A program made the position numbers and the translations under genes. Of a stretch of 64,000 bases of DNA, positions 1-64,000 are shown piece by piece (within the stretch, counting starts at the first letter, position 1; each line of letters begins with the position of its first letter). Origin of the DNA: Nemertoderma westbladi. Lineage: Eukaryota; Animalia; Xenacoelomorpha. A model generated the notes under the pieces. The model was not told where the DNA came from. It ran no database searches and was given only the letters and a program-made list of their open reading frames with translations. Where the stretch lies: positions 1 to 64,000 of the forward strand of contig JAUCBJ010004605.1 of NCBI GenBank assembly GCA_032718475.1. The letters run 5' to 3'.

Positions 1-403
1 GGGTATTTTGAACTGGTTTTAACGAGCTGCCATCTACAATATACATATTCCATTTCACTGAATCAACTCTTAAGAAGCGAACAAATTATTACCCCGGAAC
101 TTTAACAGACAGCCGCAATTTTGTGCGACAGCTGGTTGCAATGGAAGTATTAATGTATGTTGCCATAGTTACTGACGACTGAATTCAATAGCCAAGTGGT
201 ATGTCGTATAATACAATGCATTTCCAGGCTGTAGAAGAATATCTTAATATAAAAAGTTCGTACAAATACAACTGAACACTGCCCATTAAATAATAATATA
301 TCTTATTGAAGTTTTGTTTACGACTTAAATATGTACCGAAAGAGTGTATCCTATTAGATTAAATATTTAGTTACTTTTTTTAAATAAAATATAGGTCTGT
401 TAT

Positions 404-881
404 TGCTTGTTATTGCTGTTATTGCTTGTTATTGCTGTTATTGCTGTTATTGCTGTTATTGCTGTTATTGCTGTTATTGCTGTTATTGCTGTTATTGCTG
501 TTATTGCTGTTATTGCTGTTATTGCTGTTATTGCTGTTATTGCTTGTTATTGCTGTTATTGCTTGTTATTGCTGTTATTGCTGTTATTGCTGTTATTGCT
601 GTTATTGCTGTTATTGCTGTTATTGCTTGTTATTGCTTGTTATTGCTGTTATTGCTGTTATTGCTGTTATTGCTGTTATTGCTTGTTATTGCTGTTATTG
701 CTGTTATTGCTGTTATTGCTTGTTATTGCTGTTATTGCTGTTATTGCTGTTATTGCTGTTATTGCTGTTATTGCTGTTATTGCTGTTATTGCTGTTATTG
801 CTTGTTATTGCTGTTATTGCTGTTATTGCTGTTATTGCTTGTTATTGCTGTTATTGCTGTTATTGCTGTTATTGCTTGTTA
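404..881. repeat. Microsatellite, 9-bp unit (TTGCTGTTA) with a 10-bp variant (TTGCTTGTTA)
   Basis: Directly visible tandem repeat. It explains the poly-L, VIA and CCY ORFs. Confidence 0.97.
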
Positions 882-2094
882 TTTTCTCTCAATTAGTTGT
901 TAATAGTTATTATTTGAATCATATAAATTTTAACATCAATTTTTTGAGTATATCAGTAAAATATACTTTTTCGTTTTGAAATATTTTTTACTACAGGTTA
1001 AATATATCTCCATCATCATTTCTACTTGAGTCCTGCGTTTCATATTCGCCATGTGGTGGTTTATAACAATTAATAATAATAATAACGAACCTGCCTATTA
1101 ATAGGCCAAGGTAGTCAAGAGTTGAGCCGTTCAAAAACACGATGTGGTTATGTGTGTGTGTATGTATAACCATCCAATATCTCAAAAACTCAAGCAGGTA
1201 CGCAAACATTTTAATAACAAACTCTACATAAAGTTTGGTTGCGCACAAGACTGTATATTTTCTGGCGTTTCGATCACGGGGTCACTGAAAACTAGCGGTT
1301 TTGAAAATTTAAAGTCGAATTTCACCGATTTCAACTCGTCGAGTATGCACCAACTTTTTTATTTGGGCTATTCAGTCATTTGAGCAACATATTTGAGCCT
1401 CAGAATCTTTTCAAATATCGCCAATCTCGCACAGAACGTCGCCAAAATTTGTTAGTCCGGCAAAAAAACGCACAAATTCGTCTAAAAGAGTAAATTATTG
1501 GTTGCAGAATAATATGATTCAACTAGAAAAGCCATCAAGCGGCTTTAAGGAGACCGTCCATAGACAAACGTAGTGTTAGTTGGGTCCCTCATCAACCTAT
1601 AAAACATTTGAACGGCCCAGTAGTGCTTACAATGATATTCCCATAGGATTCACTGGGAAGAGCTATTCAGCTGGCGGGTTAATACATTATACATGTACGA
1701 TGTTTGATTACTGTCTCGGATAGAGTGAGAGAGTAATAAATTTAGCAAGTAATATACTTCTGTGCAGTTTGGGCCTATCCATTCAATAAATAGTAGTAGC
1801 TTACTGAGTACCAGCAGCTGGTGTTTCTATCGTTGAGTTGATGGCAATTTTCGTGTTTTCATTTTCGCTCACTCAGGGTACTGGTTTGAGGGGCAGGTTC
1901 GTTTAAAGCCAGCTTGCTGGCTTTCTAGAATAATAGTTAACAAAATAAATTAGGGAGTAGTATTCTGGTGATGGTCGATGGTGTGCAGTGCGCGATAAAA
2001 TATTAATTCAATGTTAATAAATAAATAATAAATTGAAGTAAAGGACTGGAGAGACGTGAGTGTATCTAAATGACACAGGGAAGCAACTCAATAA

Positions 2095-2220
2095 CTAGAG
2101 CCAATCAGGAGATTGGCGTGGTGCGCGGGTGTGTATCATAAACTATACGCTGCATGTCCCAATGAAGACGGTCAACTAACGACAGTCAGTCAGCTAGTGT
2201 GTATTGCGGTTAGTTACCAC
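2095..2220 (+). promoter_or_regulatory. Possible promoter: inverted pair of CCAAT boxes and an Inr-like TTAGTT
   Basis: CCAATC-AGGA-GATTGG at 2101-2116 in a locally GC-richer patch, with GGTTAGTT near 2210. Motif match only; no link to the downstream gene is shown. Confidence 0.2.
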
Positions 2221-3156
2221 CATTTAGCATACAAGCAATGTGTTCAAGGTGTAAAATAATATATATATATTATTTTTCTATACTTGCATATTTTGACATC
2301 TTGTAGTAGATTCGCCAAAGATACTCCAACACAAACACCTACCAATACACAAACACCTACCAATACTCCAACACAAACCAAGTGCTCCATCACAAACCTA
2401 AGCTCAGCCTCAGCATATACTAACAGCTTTATCATTATTAAATCACTCTTATTTAAACAACAATCGATAAACGACGCTTACCCCGCAAAATCCTTTTAAC
2501 ACGGCCCATTATGATTAGTATGTATTGGTCGCCAGGTTACCATGACAGCTATTAGAAATGTCACTTAATAAGTAATTCATTGTGAGTTTGAAGAGACGGA
2601 TAGTTTATTCAGAATCCCGCATATAATCGCGTTGGCATTGGGGTGCAGTAATACATAACAGCATACGGTTTCTAGGGCAACCCATTATTAAGCTTGTAAT
2701 GAAGTTATATACAGATTATAATTGGTTTTTATTGGCTTATTTCTGCTTGTATTAATACTTTCTGTGGTGTAGATGCGACAGGTGGTAACCACACTACTAC
2801 CCTACCTCGCTATCTAAGTTAATGAGATTCAATTTTTCATTAAACTCCAGATAAATCAATGCCAGAAACCGTTTATACGCTTAGTATTGAATTTATCAAC
2901 ACAATTATTTTTTTTTGTTAAATTATATTCATCATTGCAATTAATTAGTTTTATCTAAACTGGACAGCGCAATTTTGGTTTTATTCACGAATAATAATAT
3001 GTATTGTGAGTGGTAACTTGCAAAAAGTAAAGGTTAAACATTTTTCGGCCGAGGGTAAACATATTTAATAAAGTTATGAATTTTTGCGTTCCAAACATGC
3101 ACACGACGAAAGAATATTAGTAAGTATTAGTAAGAAATTATTACATTAGGTAGTGG

Positions 3157-4797
3157 CTTTAATTAGAGTGGGAACAATTCTAATTAGAGTGGGAACAACT
3201 TTAATTAGAGTGGAACAACTTTAATTAGAGTGGAACAACTTTAATTAGAGTGGGAACAACTTTAATTAGAGTGGAACAACTTTAATTAGAGTGGGAACAA
3301 CTTTAATTAGAGTGGAACAACTTTAATTAGAGTGGGAACAATTTTAATTAGAGTGGGAACAACTTTAATTAGAGTGGAACAACTTTAATTAGAGTGGGAA
3401 CAATTTTAATTAGAGTGGGAACAACTTTAATTAGAGTGGAACACTTTAATAGAGTGGGAACAACTTTAATTAGAGTGGAACAACTTTAATTAGAGTGAAC
3501 AACTTTAATTAGAGTGGAACAACTTTAATTAGAGTGGGAACAACTTTAATTAGAGTGGAACAACTTTAATTAGAGTGGGAACAACTTTAATTAGAGTGGG
3601 AACAACTTTAATTAGAGTGGAACAACTTTAATTAGAGTGGGAACAACTTTAATTAGAGTGGAACAACTTTAATTAGAGTGGGAACAACTTTAATTAGAGT
3701 GGGAACAACTTTAATTAGAGTGGAACAACTTTAATTAGAGTGGGAACAACTTTAATTAGAGTGGGAACAACTTTAATTAGAGTGGGAACAACTTTAATTA
3801 GAGTGGAACAACTTTAATTAGAGTGGGAACAACTTTAATTAGAGTGGAACAACTTTAATTAGAGTGGGAACAACTTTAATTAGAGTGGGAACAACTTTAA
3901 TTAGAGTGGAACAACTTTAATTAGAGTGGAACACTTTAATAGAGTGGGAACAACTTTAATTAGAGTGGAACAACTTTAATTAGAGTGAACAACTTTAATT
4001 AGAGTGGAACAACTTTAATTAGAGTGGGAACAACTTTAATTAGAGTGGAACAACTTTAATTAGAGTGGGAACAACTTTAATTAGAGTGGGAACAACTTTA
4101 ATTAGAGTGGAACAACTTTAATTAGAGTGGGAACAACTTTAATTAGAGTGGAACAACTTTAATTAGAGTGGGAACAACTTTAATTAGAGTGGGAACAACT
4201 TTAATTAGAGTGGAACAACTTTAATTAGAGTGGGAACAACTTTAATTAGAGTGTGAACAACTTTAATTAGAGTGGAACAACTTTAATTAGAGTGGGAACA
4301 ACTTTAATTAGAGTGGGAACAACTTTAATTAGAGTGGGAACAACTTTAATTAGAGTGGGAACACCTTTAATTAGAGTGGAACAACGTTAATTAGAGTGGG
4401 AACAACGTTAATTAGAGTGGAACAACTTTAATTAGAGTGGGAACAACTTTAATTAGAGTGTGAACAACTTTAATTAGAGTGGAACAACTTTAATTAGAGT
4501 GGAACAACTTTAATTAGAGTGGGAACAACTTTAATTAGAGTGGGAACAACTTTAATTAGAGTGGAACAACGTTAATTAGAGTGGGAACAACGTTAATTAG
4601 AGTGGAACAACTTTAATTAAAGTGGAACAACTTTAATTAGAGTGGAACAACTTTAATTAGAGTGGGAACAACTTTAATTAGAGTGGGAACAACTTTAATT
4701 AGAGTGTGAACAACTTTAATTAGAGTGTGAACAACTTTAATTAGAATGGAACAAATTTAATGTGAATGGAACAACTTTAATGTGAATGGAACAACTT
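3157..4797. repeat. Minisatellite, 20/21-bp unit CTTTAATTAGAGTGG(G)AACAA, about 80 copies
   Basis: Directly visible; degenerate at the right end. Copy number estimated from length. Confidence 0.97.
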
Positions 4798-5811
4798 AGA
4801 GAGGGGATTCCTCCTCGTGTTTGCCCATTTTATGATTAAATGATTTTTTTGTTTATTGTGTCGAAAGCCTTCTTCAGATTAATGTTGTGTGTTTCTGTTT
4901 TGCGAATTATTCAGATAGGTGTGGGGGGGGGGGGGGCTCTTTACAATTGATAGTCTTGAAGCAATCACAATTCATCCTTATCCAGGGTAAATCGACGCAA
5001 ATATCAGCTGATTACTCTAAAAAAAACTCAAAGTAACCTGATTTATTGACTTTCGTTTATTGTTTTGGTTAGAATAACGTGCTACTGTAACCTCCTCCTT
5101 TCCTTTAAATGATACTTAAGATTGAGATGAGATATTAATTCGCCGAGATGGGATTTGCGACAAGTAATGGAATAGTATTTTACAGTTTCGAAACATAATG
5201 AAAGTAGATTGTGGTCGGAGGCTCCTATTTTGAGTTAAATGTTCCTCCAGTAATGTTCCTCCAGTATTAGCTCGGGTAGTAGTTTATCTTATAATGTGAT
5301 CGTGTGGTATCCTGTAGTAATTAATGTAGGAATTCAATTTCCTGTAGGAATTAAAGAGTAGCAGTTCGAATCTATATGTATACGGTTGGTATGTAGTTTG
5401 TCCTAAATCGATATTTATATATCAGTTGTTATGTCGTCAATACGATACGAGTAAAGGAGAAAGAGAGACATAGGAGAAATATAAGTAGTCTCGATTTATC
5501 GCACCCAGTCAGTAAACAGTTCCTACAAGTAGATATTAGATTTAGGGAGTTTAATTTCAATCCCTGAGTTTTCAAGGTCCTCCATTTTTAAATGAACCAT
5601 TTCAGTCGACTCAGAATGTCCCATCACAAATATTGCCATTTTTGGCCAATTAATGATAGAAATCCAGTTATAGAAAAAATATTTTTTATGAGTCTGCTGC
5701 AGTTAAAATTAAAAACGGAAAACGGAAGAATTTTGTTATTTTTGTATTAAAACTTTGTTTGTTCTTTATAATTACCTCCAGGGCCGTATTTATAGCGGAG
5801 CAGAGCTTTGG

Positions 5812-5985
5812 GGTTGCTCGCAATGGGTTGCACACAATGGGTTGCTCGCAATGGGTTGCACACAATGGGTTGCTCACAATGGGTTGCTCACAATGGGTTG
5901 CTCACAATGGGTTGCACACAATGGGTTGCTCACAATGGGTTGCACACAATGGGTTGCACACAATGGGTTGCACACAATGGGTTGC
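5812..5985. repeat. Minisatellite, 14-bp unit CAATGGGTTGC(A/T)CA
   Basis: Directly visible; abuts the 12-bp array. Confidence 0.95.
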
Positions 5986-7026
5986 CACTGTTTGTCCCAC
6001 TGTTTGTCCCACTTTTTGTCCCACTGTTTGTCCCACTGTATGTCCCACTGTTTGTCCCACTGTTTGTCCCACTGTATGTCACACTGTTTGTCCCACTGTT
6101 TGTCCCACTGTTCGTCCCACTGTTTGTCCCATTGTCTGTCCCACTGTTTGTCCCACTGTTTGTCCCACTGTTTGTCCCACTGTATGTCCCACTGTTTGTC
6201 CCACTGTATGTTCCACTGTTTGTCCCACTGTTTGTCCCACTGTTTGTCCTACTGTTTGTCACACTGTTTGTCCCACTGTTTGTCCCATTGTTTGTCCCAT
6301 TGTTTGTCCCACTGTTTGTCCCACTGTTTGTCCCACTGTTTGTGTCCCACTGTATGTCCCATTGTTTGTCCCACTGTATGTCCCACTGTTTGTCCCACTG
6401 TATGTCCCTCTGTTTTTCCTACTGTTTGTCCCACTGTTTGTCCCACTGTTTGGTTTGTCCCACTGCTTGTCCCACTGTTTGTCCCACTGTTTGTCACACT
6501 GTTTGTCCCATTGTCTGCCCCACTGTTTGTCCCACTGTTTGTCCCACTGTTTGTCCGACTGTATGTCCCACTGTTTGTCCCACTGTATATTCCACTGTTT
6601 GTCCCACTGTTTGTCCCACTGTTTGTCCCACTGTTTGTCCCATTGTTTGTCCCATTGGTTGTCCCACTGTTTGTCCCACTGTTTGTCCAACTGTTTGTCC
6701 CACTGTTTGTCCCACTGTTTGTCCCACTGTTTGTCCCATTGTTTTCCCACTGTTTGTCCCACTGTTTGTCCCACTGTTTGTCCCACTGTATGTCCTACTG
6801 TATGTCCCACTGTATGTCCCACTCCACTGTTTGTCCCACTGTTTGTCCCACTGCATGTCCCACTGTTTGTCCCACTGTATGTCCCACTGTTTGTCCCACT
6901 GTTTGTCCGACTGTATGTCCCACTCCACTGTTTGTCCCACTGTTTGTCCCACTGCATGTCCCACTGTTTGTCCCACTGTATGTCCCACTGTTTGTCCCAC
7001 TGTTTGTCCCACTGTATGTCCCACTG
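5986..7026. repeat. Minisatellite, 12-bp unit CCACTGTTTGTC
   Basis: Directly visible; ends at CCACTG|GTGAGT (7027). Confidence 0.96.
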
Positions 7027-10000
7027 GTGAGTCCTGCCAGCATTATGATCTATGACAAGGTTGCATAACTGAAATTTTGCAAATAAATAATATATCCAAT
7101 GAATTGTTTATTTTTTTATATGAAAAATTAAAGATTAATTTGACTTATATGGAAAAACCAGATGCAATACTTCGAACATTTTAGTAGGTTTTTATCATTG
7201 CAAAAGTTTTCAAAGCGATGAGCCGCTCTAGGTATGAGGTTGCCGCAAGCAAACTTCCGAATATTTAAGTTAAAACATCGGCGTTGGAAAAATATATGAG
7301 TCCTTCGAATTTACAGAACAAAATGGCAATATATGAAGGTAACACAGTAGACATCGGTAAGGCGGTGCGCAGAATCGCTTGGTAAATAATAATAATTCAA
7401 CTATTTAATAAAGTGCTAATAAGTTATAAGGCGCTTGTTAACCATAGGCTTTATTAAACCGAACAGTTATCAGGTCACGTTTGAATTGGTTGAAGTCGGT
7501 GGGTGTTCTTGAAGGATCGAGCGCAGAGAGTTTTAACATTATATGTTGGAACAAATATAATCAGTTCGGGTAACATTATAGTTAGTTGGGATTGGGAACC
7601 AATAAATATGGGAAATAGGTTCCAGGTTGATAAAGCTATTTTGTAGTCCATCCCATATGGCGGACAGCCAATGTAATTTATTTAAGGTATCGGTTTTATT
7701 AGAGGTTTTTGGTAGCTTCTTAATTAACCCTTTCAGAACTAGTAGAATTCAGAAAGTGACATTCAGATCCCACTAACTAGAAAATGCAAAATTTAATAAA
7801 AATGACAATCTGTCTGTCGATATGATTCGAGCGCAAGACTTAACTTAAAATTATTTCCCTGGGAGTTTTCGCAGACGGTGATTTCATTTCTGAGGTCAGC
7901 TTTCCCGTTTGGCTCCACCCAGACTGTCTGTTTGTCTGTCGGTCAGTCTGTCTGTCAAAATATACGGAACCACATCACATAACCAAAATGTTCCCTAAAA
8001 TGACAGTTTTCGCGTTTGGCGGTATCCTGATACTCTCTCCGTCTGCCTGTTTGTCTGTCAAAATATAAAACGCCCAATACCTAACTGAAATTATCGATAT
8101 GAATAACAAACAAACCAAAGAAAACATACAACAACAGGCAGATACAACGTAGCGCTTGTTATACCTATTGTAGATGTCAATCATTAACTGTTCCAACAGA
8201 ACATAATAAAAACATTATACTTAATTCAACAACTTATAGTTATTTATTTATATTAGGCAGTCTCATTAATTACCATTGGTAAAAATAAAAAGAAACACTA
8301 ACTCGCACTTTTCAGTTCCTAATTAGTTTAGTGTTTTGGTTAAATTTGCCCCTTTTGTAACCTGTGTTAGAAGTAGAACGCAGCACATTTCCGGCTTTAC
8401 GCCTTCGGGTGGCTATGGCTATATTCATTCAAGTAAAATAAAGACAACAATCACAATAAATTAAGGTAAACTTCACGTTGTCAAATTACTTACACAGTAA
8501 AAAGTGGAGTAAAGTTAGTTTGGTTGAAAACCAAATTCAATTAATGACGACGATAATATTGCAGAAAACGTCACTCGTGCGGTATTTACTAAGGGTTGCT
8601 TTGCTACCCCTACCGTTAAACTAATAATAACCAAGAAGGGTTGAAATAAGTCGAAAACGGCTTGAGAGTATCATATTAAAAGGCCCATTGTATTGGGTTC
8701 CCCTGTAGGCCATAGATGATTAAGCCATGGTGCAGTCGGAATTGGGTTCTGGGTTGTTACTACGGTTATAGCTGTGTTTTAGCGAAACACAAGCCAGTTA
8801 AAATATATTATGGGAGGAATAATTTCTTTAACAACGGTTGCATTTTTATTAGAACAGTATTATTAGAACAGTGTTGGCATTGGCATAGTTATTAGAACAT
8901 TGTAAGCGTTGTTGTAATATTGCCGCGTTATTAGTTATACTGCATTATGAAATACTTATGACATCTGGTAAGATTCAATATATATTTCCCTTTTTCATAC
9001 AGTCTACCAGTCTAAGTAAATTTTAATCCCTTTTACATATGCCTGTATAAAAATAGTGTATCAAGAACTCGTTTCTTAATATTTGCGAGAGAAACCAGAA
9101 CAGCCCGTAGAGTTGTTCTAGGGTAGGGACGTTCAGCGTTAATTCCAATCAATATATTATTACGCGTTCAATACAACATAGAATTCATGTAATATGTGAC
9201 AAATCGTCTACGTTACATATTTATACGTTTACATACCTTATAATAAATAGCGCAGTATATCGATTGGAATTTCTGAGAAAATTATATTAAACACACTTGT
9301 TATTAGTAATAAAATTATTTTATTTGGAGTTCTATACATGTAATTGTATTTTTTACTGTTTAACTTGCTAACTTTTTGTAAAAACTATGATATTTTGGAA
9401 ATATTTATAAACTATTTGCGTTTTTATTTAGTTTAATTTTAGAGAAAGCAGAACATTTGTATATAAAATCATTCGCAATATTTTTAATAATCATAATTTA
9501 AAATTAAAATCTCTATAAAATTTATCCATTTTTTTATGTGTGTAACCCCATGCAAAAATATATGGGAAATCATTAACATTATTATGTAAAAAGTATCCCT
9601 TCCAAAACTCAAATGACGGAATACAGCTTTATCTACAGACATGGACAGATTTGTCCAGCGTAATTATACCTAACAATTGGTTAAGTGGCCGTAAATACTG
9701 TATATTATATTATAATCGGACATGAGAGATAATAACAATTAATTTAAACGACGGATATGTTTGAATTAACATAAAATTATTCTAAATAAAATATATAAAT
9801 AATAATTAATTAATAACATCAAAATTTTCAATTTATTATATTCAATTAATAATTGGAGAAGTTTACAGAGTGATGATTGAATGATGTTTGAATGATGCTG
9901 TCTTTGTTTAATTTTGTTTGGGTCACCGCATGCATCGGCTGTGTTGTAATTAGTACGGCATTATTACTGCACAGGTAACTATCATTGCAACACTATGCGA

Positions 10001-10317
10001 GATTATTTATTTTATAGGCTGCGAATTATTTCGATGTTACTTTGTACGCTGAGAGAATTACTACACTGATTTACTAGCGAGTAATTGTCATGTTGATAAT
10101 TAGGTGAGGCAGGGGGGTTATAGAGTGGCGTGTATTTATTTTCATCCGCGTTAAACAGTTGTCTGTAGGCAGAGCGTTACAGAACTAGAAAAGGCTGCAA
10201 CTGAGCAAGATCTCTCACATACTGCAATCGTCTAGTATAGTTAACCAGTTAACCAGTCTCTCGCTAGAGGGCGACTGAGTTGGGCAACGTTTGGAATAGT
10301 GGTACCCTTATGGAAAG

Positions 10318-10820
10318 TTTGCTTACTAGGGCTTGCTTACTAGTTTGCTTACTAGGGCTTGCTTACTAGTTTGCTTACTAGGGCTTGCTTACTAGGGCTT
10401 GCTTACTAGGGCTTGCTTACTAGTTTACTTACTAGGACTTACTTACTAGGGCTTGCTTACTAGCGCTTGCTTACTAGGTCTTGCTTACTAGTTTGCTTAC
10501 TGGGGCTTGCTTACTAGGGCTTGCTTACTCGGGCTTGCTTACTCGGGCTTGCTTACTAGGGCTTGCTTACTAGGTCTTGCTTACTAGTTTTCATACTAGG
10601 GCTAGGTCTTGCTTACTGGTTTGCTTACTAGGGCTTACGTACTAGGGCTTGCTTACTACGGCTTGCTTTCTAGGGGTTACTTACTAGGGATGGCTTACTA
10701 GGGCTTGCTTACTAGGTTTTGCTTACTAGTTTGCTTACTAGGGCTTACTTACTAGGTCTTGCTTACTAGTTTGCTTACTAAGGCTTACTTACTAGGTCTT
10801 GCTTACTAGGGCTTGCTTAT
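10318..10820. repeat. Minisatellite, 14/12-bp units AGGGCTTGCTTACT / AGTTTGCTTACT
   Basis: Directly visible. Confidence 0.95.
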
Positions 10821-10825
10821 TATGC

Positions 10826-11076
10826 GTATTATGGGACATGGTGTATTCGGGGACATGGTGGATGGGACATGGTGTATTCTGGGGGATGGTGTATTCTGGG
10901 ACATGGCGGATGGGACATGGTGTATTCTGGGACATGGTGTATTATGGGACATGGCGTATTATGGGACATGGTGTATTCTGGGGCATGGTGTATTCTGGGG
11001 CATGGTGTATTCTGGGGCATGGTGTATTCTGGGGCATGGTGTATTCTGGGACATGGTGTATTCTGGGACATGGTGG
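10826..11076. repeat. Minisatellite, 17-bp unit CATGGTGTATTCTGGG(G/A)
   Basis: Directly visible; adjacent to the previous array. Confidence 0.93.
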
Positions 11077-12089
11077 ACACTTCATTAAAGATTAGCAGTT
11101 GTATTATCATTGTTTTACGAACGAGTTTCCACGAACACAGAATGCTTGAGACTTCGATAGCTAAACATAAAATCAGGCTGTCTCAACTCTTAGCCAAAAT
11201 AATTTAACATTCATACATAACTAATAATGAAGGTTAGATTTCAAGTGAAAGTATGTAATATTTGCCAGGTAATTAATGGTTGTTAATAGTACGAATATGT
11301 AACAGCACACAATGTCCTTGCGATATTAATTCTACTCAATGTTTGACTATTTATTTGGCATGGAAACTATTTTGGGAGAATAACTCATATTTTGATGTGG
11401 GGCGAGTAATTATAATTTACTAATGGTTGCATTATATTGGGCTTATGTGGTGGTCTACACAGATTATAATATGGAATTTGACCTACACATGTTATACTTT
11501 CTAAACTGCTTGGATTAACTATTGCACAAATTTTGCCAAATATTTACCAGCTGTATTTGGGATCGATAATTTGGAAGGAAACGTGTTTTTTAGATCTTAT
11601 ACTTAATGTAAATATTGATACATACTGAAAAGCCTTGGTTATTACTTTACGATAAATCCATATGATATCAATTTATAGTGAGGGTAATATCTAAATATTT
11701 TCAGTGGACTCAAAATCACTTTGAAGTGATTAATTTATCTAAAATATTTTAAGAAAAATTGTTTATTTGCAATTTTTGTGAATTTTTTATGTAGTGAAAC
11801 AATGTTTCATTACATCGTATTATAGTGGGTAGCGCTTTCCAATATTATATTATTCGTTGAATTCGGTTGTTTAATCTGTTATCATGTAAAGTTTAATATA
11901 TCCATTTAAATAGTTAATTAATTATTCAATAAAAATTTAATATTATAATAAAGTTATTTAGTCGTTTTTAGGTTTTTAGATATTAAGTTATTTAAAGATA
12001 TTAGTTGTTGATACTTAATTAATAATTATTGCGGACATAGATTTAAATATTTTGCATAAGTCTACTTCGCAATTGTTAGTGAAACTTAA

Positions 12090-12376
12090 ATGCAGGGAAG
12101 TCCAACTGAAATACTGAGAAATCCCACTGAAATGGCGGGAAATCAAACTGAAATTGTGGGAAATGCAATCGAAATGACGGGAAGTCCAACTGAAATGACG
12201 GGAAGTCCAACTGAAATGAAGGGAAGTCCAACTGAAATGACGGAAAGTCCAACTGAAATGACGGGAAGTCCAACTGAAATGACGGGAAGTCCAACTGAAA
12301 TGACGGGAAGTCCAACTGAAATTACGGGAATTCCAACTGAAATGACGGGAAGTCCAACTGAAATGACGGGAAGTCT
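12090..12376 (+). repeat. Coding 21-bp tandem repeat (EMTGSPT), about 13 copies
   Basis: GAAATGACGGGAAGTCCAACT units, in frame. Confidence 0.93.
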
Positions 12377-13128
12377 CAGTGAGCTGCTCTATGGGGGCGG
12401 AAACAAATATGCTACTGATGGTGCAGTAGATCGACTCAACACCATTATAAACCGTCGGCGACTTCTCCAGAGAGAGTCCAACGCTACTGGGTGCTCTAAG
12501 AATCGTGTACAATATAAGGTGGAGACAGTCAATGTCTTTAAATCGAAGAGAAAACGATTCACGCCTTTGAAAAGGTCTGAAATAATTAACGATGTAGAAG
12601 AAGACGACACAGATAGAGAGACATTAACTTACGACATGGTAGACGCGCCGTTAGACCTGTCTATTAAAGCTAAACCGGCCAAACACAGAACCCAACTGCG
12701 GCCAATAGGCACCGGAAGTAAGTACACAAGGAAAACGAGACCAATCGGAACTTGGAATCCGATAACGCATGACGTCACAAACATCGGGGATTACGGAATG
12801 ATGGGAGTGACGTCAGAAGCGGATGGTGATGTCGGCACATCTGAGTACCAACTCGACGAACTTTCGGGGGTCCCTCTGGACGATTCTCCTACCGACGAAT
12901 ACAGTTCGGATGGCAGCGAATGGGACGAACCGGATTTGGCGCCGACCAACGTTCTCCTTCATCATATGACCAACAAAGCACCGCAGCCGCGCAGACCAGT
13001 CGCCTCCAAGGGGGATATCAGACGACGGGGATTCACAACAGACCGCGCAGTAGTAGCCAGCCAATCAGCGTCTTCTGTCGCCTATACGAGCTACACGCAG
13101 ACTCTTGATTGGTCAATGAATCCTTCAG
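12090..13128 (+). CDS. cas: castor exon 1 (first identified coding exon): EMTGSPT repeats, PLDLS motif, acidic region
   Basis: Long GC-richer ORF. Donor CAG|GTTGGT at 13129 is phase 1 and matches acceptor 14395. Start is either ATG 12090 or acceptor TGCAG|G at 12096. Confidence 0.7.
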
Positions 13129-16100
13129 GTTGGTGCGTGGAACTGTCATGTTATGTTGCCGATTGTGGGACAGTTGAGCACAGCTTAGCGAAATGGGTAT
13201 TGACATCCAGGTGAAAGAGGTACGGTAGCCCAAACCCTTTTTCGAGAGCAAACTTTCTTTTTCTAATTTGATGCAGCATATCAAATTAACATTTAGACAT
13301 GTCAAAATGTAATTGTCAAATTAATATTTTTAAGATGTCATAATGTCAAAATGTAAATTTGAAAATGATATTTTGACATGTCAAAATGACAATTTGAAAA
13401 ATACATTTTGACGTTGTAAATTTGAAATTGATATTTTGACATGTCATGTCTAAATGTGAATTTGGTATGCTGTATCAAATGATAAAAATAAAGTTTGCTC
13501 TCGAAAAAAGTACGGCCTCTTTTGGTCACCGTGAAGCGGAAACTACTGGTTGGAATTCTGGTGGCTGTAAACATTTCTGACCATTCCCGACATTGCTAAG
13601 CTGTATGCTCAATCAAAAATGATAACGATATATTGACGATAATATAACGGTATAATGATAATCCTATACAGTATCTCTATTGCATAGCTACTACACATAC
13701 ATGAATGAAATGTTCGTGAATGTTATTTATAAAATAAGCATCCAGCAAATAAGAATTCGTAAAATCTTTGAATGCTTCAGCTATTTTTCAACTAAATTCA
13801 GACATTAGTACATATGTGGAATCCTTACAACGAAAGCTTTTTAGTGATTATAGAAATAAGAGAGTGAATAGCGAAGAGTTTGATTTCGCAAAAGAAACCT
13901 TTTTAAAAGCTTAAAAAAATTTAGGCAAAATTTTAAAAATTTTTAGAAAACTTTGGGGGGGGGGGGTGTTGTGCGTGTCATCAGAAAATGACGCTATATT
14001 ACGGGTCATGGTGTAATACCAATTGTAATGATTAGAAAAGGAAGGGGATTCTTGCATTCAGGAAATCATGGGGGTTAAGTATGTGTGTATGTATGTCTGT
14101 CTGTCTACAATTCATGTAATCTAGAGTCCAGGCTGGCTTGTCACTCCAGGTAATAACAAACAGTTCCCTCCACTCTCAACCCAACCCCGTGTAGTTGACT
14201 ACTGGGGACTATAAGTAGTTAACTATAATTATTGGCTATTAAACTTGGTTGTCTCTAAAGTATCTGTTTTAGAGGATGTGTAGTGTGTACGTGTGTGCAG
14301 TAATGCTATTTTTGTTTGTCTATCGACGGCTTATTGTATAGAGTTCTGCCTGTTTTGGCTGTTTTAAGTTACCAAATTAATTTGCCTTCCATAGGACCCA
14401 CAAACACCAGCATAGAAGCTAATAGATGGCTGCCCGAAGAGCCATCAAATATAATTAGCCAATCAGCAGCTGGGAATACAACACTGGTAGAAGGAATGGC
14501 CAATCACCCGTACGGGAAATACCTTGCCAAGTATGGCACCAAGTTCCTGTGTGGAGTTCCTTTCTGTCAAACAAGTTTCAGAGAACACTTCCACTGCAAA
14601 TCCGCCGGATGTTACAATATGGTGAGTTGTGTGATAATGTTACAATATGGCGAGTTGTGTGATAATGTTACAATACAATATGGTAGGTTGTGTGATAATG
14701 TTACTGTTACAATATGGTAAGTTGTGTGATAATGTTACTGTTACTGTTACAATATGGTGAGTTGAGTGATCATGTTATAATATGGCGAGTTGTGTGATAA
14801 TGTTACAATATGGCGAGTTGTGTTATAATGTTACAATACAATATGGTAGGTTGTGTGATAATGTTACTGTTACAATATGGTGAGTTGTGTGATAATGTTA
14901 CAATATGGCGAGTTGTGTGATAATGTTACAATATGGCGAGTTGTGTGATAATGTTACAATACAATATGGTAAGTTGTGTGATAATATTACTGTTACAATA
15001 TGGTGAGTTGTGTGATAATGTTACAATATGGTGAGTTGTGTGATAATGTTACAATATGGCGAGTTGTGTGATAATGTTACAATATGGCGAGTTGTGTGAT
15101 AATGTTACAATACAATATGGTGAGTTGTGTGATAATGTTACAATATGGTGAGTTGTGTGATAATGTTACTGTTACAATATGGTGAGTTGTGTGATAATGT
15201 TACAATATGGCGAGTTGTGTGATAATGTTACAATACAATATGGTAAGTTGTGTGATAATGTTACTGTTACAATATGGTAAGTTGTGTGATAATGTTACTG
15301 TTACAATATGGTGAGTTGTGTGATAATGTTACTGTTACAATATGGTGTGTTGTGTGATAATGTTACAATATGGTGAGTTGTGTGATAATGTTACAATTGG
15401 TGAGTTGTGTGAGATAATATGTTACAATATGGTGAGTTGTGTGAGATAATAATGTTACAATATATGGTGAGTTGTGTGAGATAATATGTTACAATATGGT
15501 GAGTTGTGTGATAATGTTACAATATGGTGAGTTGTGTGAGATAATAATGTTACAATATGGTGAGTTGTGTGAGATAATATGTTACAATATGGTGAGTTGT
15601 GTGATAATGTTACAATATGGTGAGTTGTGTGAGATAATAATGTTACAATATATGGTGAGTTGTGTGAGATATAACGCTAGAAGTTTTATTTATTCAAAAC
15701 GCCAGCCTTTCTGGTTTAGCTGCTTCAAGAAGTCAGTCTGTTAATTTAATTAAAATTGAACCATATAACTTACTTACGCATAAGACTTAACTTTTCATAC
15801 TTATTTAATAAGCATATAGAGTCAGTGCTGTTATAAGTTAAACATGTGACTTGGAGGTACGTCACATAAGGAAAGGATAGCTAATTATCCGGATATCCGA
15901 TATGTTAATTAACCCACACGGTACATTTAGAAATTATCGCGAAAGGAAGATGTTATTCGCCATTTCAACTACCACAAGAAAAAAGACCAAAGCTTAGCCT
16001 ACGGGTTCATGAGATTCTGCCAGACGGAAAACTGCGACGCTTCGTACCCCGATTGTAAACTTAACAAACTTCATACTCACTACCACTGCTTGCAGGTAAA

Positions 16101-19100
16101 CAAAGCAATATTTAATAATTTATTGTTACGGTATTATTCTACACATGATAACGGCAATCATCGGGTTCCATCATACTTGAATTCGTATTTACTTTCAGTA
16201 TATATGAGATATCTATAGTTCTTTGTCAATTATTACTGATTTTTGTGAGGATCCTGGGGGAATAAAGAACATGATTGGGTGGATGGTTGGTTACGGATGT
16301 TGAACATTGGGAGTTAGTGTGGCACCCTCCCTGCCTTATAGGTAACAGCCAAGAGAACGCAGACAGGAACGCAGGTTGCCCCCAGTGTTTCCGGTTTCGC
16401 GGTCGTCCTACGATTGTACTGCATCTACTATGTATGCTAATTCCCTTGCAGAAAGGATGCCGCCGTGTGTACACCAGCACATCCGACGTTCTATCGCATA
16501 GAAACTTTCACGACAAATACTCGGCTTTGGTACACGATGGATTCCAACGGTACAGCGCGGCAGAAGATTGCGGGATATCGGTGTGTCCCTTCTACTGGGA
16601 CCGGACAACTCACTTCCACTGTCTGTAAGTGAATAACCAAATAACAACCAGCTTTCACTATCTGTATAACTAAGTAAGAACCTAATTCCATTGTCTGTAG
16701 CATAATATAACGCATAAGAAGGCTCTGTCTAATTGATATTTCCTAATTACAGGCGATCTGATTGTAACTTTGCGTTTAAACAGAAGTGCGACATAGAGAA
16801 ACACAAGGGTTACCACATCAGAGATTTCCAATATAGAGAACAAGGGTTCCGCAAATACAGCAAATATGAATTGTGTCCATTTAATGGTAATTTAAATATT
16901 AACTATTAACATATTGGGCCGGAGATATATAACAATCAGAAATTATTTATAAGTAACAAATTTTACTGTATAATTTAAAATACTAACTGTTTTAAATAAC
17001 ATAAAACAATTACATTCAAATAGGGTGTCAATTTAAGAACAGATACAATCACTTCCATTGCCTTATACCTGGGTGTGAGTTCAACTTTACGGCGGCCAAT
17101 CAGATAGCTGCACACAAACGCAAGCATGAACGACATGTACAACAAATCGCCGCGGAGAGACAAAAGAATGTGCGACCATATCTTAAAGATATTCACTTGG
17201 AAATTCCGCCGCCACATAATAATAATACACGGTCAGAAACCCAGGAAGAAAAAATAGTAAAATTAGAAGATTTTACTCCAAACACTAACACAGGTAGGTG
17301 TTAGGTTAGATTAAACGTTAGGTGTTATTATATTTACACCTATATCTTGTGTCTATAATCTAACTCTTATGTTATCACTAGACCTCCGGTCCTTGTCCGT
17401 CCATGTAACTATAATTATTACTATTTATTCCACAAAATTACGATTTATAGACGCCGTCTCTGGAATATAGATTGGCCTTTATTCCTACAAAGATGGGAGT
17501 GAAACAAAGGTACCTAAATATCGTGCGATTTTCTGTACTGGTACTGCTGTAAACATGCTAACCCTATCAAAACAGCAACACAATTCGTTAAATTTGGGCA
17601 GTACCTTTTATTTATAGGTACATATAGGTGGTACCTTTATAGGCAGCCGACTGTACCTGTACCTTTTAAGAATTTCAGCTAATAAGCAGATAAGTGATAT
17701 ATAAAGATTTATATTATTTTTCACTGCAATTTTATTTTAGCTAAGAAGACTTTTAATTAAGGGGGGCTTTGTTCATAATTTTAAAGCAGTTTTACCTTTT
17801 TTCTTTCAGTAATTTTAAAGTGTTGTTTAATCTGTGTTGTGATTATAATTAAGAATACCTTTTCCTCTTTACATTCCATTCAGTGTAAAAATTATTTTAA
17901 TAATGAAAACGTCTGCGACTTATGTAGTTAGCAGTTTCATATTTTGTTCATGTGAGACAAAAATACAAGCTAATAGCAATACTGCCTGGTGGTACAACAG
18001 CAGCACAGCATAACAAGCTCTGTCTACTTACACACATACAGTGAGAGTAGGCCTATGGAATATTCGGTTGCAATTCGATGTTGGGAAAAAAATTAAAAAG
18101 TAATTTGTGTTCGAGTTACGTTTTAAGTTAATTTAAATTAGTTTCTTTAAATTAGTATTACCGTAAATTAGTTTTCAATATATTATCATCACTGAACCTG
18201 TATTCTGTCGTATTATTTACATTATTTTGGAGGGATCCCTTTTGGATGTCCTTATTCCTCACACGTGTTTGTTTGTTTGTTTGTGGGTTTGTTTGTGTGT
18301 TTGTACACACAACTTCTTTCACCTAATGTTGATGGAATTGGATGAAACTCTGATGATAGGTTCATGTTGTGCTCAGCTTGTGTATGCAAGGTTTTGGTTG
18401 CTAGGGACCTGTTGGTTGCCTAGCAACAGTGAAATTAATTCTATAATGACTGATTATAATCGTATAATTCACTCAATCAAAATTCTGTCGACACCCCATA
18501 GGGAGTATCTATTGGACTTGCTTTCTGCAAAATTTCGCTTTATTTCGTTCAGAATTGTAGATACATTTCCTACTGACAGTGTTTTTTTTAACCTACAGTA
18601 CTTTACTACTATACAGTATATACATACTATTGCCCGATGTTTCGTTATTAGGCTGCCCTGCATAGACGCGTAATTTATTACAACAATATTGATAGCAATG
18701 GATCCGTCCATTATTGCCAGCTCTCGCTGGCAAGCTTGTAAAACTTGTTTATTACATTTTCACATTAGATACAACCACAAGAGACCACAAAGCGATAAAA
18801 CAAGAGCAACGCAAACCAACTTCGACCGAGGGATACCTAACACCTCCGAAACTATCTATTGACGAAAGGAATAGAGTCCCCAGGGATTGCGACAACACAC
18901 CCGATAATTACAAATTACCCGGTAATTACAAATTAGCCAATCAAATTCAACAGGTCTTAAATCCCATACTCCTCCACGCCAATGCTGATAGTCCCCATAA
19001 GTTAAAAGCAATAAATTCTGCGAGCCAAATCATAGGGCAGGATGGTTCTTTATCTAATGAGGCTAGGGGAATGTTACAACTTGCACAAAGTTTGGATATG

Positions 19101-22100
19101 AAGGTTAGCATTACATTATTTGATATTTTTAATCTAATTCTCAAGCTTCGAAAAGTAAAGAATGGCCGATGTAGGAACAAATTAAATGAAATATCGACGG
19201 GTCAGGTCAGACAAACATACAATTAGAGAGATACACCGTTAGCTTATCAACTCAACAAAACCTGTACATTTCCAATATATTTCAGGGAACCAATTTAGAT
19301 ATGGGAATGTCATTGAATCTCAGCTCAGGAACGATGGAGTCGGGGAGCCCCATCGATGCAACTATTACACAATATCAAGAATTGATCTGTTTTTGTGCAA
19401 ATAACCGCTTTTCATTCCACGACAATAAGTAAGTTGAATTAGTAAGATTAAGACTTGGGGTGGGGATGGAGGTGGGGGTGTGGGTTTGGGTGGGGGTGGG
19501 GGTGGTGGGGGTTCCGTTTCCCATAACCCTTCTGCTGAATGTTAGCTAAATAACTACCATTACCTCTATGGGGTATAGTTCCGGGGGGACCACATAGAAA
19601 AATAAGTCATCAGACTTTGTGCGTAAACCCAAACTGCTCGGCCGAAGTAAACGTTCCTTTTTACTCATTTGCTTTTTACCATGGATATATACTTTGCCCA
19701 AACATTGTCAATGTTTGTTACAGAAATCCCTGTTCGGCAAAAAAATGCAAATATTCCCGGAAACAAGAAGTCCATGTTCACTGCACCGAATATCTATGTC
19801 CATTCGCGTCCAAAGAAAGTAAAGAAATTGGAGAACATTACACGAAACATACACAGGTGAGTAGCGAACATTACACGAAACATACACAGGTGAGTGGAGA
19901 ACATTACACGAAACATACACAGGTGAGTGGAGAACATTACACGAAACATACACAGGTGAGTAGCGAACGAGTAGAGAACATTACACGAAACATACACAGG
20001 TGAGTAGCGAACGAGTGGAGAACATTACACGAAACATACACAGGTGAGTAGCGAACGAGTAAAGAGAACATTACACGAAACATACACAGGTGAGTAGAGA
20101 ACGAGTGGAGAACATTACACGAAACATACACAGGTGAGTGGAGAACATTACACGAAACATACACAGGTGAGTAGAGAACGAGTGGAGAACATTACACGAA
20201 ACATACACAGGTGAGTAGCGAACGAGTAAAGAGAACATTACACGAAACATACACAGGTGAGTAGAGAACGAGTGGAGAACATTACACGAAACATACACAG
20301 GTGAGTGGAGAACATTACACGAAACATACACAGGTGAGTAGCGAACGAGTGGAGAACATTACACGAAACATACACAGGTGAGTAGCGAACGAGTGGAGAA
20401 CATTACACGAAACATACACAGGTGAGTAGCGAACGAGTGGAGAACATTACACGAAACATACACAGGTGAGTAGCGAACGAGTAGAGAACATTACACGAAA
20501 CATACACAGGTGAGTAGCGAACGAGTAAAGAGAACATTACACGAAACATACACAGGTGAGTAGCGAACGAGTGGAGAACATTACACGAAACATACACAGG
20601 TGAGTAGCGAACGAGTGGAGAACATTACACGAAACATACACAGGTGAGTAGAGAACGAGTAAAGAGAACATTACACGAAACATACACAGGTGAGTGGAGA
20701 ACATTACACGAAACATACACAGGTGAGTAGCGAACGAGTGGAGAACATTACACGAAACATACACAGGTGAGTAGCGAACGAGTGGAGAACATTACACGAA
20801 ACATACACAGGTGAGTAGAGAACATTACACGAAACATACACAGGTGAGTAGAGAACATTACACGAAACATACACAGGTGAGTAGAGAACATTACACGAAA
20901 CATACACAGGTGAGTAGAGAACATTACACGAAACATACACAGGTGAGTAGAGAACATTACACGAAACATACACAGGTGAGTAGCGAACGAGTGGAGAACA
21001 TTACACGAAACATACACAGGTGAGTAGCGAACGAGTGGAGAACATTACACGAAACATACACAGGTGAGTAGAGAACATTACACGAAACATACACAGGTGA
21101 GTAGCGAACGAGTGGAGAACATTACACGAAACATACACAGGTGAGTAGAGAACATTACACGAAACATACACAGGTGAGTAGAGAACGTTACACGAAACAT
21201 ACACAGGTGAGTGGAGAACGAGTGGAGAACATTACACGAAACATACACAGGTGAGTAGAGAACATTACACGAAACATACACAGGTGAGTAGCGAACGAGT
21301 GGAGAACATTACACGAAACATACACAGGTGAGTAGCGAACATTACACGAAACATACACAGGTGAGTGGAGAACGAGTGGAGAACATTACACGAAACATAC
21401 ACAGGTGAGTAGAGAACATTACACGAAACATACACAGGTGAGTAGCGAACGAGTGGAGAACATTACACGAAACATACACAGGTGAGTAGCGAACGAGTGG
21501 AGAACATTACACGAAACATACACAGGTGAGTAGCGAACGAGTGGAGAACATTACACGAAACATACACAGGTGAGTAGAGAACATTACACGAAACATACAC
21601 AGGTGAGTGGAGAACATTACACGAAACATACACAGGTGAGTAGCGAACGAGTGGAGAACATTACACGAAACATACACAGGTGAGTAGAGAACATTACACG
21701 AAACATACACAGGTGAGTGGAGAACATTACACGAAACATACACAGGTGAGTGGAGAACGAGTGGAGAACATTACACGAAACATACACAGGTGAGTAGCGA
21801 ACGAGTGGAGAACATTACACGAAACATACACAGGTGAGTAGCGAACGAGTGGAGAACATTACACGAAACATACACAGGTGAGTAGAGAACATTACACGAA
21901 ACATACACAGGTGAGTGGAGAACATTACACGAAACATACACAGGTGAGTAGCGAACGAGTGGAGAACATTACACGAAACATACACAGGTGAGTAGAGAAC
22001 ATTACACGAAACATACACAGGTGAGTGGAGAACATTACACGAAACATACACAGGTGAGTGGAGAACATTACACGAAACATACACAGGTGAGTAGCGAACG

Positions 22101-25100
22101 AGTGGAGAACATTACACGAAACATACACAGGTGAGTAGCGAACGAGTAGAGAACATTACACGAAACATACACAGGTGAGTAGCGAACATTACACGAAACA
22201 TACACAGGTGAGTAGAGAACATTACACGAAACATACACAGGTGAGTGGAGAACATTACACGAAACATACACAGGTGAGTAGCGAACGAGTGGAGAACATT
22301 ACACGAAACATACACAGGTGAGTAGCGAACGAGTGGAGAACATTACACGAAACATACACAGGTGAGTAGCGAACGAGTGGAGAACATTACACGAAACATA
22401 CACAGGTGAGTAGAGAACATTACACGAAACATACACAGGTGAGTGGAGAACATTACACGAAACATACACAGGTGAGTAGCGAACGAGTGGAGAACATTAC
22501 ACGAAACATACACAGGTGAGTAGAGAACATTACACGAAACATACACAGGTGAGTGGAGAACATTACACGAAACATACACAGGTGAGTGGAGAACATTACA
22601 CGAAACATACACAGGTGAGTAGCGAACGAGTGGAGAACATTACACGAAACATACACAGGTGAGTAGCGAACGAGTAGAGAACATTACACGAAACATACAC
22701 AGGTGAGTAGCGAACATTACACGAAACATACACAGGTGAGTAGAGAACATTACACGAAACATACACAGGTGAGTAGCGAACATTACACGAAACATACACA
22801 GGTGAGTAGAGAACATTACACGAAACATACACAGGTGAGTGGAGAACATTACACGAAACATACACAGGTGAGTAGAGAACATTACACGAAACATACACAG
22901 GTGAGTAGCGAACATTACACGAAACATACACAGGTGAGTAGAGAACATTACACGAAACATACACAGGTGAGTGGAGAACATTACACGAAACATACACAGG
23001 TGAGTGGAGAACATTACACGAAACATACACAGGTGAGTAGAGAACATTACACGAAACATACACAGGTGAGTGGAGAACATTACACGAAACATACACAGGT
23101 GAGTAGCGAACGAGTGGAGAACATTACACGAAACATACACAGGTGAGTAGCGAACATTACACGAAACATACACAGGTGAGTAGAGAACATTACACGAAAC
23201 ATACACAGGTGAGTGGAGAACATTACACGAAACATACACAGGTGAGTAGAGAACATTACACGAAACATACACAGGTGAGTGGAGAACATTACACGAAACA
23301 TACACAGGTGAGTGGAGAACATTACACGAAACATACACAGGTGAGTGGAGAACATTACACGAAACATACACAGGTGAGTGGAGAACATTACACGAAACAT
23401 ACACAGGTGAGTAGCGAACGAGTGGAGAACATTACACGAAACATACACAGGTGAGTAGCGAACATTACACGAAACATACACAGGTGAGTGGAGAACATTA
23501 CACGAAACATACACAGGTGAGTGGAGAACATTACACGAAACATACACAGGTGAGTAGAGAACATTACACGAAACATACACAGGTGAGTGGAGAACATTAC
23601 ACGAAACATACACAGGTGAGTAGCGAACGAGTGGAGAACATTACACGAAACATACACAGGTGAGTAGCGAACATTACACGAAACATACACAGGTGAGTAG
23701 AGAACATTACACGAAACATACACAGGTGAGTGGAGAACATTACACGAAACATACACAGGTGAGTAGAGAACATTACACGAAACATACACAGGTGAGTGGA
23801 GAACATTACACGAAACATACACAGGTGAGTGGAGAACATTACACGAAACATACACAGGTGAGTGGAGAACATTACACGAAACATACACAGGTGAGTGGAG
23901 AACATTACACGAAACATACACAGGTGAGTAGCGAACGAGTGGAGAACATTACACGAAACATACACAGGTGAGTAGCGAACATTACACGAAACATACACAG
24001 GTGAGTGGAGAACATTACACGAAACATACACAGGTGAGTGGAGAACATTACACGAAACATACACAGGTGAGTAGAGAACATTACACGAAACATACACAGG
24101 TGAGTGGAGAACATTACACGAAACATACACAGGTGAGTAGCGAACGAGTGGAGAACATTACACGAAACATACACAGGTGAGTAGCGAACATTACACGAAA
24201 CATACACAGGTGAGTAGAGAACATTACACGAAACATACACAGGTGAGTGGAGAACATTACACGAAACATACACAGGTGAGTAGAGAACATTACACGAAAC
24301 ATACACAGGTGAGTGGAGAACATTACACGAAACATACACAGGTGAGTGGAGAACATTACACGAAACATACACAGGTGAGTGGAGAACATTACACGAAACA
24401 TACACAGGTGAGTGGAGAACATTACACGAAACATACACAGGTGAGTAGCGAACGAGTGGAGAACATTACACGAAACATACACAGGTGAGTAGCGAACATT
24501 ACACGAAACATACACAGGTGAGTGGAGAACATTACACGAAACATACACAGGTGAGTGGAGAACATTACACGAAACATACACAGGTGAGTGGAGAACATTA
24601 CACGAAACATACACAGGTGAGTGGAGAACATTACACGAAACATACACAGGTGAGTAGCGAACGAGTGGAGAACATTACACGAAACATACACAGGTGAGTA
24701 GCGAACATTACACGAAACATACACAGGTGAGTGGAGAACATTACACGAAACATACACAGGTGAGTGGAGAACATTACACGAAACATACACAGGTGAGTGG
24801 AGAACATTACACGAAACATACACAGGTGAGTAGCGAACGAGTGGAGAACATTACACGAAACATACACAGGTGAGTAGCGAACGAGTAAAGAGAACATTAC
24901 ACGAAACATACACAGGTGAGTGGAGAACATTACACGAAACATACACAGGTGAGTAGCGAACGAGTGGAGAACATTACACGAAACATACACAGGTGAGTAG
25001 CGAACGAGTGGAGAACATTACACGAAACATACACAGGTGAGTAGCGAACGAGTAAGAGAACATTACACGAAACATACACAGGTGAGTGGAGAACATTACA

Positions 25101-28100
25101 CGAAACATACACAGGTGAGTAGCGAACGAGTGGAGAACATTACACGAAACATACACAGGTGAGTAGCGAACGAGTGGAGAACATTACACGAAACATACAC
25201 AGGTGAGTAGCGAACGAGTGGAGAACATTACACGAAACATACACAGGTGAGTAGAGAACATTACACGAAACATACACAGGTGAGTGGAGAACATTACACG
25301 AAACATACACAGGTGAGTAGCGAACATTACACGAAACATACACAGGTGAGTAGCGAACATTACACGAAACATACACAGGTGAGTAGCGAACGAGTGGAGA
25401 ACATTACACGAAACATACACAGGTGAGTGGAGAACATTACACGAAACATACACAGGTGAGTAGCGAACGAGTGGAGAACATTACACGAAACATACACAGG
25501 TGAGTAGCGAACGAGTGGAGAACATTACACGAAACATACACAGGTGAGTAGCGAACGAGTGGAGAACATTACACGAAACATACACAGGTGAGTAGAGAAC
25601 ATTACACGAAACATACACAGGTGAGTGGAGAACATTACACGAAACATACACAGGTGAGTGGAGAACATTACACGAAACATACACAGGTGAGTAGCGAACA
25701 TTACACGAAACATACACAGGTGGGTGGAGAACATTACACGAAACATACACAGGTGAGTAGCGAACGAGTGGAGAACATTACACGAAACATACACAGGTGA
25801 GTAGAGAACATTACACGAAACATACACAGGTGAGTGGAGAACATTACACGAAACATACACAGGTGAGTAGCGAACGAGTGGAGAACATTACACGAAACAT
25901 ACACAGGTGAGTAGCGAACGAGTGGAGAACATTACACGAAACATACACAGGTGAGTAGCGAACGAGTGGAGAACATTACACGAAACATACACAGGTGAGT
26001 AGAGAACATTACACGAAACATACACAGGTGAGTAGCGAACATTACACGAAACATACACAGGTGAGTAGCGAACATTACACGAAACATACACAGGTGAGTA
26101 GCGAACGAGTGGAGAACATTACACGAAACATACACAGGTGAGTAGCGAACGAGTGGAGAACATTACACGAAACATACACAGGTGAGTAGCGAACGAGTAG
26201 AGAACATTACACGAAACATACACAGGTGAGTGGAGAACATTACACGAAACATACACAGGTGAGTAGCGAACGAGTGGAGAACATTACACGAAACATACAC
26301 AGGTGAGTAGCGAACGAGTGGAGAACATTACACGAAACATACACAGGTGAGTAGCGAACGAGTAGAGAACATTACACGAAACATACACAGGTGAGTGGAG
26401 AACATTACACGAAACATACACAGGTGAGTAGCGAACGAGTGGAGAACATTACACGAAACATACACAGGTGAGTAGCGAACGAGTGGAGAACATTACACGA
26501 AACATACACAGGTGAGTAGCGAACGAGTGGAGAACATTACACGAAACATACACAGGTGAGTAGAGAACATTACACGAAACATACACAGGTGAGTAGCGAA
26601 CATTACACGAAACATACACAGGTGAGTAGCGAACATTACACGAAACATACACAGGTGAGTAGCGAACGAGTGGAGAACATTACACGAAACATACACAGGT
26701 GAGTAGCGAACGAGTGGAGAACATTACACGAAACATACACAGGTGAGTAGCGAACGAGTAGAGAACATTACACGAAACATACACAGGTGAGTGGAGAACA
26801 TTACACGAAACATACACAGGTGAGTAGCGAACGAGTGGAGAACATTACACGAAACATACACAGGTGAGTAGCGAACGAGTGGAGAACATTACACGAAACA
26901 TACACAGGTGAGTAGCGAACGAGTAGAGAACATTACACGAAACATACACAGGTGAGTGGAGAACATTACACGAAACATACACAGGTGAGTAGCGAACGAG
27001 TGGAGAACATTACACGAAACATACACAGGTGAGTAGCGAACGAGTGGAGAACATTACACGAAACATACACAGGTGAGTAGCGAACGAGTGGAGAACATTA
27101 CACGAAACATACACAGGTGAGTAGAGAACATTACACGAAACATACACAGGTGAGTGGAGAACATTACACGAAACATACACAGGTGAGTAGCGAACATTAC
27201 ACGAAACATACACAGGTGAGTAGCGAACATTACACGAAACATACACAGGTGAGTAGCGAACGAGTGGAGAACATTACACGAAACATACACAGGTGAGTAG
27301 AGAACATTACACGAAACATACACAGGTGAGTAGCGAACATTACACGAAACATACACAGGTGAGTAGCGAACATTACACGAAACATACACAGGTGAGTAGC
27401 GAACGAGTGGAGAACATTACACGAAACATACACAGGTGAGTAGCGAACATTACACGAAACATACACAGGTGAGTAGCGAACGAGTGGAGAACATTACACG
27501 AAACATACACAGGTGAGTAGCGAACGTGTGGAGAACATTACACGAAACATACACAGGTGAGTAGCGAACATTACACGAAACATACACAGGTGAGTAGAGA
27601 ACATTACACGAAACATACACAGGTGAGTGGAGAACATTACACGAAACATACACAGGTGAGTGGAGAACATTACACGAAACATACACAGGTGAGTAGCGAA
27701 CGTGTGGAGAACATTACACGAAACATACACAGGTGAGTAGCGAACATTACACGAAACATACACAGGTGAGTAGAGAACATTACACGAAACATACACAGGT
27801 GAGTGGAGAACATTACACGAAACATACACAGGTGAGTGGAGAACATTACACGAAACATACACAGGTGAGTAGCGAACATTACACGAAACATACACAGGTG
27901 GGTGGAGAACATTACACGAAACATACACAGGTGAGTAGCGAACGAGTGGAGAACATTACACGAAACATACACAGGTGAGTAGAGAACATTACACGAAACA
28001 TACACAGGTGAGTGGAGAACATTACACGAAACATACACAGGTGAGTAGCGAACATTACACGAAACATACACAGGTGAGTAGCGAACATTACACGAAACAT

Positions 28101-31100
28101 ACACAGGTGAGTAGCGAACGAGTGGAGAACATTACACGAAACATACACAGGTGAGTAGAGAACATTACACGAAACATACACAGGTGAGTAGCGAACATTA
28201 CACGAAACATACACAGGTGAGTAGCGAACATTACACGAAACATACACAGGTGAGTAGCGAACGAGTGGAGAACATTACACGAAACATACACAGGTGAGTA
28301 GCGAACATTACACGAAACATACACAGGTGAGTAGCGAACGAGTGGAGAACATTACACGAAACATACACAGGTGAGTAGCGAACGTGTGGAGAACATTACA
28401 CGAAACATACACAGGTGAGTAGCGAACATTACACGAAACATACACAGGTGAGTAGAGAACATTACACGAAACATACACAGGTGAGTGGAGAACATTACAC
28501 GAAACATACACAGGTGAGTGGAGAACATTACACGAAACATACACAGGTGAGTAGCGAACATTACACGAAACATACACAGGTGGGTGGAGAACATTACACG
28601 AAACATACACAGGTGAGTAGCGAACGAGTGGAGAACATTACACGAAACATACACAGGTGAGTAGCGAACGAGTGGAGAACATTACACGAAACATACACAG
28701 GTGAGTAGAGAACATTACACGAAACATACACAGGTGAGTAGCGAACATTACACGAAACATACACAGGTGAGTAGCGAACGAGTGGAGAACATTACACGAA
28801 ACATACACAGGTGAGTAGAGAACATTACACGAAACATACACAGGTGAGTAGAGAACATTACACGAAACATACACAGGTGAGTAGAGAACATTACACGAAA
28901 CATACACAGGTGAGTAGAGAACATTACACGAAACATACACAGGTGAGTAGAGAACATTACACGAAACATACACAGGTGAGTAGAGAACATTACACGAAAC
29001 ATACACAGGTGAGTAGCGAACATTACACGAAACATACACAGGTGAGTAGAGAACATTACACGAAACATACACAGGTGAGTAGAGAACATTACACGAAACA
29101 TACACAGGTGAGTAGCGAACATTACACGAAACATACACAGGTGAGTAGAGAACATTACACGAAACATACACAGGTGAGTAGCGAACGAGTGGAGAACATT
29201 ACACGAAACATACACAGGTGAGTAGAGAACATTACACGAAACATACACAGGTGAGTAGAGAACATTACACGAAACATACACAGGTGAGTAGCGAACATTA
29301 CACGAAACATACACAGGTGAGTAGAGAACATTACACGAAACATACACAGGTGAGTAGAGAACATTACACGAAACATACACAGGTGAGTAGCGAACATTAC
29401 ACGAAACATACACAGGTGAGTAGAGAACATTACACGAAACATACACAGGTGAGTAGCGAACGAGTGGAGAACATTACACGAAACATACACAGGTGAGTAG
29501 AGAACATTACACGAAACATACACAGGTGAGTAGCGAACATTACACGAAACATACACAGGTGAGTAGCGAACGAGTGGAGAACATTACACGAAACATACAC
29601 AGGTGAGTAGAGAACATTACACGAAACATACACAGGTGAGTAGAGAACATTACACGAAACATACACAGGTGAGTGGAGAACATTACACGAAACATACACA
29701 GGTGAGTAGAGAACATTACACGAAACATACACAGGTGAGTAGCGAACATTACACGAAACATACACAGGTGAGTGGAGAACATTACACGAAACATACACAG
29801 GTGAGTGGAGAACATTACACGAAACATACACAGGTGAGTAGCGAACATTACACGAAACATACACAGGTGAGTAGCGAACATTACACGAAACATACACAGG
29901 TGAGTAGCGAACATTACACGAAACATACACAGGTGAGTAGAGAACATTACACGAAACATACACAGGTGAGTAGAGAACATTACACGAAACATACACAGGT
30001 GAGTGGAGAACATTACACGAAACATACACAGGTGAGTGGAGAACATTACACGAAACATACACAGGTGAGTAGAGAACATTACACGAAACATACACAGGTG
30101 AGTAGCGAACGAGTGGAGAACATTACACGAAACATACACAGGTGAGTAGAGAACATTACACGAAACATACACAGGTGAGTAGCGAACGAGTGGAGAACAT
30201 TACACGAAACATACACAGGTGAGTAGCGAACGAGTGGAGAACATTACACGAAACATACACAGGTGAGTAGAGAACGAGTAGAGAACATTACACGAAACAT
30301 ACACAGGTGAGTAGAGAACGAGTAGAGAACATTACACGAAACATACACAGGTGAGTAGCGAACATTACACGAAACATACACAGGTGAGTAGCGAACATTA
30401 CACGAAACATACACAGGTGAGTAGAGAACATTACACGAAACATACACAGGTGAGTGGAGAACATTACACGAAACATACACAGGTGAGTAGAGAACATTAC
30501 ACGAAACATACACAGGTGAGTAGCGAACGAGTGGAGAACATTACACGAAACATACACAGGTGAGTAGAGAACATTACACGAAACATACACAGGTGAGTAG
30601 CGAACGAGTGGAGAACATTACACGAAACATACACAGGTGAGTAGCGAACGAGTGGAGAACATTACACGAAACATACACAGGTGAGTAGAGAACGAGTAGA
30701 GAACATTACACGAAACATACACAGGTGAGTAGAGAACGAGTAGAGAACATTACACGAAACATACACAGGTGAGTAGCGAACATTACACGAAACATACACA
30801 GGTGAGTAGCGAACATTACACGAAACATACACAGGTGAGTAGAGAACATTACACGAAACATACACAGGTGAGTGGAGAACATTACACGAAACATACACAG
30901 GTGAGTAGAGAACATTACACGAAACATACACAGGTGAGTAGAGAACATTACACGAAACATACACAGGTGAGTAGAGAACATTACACGAAACATACACAGG
31001 TGAGTAGAGAACATTACACGAAACATACACAGGTGAGTAGAGAACATTACACGAAACATACACAGGTGAGTAGAGAACATTACACGAAACATACACAGGT

Positions 31101-31988
31101 GAGTAGAGAACATTACACGAAACATACACAGGTGAGTAGAGAACATTACACGAAACATACACAGGTGAGTAGAGAACATTACACGAAACATACACAGGTG
31201 AGTAGCGAACGAGTAAAGATATAAAATTTATCATACAGTACATCAGCAAACAGTTCATACGAATACAGTCTTACCTTAAGTAAATAATATATTATTTAAA
31301 ACAACAATGATACACACTTCAGGCTCTTCGGTTGTGAACCTTATAAGATTGTCGCTTGAATTTTTTTCACCAGGGCCAAATGGACGACCAGGGGTTTGGC
31401 AACGGTTGGCAATGCATCAAGGGTATTCGCATCTGTTCTTACAAGAATTGCTCGGTAACAATGAAACGACATTACCATTGTACGAAGCAAGGCTGTTATT
31501 ACACTACTGTTAATCTCAGAATGTTTCCTGCGCACGTAAGGCGTCATCTTTCAAGCGAGATACGGTGAGTAAGATTCCTCTCGCTCTCAATATAATTGAA
31601 CTCCAGAACCAAATAGAACTACATAAAATCACAGACAATGTCAAATTTGTGTGTCTTTAAAAAAAATTAATCTTTTGTCCGCAGTTGTTTGTCCGGGTTT
31701 GAGCATTTCCCGAAGAAAGTTGATTGTCAACGCCAGGGATGTATTTACAACAGAATCTCGGCTCATTACCATTGCACAAGAAGTGATTGCAAATTCTCAT
31801 TTCAATTCTATGGGCAGATGGATACCCACAGGTAAACAATAAACTCTTAATACTGGTTGATTATTTCAGTGACGTTTGTTTATGTTGTGGGGCGAGCCAC
31901 GAAGTTGGCGGAGCCTTAGCGAATTGACACTGTTAGGGGGTGGGTCAATTTATGCAAATAGTTGTCGTCGTCGTCGTCGTCGTCGTTG

Positions 31989-32020
<32 letters not shown>

Positions 32021-35000
32021 GTCGTTACGATTTTGACATGCTAATAACTTTGTCGGATTTAAAGCTGCCAAGTTGAAAATTTGTAGGTATCAATATGAGC
32101 AAAAGTTGAGATTTTTGAGAGACTTTCAGACACCATCAGTGCAATGGTCTCCCGCTAGAGGGCCACATGTCTAAACATTAAATGCCCTCCCATTTCTTTG
32201 CTTTTAATCCGTTTAAGCTGAAACTTGGCAGATATGTATTAGACCATTAGCTGTGACTTTCAAAGGAGGCGAATCCATCTGCAGTTCTCCAGTCTGCCGC
32301 TAGAGGGCCAAAGGTCTGAAAGTGAAATCGTTGTCGTCGTTACGATTTTGACATGCTAATAACTTTGTCGGATTTAAAGCTGCCAAGTTGAAAATTTGTA
32401 GGTATCAATATGAGCAAAAGTTGAGATTTTTGAGAGACTTTCAGACACCATCAGTGCAATGGTCTCCCGCTAGAGGGCCACATGTCTAAACATTAAATGG
32501 CCACCCATTTCTTTGCTTTTAATCCGTTTAAGCTGAAACTTGGGAAGTATGTACTAGACCATTAGCTGTAAATTTCAAAGGAGGCTAATCTGTCTGCAGT
32601 TCTCCAGTCTGCCGCTAGAGGGCGAAATGTCCCGAATGTGAAATTATTCTTCCATTTAGTTGTTTATGATGTGATTACGCTGAAACTTGTCATATATGTA
32701 CTAGATGACATCCTGAGTCTTTGTGTGGATTGTAATCGGTCCGAAGTTTTCCAGTCTGCCGGTAGAGGGCCACATGTCTAAACATTAAATGGCCACCCAT
32801 TTCTTTGCTTTTAATCCGTTTAAGCTGAAACTTGGGAAGTATGTACTAGACCATTAGCTGTAAATTTCAAAGGAGGCTAATCTGTCTGCAGCTCTCCAGT
32901 CTGCCGCTAGAGGGCGAAATGTCCCGAATGTGAAATTATTCTTCCATTTAGTTGTTTATGATCTGATTACGCTGAAACTTGTCATATATGTACTAGATGA
33001 CATCCTGAGTCTTTGTGTGGATTGTAATCGGTCCGAAGTTTTCCAGTCTGCCGGTAGAGGGCCACATGTCTAAACATTAAATGGCCACCCATTTCTTTGC
33101 TTTTAATCCGTTTAAGCTGAAACTTGGGAAGTATGTACTAGACCATTAGCTGTAAATTTCAAAGGAGGCTAATCTGTCTGCAGTTCTCCAGTCTGCCGCT
33201 AGAGGGCAAAATGTCCCGAAAGTGAAATTAATCTCCCATTTAGTTATTTATGATCTGATCAAGCTGAAACTTGTCATATATGTACTACTGTAGAAGACAT
33301 CCTAAGTCTTTGTGTGGACAGTAATCGGTCCGGAGTTTTCGAGTCTGCCGCTAGAGGGCGAAATGTAGGAAAGGAATAACCTTCGCGAATTCCTTGATCT
33401 TAATCTATTTAAGCTGAATTTTGGAATATACAGTACCGGTATGTACTAGACCACATGCCTCGTCTTTGTGAGGAAGGTGATCGATCCGTAGTTCTTTAAT
33501 ATGCCGCTAGAGGGCTAAATGTATGAAAGTGAAAACCTTCCAACATTTCGTTATTTATGATCCGTCAATCGGAAACTTGGTAGATATGTAATAGACCATA
33601 GGCTGTGGCTTTGTAGGGAAACTAATCCTTCCTTCTTCAGTTACCCAGTCTCCCGCTAGAGGGTTAACGTTTTCCGGGAAAATCTTCTCCTATGTTTTTA
33701 TAATCCTTTCGAGTTGATACTTAGCATTAACTCATTTCACGTGCTGCGCGAAGGCCCCACTTCGTGTATTATAATACATACTTTTTTACTTACAGAACTG
33801 TAAATAAAATCCATTAAATATAATCGTCGATGTTCGTATTATTTTGGTTTCAGATTGTCCCACGTTGTCTGAGATTGAGACTTTTGGGGGGCGAGCCAAA
33901 TTTATGATTTACTATATGATTGATTGACTTTTTTTCAGCCGAAAGCACGCAAGAAAGTCGACTAGTAGTGCCCAAAGGGAAGGAGATGCTACCTCGAGTA
34001 ATGCAACTATTAGTGGAGGATTTATTGAGAACTTGGGGGATCCAGAAACAGATGCAATAGACCTGAGCGAAGAAGGACCGACAACCGGCAGTCTGCCAGC
34101 GGCAGAGTCTAGAGTGTCAATCGCGGAATCAGTCCCAATGAACAATACGTTTAACGAACCGGGAAGCGAATCGACACTGTTTCCTTTCAGTTGGACGATA
34201 CCAGGTGTGATTCCGCCGGCGGGAGAGCAACCTCTACCGAGTGTAGTGCAGTTGGCTACTCTGGGAGTCCCGGATCATGGACGCAGTGTGGGAGCAGATG
34301 TCGCGCGCAGTGTGGGAGCAGATATCGGACGCAGTGTGGGAGGAGATATCGGACGCAGTGTGGGAAGAGATATCGGACGCAGTGTGGGAGGAGATATCGG
34401 ACGAGGAGATATCGGACGCAGTGTGGGAGGAGATATCGGACGAGGAGATATCGGACGAGGAGATATCGGACGCAGTGTGGGAGGAGATATCGGACGAGGA
34501 GATATCGGACGCAGTGTGGGAGGAGATATCGGACGCAGTGTGGGAGGAGATATCGGACGCAGTGTGGGAAGAGATATCGGACGCAGTGTGGGAGGAGATA
34601 TCGGACGCAGTGTGGGAGGAGATATCGGACGCAGTGTGGGAGGAGATATCGGACGAGGAGATATCGGACGCAGTGTGGGAGGAGATATCGGACGAGGAGA
34701 TATCGGACGCAGTGTGGGAGGAGATATCGGACGCAGTGTGGGAGGAGATATCGGACGAGGAGATATCGGACGCAGTGTGGGAGGAGATATCGGACGCAGT
34801 GTGGGAGGAGATATCGGACGCAGTGTGGGAGGAGATATCGGACGCAGTGTGGGAGGAGATATCGGACGAGGAGATATCGGACGCAGTGTGGGAGGAGATA
34901 TCGGACGCAGTGTGGGAGGAGATATCGGACGAGGAGATATCGGACGCAGTGTGGGAGGAGATATCGGACGCAGTGTGGGAGGAGATATCGGACGAGGAGA

Positions 35001-36525
35001 TATCGGACGCAGTGTGGGAGGAGATATCGGACGCAGTGTGGGAGGTGATATCGGACGAGGAGATATCGGACGAGGAGATATCGGACGAGGAGATATCGGA
35101 CGCAGTGTGGGAGGAGATATCGGACGCAGTGTGGGAGGTGATATCGGACGAGGAGATATCGGACGAGGAGATATCGGACGAGGAGATATCGGACGCAGTG
35201 TGGGAGGAGATATCGGACGAGGAGATATCGGACGCAGTGTGGGAGGAGATATCGGACGCAGTGTGGGAGCAGATTTACCCGGATGTAGTGTGAAGACACC
35301 AAACACAGGAATTATGTTGAGTGGCACCGGCTTCAGTTACAATAACAGCCAATACGTAACTGGAATTAGTAATCTTTCTTCGAAAATTGAAAATGCCGGT
35401 CATCCTTTACGAAAATCAGTCACACAAGTTTATCATTCTAACCTATCTGTCAATCATAACAATCTACCGACCAACCTATCTGTAAAACCAAGCAACTTTC
35501 CGACCAACCTATTTGTCAAACCTAGCAATTTTCCGACCAACCTATCTGTAAAACCTAACAGTCTCCCGACCAACCTAACTATCAAAGACAATCTTCCGAC
35601 CAACCTATCTGTAAAACCTAACAATCTCCCGACCAACCTAACTATCAAAGACAATCTACCGACCAACCTAACTATCAAAGACAATCTCCCGACCAACCTA
35701 ACTGTCGAACCTAGCAATCTACCGACCAACCTAACTGTCGAACCTAGCAATCTACCGACCAACCTAACTATCAAAGACAATCTCCCGACCAACCTAACTA
35801 TCAAAGACAATCTACCGACCAACCTAACTATCAAAGACAATCTACCGACCACCCTAACTATCAAAGACAATCTACCGACCACCCTAACTATCAAAGACAA
35901 TTTACCGACCAACCTAACTGTCAAACCTAGCAATCTACCGACCAACCTAACTTTGTTCAAACCGAACAATCTAATGACGTCAATATCATCATATACATTA
36001 AATAACAATAACAATTGGGACTTTTCATTGGCAAATAATACAGAGAGTGATAAAAGACCACTGGACAAGGAGGAGGTTCCTCTAGATCTTACAGAAGTTT
36101 GTCAAACGAAACCGATAAAACGCCTCAAGATTCAAAACGATATGGGAATCGCTAAAGTTGCTCATAAAAGGGAAGATATTGTCGGGTCAAGTGATCACAA
36201 AACGGGAAATTTAACTTTCAAGCAAAGGGAAGACCTGCATAATTACGAGAAACGATTCTTTTACTTCCTTCAATACGTCAAAGACAAAGCGTTGGAGGCG
36301 GCAGTTAGAGGCATAAGTAGTGACAGTAAAATCACCAGCAAAGCAGATAAATTGATAGCAGATGGTGTCCCTAATGGTTCCCAGTCTACTACTGATGGCA
36401 CAGGACTGACAGGTACTCAACAACTAACAAACTCTCGCGAGAAATCGCAACGATTAGTTGAGACTGGGGATAACAACGATCCTTGTAAATCATCGACCGA
36501 CTCTGGCAGTAATACAAGATATTAA
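12090..36525 (+). CDS. cas: Castor / CASZ1-family zinc-finger transcription factor, 12 coding exons, about 1,847 aa (whole-gene span)
   Basis: Joined exons: 12090-13128, 14395-14621, 15931-16095, 16452-16624, 16753-16886, 17024-17293, 18769-19103, 19286-19428, 19724-19856, 31374-31564, 31685-31831, 33939-36525. All introns are GT-AG with matching phases; total 5,544 nt. Peptides [58 protein letters not shown] and HKRKHER match the CASZ1/castor Cys2-His2-Cys2-His2 repeat as I recall it. The 5' end is uncertain. Confidence 0.9.
13237..13510. mobile_element. MITE / foldback element with about 65-bp imperfect terminal inverted repeats (castor intron 1)
   Basis: Left end CTTTTTCGAGAGCAAACTTT...CATTTAGACATG; right end CATGTCTAAATG...AAAGTTTGCTCTCGAAAAAAG. 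Internal TTTTGACATGTCAAAA palindrome. No clear TSD identified. Confidence 0.75.
14395..14621 (+). CDS. cas: castor exon 2 (start of finger 1: CGVPFC...HFHCKSAGC)
   Basis: CCTTCCATAG|GA acceptor; ATG|GTGAGT donor, phase 0. Confidence 0.9.
14610..15671 (+). repeat. Intronic minisatellite, 28-bp unit GTTACAATATG|GTGAGTTGTGTGATAAT (28-40 bp variants): amplified exon-2 end plus donor
   Basis: The first unit overlaps the real exon/intron junction at 14621/14622. Confidence 0.95.
15931..16095 (+). CDS. cas: castor exon 3
   Basis: TTTAG|AAA ... CAG|GTAAAC; [29 protein letters not shown]...HTHYHCLQ. Confidence 0.93.
16452..16624 (+). CDS. cas: castor exon 4
   Basis: CCCTTGCAG|AAA ... CT|GTAAGT; [20 protein letters not shown]...TTHFHC. 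Confidence 0.94.
16753..16886 (+). CDS. cas: castor exon 5
   Basis: TTACAG|G ... G|GTAATT; [21 protein letters not shown]...[14 protein letters not shown]. Not in the ORF track. Confidence 0.93.
17024..17293 (+). CDS. cas: castor exon 6
   Basis: AAATAG|GG ... CAG|GTAGGT; [37 protein letters not shown]. Not in the ORF track. Confidence 0.92.
18227..18430. mobile_element. Possible short non-autonomous element remnant with a (GTTT)n microsatellite and GTTGCTAGG...CCTAGCAAC hairpin
   Basis: Short stem, microsatellite and hairpin layout resembling HINE/DINE-type elements. Boundaries uncertain. Confidence 0.35.
18769..19103 (+). CDS. cas: castor exon 7 (linker)
   Basis: CATTAG|AT ... AAG|GTTAGC; open frame, phases match both neighbours. 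Confidence 0.8.
19286..19428 (+). CDS. cas: castor exon 8 (linker)
   Basis: TTTCAG|GGA ... AA|GTAAGT; open frame, phase 0 to phase 2. Confidence 0.8.
19724..19856 (+). CDS. cas: castor exon 9 (finger 5: CSAKKC...HVHCTEYLC...HYTKH)
   Basis: TGTTACAG|A acceptor. First CAG|GTGAGT donor at 19857; further in-frame donors at 19890, 19923 and 19956. Confidence 0.88.
19830..31219 (+). repeat. 11.4-kb intronic satellite of 33-bp and 44-bp units (GAACATTACACGAAACATACACAG|GTGAGTRG...): amplified exon-9 end plus donor
   Basis: Directly visible; the first unit is the real exon end. It fills about 99% of intron 9 (19857-31373). Roughly 300 units estimated from length, not counted. Confidence 0.98.
31374..31564 (+). 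CDS. cas: castor exon 10 (finger 6)
   Basis: TTTTTTTCACCAG|GGC ... CG|GTGAGT; CSYKNC...HYHCTKQGC...HVRRH. Confidence 0.9.
31685..31831 (+). CDS. cas: castor exon 11 (finger 7)
   Basis: TTTTGTCCGCAG|T ... AG|GTAAAC; [16 protein letters not shown]...[13 protein letters not shown]...DTH. Correct frame is not in the ORF track. Confidence 0.9.
31876..33787 (+). mobile_element. Non-autonomous HINE/Helentron-like element with a (GTC)n microsatellite and a central array of about 146-bp repeats
   Basis: 5' GTGGGGC...CACGAAG versus 3' GCCCCAC-TTCGTG short inverted repeats; (GTC)n at 31961-32024; 11 diverged units; 3' palindrome GTATTATAATAC followed by a T run. Family assignment is inferred from architecture. 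Confidence 0.6.
33939..36525 (+). CDS. cas: castor terminal exon 12 (completes finger 7; long repeat-rich tail; PLDLT motif)
   Basis: TTTTTTTCAG|C completes H-S-R-K-H and is in frame with ORF 34033-36525; stop TAA. Confidence 0.82.
34279..35274 (+). repeat. Coding tandem repeat, 24-bp (RSVGGDIG) and 15-bp (RGDIG) units
   Basis: Both unit lengths are multiples of 3; frame preserved. Confidence 0.95.
35455..35950 (+). repeat. Coding tandem repeat, 30/33-bp units ([10 protein letters not shown] / [11 protein letters not shown])
   Basis: Visible in DNA and protein. Confidence 0.93.
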
Positions 36526-36879
36526 TTAGCAATAGATTAATAAATTCGCATTAATAATATAGGTGGTTGAAACTGAATAATAATATCCAAAGATAACAAT
36601 TAAAAGAAAGTAAATATAATGAAAGGTTTGCGATTGGGATGTTGTGTTGTTTGGATTGTTTAGATGTCTTATCTAGCGTAAAAACGAATGTGCCTAATAA
36701 TTAATAATTAATAGTTCACTACTATTTATTGAAATTATAAACTACTATGGACAGCTATGTTTGATTTGCGTTTTGTTTTGTAATAACAGAAGGAACATAT
36801 GCCCGATAACAGTCACGAGGTCTAGACCTGGATCCTTCATATTCTTCTGCGAACATTTACTATTATACATAGGTTAGTT

Positions 36880-37858
36880 ATTTAATAGCGGCTACAGCGG
36901 CCAAGAATGCAGTTAAGGCTGCATCTAGGTCCCTGAACAGGCAGTACTCGGTTAATTTACAGGAGCTAATAAACCAACAGGTTGATGCCATCAATGATGC
37001 TGACGACAGCAGGCAATCATCCCAGGCATGGAAATCGATCAATTTGCTTACTGGGCGGAAAAGCCAACCAACCACCAAGGTTAAGGCTGAATCACCAGCC
37101 GATCGCCTCAATGGTTGGAAAGCCCACTTTGAAAAGCTCCTCAATAATGACAGGGTATTGCCTGATAACTTTATAGAAGTAAAAGTGTCTGAGTCTGTAC
37201 TCCCAGATATTCCCATTGGCGATATCTCCTTTGCAGAAGTGAAGGCTGCTGCAAAGAGCATTAAGACCAATCGTGCCAGTGGAGTAGATGGTGTTCCCCC
37301 TGAGGTCTTTAAAATACCTGAGTGTTTAAAGCTCATCTATCCCATCATAGTAGACATGTACCGAACAACAAGAGTCCCACAAGAAATGAAAACAAATAAG
37401 TTGGTGCCAGTTCCCAAGAAGGGCAACCTAACACTCTATGGTTCTTTTCGGGGAATCTCATTGATCTCGATTGCTGCAAAGCTATACAATAGGATTCTAT
37501 TAAATCGCATCAGGATCCCATTGAGAGACTGCACCGTGGAAATCAGAATGGGTTCCGTAAAGGTCGTGGGACCATGGAGCCCATTTTGGCACTTAGAAGG
37601 ATAATTGAAGAATTATCAAAAAAGAAAGACAGGCAGGCATCTGGCTGTTATCTTTGTTGACTTCTTCAAGGCCTTTGATTCAGTCTCTCGCTCACGTATG
37701 TTCAGCATACTTTCATTATATGGGATTCCTGATGAAATTATTGCAGCAATCAGATCAGTATACGATGGTTCGACAACATTTGTGTCTACTGTTGATGGTG
37801 ACACAGAACCATTTGAAGTGTTATGGGGCGTCCTCCAAGGAGACACACTTGCACCATT
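36880..37858 (+). mobile_element. 5'-truncated non-LTR retrotransposon (RTE-like), left half of RT, frameshifted
   Basis: ASGVDGVP, PVPKKGNL, FRGISLISIAAKLYNRILLNRI, FVDFFKAFDSV, GVLQGDTLAPF motifs; frameshift near 37530. Clade assignment is tentative. Confidence 0.88.
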
Positions 37859-39012
37859 TGTTCGCGCTTTTAGACCTTTGGCAGTTTAACCCGCCAAATT
37901 ATGATGTCTTCTAGATAATAAATCACTTTTAGTCTATGACAAGTATTTAATTCACTACACTAGTCGAAACCAATCTGTGCGCGATCATTCACCCGCTGGA
38001 TATACCCGGGAGATTGGGTTCGACGGCTTAATCTTATTGCTATGTAAGCCTAATGTATTATTCGACTGACAGTATTATATAATTTCTGACAATATTATTC
38101 ACCTTCGGGGAATATTAACAGTTCCTTTAGGACGTGGCGCTCTATTTATACAAACAGAGTTATGACTTAAACTACTCACAACGATATGGCTTAGTTATAA
38201 TTCACATATATGGCGCATTCTTTAGGAAATGCTTCGTTATCAGGTTCACCCATACACAATGCTGCACAATACTGCACACTAATCTGCCGATCTTCACTGA
38301 TTTTAGTCACATATAAAAGGAACACGGACCGAATCATGTAGGGTCTATCAAATAACATTAGATTCACTTCAAACCACTTTAACATAAGTCACAATCGTTA
38401 TATGTAACCTTTCTCTCTTACCTTCGGTATATCAAGAATATTGGGTTTCGGGGTTATTTATCGTTATTCCAAATATAATAATTCATCAACCATATTATGA
38501 AGAACTGACAGTAAATAGCAGTATAACAATATAAAGTATACACAGGTTGTTTGATTAGGTATGGTATGTTATGTTGTGATAAATGCAGTGATAACGGATA
38601 TATGCCCTTTATAATTAAGCCTACTAGTGTTAGACTAAATCAGAAAAGCACAAAATATTTACAAGCCGTTCTCTCCTGGCTTAGGAAAGAAAGACCAACA
38701 ACACTGAAAACTGATAAGAATAACCTTATTTACAAAGGGTTCCACCCAACACAGAGAAAGAGCATAAAGATAGGAAAATTCAGTTCAGTAGATCTGTGAT
38801 AGGTCGAAATCAAAATCAACTCAAATTCTATTGGGAGATACTTTCCCAAGCTAGTTGGACAATCAAACGTAGCCCAGATCCCTTCGCACAGCGAATCAGC
38901 CAATCAGCCGGTAGCTTGTGCTATTCGAGTTATAGATCCCTTTTTAGAGTATTCTAGCGACTGGGGGGGAACTGGTTGCAAACGAATCAGTTATCCCACA
39001 AAAGCTTTTACA
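37859..39012 (-). repeat. 3' LTR (1,154 bp)
   Basis: TGTTCGCG...TTTTACA; preceded on the minus strand by a short purine-rich tract GGGAGCGG (39013-39020, PPT-like). Confidence 0.96.
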
Positions 39013-39090
39013 CCGCTCCCAGAAAATGGGATTTAAGTCTATAAAATATACAAAATCACAATTTCTAATATACATAAATACTCTAAACAG

Positions 39091-40866
39091 TTAGTCTTTC
39101 TTGCGCGGACGGCGTTTACGCAGTTTTTTAAAGCTAGCAAGAGTCATTTTCTCTTTGGGGCGAGCCACTTTACGAGGAGGGCTGTAGCTCCTAGGCGAAG
39201 GGTGCAATATAATTGCATCAGAAGGTGCAGGGTTACGATCGGTATACCCGCCGGTCGAAGTACCTGGTTGATTAATATCAACCTCAGTGGAGTGAGGTCT
39301 GACGGCCTTTAGAGCGCGTCTCAGGACAGCAGCTCCTACGGGTCCTTGACGGGTCGTCTGGACACTAGCGGTGGGTGGACCGTGAGTGGTGAGGAACTTT
39401 CTCGGTTTAATGGTTCTCTCCAGCTCGCGTTCTCGGGTTCGATATTCATATGGTCGCCGAGATATTTCCTGTAGTTCAGGATGCGAGTTCACAAAGATGT
39501 CGCCATACTCAGGGTCCTGACGGATAAAATTGATCAGGTGATATGTGGTTATATCATTAGGGTTAACGTTTCTAAGGTATTTCCTGACAAACTTGGTGGA
39601 AATACACTCACCAACACGCTTCATTAACTCGTAACTTGGTACGTGTGTTTTCTGTTCAATCGACGCGAATAGATAAGGATGGAACGCGTAAACTCCCTCG
39701 TAAGCTCGTCCAGGGTAATAGCGATGTCGGGATTCGCAATGTAAATCGGCGTTCGCTTCCCAAGCTCGGATGTATCGCAGGGTGATCATCTCGTCTACGC
39801 TCTCTAAATCGCGATTAAAGGGACAATTGTAACTTTCATGTCCTTTAAGTTGGCAGTAGTGACATTGAGTCATAAATTGTGGGCAGACGGCAAATATATG
39901 AGAGTTATTAAGCCGGCAATAAGCACAATATATTTCCATCATCGGTTGTTCGAGGAAATAGGAACAAGGTACGCTCGAGTCTAGAGGAGTGAAGTGGTCT
40001 CTCGATGCGCATAATCGACAACGTTTTCGAGAAACGTAGTTGGCGTGTCGATAATCGTACGCTGTGAGACGCTGTGGACCTTGATACCACTCTATGACAT
40101 AATCATTGTCACTGCTCCGGGAAGCCGTAGGTTGAATCGCTTCTGATTCCAAGCATACTGGTTCATCCTCCAGCTGCATAGACGAAGTGGGTGCGTCGGT
40201 TTCCGTAAGTGGACCCACTGTCTGTATTTCCACGACAGAATAACCTGTAGATATTCGGGGTCTTTGTATAACGGATGAATGTAGGTTCTGTATACAAACG
40301 TCTTGAAAGACGGCAAATCCAGCGCTACTCAGTTTCTCCGCAGCTGAGTCTCTAAGACTGAGCTTGGTCAGCGCGCGGTCTTTGAACTGACTATCGACGT
40401 TACGGAACGGAGTCAGAAAGCGCCGGAAACATTCGAAACGTATGAACTTATTGTGTTCGTCTAACTTGGCGAGTTTAGTTCCAAGTATTAACGGGTGAGC
40501 GCGTATGGTACGACTGCACACATCGGCTAGCCAACCGGCAAGTGCTGCGTTTTCAAAGATCGTGTATATAGCTAAGGAAGGGCGAAGTGGAACACTCATA
40601 AAGCTATATACTGCACCAGGCGCAGTTAATGGTCCTTCAAAATATAAACGGGAGTAATGGTCTCCATATACCTGCTGGTAATTGATAGGATTTCCAACTT
40701 TGAAGTTCCATCCATATTCTTGAAAGGCAAGATGTCCGATGGATGTCCGTTGTACTTTAGTAATGTCGCTGGGTGTATTGGCATACATAGTGCGAAAGAA
40801 ACCTCGGCCTTCGGCCCAAGGAGCAATCAGCTGAGTATCAACGAAAGGGTATGGAATGTTCTCCAT
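39091..40866 (-). CDS. Accessory ORF of the Bel/Pao element, 591 aa, with three Cys/His knuckle-like motifs and a basic C-terminus; function unknown
   Basis: Long non-repetitive ORF. CHYCQLKGHESYNC is a canonical CX2CX4HX4C; also CRLCASRDH and CAYCRLNNSHIFAVC. Ends KKLRKRRPRKKD. Confidence 0.78.
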   Translation of the reverse strand: MENIPYPFVDTQLIAPWAEGRGFFRTMYANTPSDITKVQRTSIGHLAFQEYGWNFKVGNPINYQQVYGDHYSRLYFEGPLTAPGAVYSFMSVPLRPSLAIYTIFENAALAGWLADVCSRTIRAHPLILGTKLAKLDEHNKFIRFECFRRFLTPFRNVDSQFKDRALTKLSLRDSAAEKLSSAGFAVFQDVCIQNLHSSVIQRPRISTGYSVVEIQTVGPLTETDAPTSSMQLEDEPVCLESEAIQPTASRSSDNDYVIEWYQGPQRLTAYDYRHANYVSRKRCRLCASRDHFTPLDSSVPCSYFLEQPMMEIYCAYCRLNNSHIFAVCPQFMTQCHYCQLKGHESYNCPFNRDLESVDEMITLRYIRAWEANADLHCESRHRYYPGRAYEGVYAFHPYLFASIEQKTHVPSYELMKRVGECISTKFVRKYLRNVNPNDITTYHLINFIRQDPEYGDIFVNSHPELQEISRRPYEYRTRERELERTIKPRKFLTTHGPPTASVQTTRQGPVGAAVLRRALKAVRPHSTEVDINQPGTSTGGYTDRNPAPSDAIILHPSPRSYSPPRKVARPKEKMTLASFKKLRKRRPRKKD

Positions 40867-41804
40867 ATTCCTGTTGTATGCCCAATATGTTTTCCGACAG
40901 TGACAGTGATGGTAGTGGTAAAGAGCAGGGGAAGACCTATGTCGTATTCAGAAATATTCCGAAATACGATCTCAGTAGGAAGATTGTTACATTCGAGGAC
41001 TATCTCCAACTGAATTTATCCCCAGTGCGATGAGGGAACAACCAGTTCAAGTATATGTTTGCCTCAGTTGTTCTACATAAGATTTATATCCCCAATCATT
41101 AAGGGAGGTGAACAACCAGATTTATGACACATAATGGTACCAGTTGTTCACAAACTATCCGCGTGTCCTTTCAGTCCTTGTTTCACGGTTGTGGACTTGA
41201 GGAAATTAGGAAGTGGTTGATTATCTAATCAAGAACGAGAGGGTGGAAGTTGATATCATAAATATCAACAGAATATGACATGGACAGGAGGTGCGGACAC
41301 CAATATTAGCATACAAATAAACGGTAAGGGGGTGGAGGTTGATTATCATAAATATCAACAGAATATGACATGGACAGGAGGTGCGGACACCAATATTAGC
41401 ATCCAGATGAACAGTAAGGGATGGGAGGTTTAATGCTCGTTTCCCGAAGCTCCGAGCACGTTGGAAGAGAAGGTGGGATGAAATATGTCGTATCTTTAGT
41501 AACGACATATAAGAGGGTAAGAGGAGTAGCGAGGAGGGAGGATATACGATAGTATCCATAAGATACCACAATGGATGTGTTTTCCGTCACATCATCATTC
41601 ATTCCTGCCTTTTAATTGTGACACTGATCACAATAATTACAGGAAAACGATGAAGGAAGGGAAAGTTACAGCCTCCCGAAGGAGACCGCCCGCGAGCACC
41701 CGTGCCCCGGGGAAAACTATTCACATTATGGACCCTGGACATTAACCCATGTCTTTTCTCCAGTGGTTCTCCTTTATTTGTTCGCATCAACCTTCTTCCA
41801 CGTT

Positions 41805-42182
41805 CTATCCTTCGAATTGATTTCGAATAGAGTTCTCGTGTTCTATTCTCGATTTATCGTTTCGACTCCGCTGGGTATGATATTTAAATAAAACCATTTC
41901 CCTTTCGGTATCGACATCGTCGGTGTCGTGTAAATCAATAGGATGGCCGGTAGTTAAGAAGTCCATATACATACCATTACGATGCGTATAGCGAGCAGTG
42001 AATTTTCTATAGTCCAATTCACGCGTAAGTTGCTCCTGGGACATTGGCGGTTCGATATAACGACCATCGTCCTCCGTAGTAGTTGGATCAGCGTCGCCGC
42101 GTATCAAGCTATCGACAAACGCTTGTAAAGGTAGAATATATCTCTCCCTGATACCAAGATCATCTTCTATTAATTCAGTCAT
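41805..42182 (-). CDS. Small hypothetical ORF (125 aa) in the Bel/Pao accessory region
   Basis: Non-repetitive, GC-richer than flanks; ATG preceded by TAGCAG (acceptor-like). Overlaps a further frame running to 41599. Confidence 0.4.
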   Translation of the reverse strand: MTELIEDDLGIRERYILPLQAFVDSLIRGDADPTTTEDDGRYIEPPMSQEQLTRELDYRKFTARYTHRNGMYMDFLTTGHPIDLHDTDDVDTEREMVLFKYHTQRSRNDKSRIEHENSIRNQFEG

Positions 42183-43834
42183 ATCTGCTATACAAGTTCA
42201 CCAATATTATAATGAGTTTATATATTGTTAGGCGAGCGGGCGTCGCTGCCTATTTCTCCCTTGCCCCCGGACAGTATGAGATTCTCAGCGCCGATGTACC
42301 GCTGTCGCTATACTTTCGCCAACGACGTAGCCGTACAACGACAACGATAACCGGCACAAGTCACTCAACTGTCCGTCCCAAAGGCTTAGATGTACTTCAG
42401 GTATTCCTTGGAGAGTTAGGTTACTTTTACGATTGCGACTAGCTACTGTAAACACACTTTAGCAGTAACATTCACCTATAAACTCACAAATACCACACAA
42501 CTGGTCACAACTACGCACATTCGGGCCATTTGTCCGTTAGTCAATGCCTTCCAGAATGTCACTGTATTATTATGTATCCTTGGATACTAGTAGTGCGCTA
42601 TTTATTCCCTATGCTATTCAATGGGACAAGCTTTCTATTGTTCTTTTAACTCAATTCTAATTCTAGCGTGGTTGTTGCTATGGTGACATTATGCAAAGCT
42701 AGCGGTAGAATTAGGGTAATTCCAATGCATACAGATCTGGGATGTTATTTAATAGTAATTCTTTAATAGTCAATGTCCTGTTTTATACATGACTTTATGA
42801 ATTTTATCGGCTATTGACTATGTTTGGGAGACTTTCGCACACTCATATGCATAATAAGATAAATCTCCGCTCCCTTGATCTATTAATTAATGGAATTTTG
42901 GGAATGTTATAAATTGCGTAAAAATGGCAATTTATTAAATTCATTAAAAGGCATGAATTTAAATTTATTCCCTGAAATTTTATTATTTGATAATTAAATG
43001 GACATATTTTGATTCTAGAACATGTCTAGGGACACAAGATCCTTAATTCTATGACAATTGTCTTTTTTAAGAATATCGGTAAATGCTACGATATCTTAAT
43101 TGACTAGAATTGTTGAAGGATCTGAATTTTACAGATTTTGATTTATTAGATTTGCAAATATTAAATAATTAATATTTGAGATGGGCACCGATTTATTCCA
43201 GAACTTGTCTGGGGACGTTAACCACTGATTCTAGAATTTGTCTTTCAAGTATATCGGTGGGTGCCGCGATATCTTAATCGACTAGAATTACAGATGGTCA
43301 AAGGGTTTAACAGATTTATTTTGCGTTATACGCTACTGTTAAAGGGACATCACGCTACTATATGTATTATTTAATATACGGTATGAGAGCAATATCGCAC
43401 GAAGCAATGTCAGTGTGAAGAGGCAAGTCGTTTCCAAGGTCTACCCAGAGCTTGGTTTAGCCGAGACACGAGGATCTGAACTTTGCATTCCTAATACTCT
43501 GCCTACCAATAATACTTAAATATAGTAGTGGCTTTATTGTACTTTAATAAGTACGGACATTTCATCTTACTGTAGTTACGTATTTATAATATAATACGGA
43601 CAGTAAGGAAAGAGAAAAATAATTATTTCTTCGCCGTCTCACTAAATATAATATAAGTAATTACGTACGTAATAAACACGAATATATTGCACTATTCTAC
43701 AAAATAATCGCTAAATAATATTCTACTAAATTAAATAAAACGATTATAATAAAATTACATAGTAATACATACATAAATATAAAAATAATAAAATAATATA
43801 AAATAATAGAGTCACACGCCCACTCCGAACGATA

Positions 43835-46800
43835 TTAAGTTGGGGAGTCCCTAGATGTCGGTTGGATTAGGGAAGTGGTCGTGGGAAGAGTTTCTTGCCT
43901 TCCATAGTTTCCGGAGAGCTCTCTGTCTCTTTCCAGTAAACATAAACGACCCACTGGGCGATTGAGCTGTTGAGTCTCAAAGACTATCCCTGGTTTCTTA
44001 AAGTTCCGCCGCATGACGACGAGCTCTACTGATCGCACCAAACCATCGCTCGAGATATGCGTCTCGATGATACGTCCTGTTTGCCATCGCTTACGTGGGA
44101 GATCGGGGTCCACAATAAGCACCATGTCTCCAGCGCTGACGTTTTCTTGCTGCGCAAACCACTTAGTTCGAAGTTGTAGAGTGGGCAGGTAATGTTTCTC
44201 GAAATGGTCAGCGAAACGACGGGATAGCAACTGCATAAGTTGCCAGGTTCGACGGCAGTACTCGTCTCCGTCTGTGATCTCCGATCGTGGGAGCATGGCT
44301 ACGGGTTTCTTCAGTAGAAAGTGCGCGGGTGTTAGCGCTTCCAGGGAATCAGGATTTGAAGAGACTGGCATAAGCGGTCTTTCGTTGAGATAGGCGGCGA
44401 TTTCCTCCATTAACGTCCGCAATAGTTCGTCGGTGAGATAAGCGCGACAAGGCACAATAAAGTGGAACGCAGTCTTCACGCTCCTAATCAATCTCTCCCA
44501 ACTTCCTCCCCACCAAGGGGCGTCGGCGGCGTTGAAGGTCCAGCTAGACGCTGTTATCCTTAGCTGATCGTCCACCTGTCTTTTGTTCCAGTCCTTTACG
44601 TAAGCTTGAATTTCGTTGTTGGCGCCAATGAAGTTCGTTCCCTTATCCGATCTCATCGTGTTACTGGTTCCGAAGCGAGCGATCTGTCGTCGTAAACTCA
44701 ACACGAAGCTGTTGGTGGATAGATCGTTTACCATATCGAGATGGATAGCTCTACAAGTCATACAAACGAAGATGACACACCATCTCTTGACTATAGTCCG
44801 GGCACGATATACTTCAATAGGGCCAAATAAATCCACACCGGTATTAGTAAAGGGTGGTTCATAGAAGCTTACTCTTTCCCTAGGTAATTCTGCCTCTCGC
44901 TGTGTTAAAGGCCTACTGAATGCTTTCCTACAGGGTATGCAGTTCCTAAGAACTTGGTTCAGAGCCCTACGGGGTTTATAAAAATAGTAGCGAGTTCGAA
45001 TTTCGCTCAGAACTCGTTCTCTACCAGCATGATACAGTTTGCTATGAACATCTACAATTATCTTGATTTGTATGTCAAGATTTCTAATGAGGATGGGAAA
45101 CTTAGTGTCAAAGGATAATGGGGCGTTGGTTAGCCTACCTCCAACACGTATTAACCCATCTATCATGGTACTAGAGAAGCGATCCCTTAAGCGCATCTGT
45201 GGATTTCTTAATAACAGGAAATACTTATCGGAATCCTCATAGCATTGTAGAAGTCTCAGCATCTGTTTGTTGGTTTCATCATGCTCCTGGTAACTGATCT
45301 TCTCCTTTAGAAACCTGTCGGATACCTTGTATTGGGGAAGATCTTTAACAACATGGACTCGTGCAGATGTTGATGGAGCATCATCACTATGGGTCTTTGT
45401 CCCGGAGTAACGATGATGAAAACATCGTTTTAAATAGGTGACAGCTTTACAGAGCCGATTCCAGGAACTGTAGTGACGTATCGCTCTCTGCAAGAGAGGT
45501 GAGAGTCCTTGCGAAATATCTGGTATTCCAGATTTCCAATCCTTGTCACGGATTTCCAAGACTTCTCTAGTCGTGGCGGTGGGTTTCTGATCCAAAGCAT
45601 CCTCTCCGGAAGTAACTAATACAGATAGATCAACCGCAGGTTTAAACAACTTCGATTTACTCGCTCGAGTTTTGGGTTTAACTTTCTCCGCTCCCTTGGC
45701 CTGTCTGATCTCTGCTGTGGTGAGATGAGGAGGCCATTCTTCTTCTTCTCTGTAGAGAAAGTCGGGTCCTCCTAACCATTCGGGAGTATTTACCAATTCC
45801 TTTGGAGTCGCTCCTCGGGACGCGATGTCTGCTGGATTAATCGTTCCGGGGCAATGTCTCCATTGGTCCATCGTCGTGCGACTAAGTATGATGGCTACCC
45901 TATTGGTAACGAAGACGCTGAACTGACAGACTTCATTGGTTATATACTCTAACACGAGTAAAGCGTCGGTCCAATAGACAGTTTTCTCTAATGGATAGTC
46001 AATCTGTTCGGTTACATTCCGGCCGATGGCTGTAGCGTATAGAGCCGCTTTTAACTCCGCTCGAGGAACTTTCAACTTGTTGTTGATTAATGCCTTAGAA
46101 GTAACCAGGGCGACTTTGATTCCATCCGGAGTTTCCACCCTTAGATAGGCTACTATACCTATTCCCATATCGCTGGCGTCTCCAAACACATGGAGTTGAT
46201 AGGAATACGTAGGGAGAACATGACCAAAATATGAACGGGAAATTATAAAATCCTCGATAGCCGGCAGAGAATCTTCCCATTTCATCCACTTCTTTAATAA
46301 TTCTCCCTTAAGTGGATTGTCCCATGAGTGGTTTTCAAGCCACATTTGTTGTACCAAACTACGAGCAATCAATATAATTGGGCTAATAAATCCCAATGGA
46401 TCGAAATAAGTGCTCAGTATACTTAAGCAAATCCGTTTGGTTCGAACTGGATTATCTCGCTGTTTTAGCTGGAAAAACAGGATATCTTGCTCTGTGTCCC
46501 ATTTCAAGCCGAGTGTCTTGGTTTCTGGCAGATCATCTTTGATCAAATCGAGATCTTTCGCTCCTCGATCCTCCGCAGGGATCGACTCCAGAAACTCACG
46601 GGAGTTGCTGGTGAATTTGGTTAATCGAAACCTACCTCGTTTTAAGCACTCTACCGTTCCTTTAGCTACCTCAATGGCTTCCTCAACTGATGGAAGGGAC
46701 TTCAGATTGTCGTCCATGTATATGTCTCTCTTGATGTTGTCGATCACTTCCTTAGAGAAGGCCTCTCGGTTGTCCTCTGCAGTGGTACGCACTACCGAAC

Positions 46801-47810
46801 AGGCGTTGGAAGGGCTTGAGATTATCCCAAAGGCCTGGATGGTCATCCAGTACTCCACCGGTTTCTGGTTGAGGTCTCCTTCGGGCCACCACAGAAATCG
46901 TAGACTATCTCGATCCCTATCTAACACCTTGACTTGTAAGAACATGCCTTCTATATCGGAGGCGAAAGCAATCGAATATTGTCTGAATCTTAAAAGAATT
47001 CCCAACAAAGATTGAAGCAAGTTAGGTCCGGGTAACAATTCACAGTTAAGGGATTGACCCATGTAAAGAGCGGAGCCATCAAACACTACTCTCACTTCGT
47101 GTGGCTTACCGGGTTTAGGAACGTAATGGTGAGTTAAGTAATACGTTCTTTCAGTCACAGGTGTTTCTTCCGGTACTCTCTCCGCGTATCCCTTACTAAT
47201 AAATTTTTCCAGCTGTGTTTGATACATTGCTTTAGCTGAAGAATTAGCCGTAAGGCGTCGATGGAGTTGCGCGATTCTTTTTTCCGCCAAGGGTCTGTTA
47301 TTGATGAACTTCGGTTCTTTCTTGCGGAAAGGTAGACCGACTTCATACCTACCTTGATCTTTGAGGAAGCGTGTAGTTGTCTCTTGGATCTGCTTAGCCC
47401 TTTCCTCTTCCACCGACAAGGCTTTATCGTAGGAATTGGGCTCTACCGCCTCTTGCGTAAAGAATCGTACGGCATGTTCATCTCGAGTCTTGGCATTATG
47501 ACGCTCAATGACGTCATTTAACTCGTCGTTATAAGCTTCTCGTTCAGATGGATAGAGAAGTTGACATAAGTTCACTTGGTTCTGCCAAGCCTCGTTTTCC
47601 TTAAGGGGATCGATGGTATTCTCCTCATCAAAAAGCTGGTGAACGTCGTCATTATCTGAGGAGTATGGAGTTCCCTCAGTTAAGTTGTCTCCCTCACTGG
47701 TATCATCTTCCCATTCACTCACCTGGCATACGCTCTCTGGCGGTAGTCTTTCTCTGAGTGTTCTACGGGAAGGGCCAGTAAAGTACCAACCTACTCTAGT
47801 TCTTACCGTG
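43835..47810 (-). CDS. pol: Bel/Pao pol: RT (YMDD), RNase H (HVFGDAS), integrase (HHCC; GVDLFGP, SDKGTNF, WERLIRSVK) and conserved C-terminal domain
   Basis: 1,295-aa ORF; the frame stays open upstream through VRTRVGWYFTGP to about 47838. Domain order and motifs are typical of Bel/Pao. Confidence 0.95.
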
Positions 47811-48977
47811 TAGTGGCTGCGGTTGAGCAGGCCGTTTCTCTAATGTCTCCAGCGCCTCATGCGCGTTTTGGCCGATGAGTATTTGCACTCCAGGATAATC
47901 AGTCTGGAATCGAGGTATCTTAAGATGTTGGATACTCTCATCCTCGTCCCAATTATAAAGGTCTGCTTGAGTAGTAGCGAAGTTCTTTATAGCCACCATT
48001 TTCACTGACCTTATGCTATGTTCTCCTAGTTCGTCCTGGGGGGTGGACAACGCTCCTACATAATAATCAGCTATTATCGTAGATTTCCAAACTTGCATAA
48101 TGCCTGACATATTGAGCTTAGTTTGGAACTTGGGTTGTCCAGCAAATATATCTTCGGCTAGCTCTTTATCGATGAATGTTCCTGTACTACCGGAGTCAAG
48201 GAGGGCGTTCACTACATAACTCCGTTTAGGTCCGTGAACCCTTACCTGCACCACAGGAAACTCTCGGATCCCTACATTGGAAGATGGCTCTTTCCAAGAT
48301 GGTTGTCGTTCAGAAGTAGTTAGAGTGAAGTCGCTGTCTGTATCTTTTTCATATGTGAGTGCTCGATACACTGCGGTATTTATCATGTAACAGGATTCGT
48401 TTTCGTCGGAGAACTCGTCTGTATAGAATCCTTCCATCTCAGATTGATCAGTGTCGTTCACATCACTGAATTGGACATGTAGCTCGGAATCACTTACCTG
48501 ATTCTGACTATTTCGATCGAATTCAGCGTGCAACAAGATATGATGTTTCGCACCACACTTTGCACACCTTATGTCAGAGAAACAGGTTCGCCGTTGGTGT
48601 CCTTGTCTGAGGCAATTATAACATAACCGCTTATCCCACATGACTTCGCGTCTCTCCGTTAATGATTTCTTTAGAAATTCATCACACCTATTCAAATGGT
48701 GGGTCCCGTCACACAGCGCACATTTCGGTTTGATGTTACTTACCTTATTCTGAGTCACATTGTGTACACTTGCCTTTTCTTCGGGCTTTCTCACCTGAAT
48801 TCTCTTGGGAGACGTGGGAGGAGTTTTTCGTACCTGTTCCCTCCTGTCATTTGCTCGAGACTTGAATTTACTTACCTGATCTTTAGGCATCTTATTGACA
48901 TAATAAGATCTATCAGTGTCTTTCCCGCTATCTTCTCCTTGAGAAGTCTGGCTTTCGCCGTCGTCTGTATAACACAC
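47796..48977 (-). CDS. Bel/Pao gag zinc knuckles and aspartic protease
   Basis: CALCDGTHHLNRC, CYNCLRQGHQRRTC and CAKCGAKHHILLH (Bel triple knuckle); ALLDSGST catalytic motif. Separated from both neighbours by +1 frame changes. Confidence 0.92.
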   Translation of the reverse strand: MCYTDDGESQTSQGEDSGKDTDRSYYVNKMPKDQVSKFKSRANDRREQVRKTPPTSPKRIQVRKPEEKASVHNVTQNKVSNIKPKCALCDGTHHLNRCDEFLKKSLTERREVMWDKRLCYNCLRQGHQRRTCFSDIRCAKCGAKHHILLHAEFDRNSQNQVSDSELHVQFSDVNDTDQSEMEGFYTDEFSDENESCYMINTAVYRALTYEKDTDSDFTLTTSERQPSWKEPSSNVGIREFPVVQVRVHGPKRSYVVNALLDSGSTGTFIDKELAEDIFAGQPKFQTKLNMSGIMQVWKSTIIADYYVGALSTPQDELGEHSIRSVKMVAIKNFATTQADLYNWDEDESIQHLKIPRFQTDYPGVQILIGQNAHEALETLEKRPAQPQPLHGKN

Positions 48978-51900
48978 TGAACGTTACCTTTTTCCTAGAG
49001 ACGGGTTTTTCACTTACCTTGTTTTCCGGTGTCTTCTCTCGGGACTGCTTGAGGAGTTGCAATTTCACTTCTCCATCCAAGAATGACATGAGATCAGTCA
49101 TGGTAGGGTCTCGTCGTTGTTGTTCCATCATATATAGTACTTTCTTATCCCAGCGTGTGCCTACCCCACCTTTCGGTAAAGTAGAAGCCACAGCTCCAAT
49201 GACCATAGAACTTTGGTATTCATGAGACTTACCTAACCAATCTAATTGTCTACAGATCTCTTGAATCTCATCGGAAAACTCTATTATCCCACTGCTGATG
49301 AACTTTCTGGGCGCTACTAATTTTGCATATAAATAATTAGCGATATTATTCCTATTACCATACCTGATGTTTAGTGTGTCCCAAACTTGTCTTAATCCGT
49401 CTGGATGTCCAATAAACTTTAACGCCATTAACTTGGGAGATCCTTCCAAGCACTCGATGAGGTATCTAAGTTTTTCTCCATTAGATAGTACAGAGTTCTG
49501 TATGTTATCTTTGTAATATTCATTAAAAGGTAACCATTTCATCTCATCTCCATTGAACTTGACGATCTCTCCCACCTTTACCGCTTGCCGGGCTTCGGTT
49601 CTAGCCATTTGACGCGTAAAACTTTCTTGGGCCATCGTGTTATTTAATATCGAGTTATCGGTATATAAATTTCTCGGATTATGATCAGTTCTATAGGGAA
49701 TGTCATTATCGACAGGTCTATAATTACCCTTAATAGGGTTCACTATAGGAGTTTCTACTTCGCTAGCAGTATATATGCGTGTAGGCTCCACACCTTGCGC
49801 ATGAGATACTTCAGACCTAACAGGTTGACACATTGTTACAGAGGGTGGCGGTATACCCTTTTGAGTATTTACTAATTTATCGCGCTCTAGCGCGATACTT
49901 TGCTGCACTTCTTGCAACTCTAGTCTACTTTCCCTTACTGTGCCCTTGAATTGCTGGACAGTCTCCTGCATCTGCCCGAGCAGGATATCCATCCCCCGCC
50001 GTCTCTCGTCCACCCATTCGACCGCCGAAGCGGGAGTCGCCAACGTTGTAGCGAGCGGACGAGGGACCACGGGCGACAAATCAGGAATATTTCGCTCGGG
50101 GTCTAGGACCTGAACTGTCTCCCGGGCAGTTCTACGGGGCACAGGTAGCTTAGTGCTATGCAGAGGGAATTTAGAGGTAGTTTCAGGGAGCACAGGTGTG
50201 TCTATCACCGAAGGGGTGATTTCAAGAACAGGCCTAATTATTTCAGGCTCATCTACTATAGTAGGGAGTCTTTCTATTTTAATTATTTGGTCTGTGGGCT
50301 CTGTACTACCTAAGTTGGTGTTATTTAGTTGCCTTCTAACAGCTGGAGGCAAATCAGGCAATTTCTGACGGTGGAATGTTCTTTTACGTCTGCTTAGACG
50401 AGATCTATTTCCTTTGCCTTCAGTATCGGTGGTATCGCCTTCCTCAGATGATGTATATCCCTGTCTTTTGGGAGTAGATCGATTCATCATCTGCATATTA
50501 CTAGCTGTTAACTGTTTATTTATGCAGTCTTGATTCTCTTGAAGATTTTCCAACTCCAGTTGGGTGATCTCTTCAGCCGCTCTCCGTTCTGCTTCCGCTA
50601 CCGCTGCCGCTTTTGCCTCTGCCGCTGCCGCTTTTGCCTCTGCCGCTGCCGCTTTTGCCTTTGCCTCGGCTTCTGCTTTTGCCTCTGCCGCTGCCGCTTT
50701 TGCCTTTGCCTCGGCTTCTGCTTTTGCCGCTTTTGCCTTAGCCTCGGCTTCTGCTGCTGCCGCTTTTGCCTTTGCCTCGGCTTCTGCTGCTGCCGCTTTT
50801 GCCTCTGCCTCGGCTTCTGCTGCTGCCGCTTTTGCCTCTGCCACTGCTTCTGCTAAGGTCGCTTTTCTTTCTGCCTCTGCCACGGCTGCTATCTTTCTGT
50901 CTTCTATACGTTTTTTCCTTACTTGTTCTTCCTTTTCTCTAGCGATGCGGAGTTGTTCATCGAATTTAGCTTGATTCGCCGCTAACCTATCTACATCTAT
51001 TGCATCCAACACACGCTGGGCTCCTTCACTATTAGGGCTAAGTCCATCTAGCCTTCTCCTCAACTCTTCATCTCCCAAAAAACGCTGATAGTCTGACAGA
51101 TAGATGTCAATGGCATCCTTCTTATGCGGTTTCTCTGCCGTCGCTTCACTTTCCACTTGGGAAGAAATAGCGTCCGTTGATTCTCCATGGGTTGAGCGCT
51201 CCTCCAATTGAGCTTTCCACTGAGCTGCTCCTTGAACCTGGCGACTCACCCGTTGAAACCAAGTCTTTACGGCAACTTGCAACGACGTGTCTTGTCTTCT
51301 TTTAGAAGCCTCCTCAAAGGCTGATAAGATTAGCCTAATTCGCAGAATTCTTTCTCTAACTTGATAAAGCAGTTGTCCCTGCTCTTGAGGTCCTTGAGGT
51401 TGTTTAAACAGTTGTTTTTCCACTCGCTCCATAGAGCTGAAGAATCCTTGTGCGTATCCGGCTGCGGACCTCTTCCATACAGCTGGATCGATGGTTTCCT
51501 TGGCTACTCCCATCCGGTGTATGTCTTCCCAGGCAGCTTCTGATAAATCAAACGGGAGTCCGGGTCCGGGGAAGTTCCATTGCGACTCGACAATAGACTT
51601 CAGTTCTTCCCTCGTGTATCCCGCATAGCTATCTCTAGTTGATCGCTGACTTCTCGTCCAATCGATCTGGTGTTCTTCCACCGCAATCAATAACCTAGCG
51701 AGTACGGCTGCAGGAAGGATGAGAAGGGGATCCGTATAAACCGCATCCATCATCTTTGCTCCGCGCTCGGGTGTCAGTTCTACCGTATCTTCGCTACTGG
51801 AGCTGTCGGGCCGCTGAGAAATAAATTCTTGGCTAGCGGGTTGTTGCTGTTCCGCTGCTTCTTGGTCCCGCTTGACCTGAGCTCGAGTGCCTATGATAGA

Positions 51901-52068
51901 CCTACGATGTTGGACCAGCCTAGGTTCTGTTATTACTACTGGAGGGATGACCTTCCTCACAGTGGGAGGTGAACTGAACTTACGACTAGATGGTTCTACA
52001 TCTCTATCTGAGTCGCAGATAGTTACATCTAATAAACTGTCTGACAGGTTCTGCTTAGTATCAGACAT
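48928..52068 (-). CDS. gag: Bel/Pao gag (1,046 aa) with an AEAKAAA coiled-coil repeat and DUF1759-like core
   Basis: FNGDEMKWLPF...LSNGEKLRYLIECLEGSP...WDTLNIRYG is typical of Bel/Pao gag; ATG at 52068. Confidence 0.88.
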   Translation of the reverse strand: MSDTKQNLSDSLLDVTICDSDRDVEPSSRKFSSPPTVRKVIPPVVITEPRLVQHRRSIIGTRAQVKRDQEAAEQQQPASQEFISQRPDSSSSEDTVELTPERGAKMMDAVYTDPLLILPAAVLARLLIAVEEHQIDWTRSQRSTRDSYAGYTREELKSIVESQWNFPGPGLPFDLSEAAWEDIHRMGVAKETIDPAVWKRSAAGYAQGFFSSMERVEKQLFKQPQGPQEQGQLLYQVRERILRIRLILSAFEEASKRRQDTSLQVAVKTWFQRVSRQVQGAAQWKAQLEERSTHGESTDAISSQVESEATAEKPHKKDAIDIYLSDYQRFLGDEELRRRLDGLSPNSEGAQRVLDAIDVDRLAANQAKFDEQLRIAREKEEQVRKKRIEDRKIAAVAEAERKATLAEAVAEAKAAAAEAEAEAKAAAAEAEAKAKAAAAEAEAKAKAAKAEAEAKAKAAAAEAKAEAEAKAKAAAAEAKAAAAEAKAAAVAEAERRAAEEITQLELENLQENQDCINKQLTASNMQMMNRSTPKRQGYTSSEEGDTTDTEGKGNRSRLSRRKRTFHRQKLPDLPPAVRRQLNNTNLGSTEPTDQIIKIERLPTIVDEPEIIRPVLEITPSVIDTPVLPETTSKFPLHSTKLPVPRRTARETVQVLDPERNIPDLSPVVPRPLATTLATPASAVEWVDERRRGMDILLGQMQETVQQFKGTVRESRLELQEVQQSIALERDKLVNTQKGIPPPSVTMCQPVRSEVSHAQGVEPTRIYTASEVETPIVNPIKGNYRPVDNDIPYRTDHNPRNLYTDNSILNNTMAQESFTRQMARTEARQAVKVGEIVKFNGDEMKWLPFNEYYKDNIQNSVLSNGEKLRYLIECLEGSPKLMALKFIGHPDGLRQVWDTLNIRYGNRNNIANYLYAKLVAPRKFISSGIIEFSDEIQEICRQLDWLGKSHEYQSSMVIGAVASTLPKGGVGTRWDKKVLYMMEQQRRDPTMTDLMSFLDGEVKLQLLKQSREKTPENKVSEKPVSRKKVTFSVLYRRRRKPDFSRRR

Positions 52069-53384
52069 GTTTATGTATACAGTTGAATGTCTACTGCTGT
52101 ATTACAGTCTGAGCAAGTCTAGTAACTCAGTATTAACTGCTAGCCTAGTAATTAATTACCGGTACTGCTACTCAGTGTAGCGTGATATATATAATATATT
52201 AGAATACCGGTATGCTTATAGTATATATAACTATTATTACAGACTAGGTTTATCACAGAATACCGGTATAATTTTAGCACAAATATATATAACTATATAA
52301 TAGGCCTATCGGGAATACCGGTATACATAGTAGTATATATAATTATAATTCTGGACTAGAATTAATTATAAAGTACCGGTATAGTTTCAGCCTAAATTTA
52401 TAGAAATAAAGATAATAGGCCTATCGTAAATACCGGTATATCAATTACTTTAAATAATGGAATTTCTGAATTTTTAGGGTTACTTGGTTACTTTACTTAC
52501 TTTATTATCGCTATTTGAGCAGTAGACCAACTGATATGGAGACCTAATGGTTGTATGGTAGGCCTACTATTTATAAATCATTAGATTTGATTTATAATAT
52601 ATATATACCCGTTTTAATGGGTTTTGTCAATGTTTGAAATAAATGTTATTATTTCTGAGGAGCAATCACTACACAAAGCGGTGCGCTTTCAGTGAAGTGT
52701 TACTTATAGGGCACTAAAACAAATAATTCTAATTTACCTAAGTTACTTAATACTACAAATTACGTACAATTCGGGTGAGATTACAATCTCTAAATAAACA
52801 CAAAAATTTACAAAAACACAAATACGAAATTTTAGGGTAATTTTACAAGAAGTCTACAAACCAGCCTAACAAAGGGTTAGAAAACTGGTTATTACAACGG
52901 ACAGGGTACTACGGTATTTGAAATAATAAGTAGTAGTAAGTACACTGCGTTGTCCAGATAGGAAAATACCACCGCCTGACGACCTATAGCCGTATCGCTA
53001 CAGGTACTACGTTATGTATCACGGAGTGTTCCTACCTAGAAGTTAATAGAGCTAATCGAACGTGCCTATCAACCACTTTACAACACAAATATAATGCCTA
53101 CTAATTACTTTCGGAAAGCACTGTACACTAAACCCTAAATTAGGTACGAGTACTTGTATAACATATAATCTGTAGTTAAATATACTTGAACAGCTAAAAG
53201 AACCACGGCATCTGCTGGAGTAACCGGTGCACAAAATCACCAGTCTTTACCTACGCCAAGCAGCCCGTGTAGTACCGGGGTTAATTTAACTATAGCGGTA
53301 TGTATAACAAACACAATTACTGTAGGAACAAACTTGGGGAATGAATGTTGCGAATAATCGCATAAACTCTGAATAATAAATATT

Positions 53385-53950
53385 ACGCTACGCGTACAAA
53401 CCACTCAAACAAAATGCAGACCAAACACTGACAGACTACTATCAAGCCTAAACAAACTACGGTATATGCAGACTCCGAAATAATTAGGTAGTATGCGTTC
53501 TAACCCAGTAGTACGACTTATTCTTTAGTTGGGGGTTTACCTTACAGCATTCGCTGCCCCTACTTCCTAACCGTTCTTTATCGGACAAGTGATCTACACA
53601 CGCTGCAATCCGTTCAGACCTAATAACAGCTAGACAACTATCCAGCCTACAAATTATCTAAATAAATATTATACGCTACCCGTACAGACTTACACAAACA
53701 AAGTACAGACTAAACGATGGCAGACTACTCTCAAGCCTAAATAAACTACAGGACATGCAGACTCCGAAATAATTAGGTAGTATGCGTTCTAACCCAGTAG
53801 TACGACTTATTCTTTAGTTGGGGGTTTACCTTACAGCATTCGCTGCCCCTACTTCCTAACCGTTCTTTATCGGACAGGCTCTACACACACTGTAATCCGT
53901 TCAGACCTAACAGCAATCAGACAACAGCTCAGCCTACAAATTGTCTGTAC
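53385..53950. repeat. About 290-bp tandem duplication in the Bel/Pao 5' leader
   Basis: GCAGACTCCGAAATAATTAGG...CTTTATCGGACA occurs at about 53468 and 53757. Confidence 0.85.
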
Positions 53951-54297
53951 AATCTGATCAGGCTTACACGCCTTCTGTTCAATACTGGCCTACAAATAAA
54001 TAAAACTGACAGAAATAGGCCTAAGTAAAATCCCAATAAAAACCAGGCATCCCCGATTAATTATTAAGACCTACCGGCATATAAAGATCAAATCGAATAA
54101 TACTGCTGTACTTATACGGGAAGTACCGGTTAGGACAGTTAGGCCTACGGACCTACAGAAGTACCGGTTCTGGCAGTTGGACCTACGGGCCTACGGCAGT
54201 ACCGGTTCTGGCAGTTGGGCCTACTGACCTACAGATGGACCGTTCAGGTTTACCGGTTGACCGGTACTTTCAACTTTATTGCTTACTGCAATAAAGC

Positions 54298-54309
54298 TAT
54301 ATCCGTTAT
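54298..54309 (-). promoter_or_regulatory. Primer-binding-site position: ATAACGGATATA, non-tRNA type, complementary to LTR positions 55042-55053
   Basis: Immediately follows the 5' LTR on the minus strand; lacks TGG; exact 12-nt inverted match inside the LTR. Confidence 0.65.
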
Positions 54310-55469
54310 TGTTCGCGCTTTTAGACCTTTGGCAGTTTAACCCGCCAAATTATGATGTCTTCTAGATAATAAATCACTTTTAGTCTATGACAAGTATTTA
54401 ATTCACTACACTAGTCGAAACCAATCTGTGCGCGATCATTCACCCGCTGGATATACCTGGGAGATTGGGTTCGACGGCTTAATCTTATTGCTATGTAAGC
54501 CTAATGTATTATTCGACTGACAGTATTATATAATTTCTGACAATATTATTCACCTTCGGGGAATATTAACAGTTCCTTTAGGACGTGGCGCTCTATTTAT
54601 ACAAACAGAGTTATGACTTAAACTACTCACAACGATATGGCTTAGTTATAATTCACATATATGGCGCATTCTTTAGGAAATGCTTCGTTATCAGGTTCAC
54701 CCATACACAATGCTGCACAATACTGCACACTAATCTGCCGATCTTCACTGATTTTAGTCACATATAAAAGGAACACGGACCGAATCATGTAGGGTCTATC
54801 AAATAACATTAGATTCACTTCAAACCACTTTAACATAAGTCACAATCGTTATATGTAACCTTTCTCTCTTACCTTCGGTATATCAAGAATATTGGGTTTC
54901 GGGGTTATTTATCGTTATTCCAAATATAATAATTCATCAACCATATTATGAAGAACTGACAGTAAATAGCAGTATAACAATATAAAGTATGCACAGGTTG
55001 TTTGATTAGGTATGGTATGTTATGTTGTGATAAATGCAGTGATAACGGATATATGCCCTTTATAATTAAGCCTACTAGTGTTAGACTAAATCAGAAAAGC
55101 ACAAAATATTTACAAGCCGTTCTCTCCTGGCTTAGGAAAGAAAGACCAACAACACTGAAAACTGATAAGAATAACCTTATTTACAAAGGCTTCCACCCAA
55201 CACAGAGAAAGAGCATAAAGATAGGAAAATTCAGTTCAGTAGATCTGTGATAGGTCGAAATCAAAATCAACTCAAATTCTATTGGGAGATACTTTCCCAA
55301 GCTAGTTGGACAATCAAACGTAGCCCAGATCCCTTCGCACAGCGAATCAGCCAATCAGCCGGTAGCTTGTGCTATTCGAGTTATAGATCCCTTTTTAGAG
55401 TATTCTAGCGACTGGGGGGGAACTGGTTAGCAAGGCAAACGAATCAGTTATCCCACAAAAGCTTTTACA
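54310..55469 (-). repeat. 5' LTR (1,160 bp)
   Basis: Matches 37859-39012 except for 3 substitutions and one 6-bp indel found by eye. Confidence 0.96.
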
Positions 55470-56330
55470 CCATTCTTGTTCATTATTGTGGTTGACTATG
55501 TTCTACGCATGTCCTTAGATCATCATAATGATGATGGGGTGATGATAGCTCCACCTACTGGCTCCAGAAGTCGAGGAAATCCTGCCAAGTACCTAACTGA
55601 TCTAGACTTTGCTGATGACTTAGGAGTACTCTTAGAATCATTAGAGGGAGCCCAACGGCTCCTCAGCTCATTAGAACATGCTGCTTCTAGTGTTGGTCTT
55701 TTTATTAACTCCAGAAAGACCAAAATTTTGACAGTTAACTTTGAAAGTCCTCAGCAAGTCTGTGATCGGATGAGCATAAGCTCAAAGGATGGTATTCTTG
55801 AGCATGTGGACGACTTCTGTTACCTGGGATCATGGATCCGGAAGTCAGGTGAGGACCTTCGAATACGTAAGGGAAAGGCATGGGCAGCCTTGAATAGGCT
55901 TTCCAGGATTTGGAAGTCACCGAGAATTAATCGGAAACTTAAGGTCCGATTATTTAGAGCAGCAGTAGTTCCAGTACTCCTCTACGGGAGTCCATGCTGG
56001 GCTCTAACTGCTGAGGACACCAAATCTCTGGATGGCACATTCACAAGAATGCTACGCCGAGTTCATTGTGTCAAGTACAATGCACACATCTCCAACCAGA
56101 CACTATATAACATTGGAGGTGTCTCATTGGTTCCCCCAAGCTTGACACTAGAACAAAATCGCCTCCGCTTTGCAGGACATTGATTTCGCCGTGAGGACCA
56201 GCCAGTGCATAATCTTGTACTTTGGCAGCCTCATGGAGTGAATAAGCATGGTGGACAGCCCATGACTTTCTTGAGACGCATCTTAAAGGACACTGGCCTT
56301 GAAGATGCGGATGATCTAGCAAATGTCAAG
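55470..56330 (+). mobile_element. Right half of the RTE-like LINE (RT FADD motif and C-terminal region), degenerate at its 3' end
   Basis: Removing the LTR element and one TSD restores GVLQGDTLAPFLFIIVVDYVLR; LTDLDFADDL, DDFCYLGSWI, RLRFAGH. Confidence 0.9.
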
Positions 56331-56420
56331 TAAACGAAGTAAATATATTGACATATATATTATAATTTATATCTGTATCTCTATAATCGGCATATCGGAA
56401 TGCAGATGGCATTAAGAATG

Positions 56421-56575
56421 CTATACCGGCTTGTCGACAAAATTGTGCCGCCACAACTCGCTATCACCCATGACTTTCGCTAGACTATCCGCATCTCCCA
56501 GGCCAGTGTCCTTTGAGAGGTGTCTCAAGAAAGTCATGGGCTGTCCTGTGAGACTGCTTACTCTCTCCATGAGGC
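56421..56575 (-). mobile_element. Short inverted 3' fragment of a related LINE
   Basis: 56479-56546 is a diverged reverse complement of 56253-56320; encodes GQPMTFLRHLSKDTGL...ELWR and a stop. Confidence 0.75.
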
Positions 56576-56674
56576 CTTTTGGAATAAAAAATTTTGTGGT
56601 CACACCAAGTCAACATTACATTCTTAAAATAAAACACAAATATATGGTTGTCCTCATTTAAGTGAGTAGTAGGG

Positions 56675-56971
56675 TCTTGGCCGGCTCTGCGACAGTTGGA
56701 CCTCACTGACACCCATTGGGTGTCATATGACACCCAATTATCACCCTATGGGTGTCATTGGCGCCAGACTGTCTGGGTGACACCTCCCAATTAGGCTAAT
56801 TAGACCCTAATTGACAGGTGTCATCAATTAATTAGTACAATTAAACCCTAACAGGTGTCTTATGACTCCTAATTAGGGTTTAATTGATTATCCTAATTAA
56901 TCAGACTGATTAGCGCCCTGACACACAATGGGTCATCAGTGAGGTCCAACTGTCGCAGAGCCGGCTCAAGA
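56675..56971. repeat. About 300-bp foldback: arms of about 50 bp plus internal palindromes
   Basis: GCCGGCTCTGCGACAGTTGGACCTCACTGA (56680-56709) pairs perfectly with its reverse complement ending at 56965. Internal TGACAC/GTGTCA and CCCTAA/TTAGGG motifs. Confidence 0.9.
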
Positions 56972-57685
56972 GGGTGTCATAAGTGACACCGCAGCTCTTT
57001 TATTCATTAATATCTATTTATTTATATTTAATTTTAATTAATTATTTGCATTTTATTTTATTCGTATTTAATTCTAAATTAATTATTCATTTGTACTTTA
57101 TGGGTATACAGCTCCCTTACTGGTAACTAATTACTCTTATCTATATCCAGACAGCTTTATCGTTGACCTTTGACCCCCCAATTAGCTTTAACCAAGCAAC
57201 AGCATATTAATGATAGTTGTATCCAAGCACCCCTGCCCCCACCCCGTGACAGCTCTGATTACTAATTACTCTTACCTATATCCAACCGCCAGCAGTTCCA
57301 TAGTCTGCCGCTAAGGGCGTATTATCTGAAAATTAACATCTTCTCTAACTTTGTTATTTTCAATTTAACTATTTATTTATATTTAATTTTAATTAATTAT
57401 TTGTATTCTATTTGACTTTATTTATTCATTTGTACTTTATTTTAAATTAATTAATTGTATATATTACTTTTACTTTATACATTGATTTTTAATTTTAGAT
57501 TAATTAGTTTTTATATTACCAATGAGATCACTATGACATAATGTCTATATTTAGCTCTATGGTTTATAGATCCCTTATCGTTAACTTTATAATCTTTCCT
57601 CTCGCGGCCCCTTTGTCTTCGTTATTCAATGGCGCCACTCTGTCTACCATTGAATAACATTGGGCAATCATTATCTCGCCTGATG

Positions 57686-57811
57686 TGACGTCATCAAAGC
57701 TGCTCTCTGATTGGTTTAATTATACAGTCTTTTCTCCCTCCTGTTCCCTGATTGGCTAACCCATTCTAGCCCCCTCTATAATAGCCCCCGTTCACCACAT
57801 TCCCAATCATT
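57686..57811 (+). promoter_or_regulatory. Compact Pol II promoter for the orphan ORF
   Basis: CRE TGACGTCA 57686-57693; ATTGG (reverse CCAAT) at 57710 and 57751; TATAATA 57777-57783; Inr-like TCATT at 57807, about 30 bp after the TATA. Confidence 0.6.
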
Positions 57812-57902
57812 GTCTCTTTGTTTTCCTGAAAAGTTTTAATTATTTTCGTAAAAGTATTTATTTATTTTTATTTCCTAAACGAGTTACCGGTACACAATCA
57901 CG

Positions 57903-59612
57903 ATGGCACATTCAGAAATCAGCTATTCAAGCAACGATCTGGTTTGCAACGAAAATCAGTTTATGCTACAAGACAACTCGTTTGGTCTATATTTCGATTC
58001 GGCGAACAAACTCTTCCCGTTAACGATAAATACAACCTTAAACCAACCCATCCCGATTCCGGCAAACTACGCGCACTTTATTTTCCGTGCCTGCTACGAA
58101 CTTCACGATGGACAATATCAAACCCTCGACGATAATAAACTTCATTCCTCCAACCACGGTTTCAAACTTTTAAAAAGGGACAACAAAATAACGTTCAATC
58201 TAACTACTTCGCCCGAGACGTTTACGATTCCAACTAGTATAGTCGATTTTATTCGAGAAAACATCAACCAAGATGTGGCAAATCGTTTACTGGGTTTAAC
58301 CACTCTCGTAACATCCTTCTTCTCCGATGATCGCTTATTCGATTTTCATAGTATCGCAAACTCGATTCTTCTTCTCATCTGGAACTCATCGACTCCGACC
58401 GAGGAAGAGGAGACTCGTTTCTTTAAACTTTTCGAGATTGATGTTCTCGCTTTCGGCGAGAAATTGAATGAGCTCACATGCCTTTACGCCAATAAAGTCT
58501 CCTATTACTTTGGATTCAATTATAGAGTTGGCACCCATGGAAGTATTAACCCAGTGAATCCACTCGAGTTAATAAAGCTGGAAGACACTGTAAACAGTTC
58601 ATGGATCACCTTTTCCGTCGCCTGCGCCATTTTATTTCAACAATATGTAAACATTTGTCGCCCTTTTATTAATCCTACTACTCACCTTGTCCTAAAACCG
58701 GGCAATTGGGTTGCTTTTGACTATTGCACTTTTGGGTTTGTTACAAATATTCGGAACGAGCGCAATTTAGCGATCACCAATGGCTACAGGGTTGACGATG
58801 GAAAGGCTATTGTTTCTTCTAGGGGCATGATTCTTCTTACACCAAGCGAGGTCAGCGAATTGAAATGGTTCGTTTCAACCTTCGAGGATAGTGAATGTGT
58901 CTGCTACGATGAACTTAACGTCTACAAAGACAACATTTCCGAGCGAATATCGATACAAAGTTGTATCAGTGATTCAGAAATTGATTTACAGATAACCGAG
59001 AGAAAATTTAACGAATCCTTTACTATAGCTAACACGATTCAAGCGCGCGAGGCTCTAATCAGATTCAAGGCTATGGCTATACAATTTGCTTTCAAACCAA
59101 AGCAGATTACGATCCCCAATCACCAGCGCTATCTCATAAATAGCAGTATCGCGGCCTTTATCTATAAGTTCAAATCCGAAAAATATGTTGGTATCTGGCC
59201 CATTTTAATGAAAGACGAAGAGAATACCACTTTTCAGTTCACCAACGGTCTCAATATTAGGGGCAGCGATTTTCTCACGATAAATACAACCAACCCACCC
59301 AACTCTCACTACTACCTCAGTCCTTACATTCATATCGAGAACAAACCAGCAGAAATTATATTCACCAATACGAAAAATACCAACACTATTACCCTACCCA
59401 ATGACTTTACCATCGCGCACCTTTTCGATTCACTAAAACGCTCTCTCAGAGAAGGCATCTTTCTCCCGCAGCAAACACACCTTAATCTATTTCAGCCCCC
59501 AAGAAAAGGTTATCTCAACAAACTATTAAAGAGAAAATTATCGCAGCCATTAATAGTATCGGACCCTAAAAGGGTTAAACCAGTTATTCTCGGAGGCCAG
59601 CAACCCTATTAA
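57903..59612 (+). CDS. Intronless orphan protein, 569 aa; possible PC4-like ssDNA-binding repeats; basic C-terminal NLS-like motifs
   Basis: Long non-repetitive ORF, good ATG context (ACGATGG), upstream promoter motifs, ATTAAA at 59631. Family not recognised. Confidence 0.78.
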   Translation: MAHSEISYSSNDLVCNENQFMLQDNSFGLYFDSANKLFPLTINTTLNQPIPIPANYAHFIFRACYELHDGQYQTLDDNKLHSSNHGFKLLKRDNKITFNLTTSPETFTIPTSIVDFIRENINQDVANRLLGLTTLVTSFFSDDRLFDFHSIANSILLLIWNSSTPTEEEETRFFKLFEIDVLAFGEKLNELTCLYANKVSYYFGFNYRVGTHGSINPVNPLELIKLEDTVNSSWITFSVACAILFQQYVNICRPFINPTTHLVLKPGNWVAFDYCTFGFVTNIRNERNLAITNGYRVDDGKAIVSSRGMILLTPSEVSELKWFVSTFEDSECVCYDELNVYKDNISERISIQSCISDSEIDLQITERKFNESFTIANTIQAREALIRFKAMAIQFAFKPKQITIPNHQRYLINSSIAAFIYKFKSEKYVGIWPILMKDEENTTFQFTNGLNIRGSDFLTINTTNPPNSHYYLSPYIHIENKPAEIIFTNTKNTNTITLPNDFTIAHLFDSLKRSLREGIFLPQQTHLNLFQPPRKGYLNKLLKRKLSQPLIVSDPKRVKPVILGGQQPY

Positions 59613-59954
59613 TATAAACAGTCTCTATTTATTAAAAACTGTTCTGATTATATCTTTTGTTAATGTCGATGTTCTTATATTATTTATTATTGATGTTGTC
59701 GGTAGATTATTTATTCTTGTTTCCTCATAATGTTTAAAAAATATAAGATGCTTAACCGGCTATTTTTCATTTTTCTCTACTAGTTAATCTATACTATGAG
59801 AGCGAGCCATGAAATAAGTGAGTCTCAGCATACCATTAATGACCCCTACTGCTTCTTCGTAATCAATTTGAATGTTAACCCCTAAATAAACAGCCAATCC
59901 CTATGAATTCTTTACAAACTCGATATGCAAGTTGTTTATCAGAGTTGAATTTAG

Positions 59955-60240
59955 GCACTGAGGCATAGACTATGACTCACTGAGGCATAGACTATGCCTC
60001 ACTGAGGCATAGACTATGCCTTACTGGGGCACTGAGGCATAGACTATGCCTCACTGAGGCATAGACTATGACTCACTGAGGCATAGACTATGACTCACTG
60101 AGGCACTGAGGCATAGACTATGCCTCACTGGGGCACTGAGGCATAGACTATGCCTCACTGAGGCATATACTATGCCTCAGCTGAGGCATAGTCTATGCCT
60201 CAGTGAGGCATAGTCTATGCCTCAGTGAGGTATAGTCATA
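59955..60240. repeat. 22-bp quasi-palindromic tandem repeat (ACTGAGGCATAGACTATGCCTC) with an orientation switch at 60180/60181
   Basis: Unit core GAGGCATAG-A-CTATGCCTC; array centre CAG|CTG. Confidence 0.92.
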
Positions 60241-63200
60241 GATAGATAGATTTATTTATACATTATGTAAAAACAATAACAAATACACCAAACAATGTAC
60301 CGGTATAAAGGTATTGTCCAACATAACATATAGGATTACCCCTAAAGCTTTGCAGCTTATTTCCAAGGGGGTCCTTTATGTTACTTGGTTACAAATACAA
60401 TATTACACTACGCTAACCTAAAACCAATATAAAACGTAATTACACTATGTACATGTACAACTTTACCGAGAGCGTGACAATGCCCGACTCAACGATAAAG
60501 AACTAATAACTTACTGTAGGACTATTGTACCTATTTTTACATTGCACACGGAGGTGAGATTTAACTGCAGATTTAAAAGAATGTTGATTATTTAGGTTTT
60601 TAATTTCATTAGGCAGAGCGTTCCAATTTTTTATGCCGTTAAAAAAGAAAGTATCAGATTCAAAGGATTTACAATTCGGGAGGTAGAAGTTTGAAGCACT
60701 AGCTCTGGTACTGTAAGAGTGTGTATCGCGTACTCTGTTGAATTTTTGTTTTAGGTAATTGGGACATTTACCATTATACACTTTATGCACATGGTTAAGG
60801 CGTAGCTGCTTAACTCTACTATCTAAGTTAAGTAGTCCAGATTCAGAAAAGTCATCTGGAGTTAGGTGGTGCCTAGGTTTGTAGTCTTTAATAAATCGTA
60901 CTACTTTATTCTGAGCTACTTGTAATTTACATTTAAGCTGTTTGGTTAAGCCTTCATACCAAGAAGAGCACGCATAGTCCATGTGACACTGTATTAAAGA
61001 AGAGCAAAGTAACTTGCGGGAGTCGGTGTTCAAACTATTTTTATTTCTGTATAGAAACCTAAGCCTACTGTTAACTTTCGAGAAAATATTTTTCACTGTA
61101 CTTTCTCCTGATAAGCAGTTATCCAATGTGGCGCCTAAATATTTAACTTCCTTTTTATTTTCAATCTTATGTCCATTACTAGTGACTTCAAACTTAGTTA
61201 CCTTCTTTAACTTTCTTTTGGAACCAAACAAAATACTTTCAGTTTTACCGTAGTGAATGGATAGCTTATTATCAACCAACCACTCATTACAGGATTCTAG
61301 AACTGCACTTAACTTTTGGGAAATATGGATAGGATCTTTATGAGAGAAAATAAGAGCACTGTCGTCGGCATATAAAATGAGTTTAAAATCGGGATCTATA
61401 CTACTTATCATATCATTTACATAGCATACAAAAAGCAGAGGACCTAATATACTACCTTGCGGTACACCACAGGTAATCTCTTGTACAGTAGACAGCGATT
61501 TGCTAATGACTACAGTTTGACCTCTGTCTGACAGGTAGGACTTGAACCAGTCTATAGAACCTACACCCATCAGGCCTAACTTACCAAGCAGAATTTCGTG
61601 ATCTACAGTATCGAAAGCCTTTTGTAGGTCCAACATTACCATACCAGTATATAAACCCTTTGCGTTATTACATCTAATTGTATCAGTTAAGTTAATAAGG
61701 CAGGTGTCTGTAGAATATGATTTACGAAAACCGGACTGAAGTTCATAGATCAGATTTAGCCTACTAAGATGTGCCTCCAGCTGTAGAAAAACAGAACGTT
61801 CTAGAATTTTAGATACAATACTTAAGATACTAACAGGTCTGTAATTACAGGGTTCTACTTTACTATTCTTTTTATACAGAGGAACAACCTTAGCTAATTT
61901 CAGTTCGTCTGGTACTACATTATCTACGATAGAGTAATTAATAATAAAAGTAATAGGCACTTTAAGTACTTCAGCACCATCCTTAAGAAAACGGGCAGGT
62001 ATTAGATCTAGACCGGTACTTTTTGAGGCTGATAGGCTAAGTAGATTTTTAAAAACGAAATCCTCAGAAACGGGTTTTAAAAATAACTTTTCTGAATTTT
62101 GTAACTTTTCTAAATAAAAATTATTTAGAGTTTCGGACCCTATACTATATTTATTACTTGATAACGGTAATTTCTTAACTAAATTAGAGGCAACATTAGT
62201 AAAATAATTATTAAATAAATTACTAACTAGAGTATGATCATGAATCAGCTCACCGTTATCTTGCAGAACAATATTCGATTTAGATTTAAGGTTTTTATAA
62301 CCTAAAGATTTTAGGGTAGACCATAGACTTTTTGGATTATCTTTATTCTCACTTATTTTGTTGTACAAATATTCAGATTTAGCTTTTTTTATTTCCCGTT
62401 GGACAAGGTTTCTATATTTGCAGTAATTATTATAATCAGCTAAAACACGGTATTTCCTAAATTTATACAAATAGTTATCTCTTTCTCTGATATTACTAAG
62501 AATACCCGAGGTCATCCAGGGCTCAGTGCGTTGTTTAAGACTAATTTCTTTAATTGGTGCTACAGTATTAAGTGCCTTTAAAAATATATCTTTAAAAACA
62601 GTGTACGCAAGGTTAATGTCAGCGGCCTTAAAACAGGGTTCCCAGTCAGAATTAACTAACAAACTTAAAAAGCGTTCCTTGCTGTAATTTTTCATAGACC
62701 TAACTGTTACTGTTTTATGATCCCCGAAAAAAGATTTTTGTGTCTTTCTTGTGCAAAAAACTATAAAATGATCGCTTAGACCTATAGGTAAAACCCCAGA
62801 TTGAGAAATAATATCGGTATTATTACAAAGGATGTGATCTAGTAAAGTAGAAGTTTTACTGGTAATTCTGGTAGAATCTCGAATAATTTGTTTTAAACCA
62901 AACAAATTTAAAATACTTTGGTACTGTTTACAGATGGGGGATGCTTTGTGATGGTAACAGATATTAAAATCACCTAAGAAATATATTTCACAGTCTGACC
63001 TAAGATTACATAAAATTGTATTTTCAAAATTTTGCAAAAAATCTGATTGTTTAGGGGGCCGATATAAAGTACCGATTAAAATAGGTTTAGTTTTAGGAAG
63101 TAAAAGTTCCACCAGTAAAACTTCGTCACAAGTCTCTAAATCTTCCCTACGATTAAAAGCTAAATCACATCGAATGTAAGTACAGACACCACCACCGTGT

Positions 63201-64000
63201 CTGTCCCTATCCTTACGTAAAACTACGTAATTATCAATATAAATTTCTCCATCAGAAACACTATCATCGAGCCAAGTTTCAGAGATTGTTAAAACTGCTG
63301 GGTTGGATTTATTGATTAAAATACGAATTTCGGAAAGTTTTGGAAGCAGAGATCGTGCGTTTAAGTGCAAAAAATGCAGACCTTTTTTCTTAAAAAAATT
63401 AAAAGTTTCACTCTCAGCATCACTTGGAGTTTGCAGAGGCGATGTGAGAAATGAATCGTCGGTTTCTGATTCTAAAATTGTATCATGAAAGGGAAGTTCG
63501 GTAAAAATACAGCTATTGCAGAGAAAACTTGGTTCAAGATTGTTTCTGGTGGAGAATAAATTACTGCGTTTCCTACGGTAACATTTTAAATGTACAAATG
63601 TGTCACAACTCTCGCATTGGACGATCTTACTCCGAGAGTTTGTTCCTCGTTGACAGACGGGACAGTTGATCTTCGGGGCCCGCGTCCTGCTGGGTCCTGG
63701 GTTGGTCTCAATATCCCCAGCCAGAGACAGTAGACAGAGTTTAGCGATTAGGCCTCTAGATCGTGGAGAGGAGACCCAAGATCTTCTTCCCCGACGAGAG
63801 CAGTAGAGGCTAAATCCACTCGTCGACCACATCTCCGTCGATTCGGCGCGGCAGTTCGAAACGGTAGCGACAGGGTGTTCCGCAAACCAGTCCAATACGG
63901 GTATTGGGTGGGTTGCAGGGTTACCCCGCGGATCGGATGGTTCTGCCACAACGAAACGACCCAGAACGATGAAAACTGTGGAGATTAAGAGCGGGGACAT
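60238..64000 (-). mobile_element. CR1/L2/Crack-group LINE running off the window; 3' UTR ends in AATAAA plus an (ATCT)n tail
   Basis: ATAGATAGATAGATTTATT at 60238-60256 on the + strand; intact ORF2. Confidence 0.9.
60503..64000 (-). CDS. LINE ORF2: 2A-like peptide, PHD finger, APE endonuclease and reverse transcriptase (1,165 aa)
   Basis: GDIETNPGP; CPVC...CESC...HLKC...CNSC; HLNARSL, SETWL, GDFN, LDHI, SDH; [27 protein letters not shown]. The ATG sits at the window edge. Confidence 0.95.

What the first reader, a model, noticed from the sequence alone, without database searches (positions are those of the whole stretch)
19830..31219. An intron made of about 300 tandem copies of its own 5' splice site
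Seen: the unit is the last ~24-27 nt of castor exon 9 plus CAG|GTGAGT, and the array fills about 99% of intron 9. Variation is almost confined to the bases after GTGAGT (AGAG/GGAG/AGCG, with or without 11 bp); the exonic part and donor are nearly invariant, apart from a few GTGGGT units. Only the first four donors (19857, 19890, 19923, 19956) keep frame. The fifth (20000) is out of frame, and all later ones include TGA at 20001. Established: CAG|GTGAGT is a near-optimal U1 site, and identical competing donors normally cause alternative splicing. Inference: either this organism enforces first-donor choice very strictly (co-transcriptional commitment or exon-size limits), or the array acts as a length-tunable splicing/NMD rheostat or U1 sink on a neural-fate transcription factor.
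Basis: partly seen in the sequence, partly recalled or inferred. Interest (0 to 1): 0.82.

Follow-up and report, generated by a model that had tools for sequence, protein, structure and literature searches.

The report
Giant splice-donor minisatellite in castor intron
In an animal's castor-like gene, the end of one exon and its splice signal are repeated 309 times in a row through the next intron; this is a very large case of a repeat type already known from human and lancelet genes, and it is likely tolerated because splicing would use the first signal.

Summary
Intron 9 (11,517 nt) of a castor-like gene is 98.6% array, with 309 donors; only donors 1-4 keep the 1,797-aa frame. DNA contigs from two studies show both edges and high-copy units, so it is not an artefact. 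The variation after the donor is breakpoint scatter, not a sign of selection: 290 of 308 units are simply the old intron's start joined to the exon's end. A second donor array in intron 2 is decaying. The type is known: lancelet 'mirages' and human F7, CBS, 6-16 and ABCA7 donor repeats, where the first donor dominates; an ABCA7 allele reaches 9.7 kb. No RNA run was listed, so donor use is untested here. This scan has already noted many such arrays on other DNA, in this genome (housekeeping genes included) and in at least 20 genomes (unchecked notes). Verdict: new, large member of a known kind, likely tolerated; a length effect on castor output is possible but unshown. Interest 0.2.

The parts
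12090..36525 (+). castor-like (CASZ1-like) zinc-finger gene, 12 predicted coding exons, 1,797 aa; start codon and exon 1 are the least certain parts
   Evidence: Open frame with GT-AG introns; exon 3 hits named castor homologues; core 47-56% identical to the 11 named homologues, no gaps against most deuterostome ones
19724..19856 (+). Exon 9 (133 nt); encodes most of one castor-type zinc finger and ends two codons after its last histidine
19857..19862 (+). Donor 1, the inferred authentic 5' splice site (CAG/GTGAGT, 8 of 9 matches to the recalled U1 consensus)
   Evidence: best-scoring of donors 1-4 against 21 of 29 homologue hits
19831..31210 (+). Minisatellite, 309 donors, units of 33-46 nt made of 24-28 nt of exon end plus 6-22 nt of intron start
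   Evidence: edges and high-copy unit words in DNA contigs of two studies
19890..19961 (+). Donors 2-4, in frame; each would add 11 residues that repeat the last zinc-finger helix
20000..20005 (+). Donor 5 (frameshift) and the TGA at 20001-20003 that every later donor would include
31198..31373 (+). 176 nt from the last donor to the acceptor: the inferred pre-expansion intron 9, whose first 22 nt supply the variable part of the units
31374..31564 (+). Exon 10 (191 nt), next zinc finger
14609..15667 (+). Second, more diverged donor-spanning minisatellite in intron 2 of the same gene (33-34 donor-like copies, units 27-40 nt, starting in the last 12-13 nt of exon 2); missed by the finding as given
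   Evidence: of 33 copies 18 GTGAGT, 8 GCGAGT, 4 GTAAGT, 2 GTAGGT, 1 GTGTGT; only the first keeps the frame

Best explanation
This is a minisatellite whose unit spans the exon 9-intron 9 border, likely born by a short tandem duplication across the donor and amplified by slippage and unequal exchange, and likely tolerated because splicing would commit to the first donor and remove all later copies with the intron. Shown: the unit anatomy; that nearly all units are the start of the old 176-nt intron joined to the end of the exon at breakpoints with 0-4 nt of shared sequence; block duplications of up to 32 units; presence in two samples. Inferred: origin at microhomology, amplification mechanism, first-donor use through exon definition of a 133-nt exon and 5'-to-3' commitment, some leak to in-frame donors 2-4, and nonsense-mediated decay of transcripts from donor 5 onward (stops 253-378 nt before the last junction).
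For: 290 of 308 units are a pure intron-prefix plus exon-suffix; at positions +7 to +9 the intron form (144), exon form (78) and intron-then-exon hybrid (86) occur, the reciprocal hybrid 0 times. The 30-nt core is 99.96% identical, and the longest repeated block is 32 units against at most 11 in 200 shuffles: recent homogenisation. Donor 1 fits homologues best in 21 of 29 hits. Removing the array leaves a 176-nt intron, like the gene's short introns of 120, 128 and 137 nt. The gene and window are full of unrelated minisatellites (13 arrays, 29.5% of the window, three in coding sequence). The intron 2 array has lost the GT in 8 of 33 copies. Precedents: F7, LMNB2 and PDGF use only the first donor, 6-16 and CBS the first three (PMC1557585); mirages leave splicing intact (PMC3087553).
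Against: Donor use was not observed at this locus. In the F7 work the only pseudo-sites that did compete were CAG/GTGAGT, taking about 70-90% of splicing from a weaker upstream site; here all 306 have that sequence, and the all-identical perfect case was not in the parts I read. In ABCA7, length does change expression and skipping. Donor 1 was not the single best in 8 of 29 hits, including lancelet P0002, and many alignments were to other fingers of the protein. Two of five non-coding arrays in this gene start at a donor, where chance gives about 0.01-0.03 (post hoc, small), so tolerance alone may not explain where arrays arise.
Confidence: 0.72

Rival explanations
1. Length-dependent dampener: the array arose by chance but its hundreds of U1 sites divert or delay splicing, so longer alleles give more downstream-donor use or exon 10 skipping, both leading to premature stops and less castor protein (ABCA7-like; passive or selected).
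For: All donors match the U1 consensus at 8 of 9 positions. Donor 5 onward and exon 10 skipping give stops 129-378 nt before the last junction. Unit-word depth differs about three-fold between runs X1 and X2. Human ABCA7: 25-bp unit starting at the donor, alleles to 9,711 bp, 33% lower expression and 3.2-fold more exon skipping at long alleles, second donor used at a low level (PMC5954066).
Against: No sign of selection on the donors. In F7, repeat number did not alter donor choice; in ABCA7, use of the second donor did not depend on length. Unchecked notes place such arrays in housekeeping genes of this genome and report first-donor use there. The depth difference may be library bias: X3, from the same sample as X2, gives inconsistent depths.
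Confidence: 0.15
2. Junction-targeted birth: splice junctions are mutational hotspots for tandem duplication in this animal (for instance through transcription- or splicing-linked DNA damage), so the array is neutral but its position is not random.
For: 2 of 11 donors in this gene begin an array; 2 of 5 non-coding arrays start within 30 nt of a donor (p about 0.013; 0.035 counting all 8 arrays). Scan notes report many donor and acceptor arrays in this genome (65 and 45 of 78 notes fit the two look-ups; word matches, unchecked).
Against: The test is post hoc on one gene chosen for its array; the notes are an interest-selected sample; the other 11 of 13 arrays checked in the window show no donor-spanning unit in a known gene. 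No genome was held for a fair count.
Confidence: 0.2
3. Recursive-splicing ladder: each CAG/GT is a zero-length ratchet point, and the intron is removed in steps.
For: Every unit has AG directly before GT.
Against: The array has 0 pyrimidine runs of 6 or more, 0 pyrimidine-tract-plus-AG motifs and 0 branch-point-like YTRAY motifs; the AG is simply the exon end.
Confidence: 0.02
4. Assembly artefact: a short duplication inflated by the assembler.
For: No listed contig spans the array; depth suggests fewer copies than assembled (0.67-0.84 of the count in X1, 0.21-0.36 in X2).
Against: Unit words are 19 to 194 times deeper than unique flanks in X1 and X2, in proportions that match the assembly across four word classes in X1; unique contigs stop at the left edge (19858) in 3 of 3 runs that cover it and start at the right edge; copy-to-copy junction contigs exist. 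The unit order has non-random block structure.
Confidence: 0.02

Closest known systems
Lancelet 'mirage' minisatellites (Adh3, globins BflGb6 and BflGb9, troponin C, PGBD5); PMC3087553 abstract and section 16 read, PMC3902484 passages read
   Same: Tandem repeats whose unit spans an exon-intron border and carries the splice signal; several per gene; length instability and homogenisation; host gene intact.
   Different: 309 copies against 2-7 in the globin and PGBD5 cases read; the host is not a close relative of Branchiostoma (castor core 54.5% identical, no closer than hemichordate at 56%); splicing not checked here.
Human F7 intron 7 37-bp VNTR, and the 6-16, CBS, LMNB2 and PDGF cases it cites; PMC1557585 parts 1, 3, 4 of 6 read
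   Same: First monomer spans the exon-intron border, so identical donors follow the true one; first (or first three) donors used.
   Different: 5-26 copies there against 309; F7 donor is weak (consensus value 74) whereas these are the sequence that paper scores 100; unit here is mostly exon (24-28 nt) rather than 4 nt.
Human ABCA7 intron 18 VNTR; PMC5954066 passages and section 20 read
   Same: Donor-bearing unit repeated from the exon border; alleles up to 9,711 bp (about 390 units by my division), so comparable in size; second donor gives a frameshift that is subject to decay.
   Different: ABCA7 unit starts at the GT and is C-rich, with no copied exon end described in the passages read; a length effect is measured there and untested here.

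Membership tests
Mirage / donor-spanning minisatellite | Head-to-tail unit that spans an exon-intron border of the host gene | tested here: met
   24-28 nt of exon 9 plus 6-22 nt of intron
Mirage / donor-spanning minisatellite | Copies carry the splice signal | tested here: met
   306 GTGAGT and 3 GTGGGT of 309
Mirage / donor-spanning minisatellite | Minisatellite unit size (10-160 bp in the lancelet cases) with homogenisation within the cluster | tested here: met
   33-46 nt; core 99.96% identical; 32-unit block duplication (sizes from PMC3087553)
Mirage / donor-spanning minisatellite | Host reading frame intact when the exon-adjacent copy is used | tested here: met
   1,797-aa frame; donor 1 best in 21 of 29 hits
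Mirage / donor-spanning minisatellite | Length instability between alleles or individuals | tested here: inconclusive
   Depth ratio 0.67-0.84 (X1) versus 0.21-0.36 (X2) of the assembly count; library bias not excluded
Mirage / donor-spanning minisatellite | Regular splicing of the mRNA is kept | not testable with these tools
   No RNA holder listed
Splicing-modulating VNTR (ABCA7 type) | Array length correlates with splicing or expression | not testable with these tools
   Needs genotyped individuals with RNA
Splicing-modulating VNTR (ABCA7 type) | Donor copies kept by selection (needed only for the adaptive version) | tested here: inconclusive
   Only three point-mutation events, one in the donor, one in the exon part, one in the spacer: no depletion, little power
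Recursive (ratchet) splice sites | Pyrimidine tract and branch point before the AG/GT | tested here: not met
   0 tracts, 0 YTRAY motifs in 11.4 kb
castor / CASZ1 zinc-finger family (host gene) | Repeated castor-type Cys/His fingers with homology to named castor proteins | tested here: met
   8 of the 10 clusters looked up carry names, castor in 7 (one search shows castor for scorpion, lancelet, crinoid, starfish, hemichordate, brachiopod, frog; the moth is named only as a C2H2 protein); six motif matches in the model. Pfam gave no significant hit for single exons; no tree was built

The most novel reading that the evidence does not exclude
This animal seeds minisatellites preferentially at its splice junctions and expands them to hundreds of perfect-consensus decoy donors, and the castor array varies about three-fold between individuals and tunes castor dose through downstream-donor use or exon 10 skipping and decay: a natural allelic series for how exon definition copes with 100-300 equal 5' splice sites.
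Probability: 0.12. Interest if true: 0.6.

Novelty: new member of a known kind. Interest (0 to 1): 0.2.

Why it matters
On its own it matters little: the repeat type, first-donor use and even a 10-kb donor repeat are in print. Its value is as test material. All decoys have the one donor sequence that did compete in the F7 experiments, so counting donor use here would test first-come donor choice at an extreme. The unit anatomy also gives an unusually clear record of how such an array starts (old intron start joined to exon end at microhomology). If a genome-wide count showed arrays arise at junctions more than chance allows, that would point to a mutational link between splicing and repeat birth, which the lancelet paper leaves open.

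Tried and rejected
No whole genome is held, so no genome-wide count of junction arrays was possible. One search for sequencing runs listed 6 runs, no RNA holder listed; this says nothing about expression. Run X5 gave next to no cover of the gene. X3 depth was too uneven (unique flanks 5-95) to use. For the depth ratios I used 8 exact high-depth contigs of the 18 shown (15 more were not shown); I left out the three unique flank contigs as numerators, rows with other letters, one low-depth row and one partly laid row. Pfam found nothing significant for seven single exons. A first exon model with an extra candidate exon at 17451-17509 broke the frame and was dropped. The idea that the first three units are 33 nt to keep nearby donors in frame is not supported: chance 0.29, or 0.07 using the local unit mix. 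Recursive splicing and poison exons inside the array were rejected for lack of acceptor signals; no AATAAA or ATTAAA in the array. Paper searches that gave nothing useful: UPF3A donor VNTR (0 papers; a recalled lead, unconfirmed, also not's listing), genome-wide junction minisatellites in invertebrates (listings only), duplicated identical donors (0 papers). PMC10078293 passages show repeat-linked splicing is common in humans but gave no donor-spanning case. Supplements of the papers were not opened; those of PMC3087553 and PMC5954066 may bear on unit sequences.
Full report
Observation. The array is as described. Tandem Repeats Finder reports 19831-31210, period 33, 309 copies. Parsing finds 309 donors (306 GTGAGT, 3 GTGGGT) and 308 units of 14 types, 33-46 nt; the 24 exonic nt are identical in 308 of 309 copies. 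A 12-exon model from 12090 to 36525 gives one frame of 1,797 aa. Exon 3 finds 195 proteins at E up to 0.001; of 10 clusters looked up, 7 are named castor homologues, and the zinc-finger core is 47-56% identical to the named ones, highest for hemichordate, echinoderm, lancelet and frog. The animal is thus unplaced and not close to Branchiostoma. Intron 9 is 11,517 nt, 98.6% array. Donors 1-4 give a full frame, donor 5 shifts it, and all later donors include TGA at 20001-20003. The model rests on DNA and homology, not on RNA.

Is it real? Three DNA runs from two studies hold the locus. In all three, the unique left contig ends at 19858 and a unique right contig starts at 31185-31213. Unit words are far deeper than the flanks: 0.67-0.84 of the assembly's count in X1 over four word classes, 0.21-0.36 in X2 over three (8 of 18 shown contigs used). 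X1 shows no difference from the window in its long unique pieces and may be the source sample, so it is not independent; X2 and X3 differ at 15763 and 15776 and so come from another individual. The tool warns that depth is no copy number, and X3 is inconsistent with X2, so the three-fold gap is a hint of length variation only. No listed contig spans the array.

How the units were made. It follows from the anatomy. Take the sequence after the last donor (the inferred old intron start) and the sequence before the first donor (the exon end): 290 of 308 units are a prefix of the first joined to a suffix of the second, at breakpoints sharing 0-4 nt. At +7 to +9 the intron form occurs 144 times, the exon form 78, the intron-then-exon hybrid 86 and the reciprocal hybrid never. 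True point mutations come to three events: one in the donor (3 copies), one in the exon part (1 copy), one in the spacer (3 copies). The 30-nt core is 99.96% identical, and a block of 32 units is repeated, against at most 11 in 200 shuffles: a young or recently homogenised array. Without it, intron 9 is 176 nt, in the range of the gene's short introns. There is no evidence of selection to keep donors, though three events give little power.

Surroundings. The same gene has a second donor-spanning array in intron 2 (14609-15667; 33-34 copies), more diverged, with 8 of 33 copies changed to GC and only the first copy in frame. It also has three coding minisatellites, and 13 arrays make up 29.5% of the window. 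Two of five non-coding arrays in the gene start at a donor, p about 0.013-0.035 by a rough post hoc count. The scan's unchecked notes report many more: 65 of 78 notes on this genome fit a donor-array word look-up and 45 an acceptor-array one, including PRPF8, GALNS, aconitase and CUL3, several with first-donor use in RNA; 82 notes in at least 20 genomes hold the mirage words. I did not test these loci. They gave me the term 'mirage' and the two lancelet papers, which I then read.

Mechanism. Most likely the spliceosome defines the 133-nt exon 9 and commits to donor 1 before later copies compete (inferred). Donor 1 fits homologues best in 21 of 29 hits; in 8 it ties or loses, and many alignments are to other fingers. 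Leak to donors 2-4 would add 11-33 residues after the finger's last histidine; donor 5 onward or exon 10 skipping would place stops 129-378 nt before the last junction, predicted decay substrates (the 50-nt rule is recalled). The array has no pyrimidine tract, branch-like motif or poly(A) hexamer, so no internal exons or ratchet points are expected. Donor use could not be checked: the one run search listed no RNA holder.

Comparison with what is known. Borensztajn et al. (PMC1557585; parts 1, 3, 4 of 6 read) describe the F7 37-bp VNTR, where only the most upstream of identical donors is used whatever the repeat number, and cite LMNB2 and PDGF (first donor only) and 6-16 and CBS (first three). 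Against my reading, pseudo-sites changed to CAG/GTGAGT took 70-90% of splicing from the weaker true site, and that is the sequence of every copy here. Ebner et al. (PMC3087553; abstract and section 16) and Pavelitz-type PGBD5 work (PMC3902484; passages) describe lancelet mirages: unstable, homogenised, not disturbing splicing, origin unclear. De Roeck et al. (PMC5954066; passages and section 20) describe the ABCA7 VNTR, whose unit starts at the donor, reaches 9,711 bp, and whose length lowers expression by up to 33% and raises skipping of the next exon 3.2-fold, while use of the second donor does not vary with length. So the type, the size and even the rheostat idea have precedents. Searches for a published genome-wide excess of junction minisatellites found none in this library (listings only, and the library lacks most subscription papers).

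Verdict. A real, very large, new member of a known kind, likely tolerated (0.72). A passive length effect on castor output (0.15) and junction-biased birth of arrays (0.2, compatible with tolerance) stay open. Interest 0.2; the boldest reading has probability 0.12 and would merit 0.6.

Noticed in passing
window:14609-15667: Second donor-spanning minisatellite, in intron 2 of the same gene; the copy nearest the true donor has GC in place of GT and the unit is out of frame.
   Followed up: yes
window:12083-12375, 34279-35274, 35458-35952: Three in-frame coding minisatellites in the predicted castor protein (7-residue, 5/8-residue and 10-11-residue repeats), about 600 residues in all.
   Followed up: partly
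window:5811-7035: Two abutting arrays (14-nt and 12-nt units) end exactly at a donor-like G/GTGAGT at 7027-7033; possibly an upstream untranslated exon made of repeats. No exon model here.
   Followed up: no
window:43838-52101 (minus): Pao/BEL-type LTR retrotransposon: long open frames with DUF1759, Peptidase_A17, integrase zinc-binding and DUF5641 hits, in three successive frames.
   Followed up: partly
window:60506-64000 (minus): LINE-type element with PHD finger, endonuclease and reverse transcriptase hits in one 1,165-aa frame.
   Followed up: partly
window:39094-40947 (minus): 618-aa open frame with Cys/His clusters near its end and no Pfam hit; probably part of a mobile element, not identified.
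   Followed up: partly
window:31964-33366: A (GTC)n run followed by 145/292/315-nt tandem repeats in intron 11, starting about 130 nt after the donor, so not donor-spanning.
   Followed up: no
window:16307-16356, 18220-18780, 19480-19760: Short dispersed high-copy repeats inside castor introns (depth hundreds of times the flanks in X1-X3); a 12-nt insertion behind 19228 in one X3 contig.
   Followed up: no

Follow-up and report, generated by a model that had tools for sequence, protein, structure and literature searches.

Self-priming by LTR retrotransposons has been described for the Tf1/sushi group and predicted for Tcn1 and the copia TAR lineage, as far as the available excerpts of these reports go (PMC6317226, PMC4600332, PMC5341516). 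In Tf1, according to the excerpted text of PMC7175516, the RNA's first 11 bases pair with the PBS (primer-binding site), and RNase H cuts after base 11. The first-pass annotation of the locus discussed here had taken self-priming as established for Tf1/sushi elements, which is correct, but the trait is not confined to them, being predicted also in the TAR lineage of Ty1/copia (PMC6317226, in part). The ICTV profile of the Belpaoviridae gives an 18-nt PBS for tRNA-Arg or tRNA-Gly and a genome of 4.2-10 kb, and terms Bel/Pao replication poorly understood and tRNA-primed (PMC8742986). No description of Bel/Pao self-priming, or of a primer built across an LTR intron, was found by title and start of abstract, a search that had subscription journals, Repbase and GyDB outside its range. 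The available portions of PMC3118150 and PMC6238403 make no mention of primer, PBS or tRNA, that of PMC554778 mentions PCR primers alone, and those of PMC3601003, PMC8220671 and PMC3286476 contain nothing on Bel/Pao self-priming.

The element described here lies on the minus strand of the window (the whole stretch of DNA analysed, 64,000 nucleotides of a Nemertoderma westbladi contig). Like Tf1 and Tf2 of S. pombe, Tj1, and the Tf1/sushi/Tcn1 elements of Ty3/gypsy, it has no tRNA site, and the PBS past its 5' LTR complements about 11 nt of the LTR (PMC7175516, PMC5341516 and PMC4600332, excerpts). It differs from Tf1 in belonging to another superfamily and in being known from DNA alone, whereas in Tf1 the RNA's first 11 nt serve as primer and cleavage by RNase H has been demonstrated (PMC7175516, excerpt). 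The loop in the element is 732 nt, and in its relatives the primer lies across a predicted splice junction; a splice-built primer is absent from Tf1. The PBS of about 11 nt complementary to the LTR that marks the Tf1/sushi group is present, but the Ty3/gypsy chromovirus Pol is replaced by Bel/Pao domains, so that on predicted features the element works like Tf1 yet is no member of that group. With the TAR lineage of Ty1/copia (Houba, Osr-1) it shares self-priming predicted from sequence in an otherwise tRNA-primed superfamily; the TAR elements are plant copia elements, and a splice-built primer is not mentioned in the excerpted text (PMC6317226).

We put at roughly 0.68 the probability that the element primes its own reverse transcription, with bases 55053-55042 as the predicted primer in the 5' LTR part of its RNA, the 5' copy being favoured by analogy. 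If true, this would be a third superfamily-level case of self-priming, after Tf1/sushi and copia TAR, and loss of the tRNA would be a repeated move; it would presumably also make these elements independent of the host's supply of tRNA and let them escape silencing by tRNA fragments at the PBS. A primer existing only after splicing, as predicted in most relatives, would couple copying to host splicing, with two identical LTR copies treated differently. Annotation based on the PBS would miss or misfile many Bel/Pao elements.

The element and its Bel/Pao assignment

Self-comparison of the window delimits a young Bel/Pao element of 17.6 kb, the LTRs of which are 99% alike (three substitutions and one 6-nt indel). 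Its parts are as follows.

54310..55469, minus strand: 5' LTR, 1160 nt, TGT...ACA
37859..39012, minus strand: 3' LTR, 1154 nt
55470..55474, second copy 37854-37858, minus strand: target site duplication AATGG, 5 bp
39013..39020, minus strand: purine-rich PPT, preceding the 3' LTR
48928..52101, minus strand: gag frame, 1057 aa stop to stop, with DUF1759 (Pfam, E 6.8e-12) and Cys/His knuckles
47796..48983, minus strand: second frame, 395 aa, with Cys/His knuckle motifs
43835..47839, minus strand: pol frame, 1334 aa, with RT (YMDD), PF05380, integrase zinc finger and DUF5641
39091..40947, minus strand: extra 3' frame in the env position, 618 aa, with Cys/His knuckle-like motifs

The insertion site is a LINE-like RT frame, and LINE contigs without the insert diverge from the window at 55468. 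Among the matches listed, PF05380 occurs in all 120 of 120 homologues, with a best identity of about 44-45%. The aspartic protease match in the 395-aa frame is weak (PF13650, E 0.0013, under the cut-off). The 618-aa frame belongs to no Pfam family, and an Atlas search returned weak CCHC matches only. Despite LTRs that are 99% alike, gag, the protease-bearing frame and pol occupy three overlapping frames (48928-48983 and 47796-47839), which may reflect programmed shifts, mutations or assembly errors.

In common with the Belpaoviridae as profiled by ICTV, the element has the Pol relationship, the PR-RT-RH-IN order, PF05380, DUF5641 and a DUF1759 Gag with Cys/His knuckles, together with TG...CA LTRs within 0.2-1.2 kb (at most 1.2 kb in the profile), a PPT and a target duplication (PMC8742986). 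It departs from two descriptive traits of the profile, having a self-complementary PBS rather than one for tRNA-Arg or tRNA-Gly and a length of 17.6 kb rather than 4.2-10 kb, and it carries the additional 618-aa frame (PMC8742986). By its predicted proteins it is thus a Bel/Pao-type element, not a typical semotivirus. Protein scans of viral_contigs confirmed no relative, and pattern scans of metagenome_contigs and viral_contigs for the element's own family returned 0 stretches.

The primer-binding site and its complement in the LTR

The features on which the priming argument turns are these.

54298..54309 (54309-54298 in sense order), minus strand: PBS without TGG, 12 nt, ATAACGGATATA, abutting the 5' LTR
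55042..55053, minus strand: predicted self-primer, exact complement of the PBS, with an 11-nt core (55053-55043) constant in contigs
38591..38602, minus strand: second copy of the 12-mer, in the 3' LTR
54274..54296, minus strand: 9-bp leader hairpin directly past the PBS, absent from relatives
55059..55064, minus strand: TATAAA, which may be a TATA box, a variant signal for poly(A) addition or neither of the two; some copies lack one of its bases
55041..55090, minus strand: 50-nt island conserved across LTR variants (4/4 runs)
55086..55090, minus strand: candidate 3' splice site, TTTAG preceded by a T-rich tract, where the island has its 5' edge
54638..54693, minus strand: LTR stretch predicted to pair with 55072-55040, competing with the PBS (5/500 shuffles)

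Most of what the first-pass annotation reported about this site holds. The PBS follows the 5' LTR directly and has no TGG; the first TGG occurs only at 54045, 264 nt on, which excludes an intact tRNA 3' end as the partner of the PBS. Each LTR holds one exact complement (55053-55042 in the 5' LTR, 38602-38591 in the 3' LTR) and the window has no other, and the 3' base of the 12-mer lies opposite the first base past the 5' LTR, as priming would demand. A complement of at least 12 nt arose at offset 0 in 2 of 20,000 dinucleotide shuffles of the LTR and at offsets 0-3 in 11 of 20,000, and of 15,267 internal positions only two have a 12-nt complement in the LTR, the PBS itself being one. The hairpin at 54296-54274 is likewise real (z -3.9 against 100 base shuffles), as is the TATAAA 5 nt upstream of the 12-mer, at 55064-55059. 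The claim that similarity extends imperfectly beyond the 12-mer (GC..TTTAT) did not survive: an equal score was reached in 288 of 5,000 shuffles and in 89 of 1,130 LTR windows, so the extension is not significant. Pairing beyond the 12-mer was rejected, and so was the idea of a remnant of some longer primer that had been copied. A conserved hairpin after the PBS was also ruled out, z being -2 or lower in only 1 of 20 relatives.

ARAGORN finds no tRNA in the window and three across 60 of the 99 relative loci, which is too few for a test; Rfam gives five matches in 52000-55600, all with E above 1. A Cer element of C. elegans is said, in one proposal, to encode a tRNA-like primer.

There is no TATA about 30 nt upstream of 55053. 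Two further LTR motifs, TATAAATA at 54601 as a promoter and ATTAAA at 54402 as a poly(A) signal, were ruled out, being altered in most contigs; downstream of the 12-mer there is no AATAAA, and the ATTAAA at 54402 is the only one. Between the predicted primer and the PBS, the first six bases of the PBS recur three times (54918, 54852 and 54691, minus strand), and a strong donor-like AAG/GTAAGA is present at 54872 (minus strand), which could yield a spliced mRNA lacking the PBS and the 2.2-kb leader. This leader (52070-54297, minus strand) contains a unit of about 290 nt twice, along with numerous short repeats of the ACCGGT type. A splice-built primer in the window element itself was rejected, the best junction having a non-canonical donor and giving 11 nt, against 12 for the contiguous match.

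Comparison within the species drew on four of seven available sequencing runs, all as contigs and none recorded as RNA (X5 may be RNA), in which the element's own family is abundant and varied. Since the LINE piece of X5 differs at only 2 of 233 bases, X5 was not counted as a second species, although it bears another species label. Across LTR variants a 50-nt island is conserved in all four runs, and on the 3' side it ends together with the predicted primer. Divergent sequence begins at 55041/55043 and at 55090, a firmer sign of the island than depth; summed depth in X1 is about 420,000 at 55060-55074 and about 7,000 at 55030-55039, contig depth not being copy number, and within the compared stretch (54985-55125) X4 and X5 have zero depth below 55040. 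Of these 141 bases, three are substitution sites at 2% or more, all in 55082-55085 and none in the 12-mer. Contigs clipped at 55043 bear a different base at 55042, which leaves a constant core of 11 nt. A deletion at 55059 turns TATAAA into TATAAG in some copies in all four runs. Past 55090 the other variants are likewise T-rich on the sense strand and end in a constant TTTAG resembling a splice acceptor. A hairpin formed by the island itself (55087-55069) was dismissed as a candidate, one of three variant sites keeping its pair and two breaking one.

The PBS itself varies at 54305, where the variant makes up 833 of 110,954 in depth in X1 (1%), 26,882 of 113,160 in X3 (24%) and 16.6 of 18.8 in X5 (88%), and reduces the stability of the duplex from -13.3 to -7.5 kcal/mol. 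Among the sites listed at 2% or more there is no matching change at its partner, 55046, and both X5 contigs traverse the LTR motif unchanged. Variants in the PBS region were taken from the best 40 of 273 substitution rows, which may hide further ones.

Relatives and predicted splice junctions

A profile of 33 Pol pieces retrieved relatives, of which the best 80 of at least 522 confirmed metagenome loci and 19 genome-contig loci were used. Twenty-four of these 99 loci entered a formal test, the other 75 being duplicates or without a definable LTR end; L063 was left out for an internal repeat. Set A holds 15 relatives in which two copies define where the LTR ends (for L005 by way of its twin L003, for L064 from a 74% pair), and set B holds nine with the end picked by eye after the match was known, which biases it. 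A free scan for complements gave many chance contiguous matches away from LTR ends and supplied leads only.

In set A, 13 of 15 elements have no TGG, and for 11 of them the element's own LTR contains a complement of 11-15 nt, nine across a canonical GT..AG junction of a predicted intron and two contiguous at 11 nt. The remaining two are L021, with 10 nt contiguous, and L085, with 8 nt, where the predicted junction has one mismatch in both LTR copies. The two TGG elements have complements of just 5 and 3. Eight set B loci score 11 and one scores 10. Mismatched PBS/LTR control pairs reached 11 in 8 of 598 cases, each of them within L005/L015/L016 or within L039/L080, which have a primer in common. 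Of 25 own-LTR matches, 15 measure exactly 11 nt, as the primer does in Tf1.

Most non-TGG relatives have a contiguous complement of only 6-9 nt, directly after a pyrimidine tract and AG. When GT..AG junctions were searched without constraint, the canonical donor was chosen in 7 of 8 families, where 30 of 487 GTs are canonical, and the predicted intron is present in both LTR copies in 4 of 4 checked. A splice-built primer in the relatives is probable. In the close pair L083 and L084, two of the final three exon bases differ, and so do the two PBS bases that pair with them. The co-variation of PBS and 12-mer sought since the first annotation is therefore found in part, as two compensatory changes in the L083/L084 relatives and none seen within the element's own family. 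On sequence comparison the PBS/LTR feature is judged real and under selection. The 12-mer stands 732 nt from the LTR end, against 44-203 nt in the 12 set A relatives with at least 10 nt, and in nine of those 12 an A(A/T)TAAA is found downstream of the primer at a distance of 0-101 nt. An A/C-rich tract as a general feature past the primer was ruled out, a value of 0.7 or more being reached in only 1 of 20 relatives.

Two observations concern single loci. By eye, L091 (1871-3125) shows a TATA box, then two donor-like sites, then the primer junction, a layout that would put the primer far from the cap. The 19 Bel/Pao loci L081-L099 are in contigs filed under bacterial genomes and are probably host DNA in bacterial bins; L095, in a Wolbachia chromosome and with a TGG site, could alternatively be a real insertion.

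An IQ-TREE phylogeny of 32 rows (24 test loci, the window element and seven others) was drawn from 96 rows after four short loci were dropped; L085 is labelled spliced on it despite the junction mismatch. Contiguous and spliced primers form the sister pairs L020/L024 and L021/L029, both with support 100/99. The window element is a lone branch of length 1.05, at most 45% identical to others, at an open fork shared with the TGG element L049 and the spliced L006. The TGG-type PBS of L049 (56-85) belongs to an element branching near a spliced-primer one, and by predicted primer type this region of the tree includes both tRNA priming and self-priming. At an open fork that holds a TGG element, the priming of the window element may or may not be homologous to that of its relatives. 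The proposal of independent evolution in Bel/Pao is likely at the superfamily level, but within it the tree fits one origin with reversal or several. Nor does predicted self-priming appear to be peculiar to a single tip of the lineage: most checkable relatives show it, mostly across a predicted splice junction, and it looks lineage-wide among the Bel/Pao relatives compared.

Predicted priming, its alternatives and neighbouring sequence

In the proposed mechanism, the RNA of the element would begin at or upstream of 55053, and its bases 55053-55042 (11-12) would fold onto the complement just past the LTR to form a duplex. The primer would be released by a cut at its 3' end, for which, as in Tf1, RNase H of the element is the presumed enzyme; reverse transcriptase would next extend over some 730 nt as far as the cut and jump to the 3' repeat. 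In LTR elements, sequence upstream of the primer's 3' end is inherited from the RNA's 3' LTR copy, and the primer and everything upstream of it would be rebuilt from there. In most relatives the primer would arise only once the predicted LTR intron is removed. Because the primer-making intron persists in both LTRs, the 5' copy would be spliced and prime while the 3' copy stays unspliced. If the 3' copy were spliced too, a contiguous primer would result, and the contiguous primers found among spliced ones on the tree are likely products of such splicing. The contiguous form in the window element may have come about by such an intron loss or may be an older state.

Folding gives a duplex probability of 1.0 for RNA 5' ends at 55053 or 55064 (6 of 6 folds, three each). 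For 5' ends at 55075-55110 it is 0.00-0.16 in 11 of 12 folds and 0.71 in one, 900-nt folds being unreliable; the drop is attributed to competition from 54693-54638. This stretch (54638-54693, minus strand) complements the entire island in two parts, between which lies a 6-bp hairpin, and its predicted pairing could be either a switch hiding the primer or a sign that the RNA start is close to the motif. The first-pass proposal of self-priming is strengthened by a motif on the edge of a conserved island and by a design that recurs in relatives with a compensatory pair, and weakened by the lack of compensation within the family. Also counting against it are the TATAAA 5 nt upstream, which could place the RNA start downstream of the motif, the 54305 variant with no listed change at 55046, the L085 mismatch in both LTRs, the 732-nt distance from primer to LTR end and the absence of a conserved poly(A) signal downstream.

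Some of these points are accounted for if priming occurs from the 3' end of the RNA. Host poly(A) cleavage would fall right after the 12-mer in the 3' LTR, and the trimmed RNA end would fold to the PBS and prime, forming a lasso; TATAAA would be a variant poly(A) signal, the island R, and the next 732 nt U5. The usual spacing between a poly(A) signal and its cut is matched, in that TATAAA starts 22 nt before the primer's 3' end and CA follows. There is no conserved canonical signal further downstream, and the long primer-to-LTR-end distance and the conserved 50-nt block are both explained. However, the sequence downstream is A/C-rich (T+G 0.31) with no GU-rich element, the signal reads TATAAG in copies with the 55059 deletion in 4/4 runs, the relatives mostly have their A(A/T)TAAA past the primer, and in those relatives the 3' copy cannot supply a primer that is made by splicing while the intron is inherited. 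This reading is unlikely. A joint one, in which a large aquatic-animal Bel/Pao branch dropped the tRNA, the spliceosome joins most primers, and poly(A) cleavage sets a 3'-end primer in the window element, is quite improbable.

The pairing could instead be structural, the 12-mer lying in U3 behind a TATA box and serving to circularise or gate the genome, with some host RNA as primer. TATAAA at 55064 would, at the usual spacing, put the transcription start near 55034, beyond the 12-mer, and the island does have a second partner inside the LTR. That would-be start sequence, however, is not kept across LTR variants, and in 11 of 13 non-TGG relatives the complement meets the LTR boundary in the geometry of priming, most families having a sequence of their own, so that one host primer per family would be needed. 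As to half-tRNA priming of the copia type, by a tRNA cut in the anticodon stem, none of 12 PBS registers matches the anticodon-loop pattern Y32-U33-N3-R37, a consensus used in place of host tRNA sequences. A structural role is, like the joint reading, quite improbable. Chance or convergence is very improbable: a Myb-type motif at both sites in AT-rich sequence (TAACGG/CCGTTA, which we take to fit the consensus YAACKG) covers 6 of the 12 bases and ATAACG occurs three times in the LTR, but only 2 of 20,000 shuffles match and relatives share the design without the motif, while a lost TGG PBS is opposed by depth at 54305 in X1 and X3 that mostly matches the window, with no TGG-bearing PBS insertion among the best 40 of 273 substitution rows and the indel rows listed (61 others).

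The rest of the window is repeat-dense. Two long open frames on the plus strand, 57879-59612 (577 aa) and 33928-36525 (865 aa), have no convincing Pfam family, and the latter spans a minisatellite. A long 11/33-nt satellite and many minisatellites occupy 19700-31000 and other arrays, and 32088-33539 consists of tandem units of 145-170 nt, each with CCGCTAGAGGGC, which presumably resembles a CTCF site.
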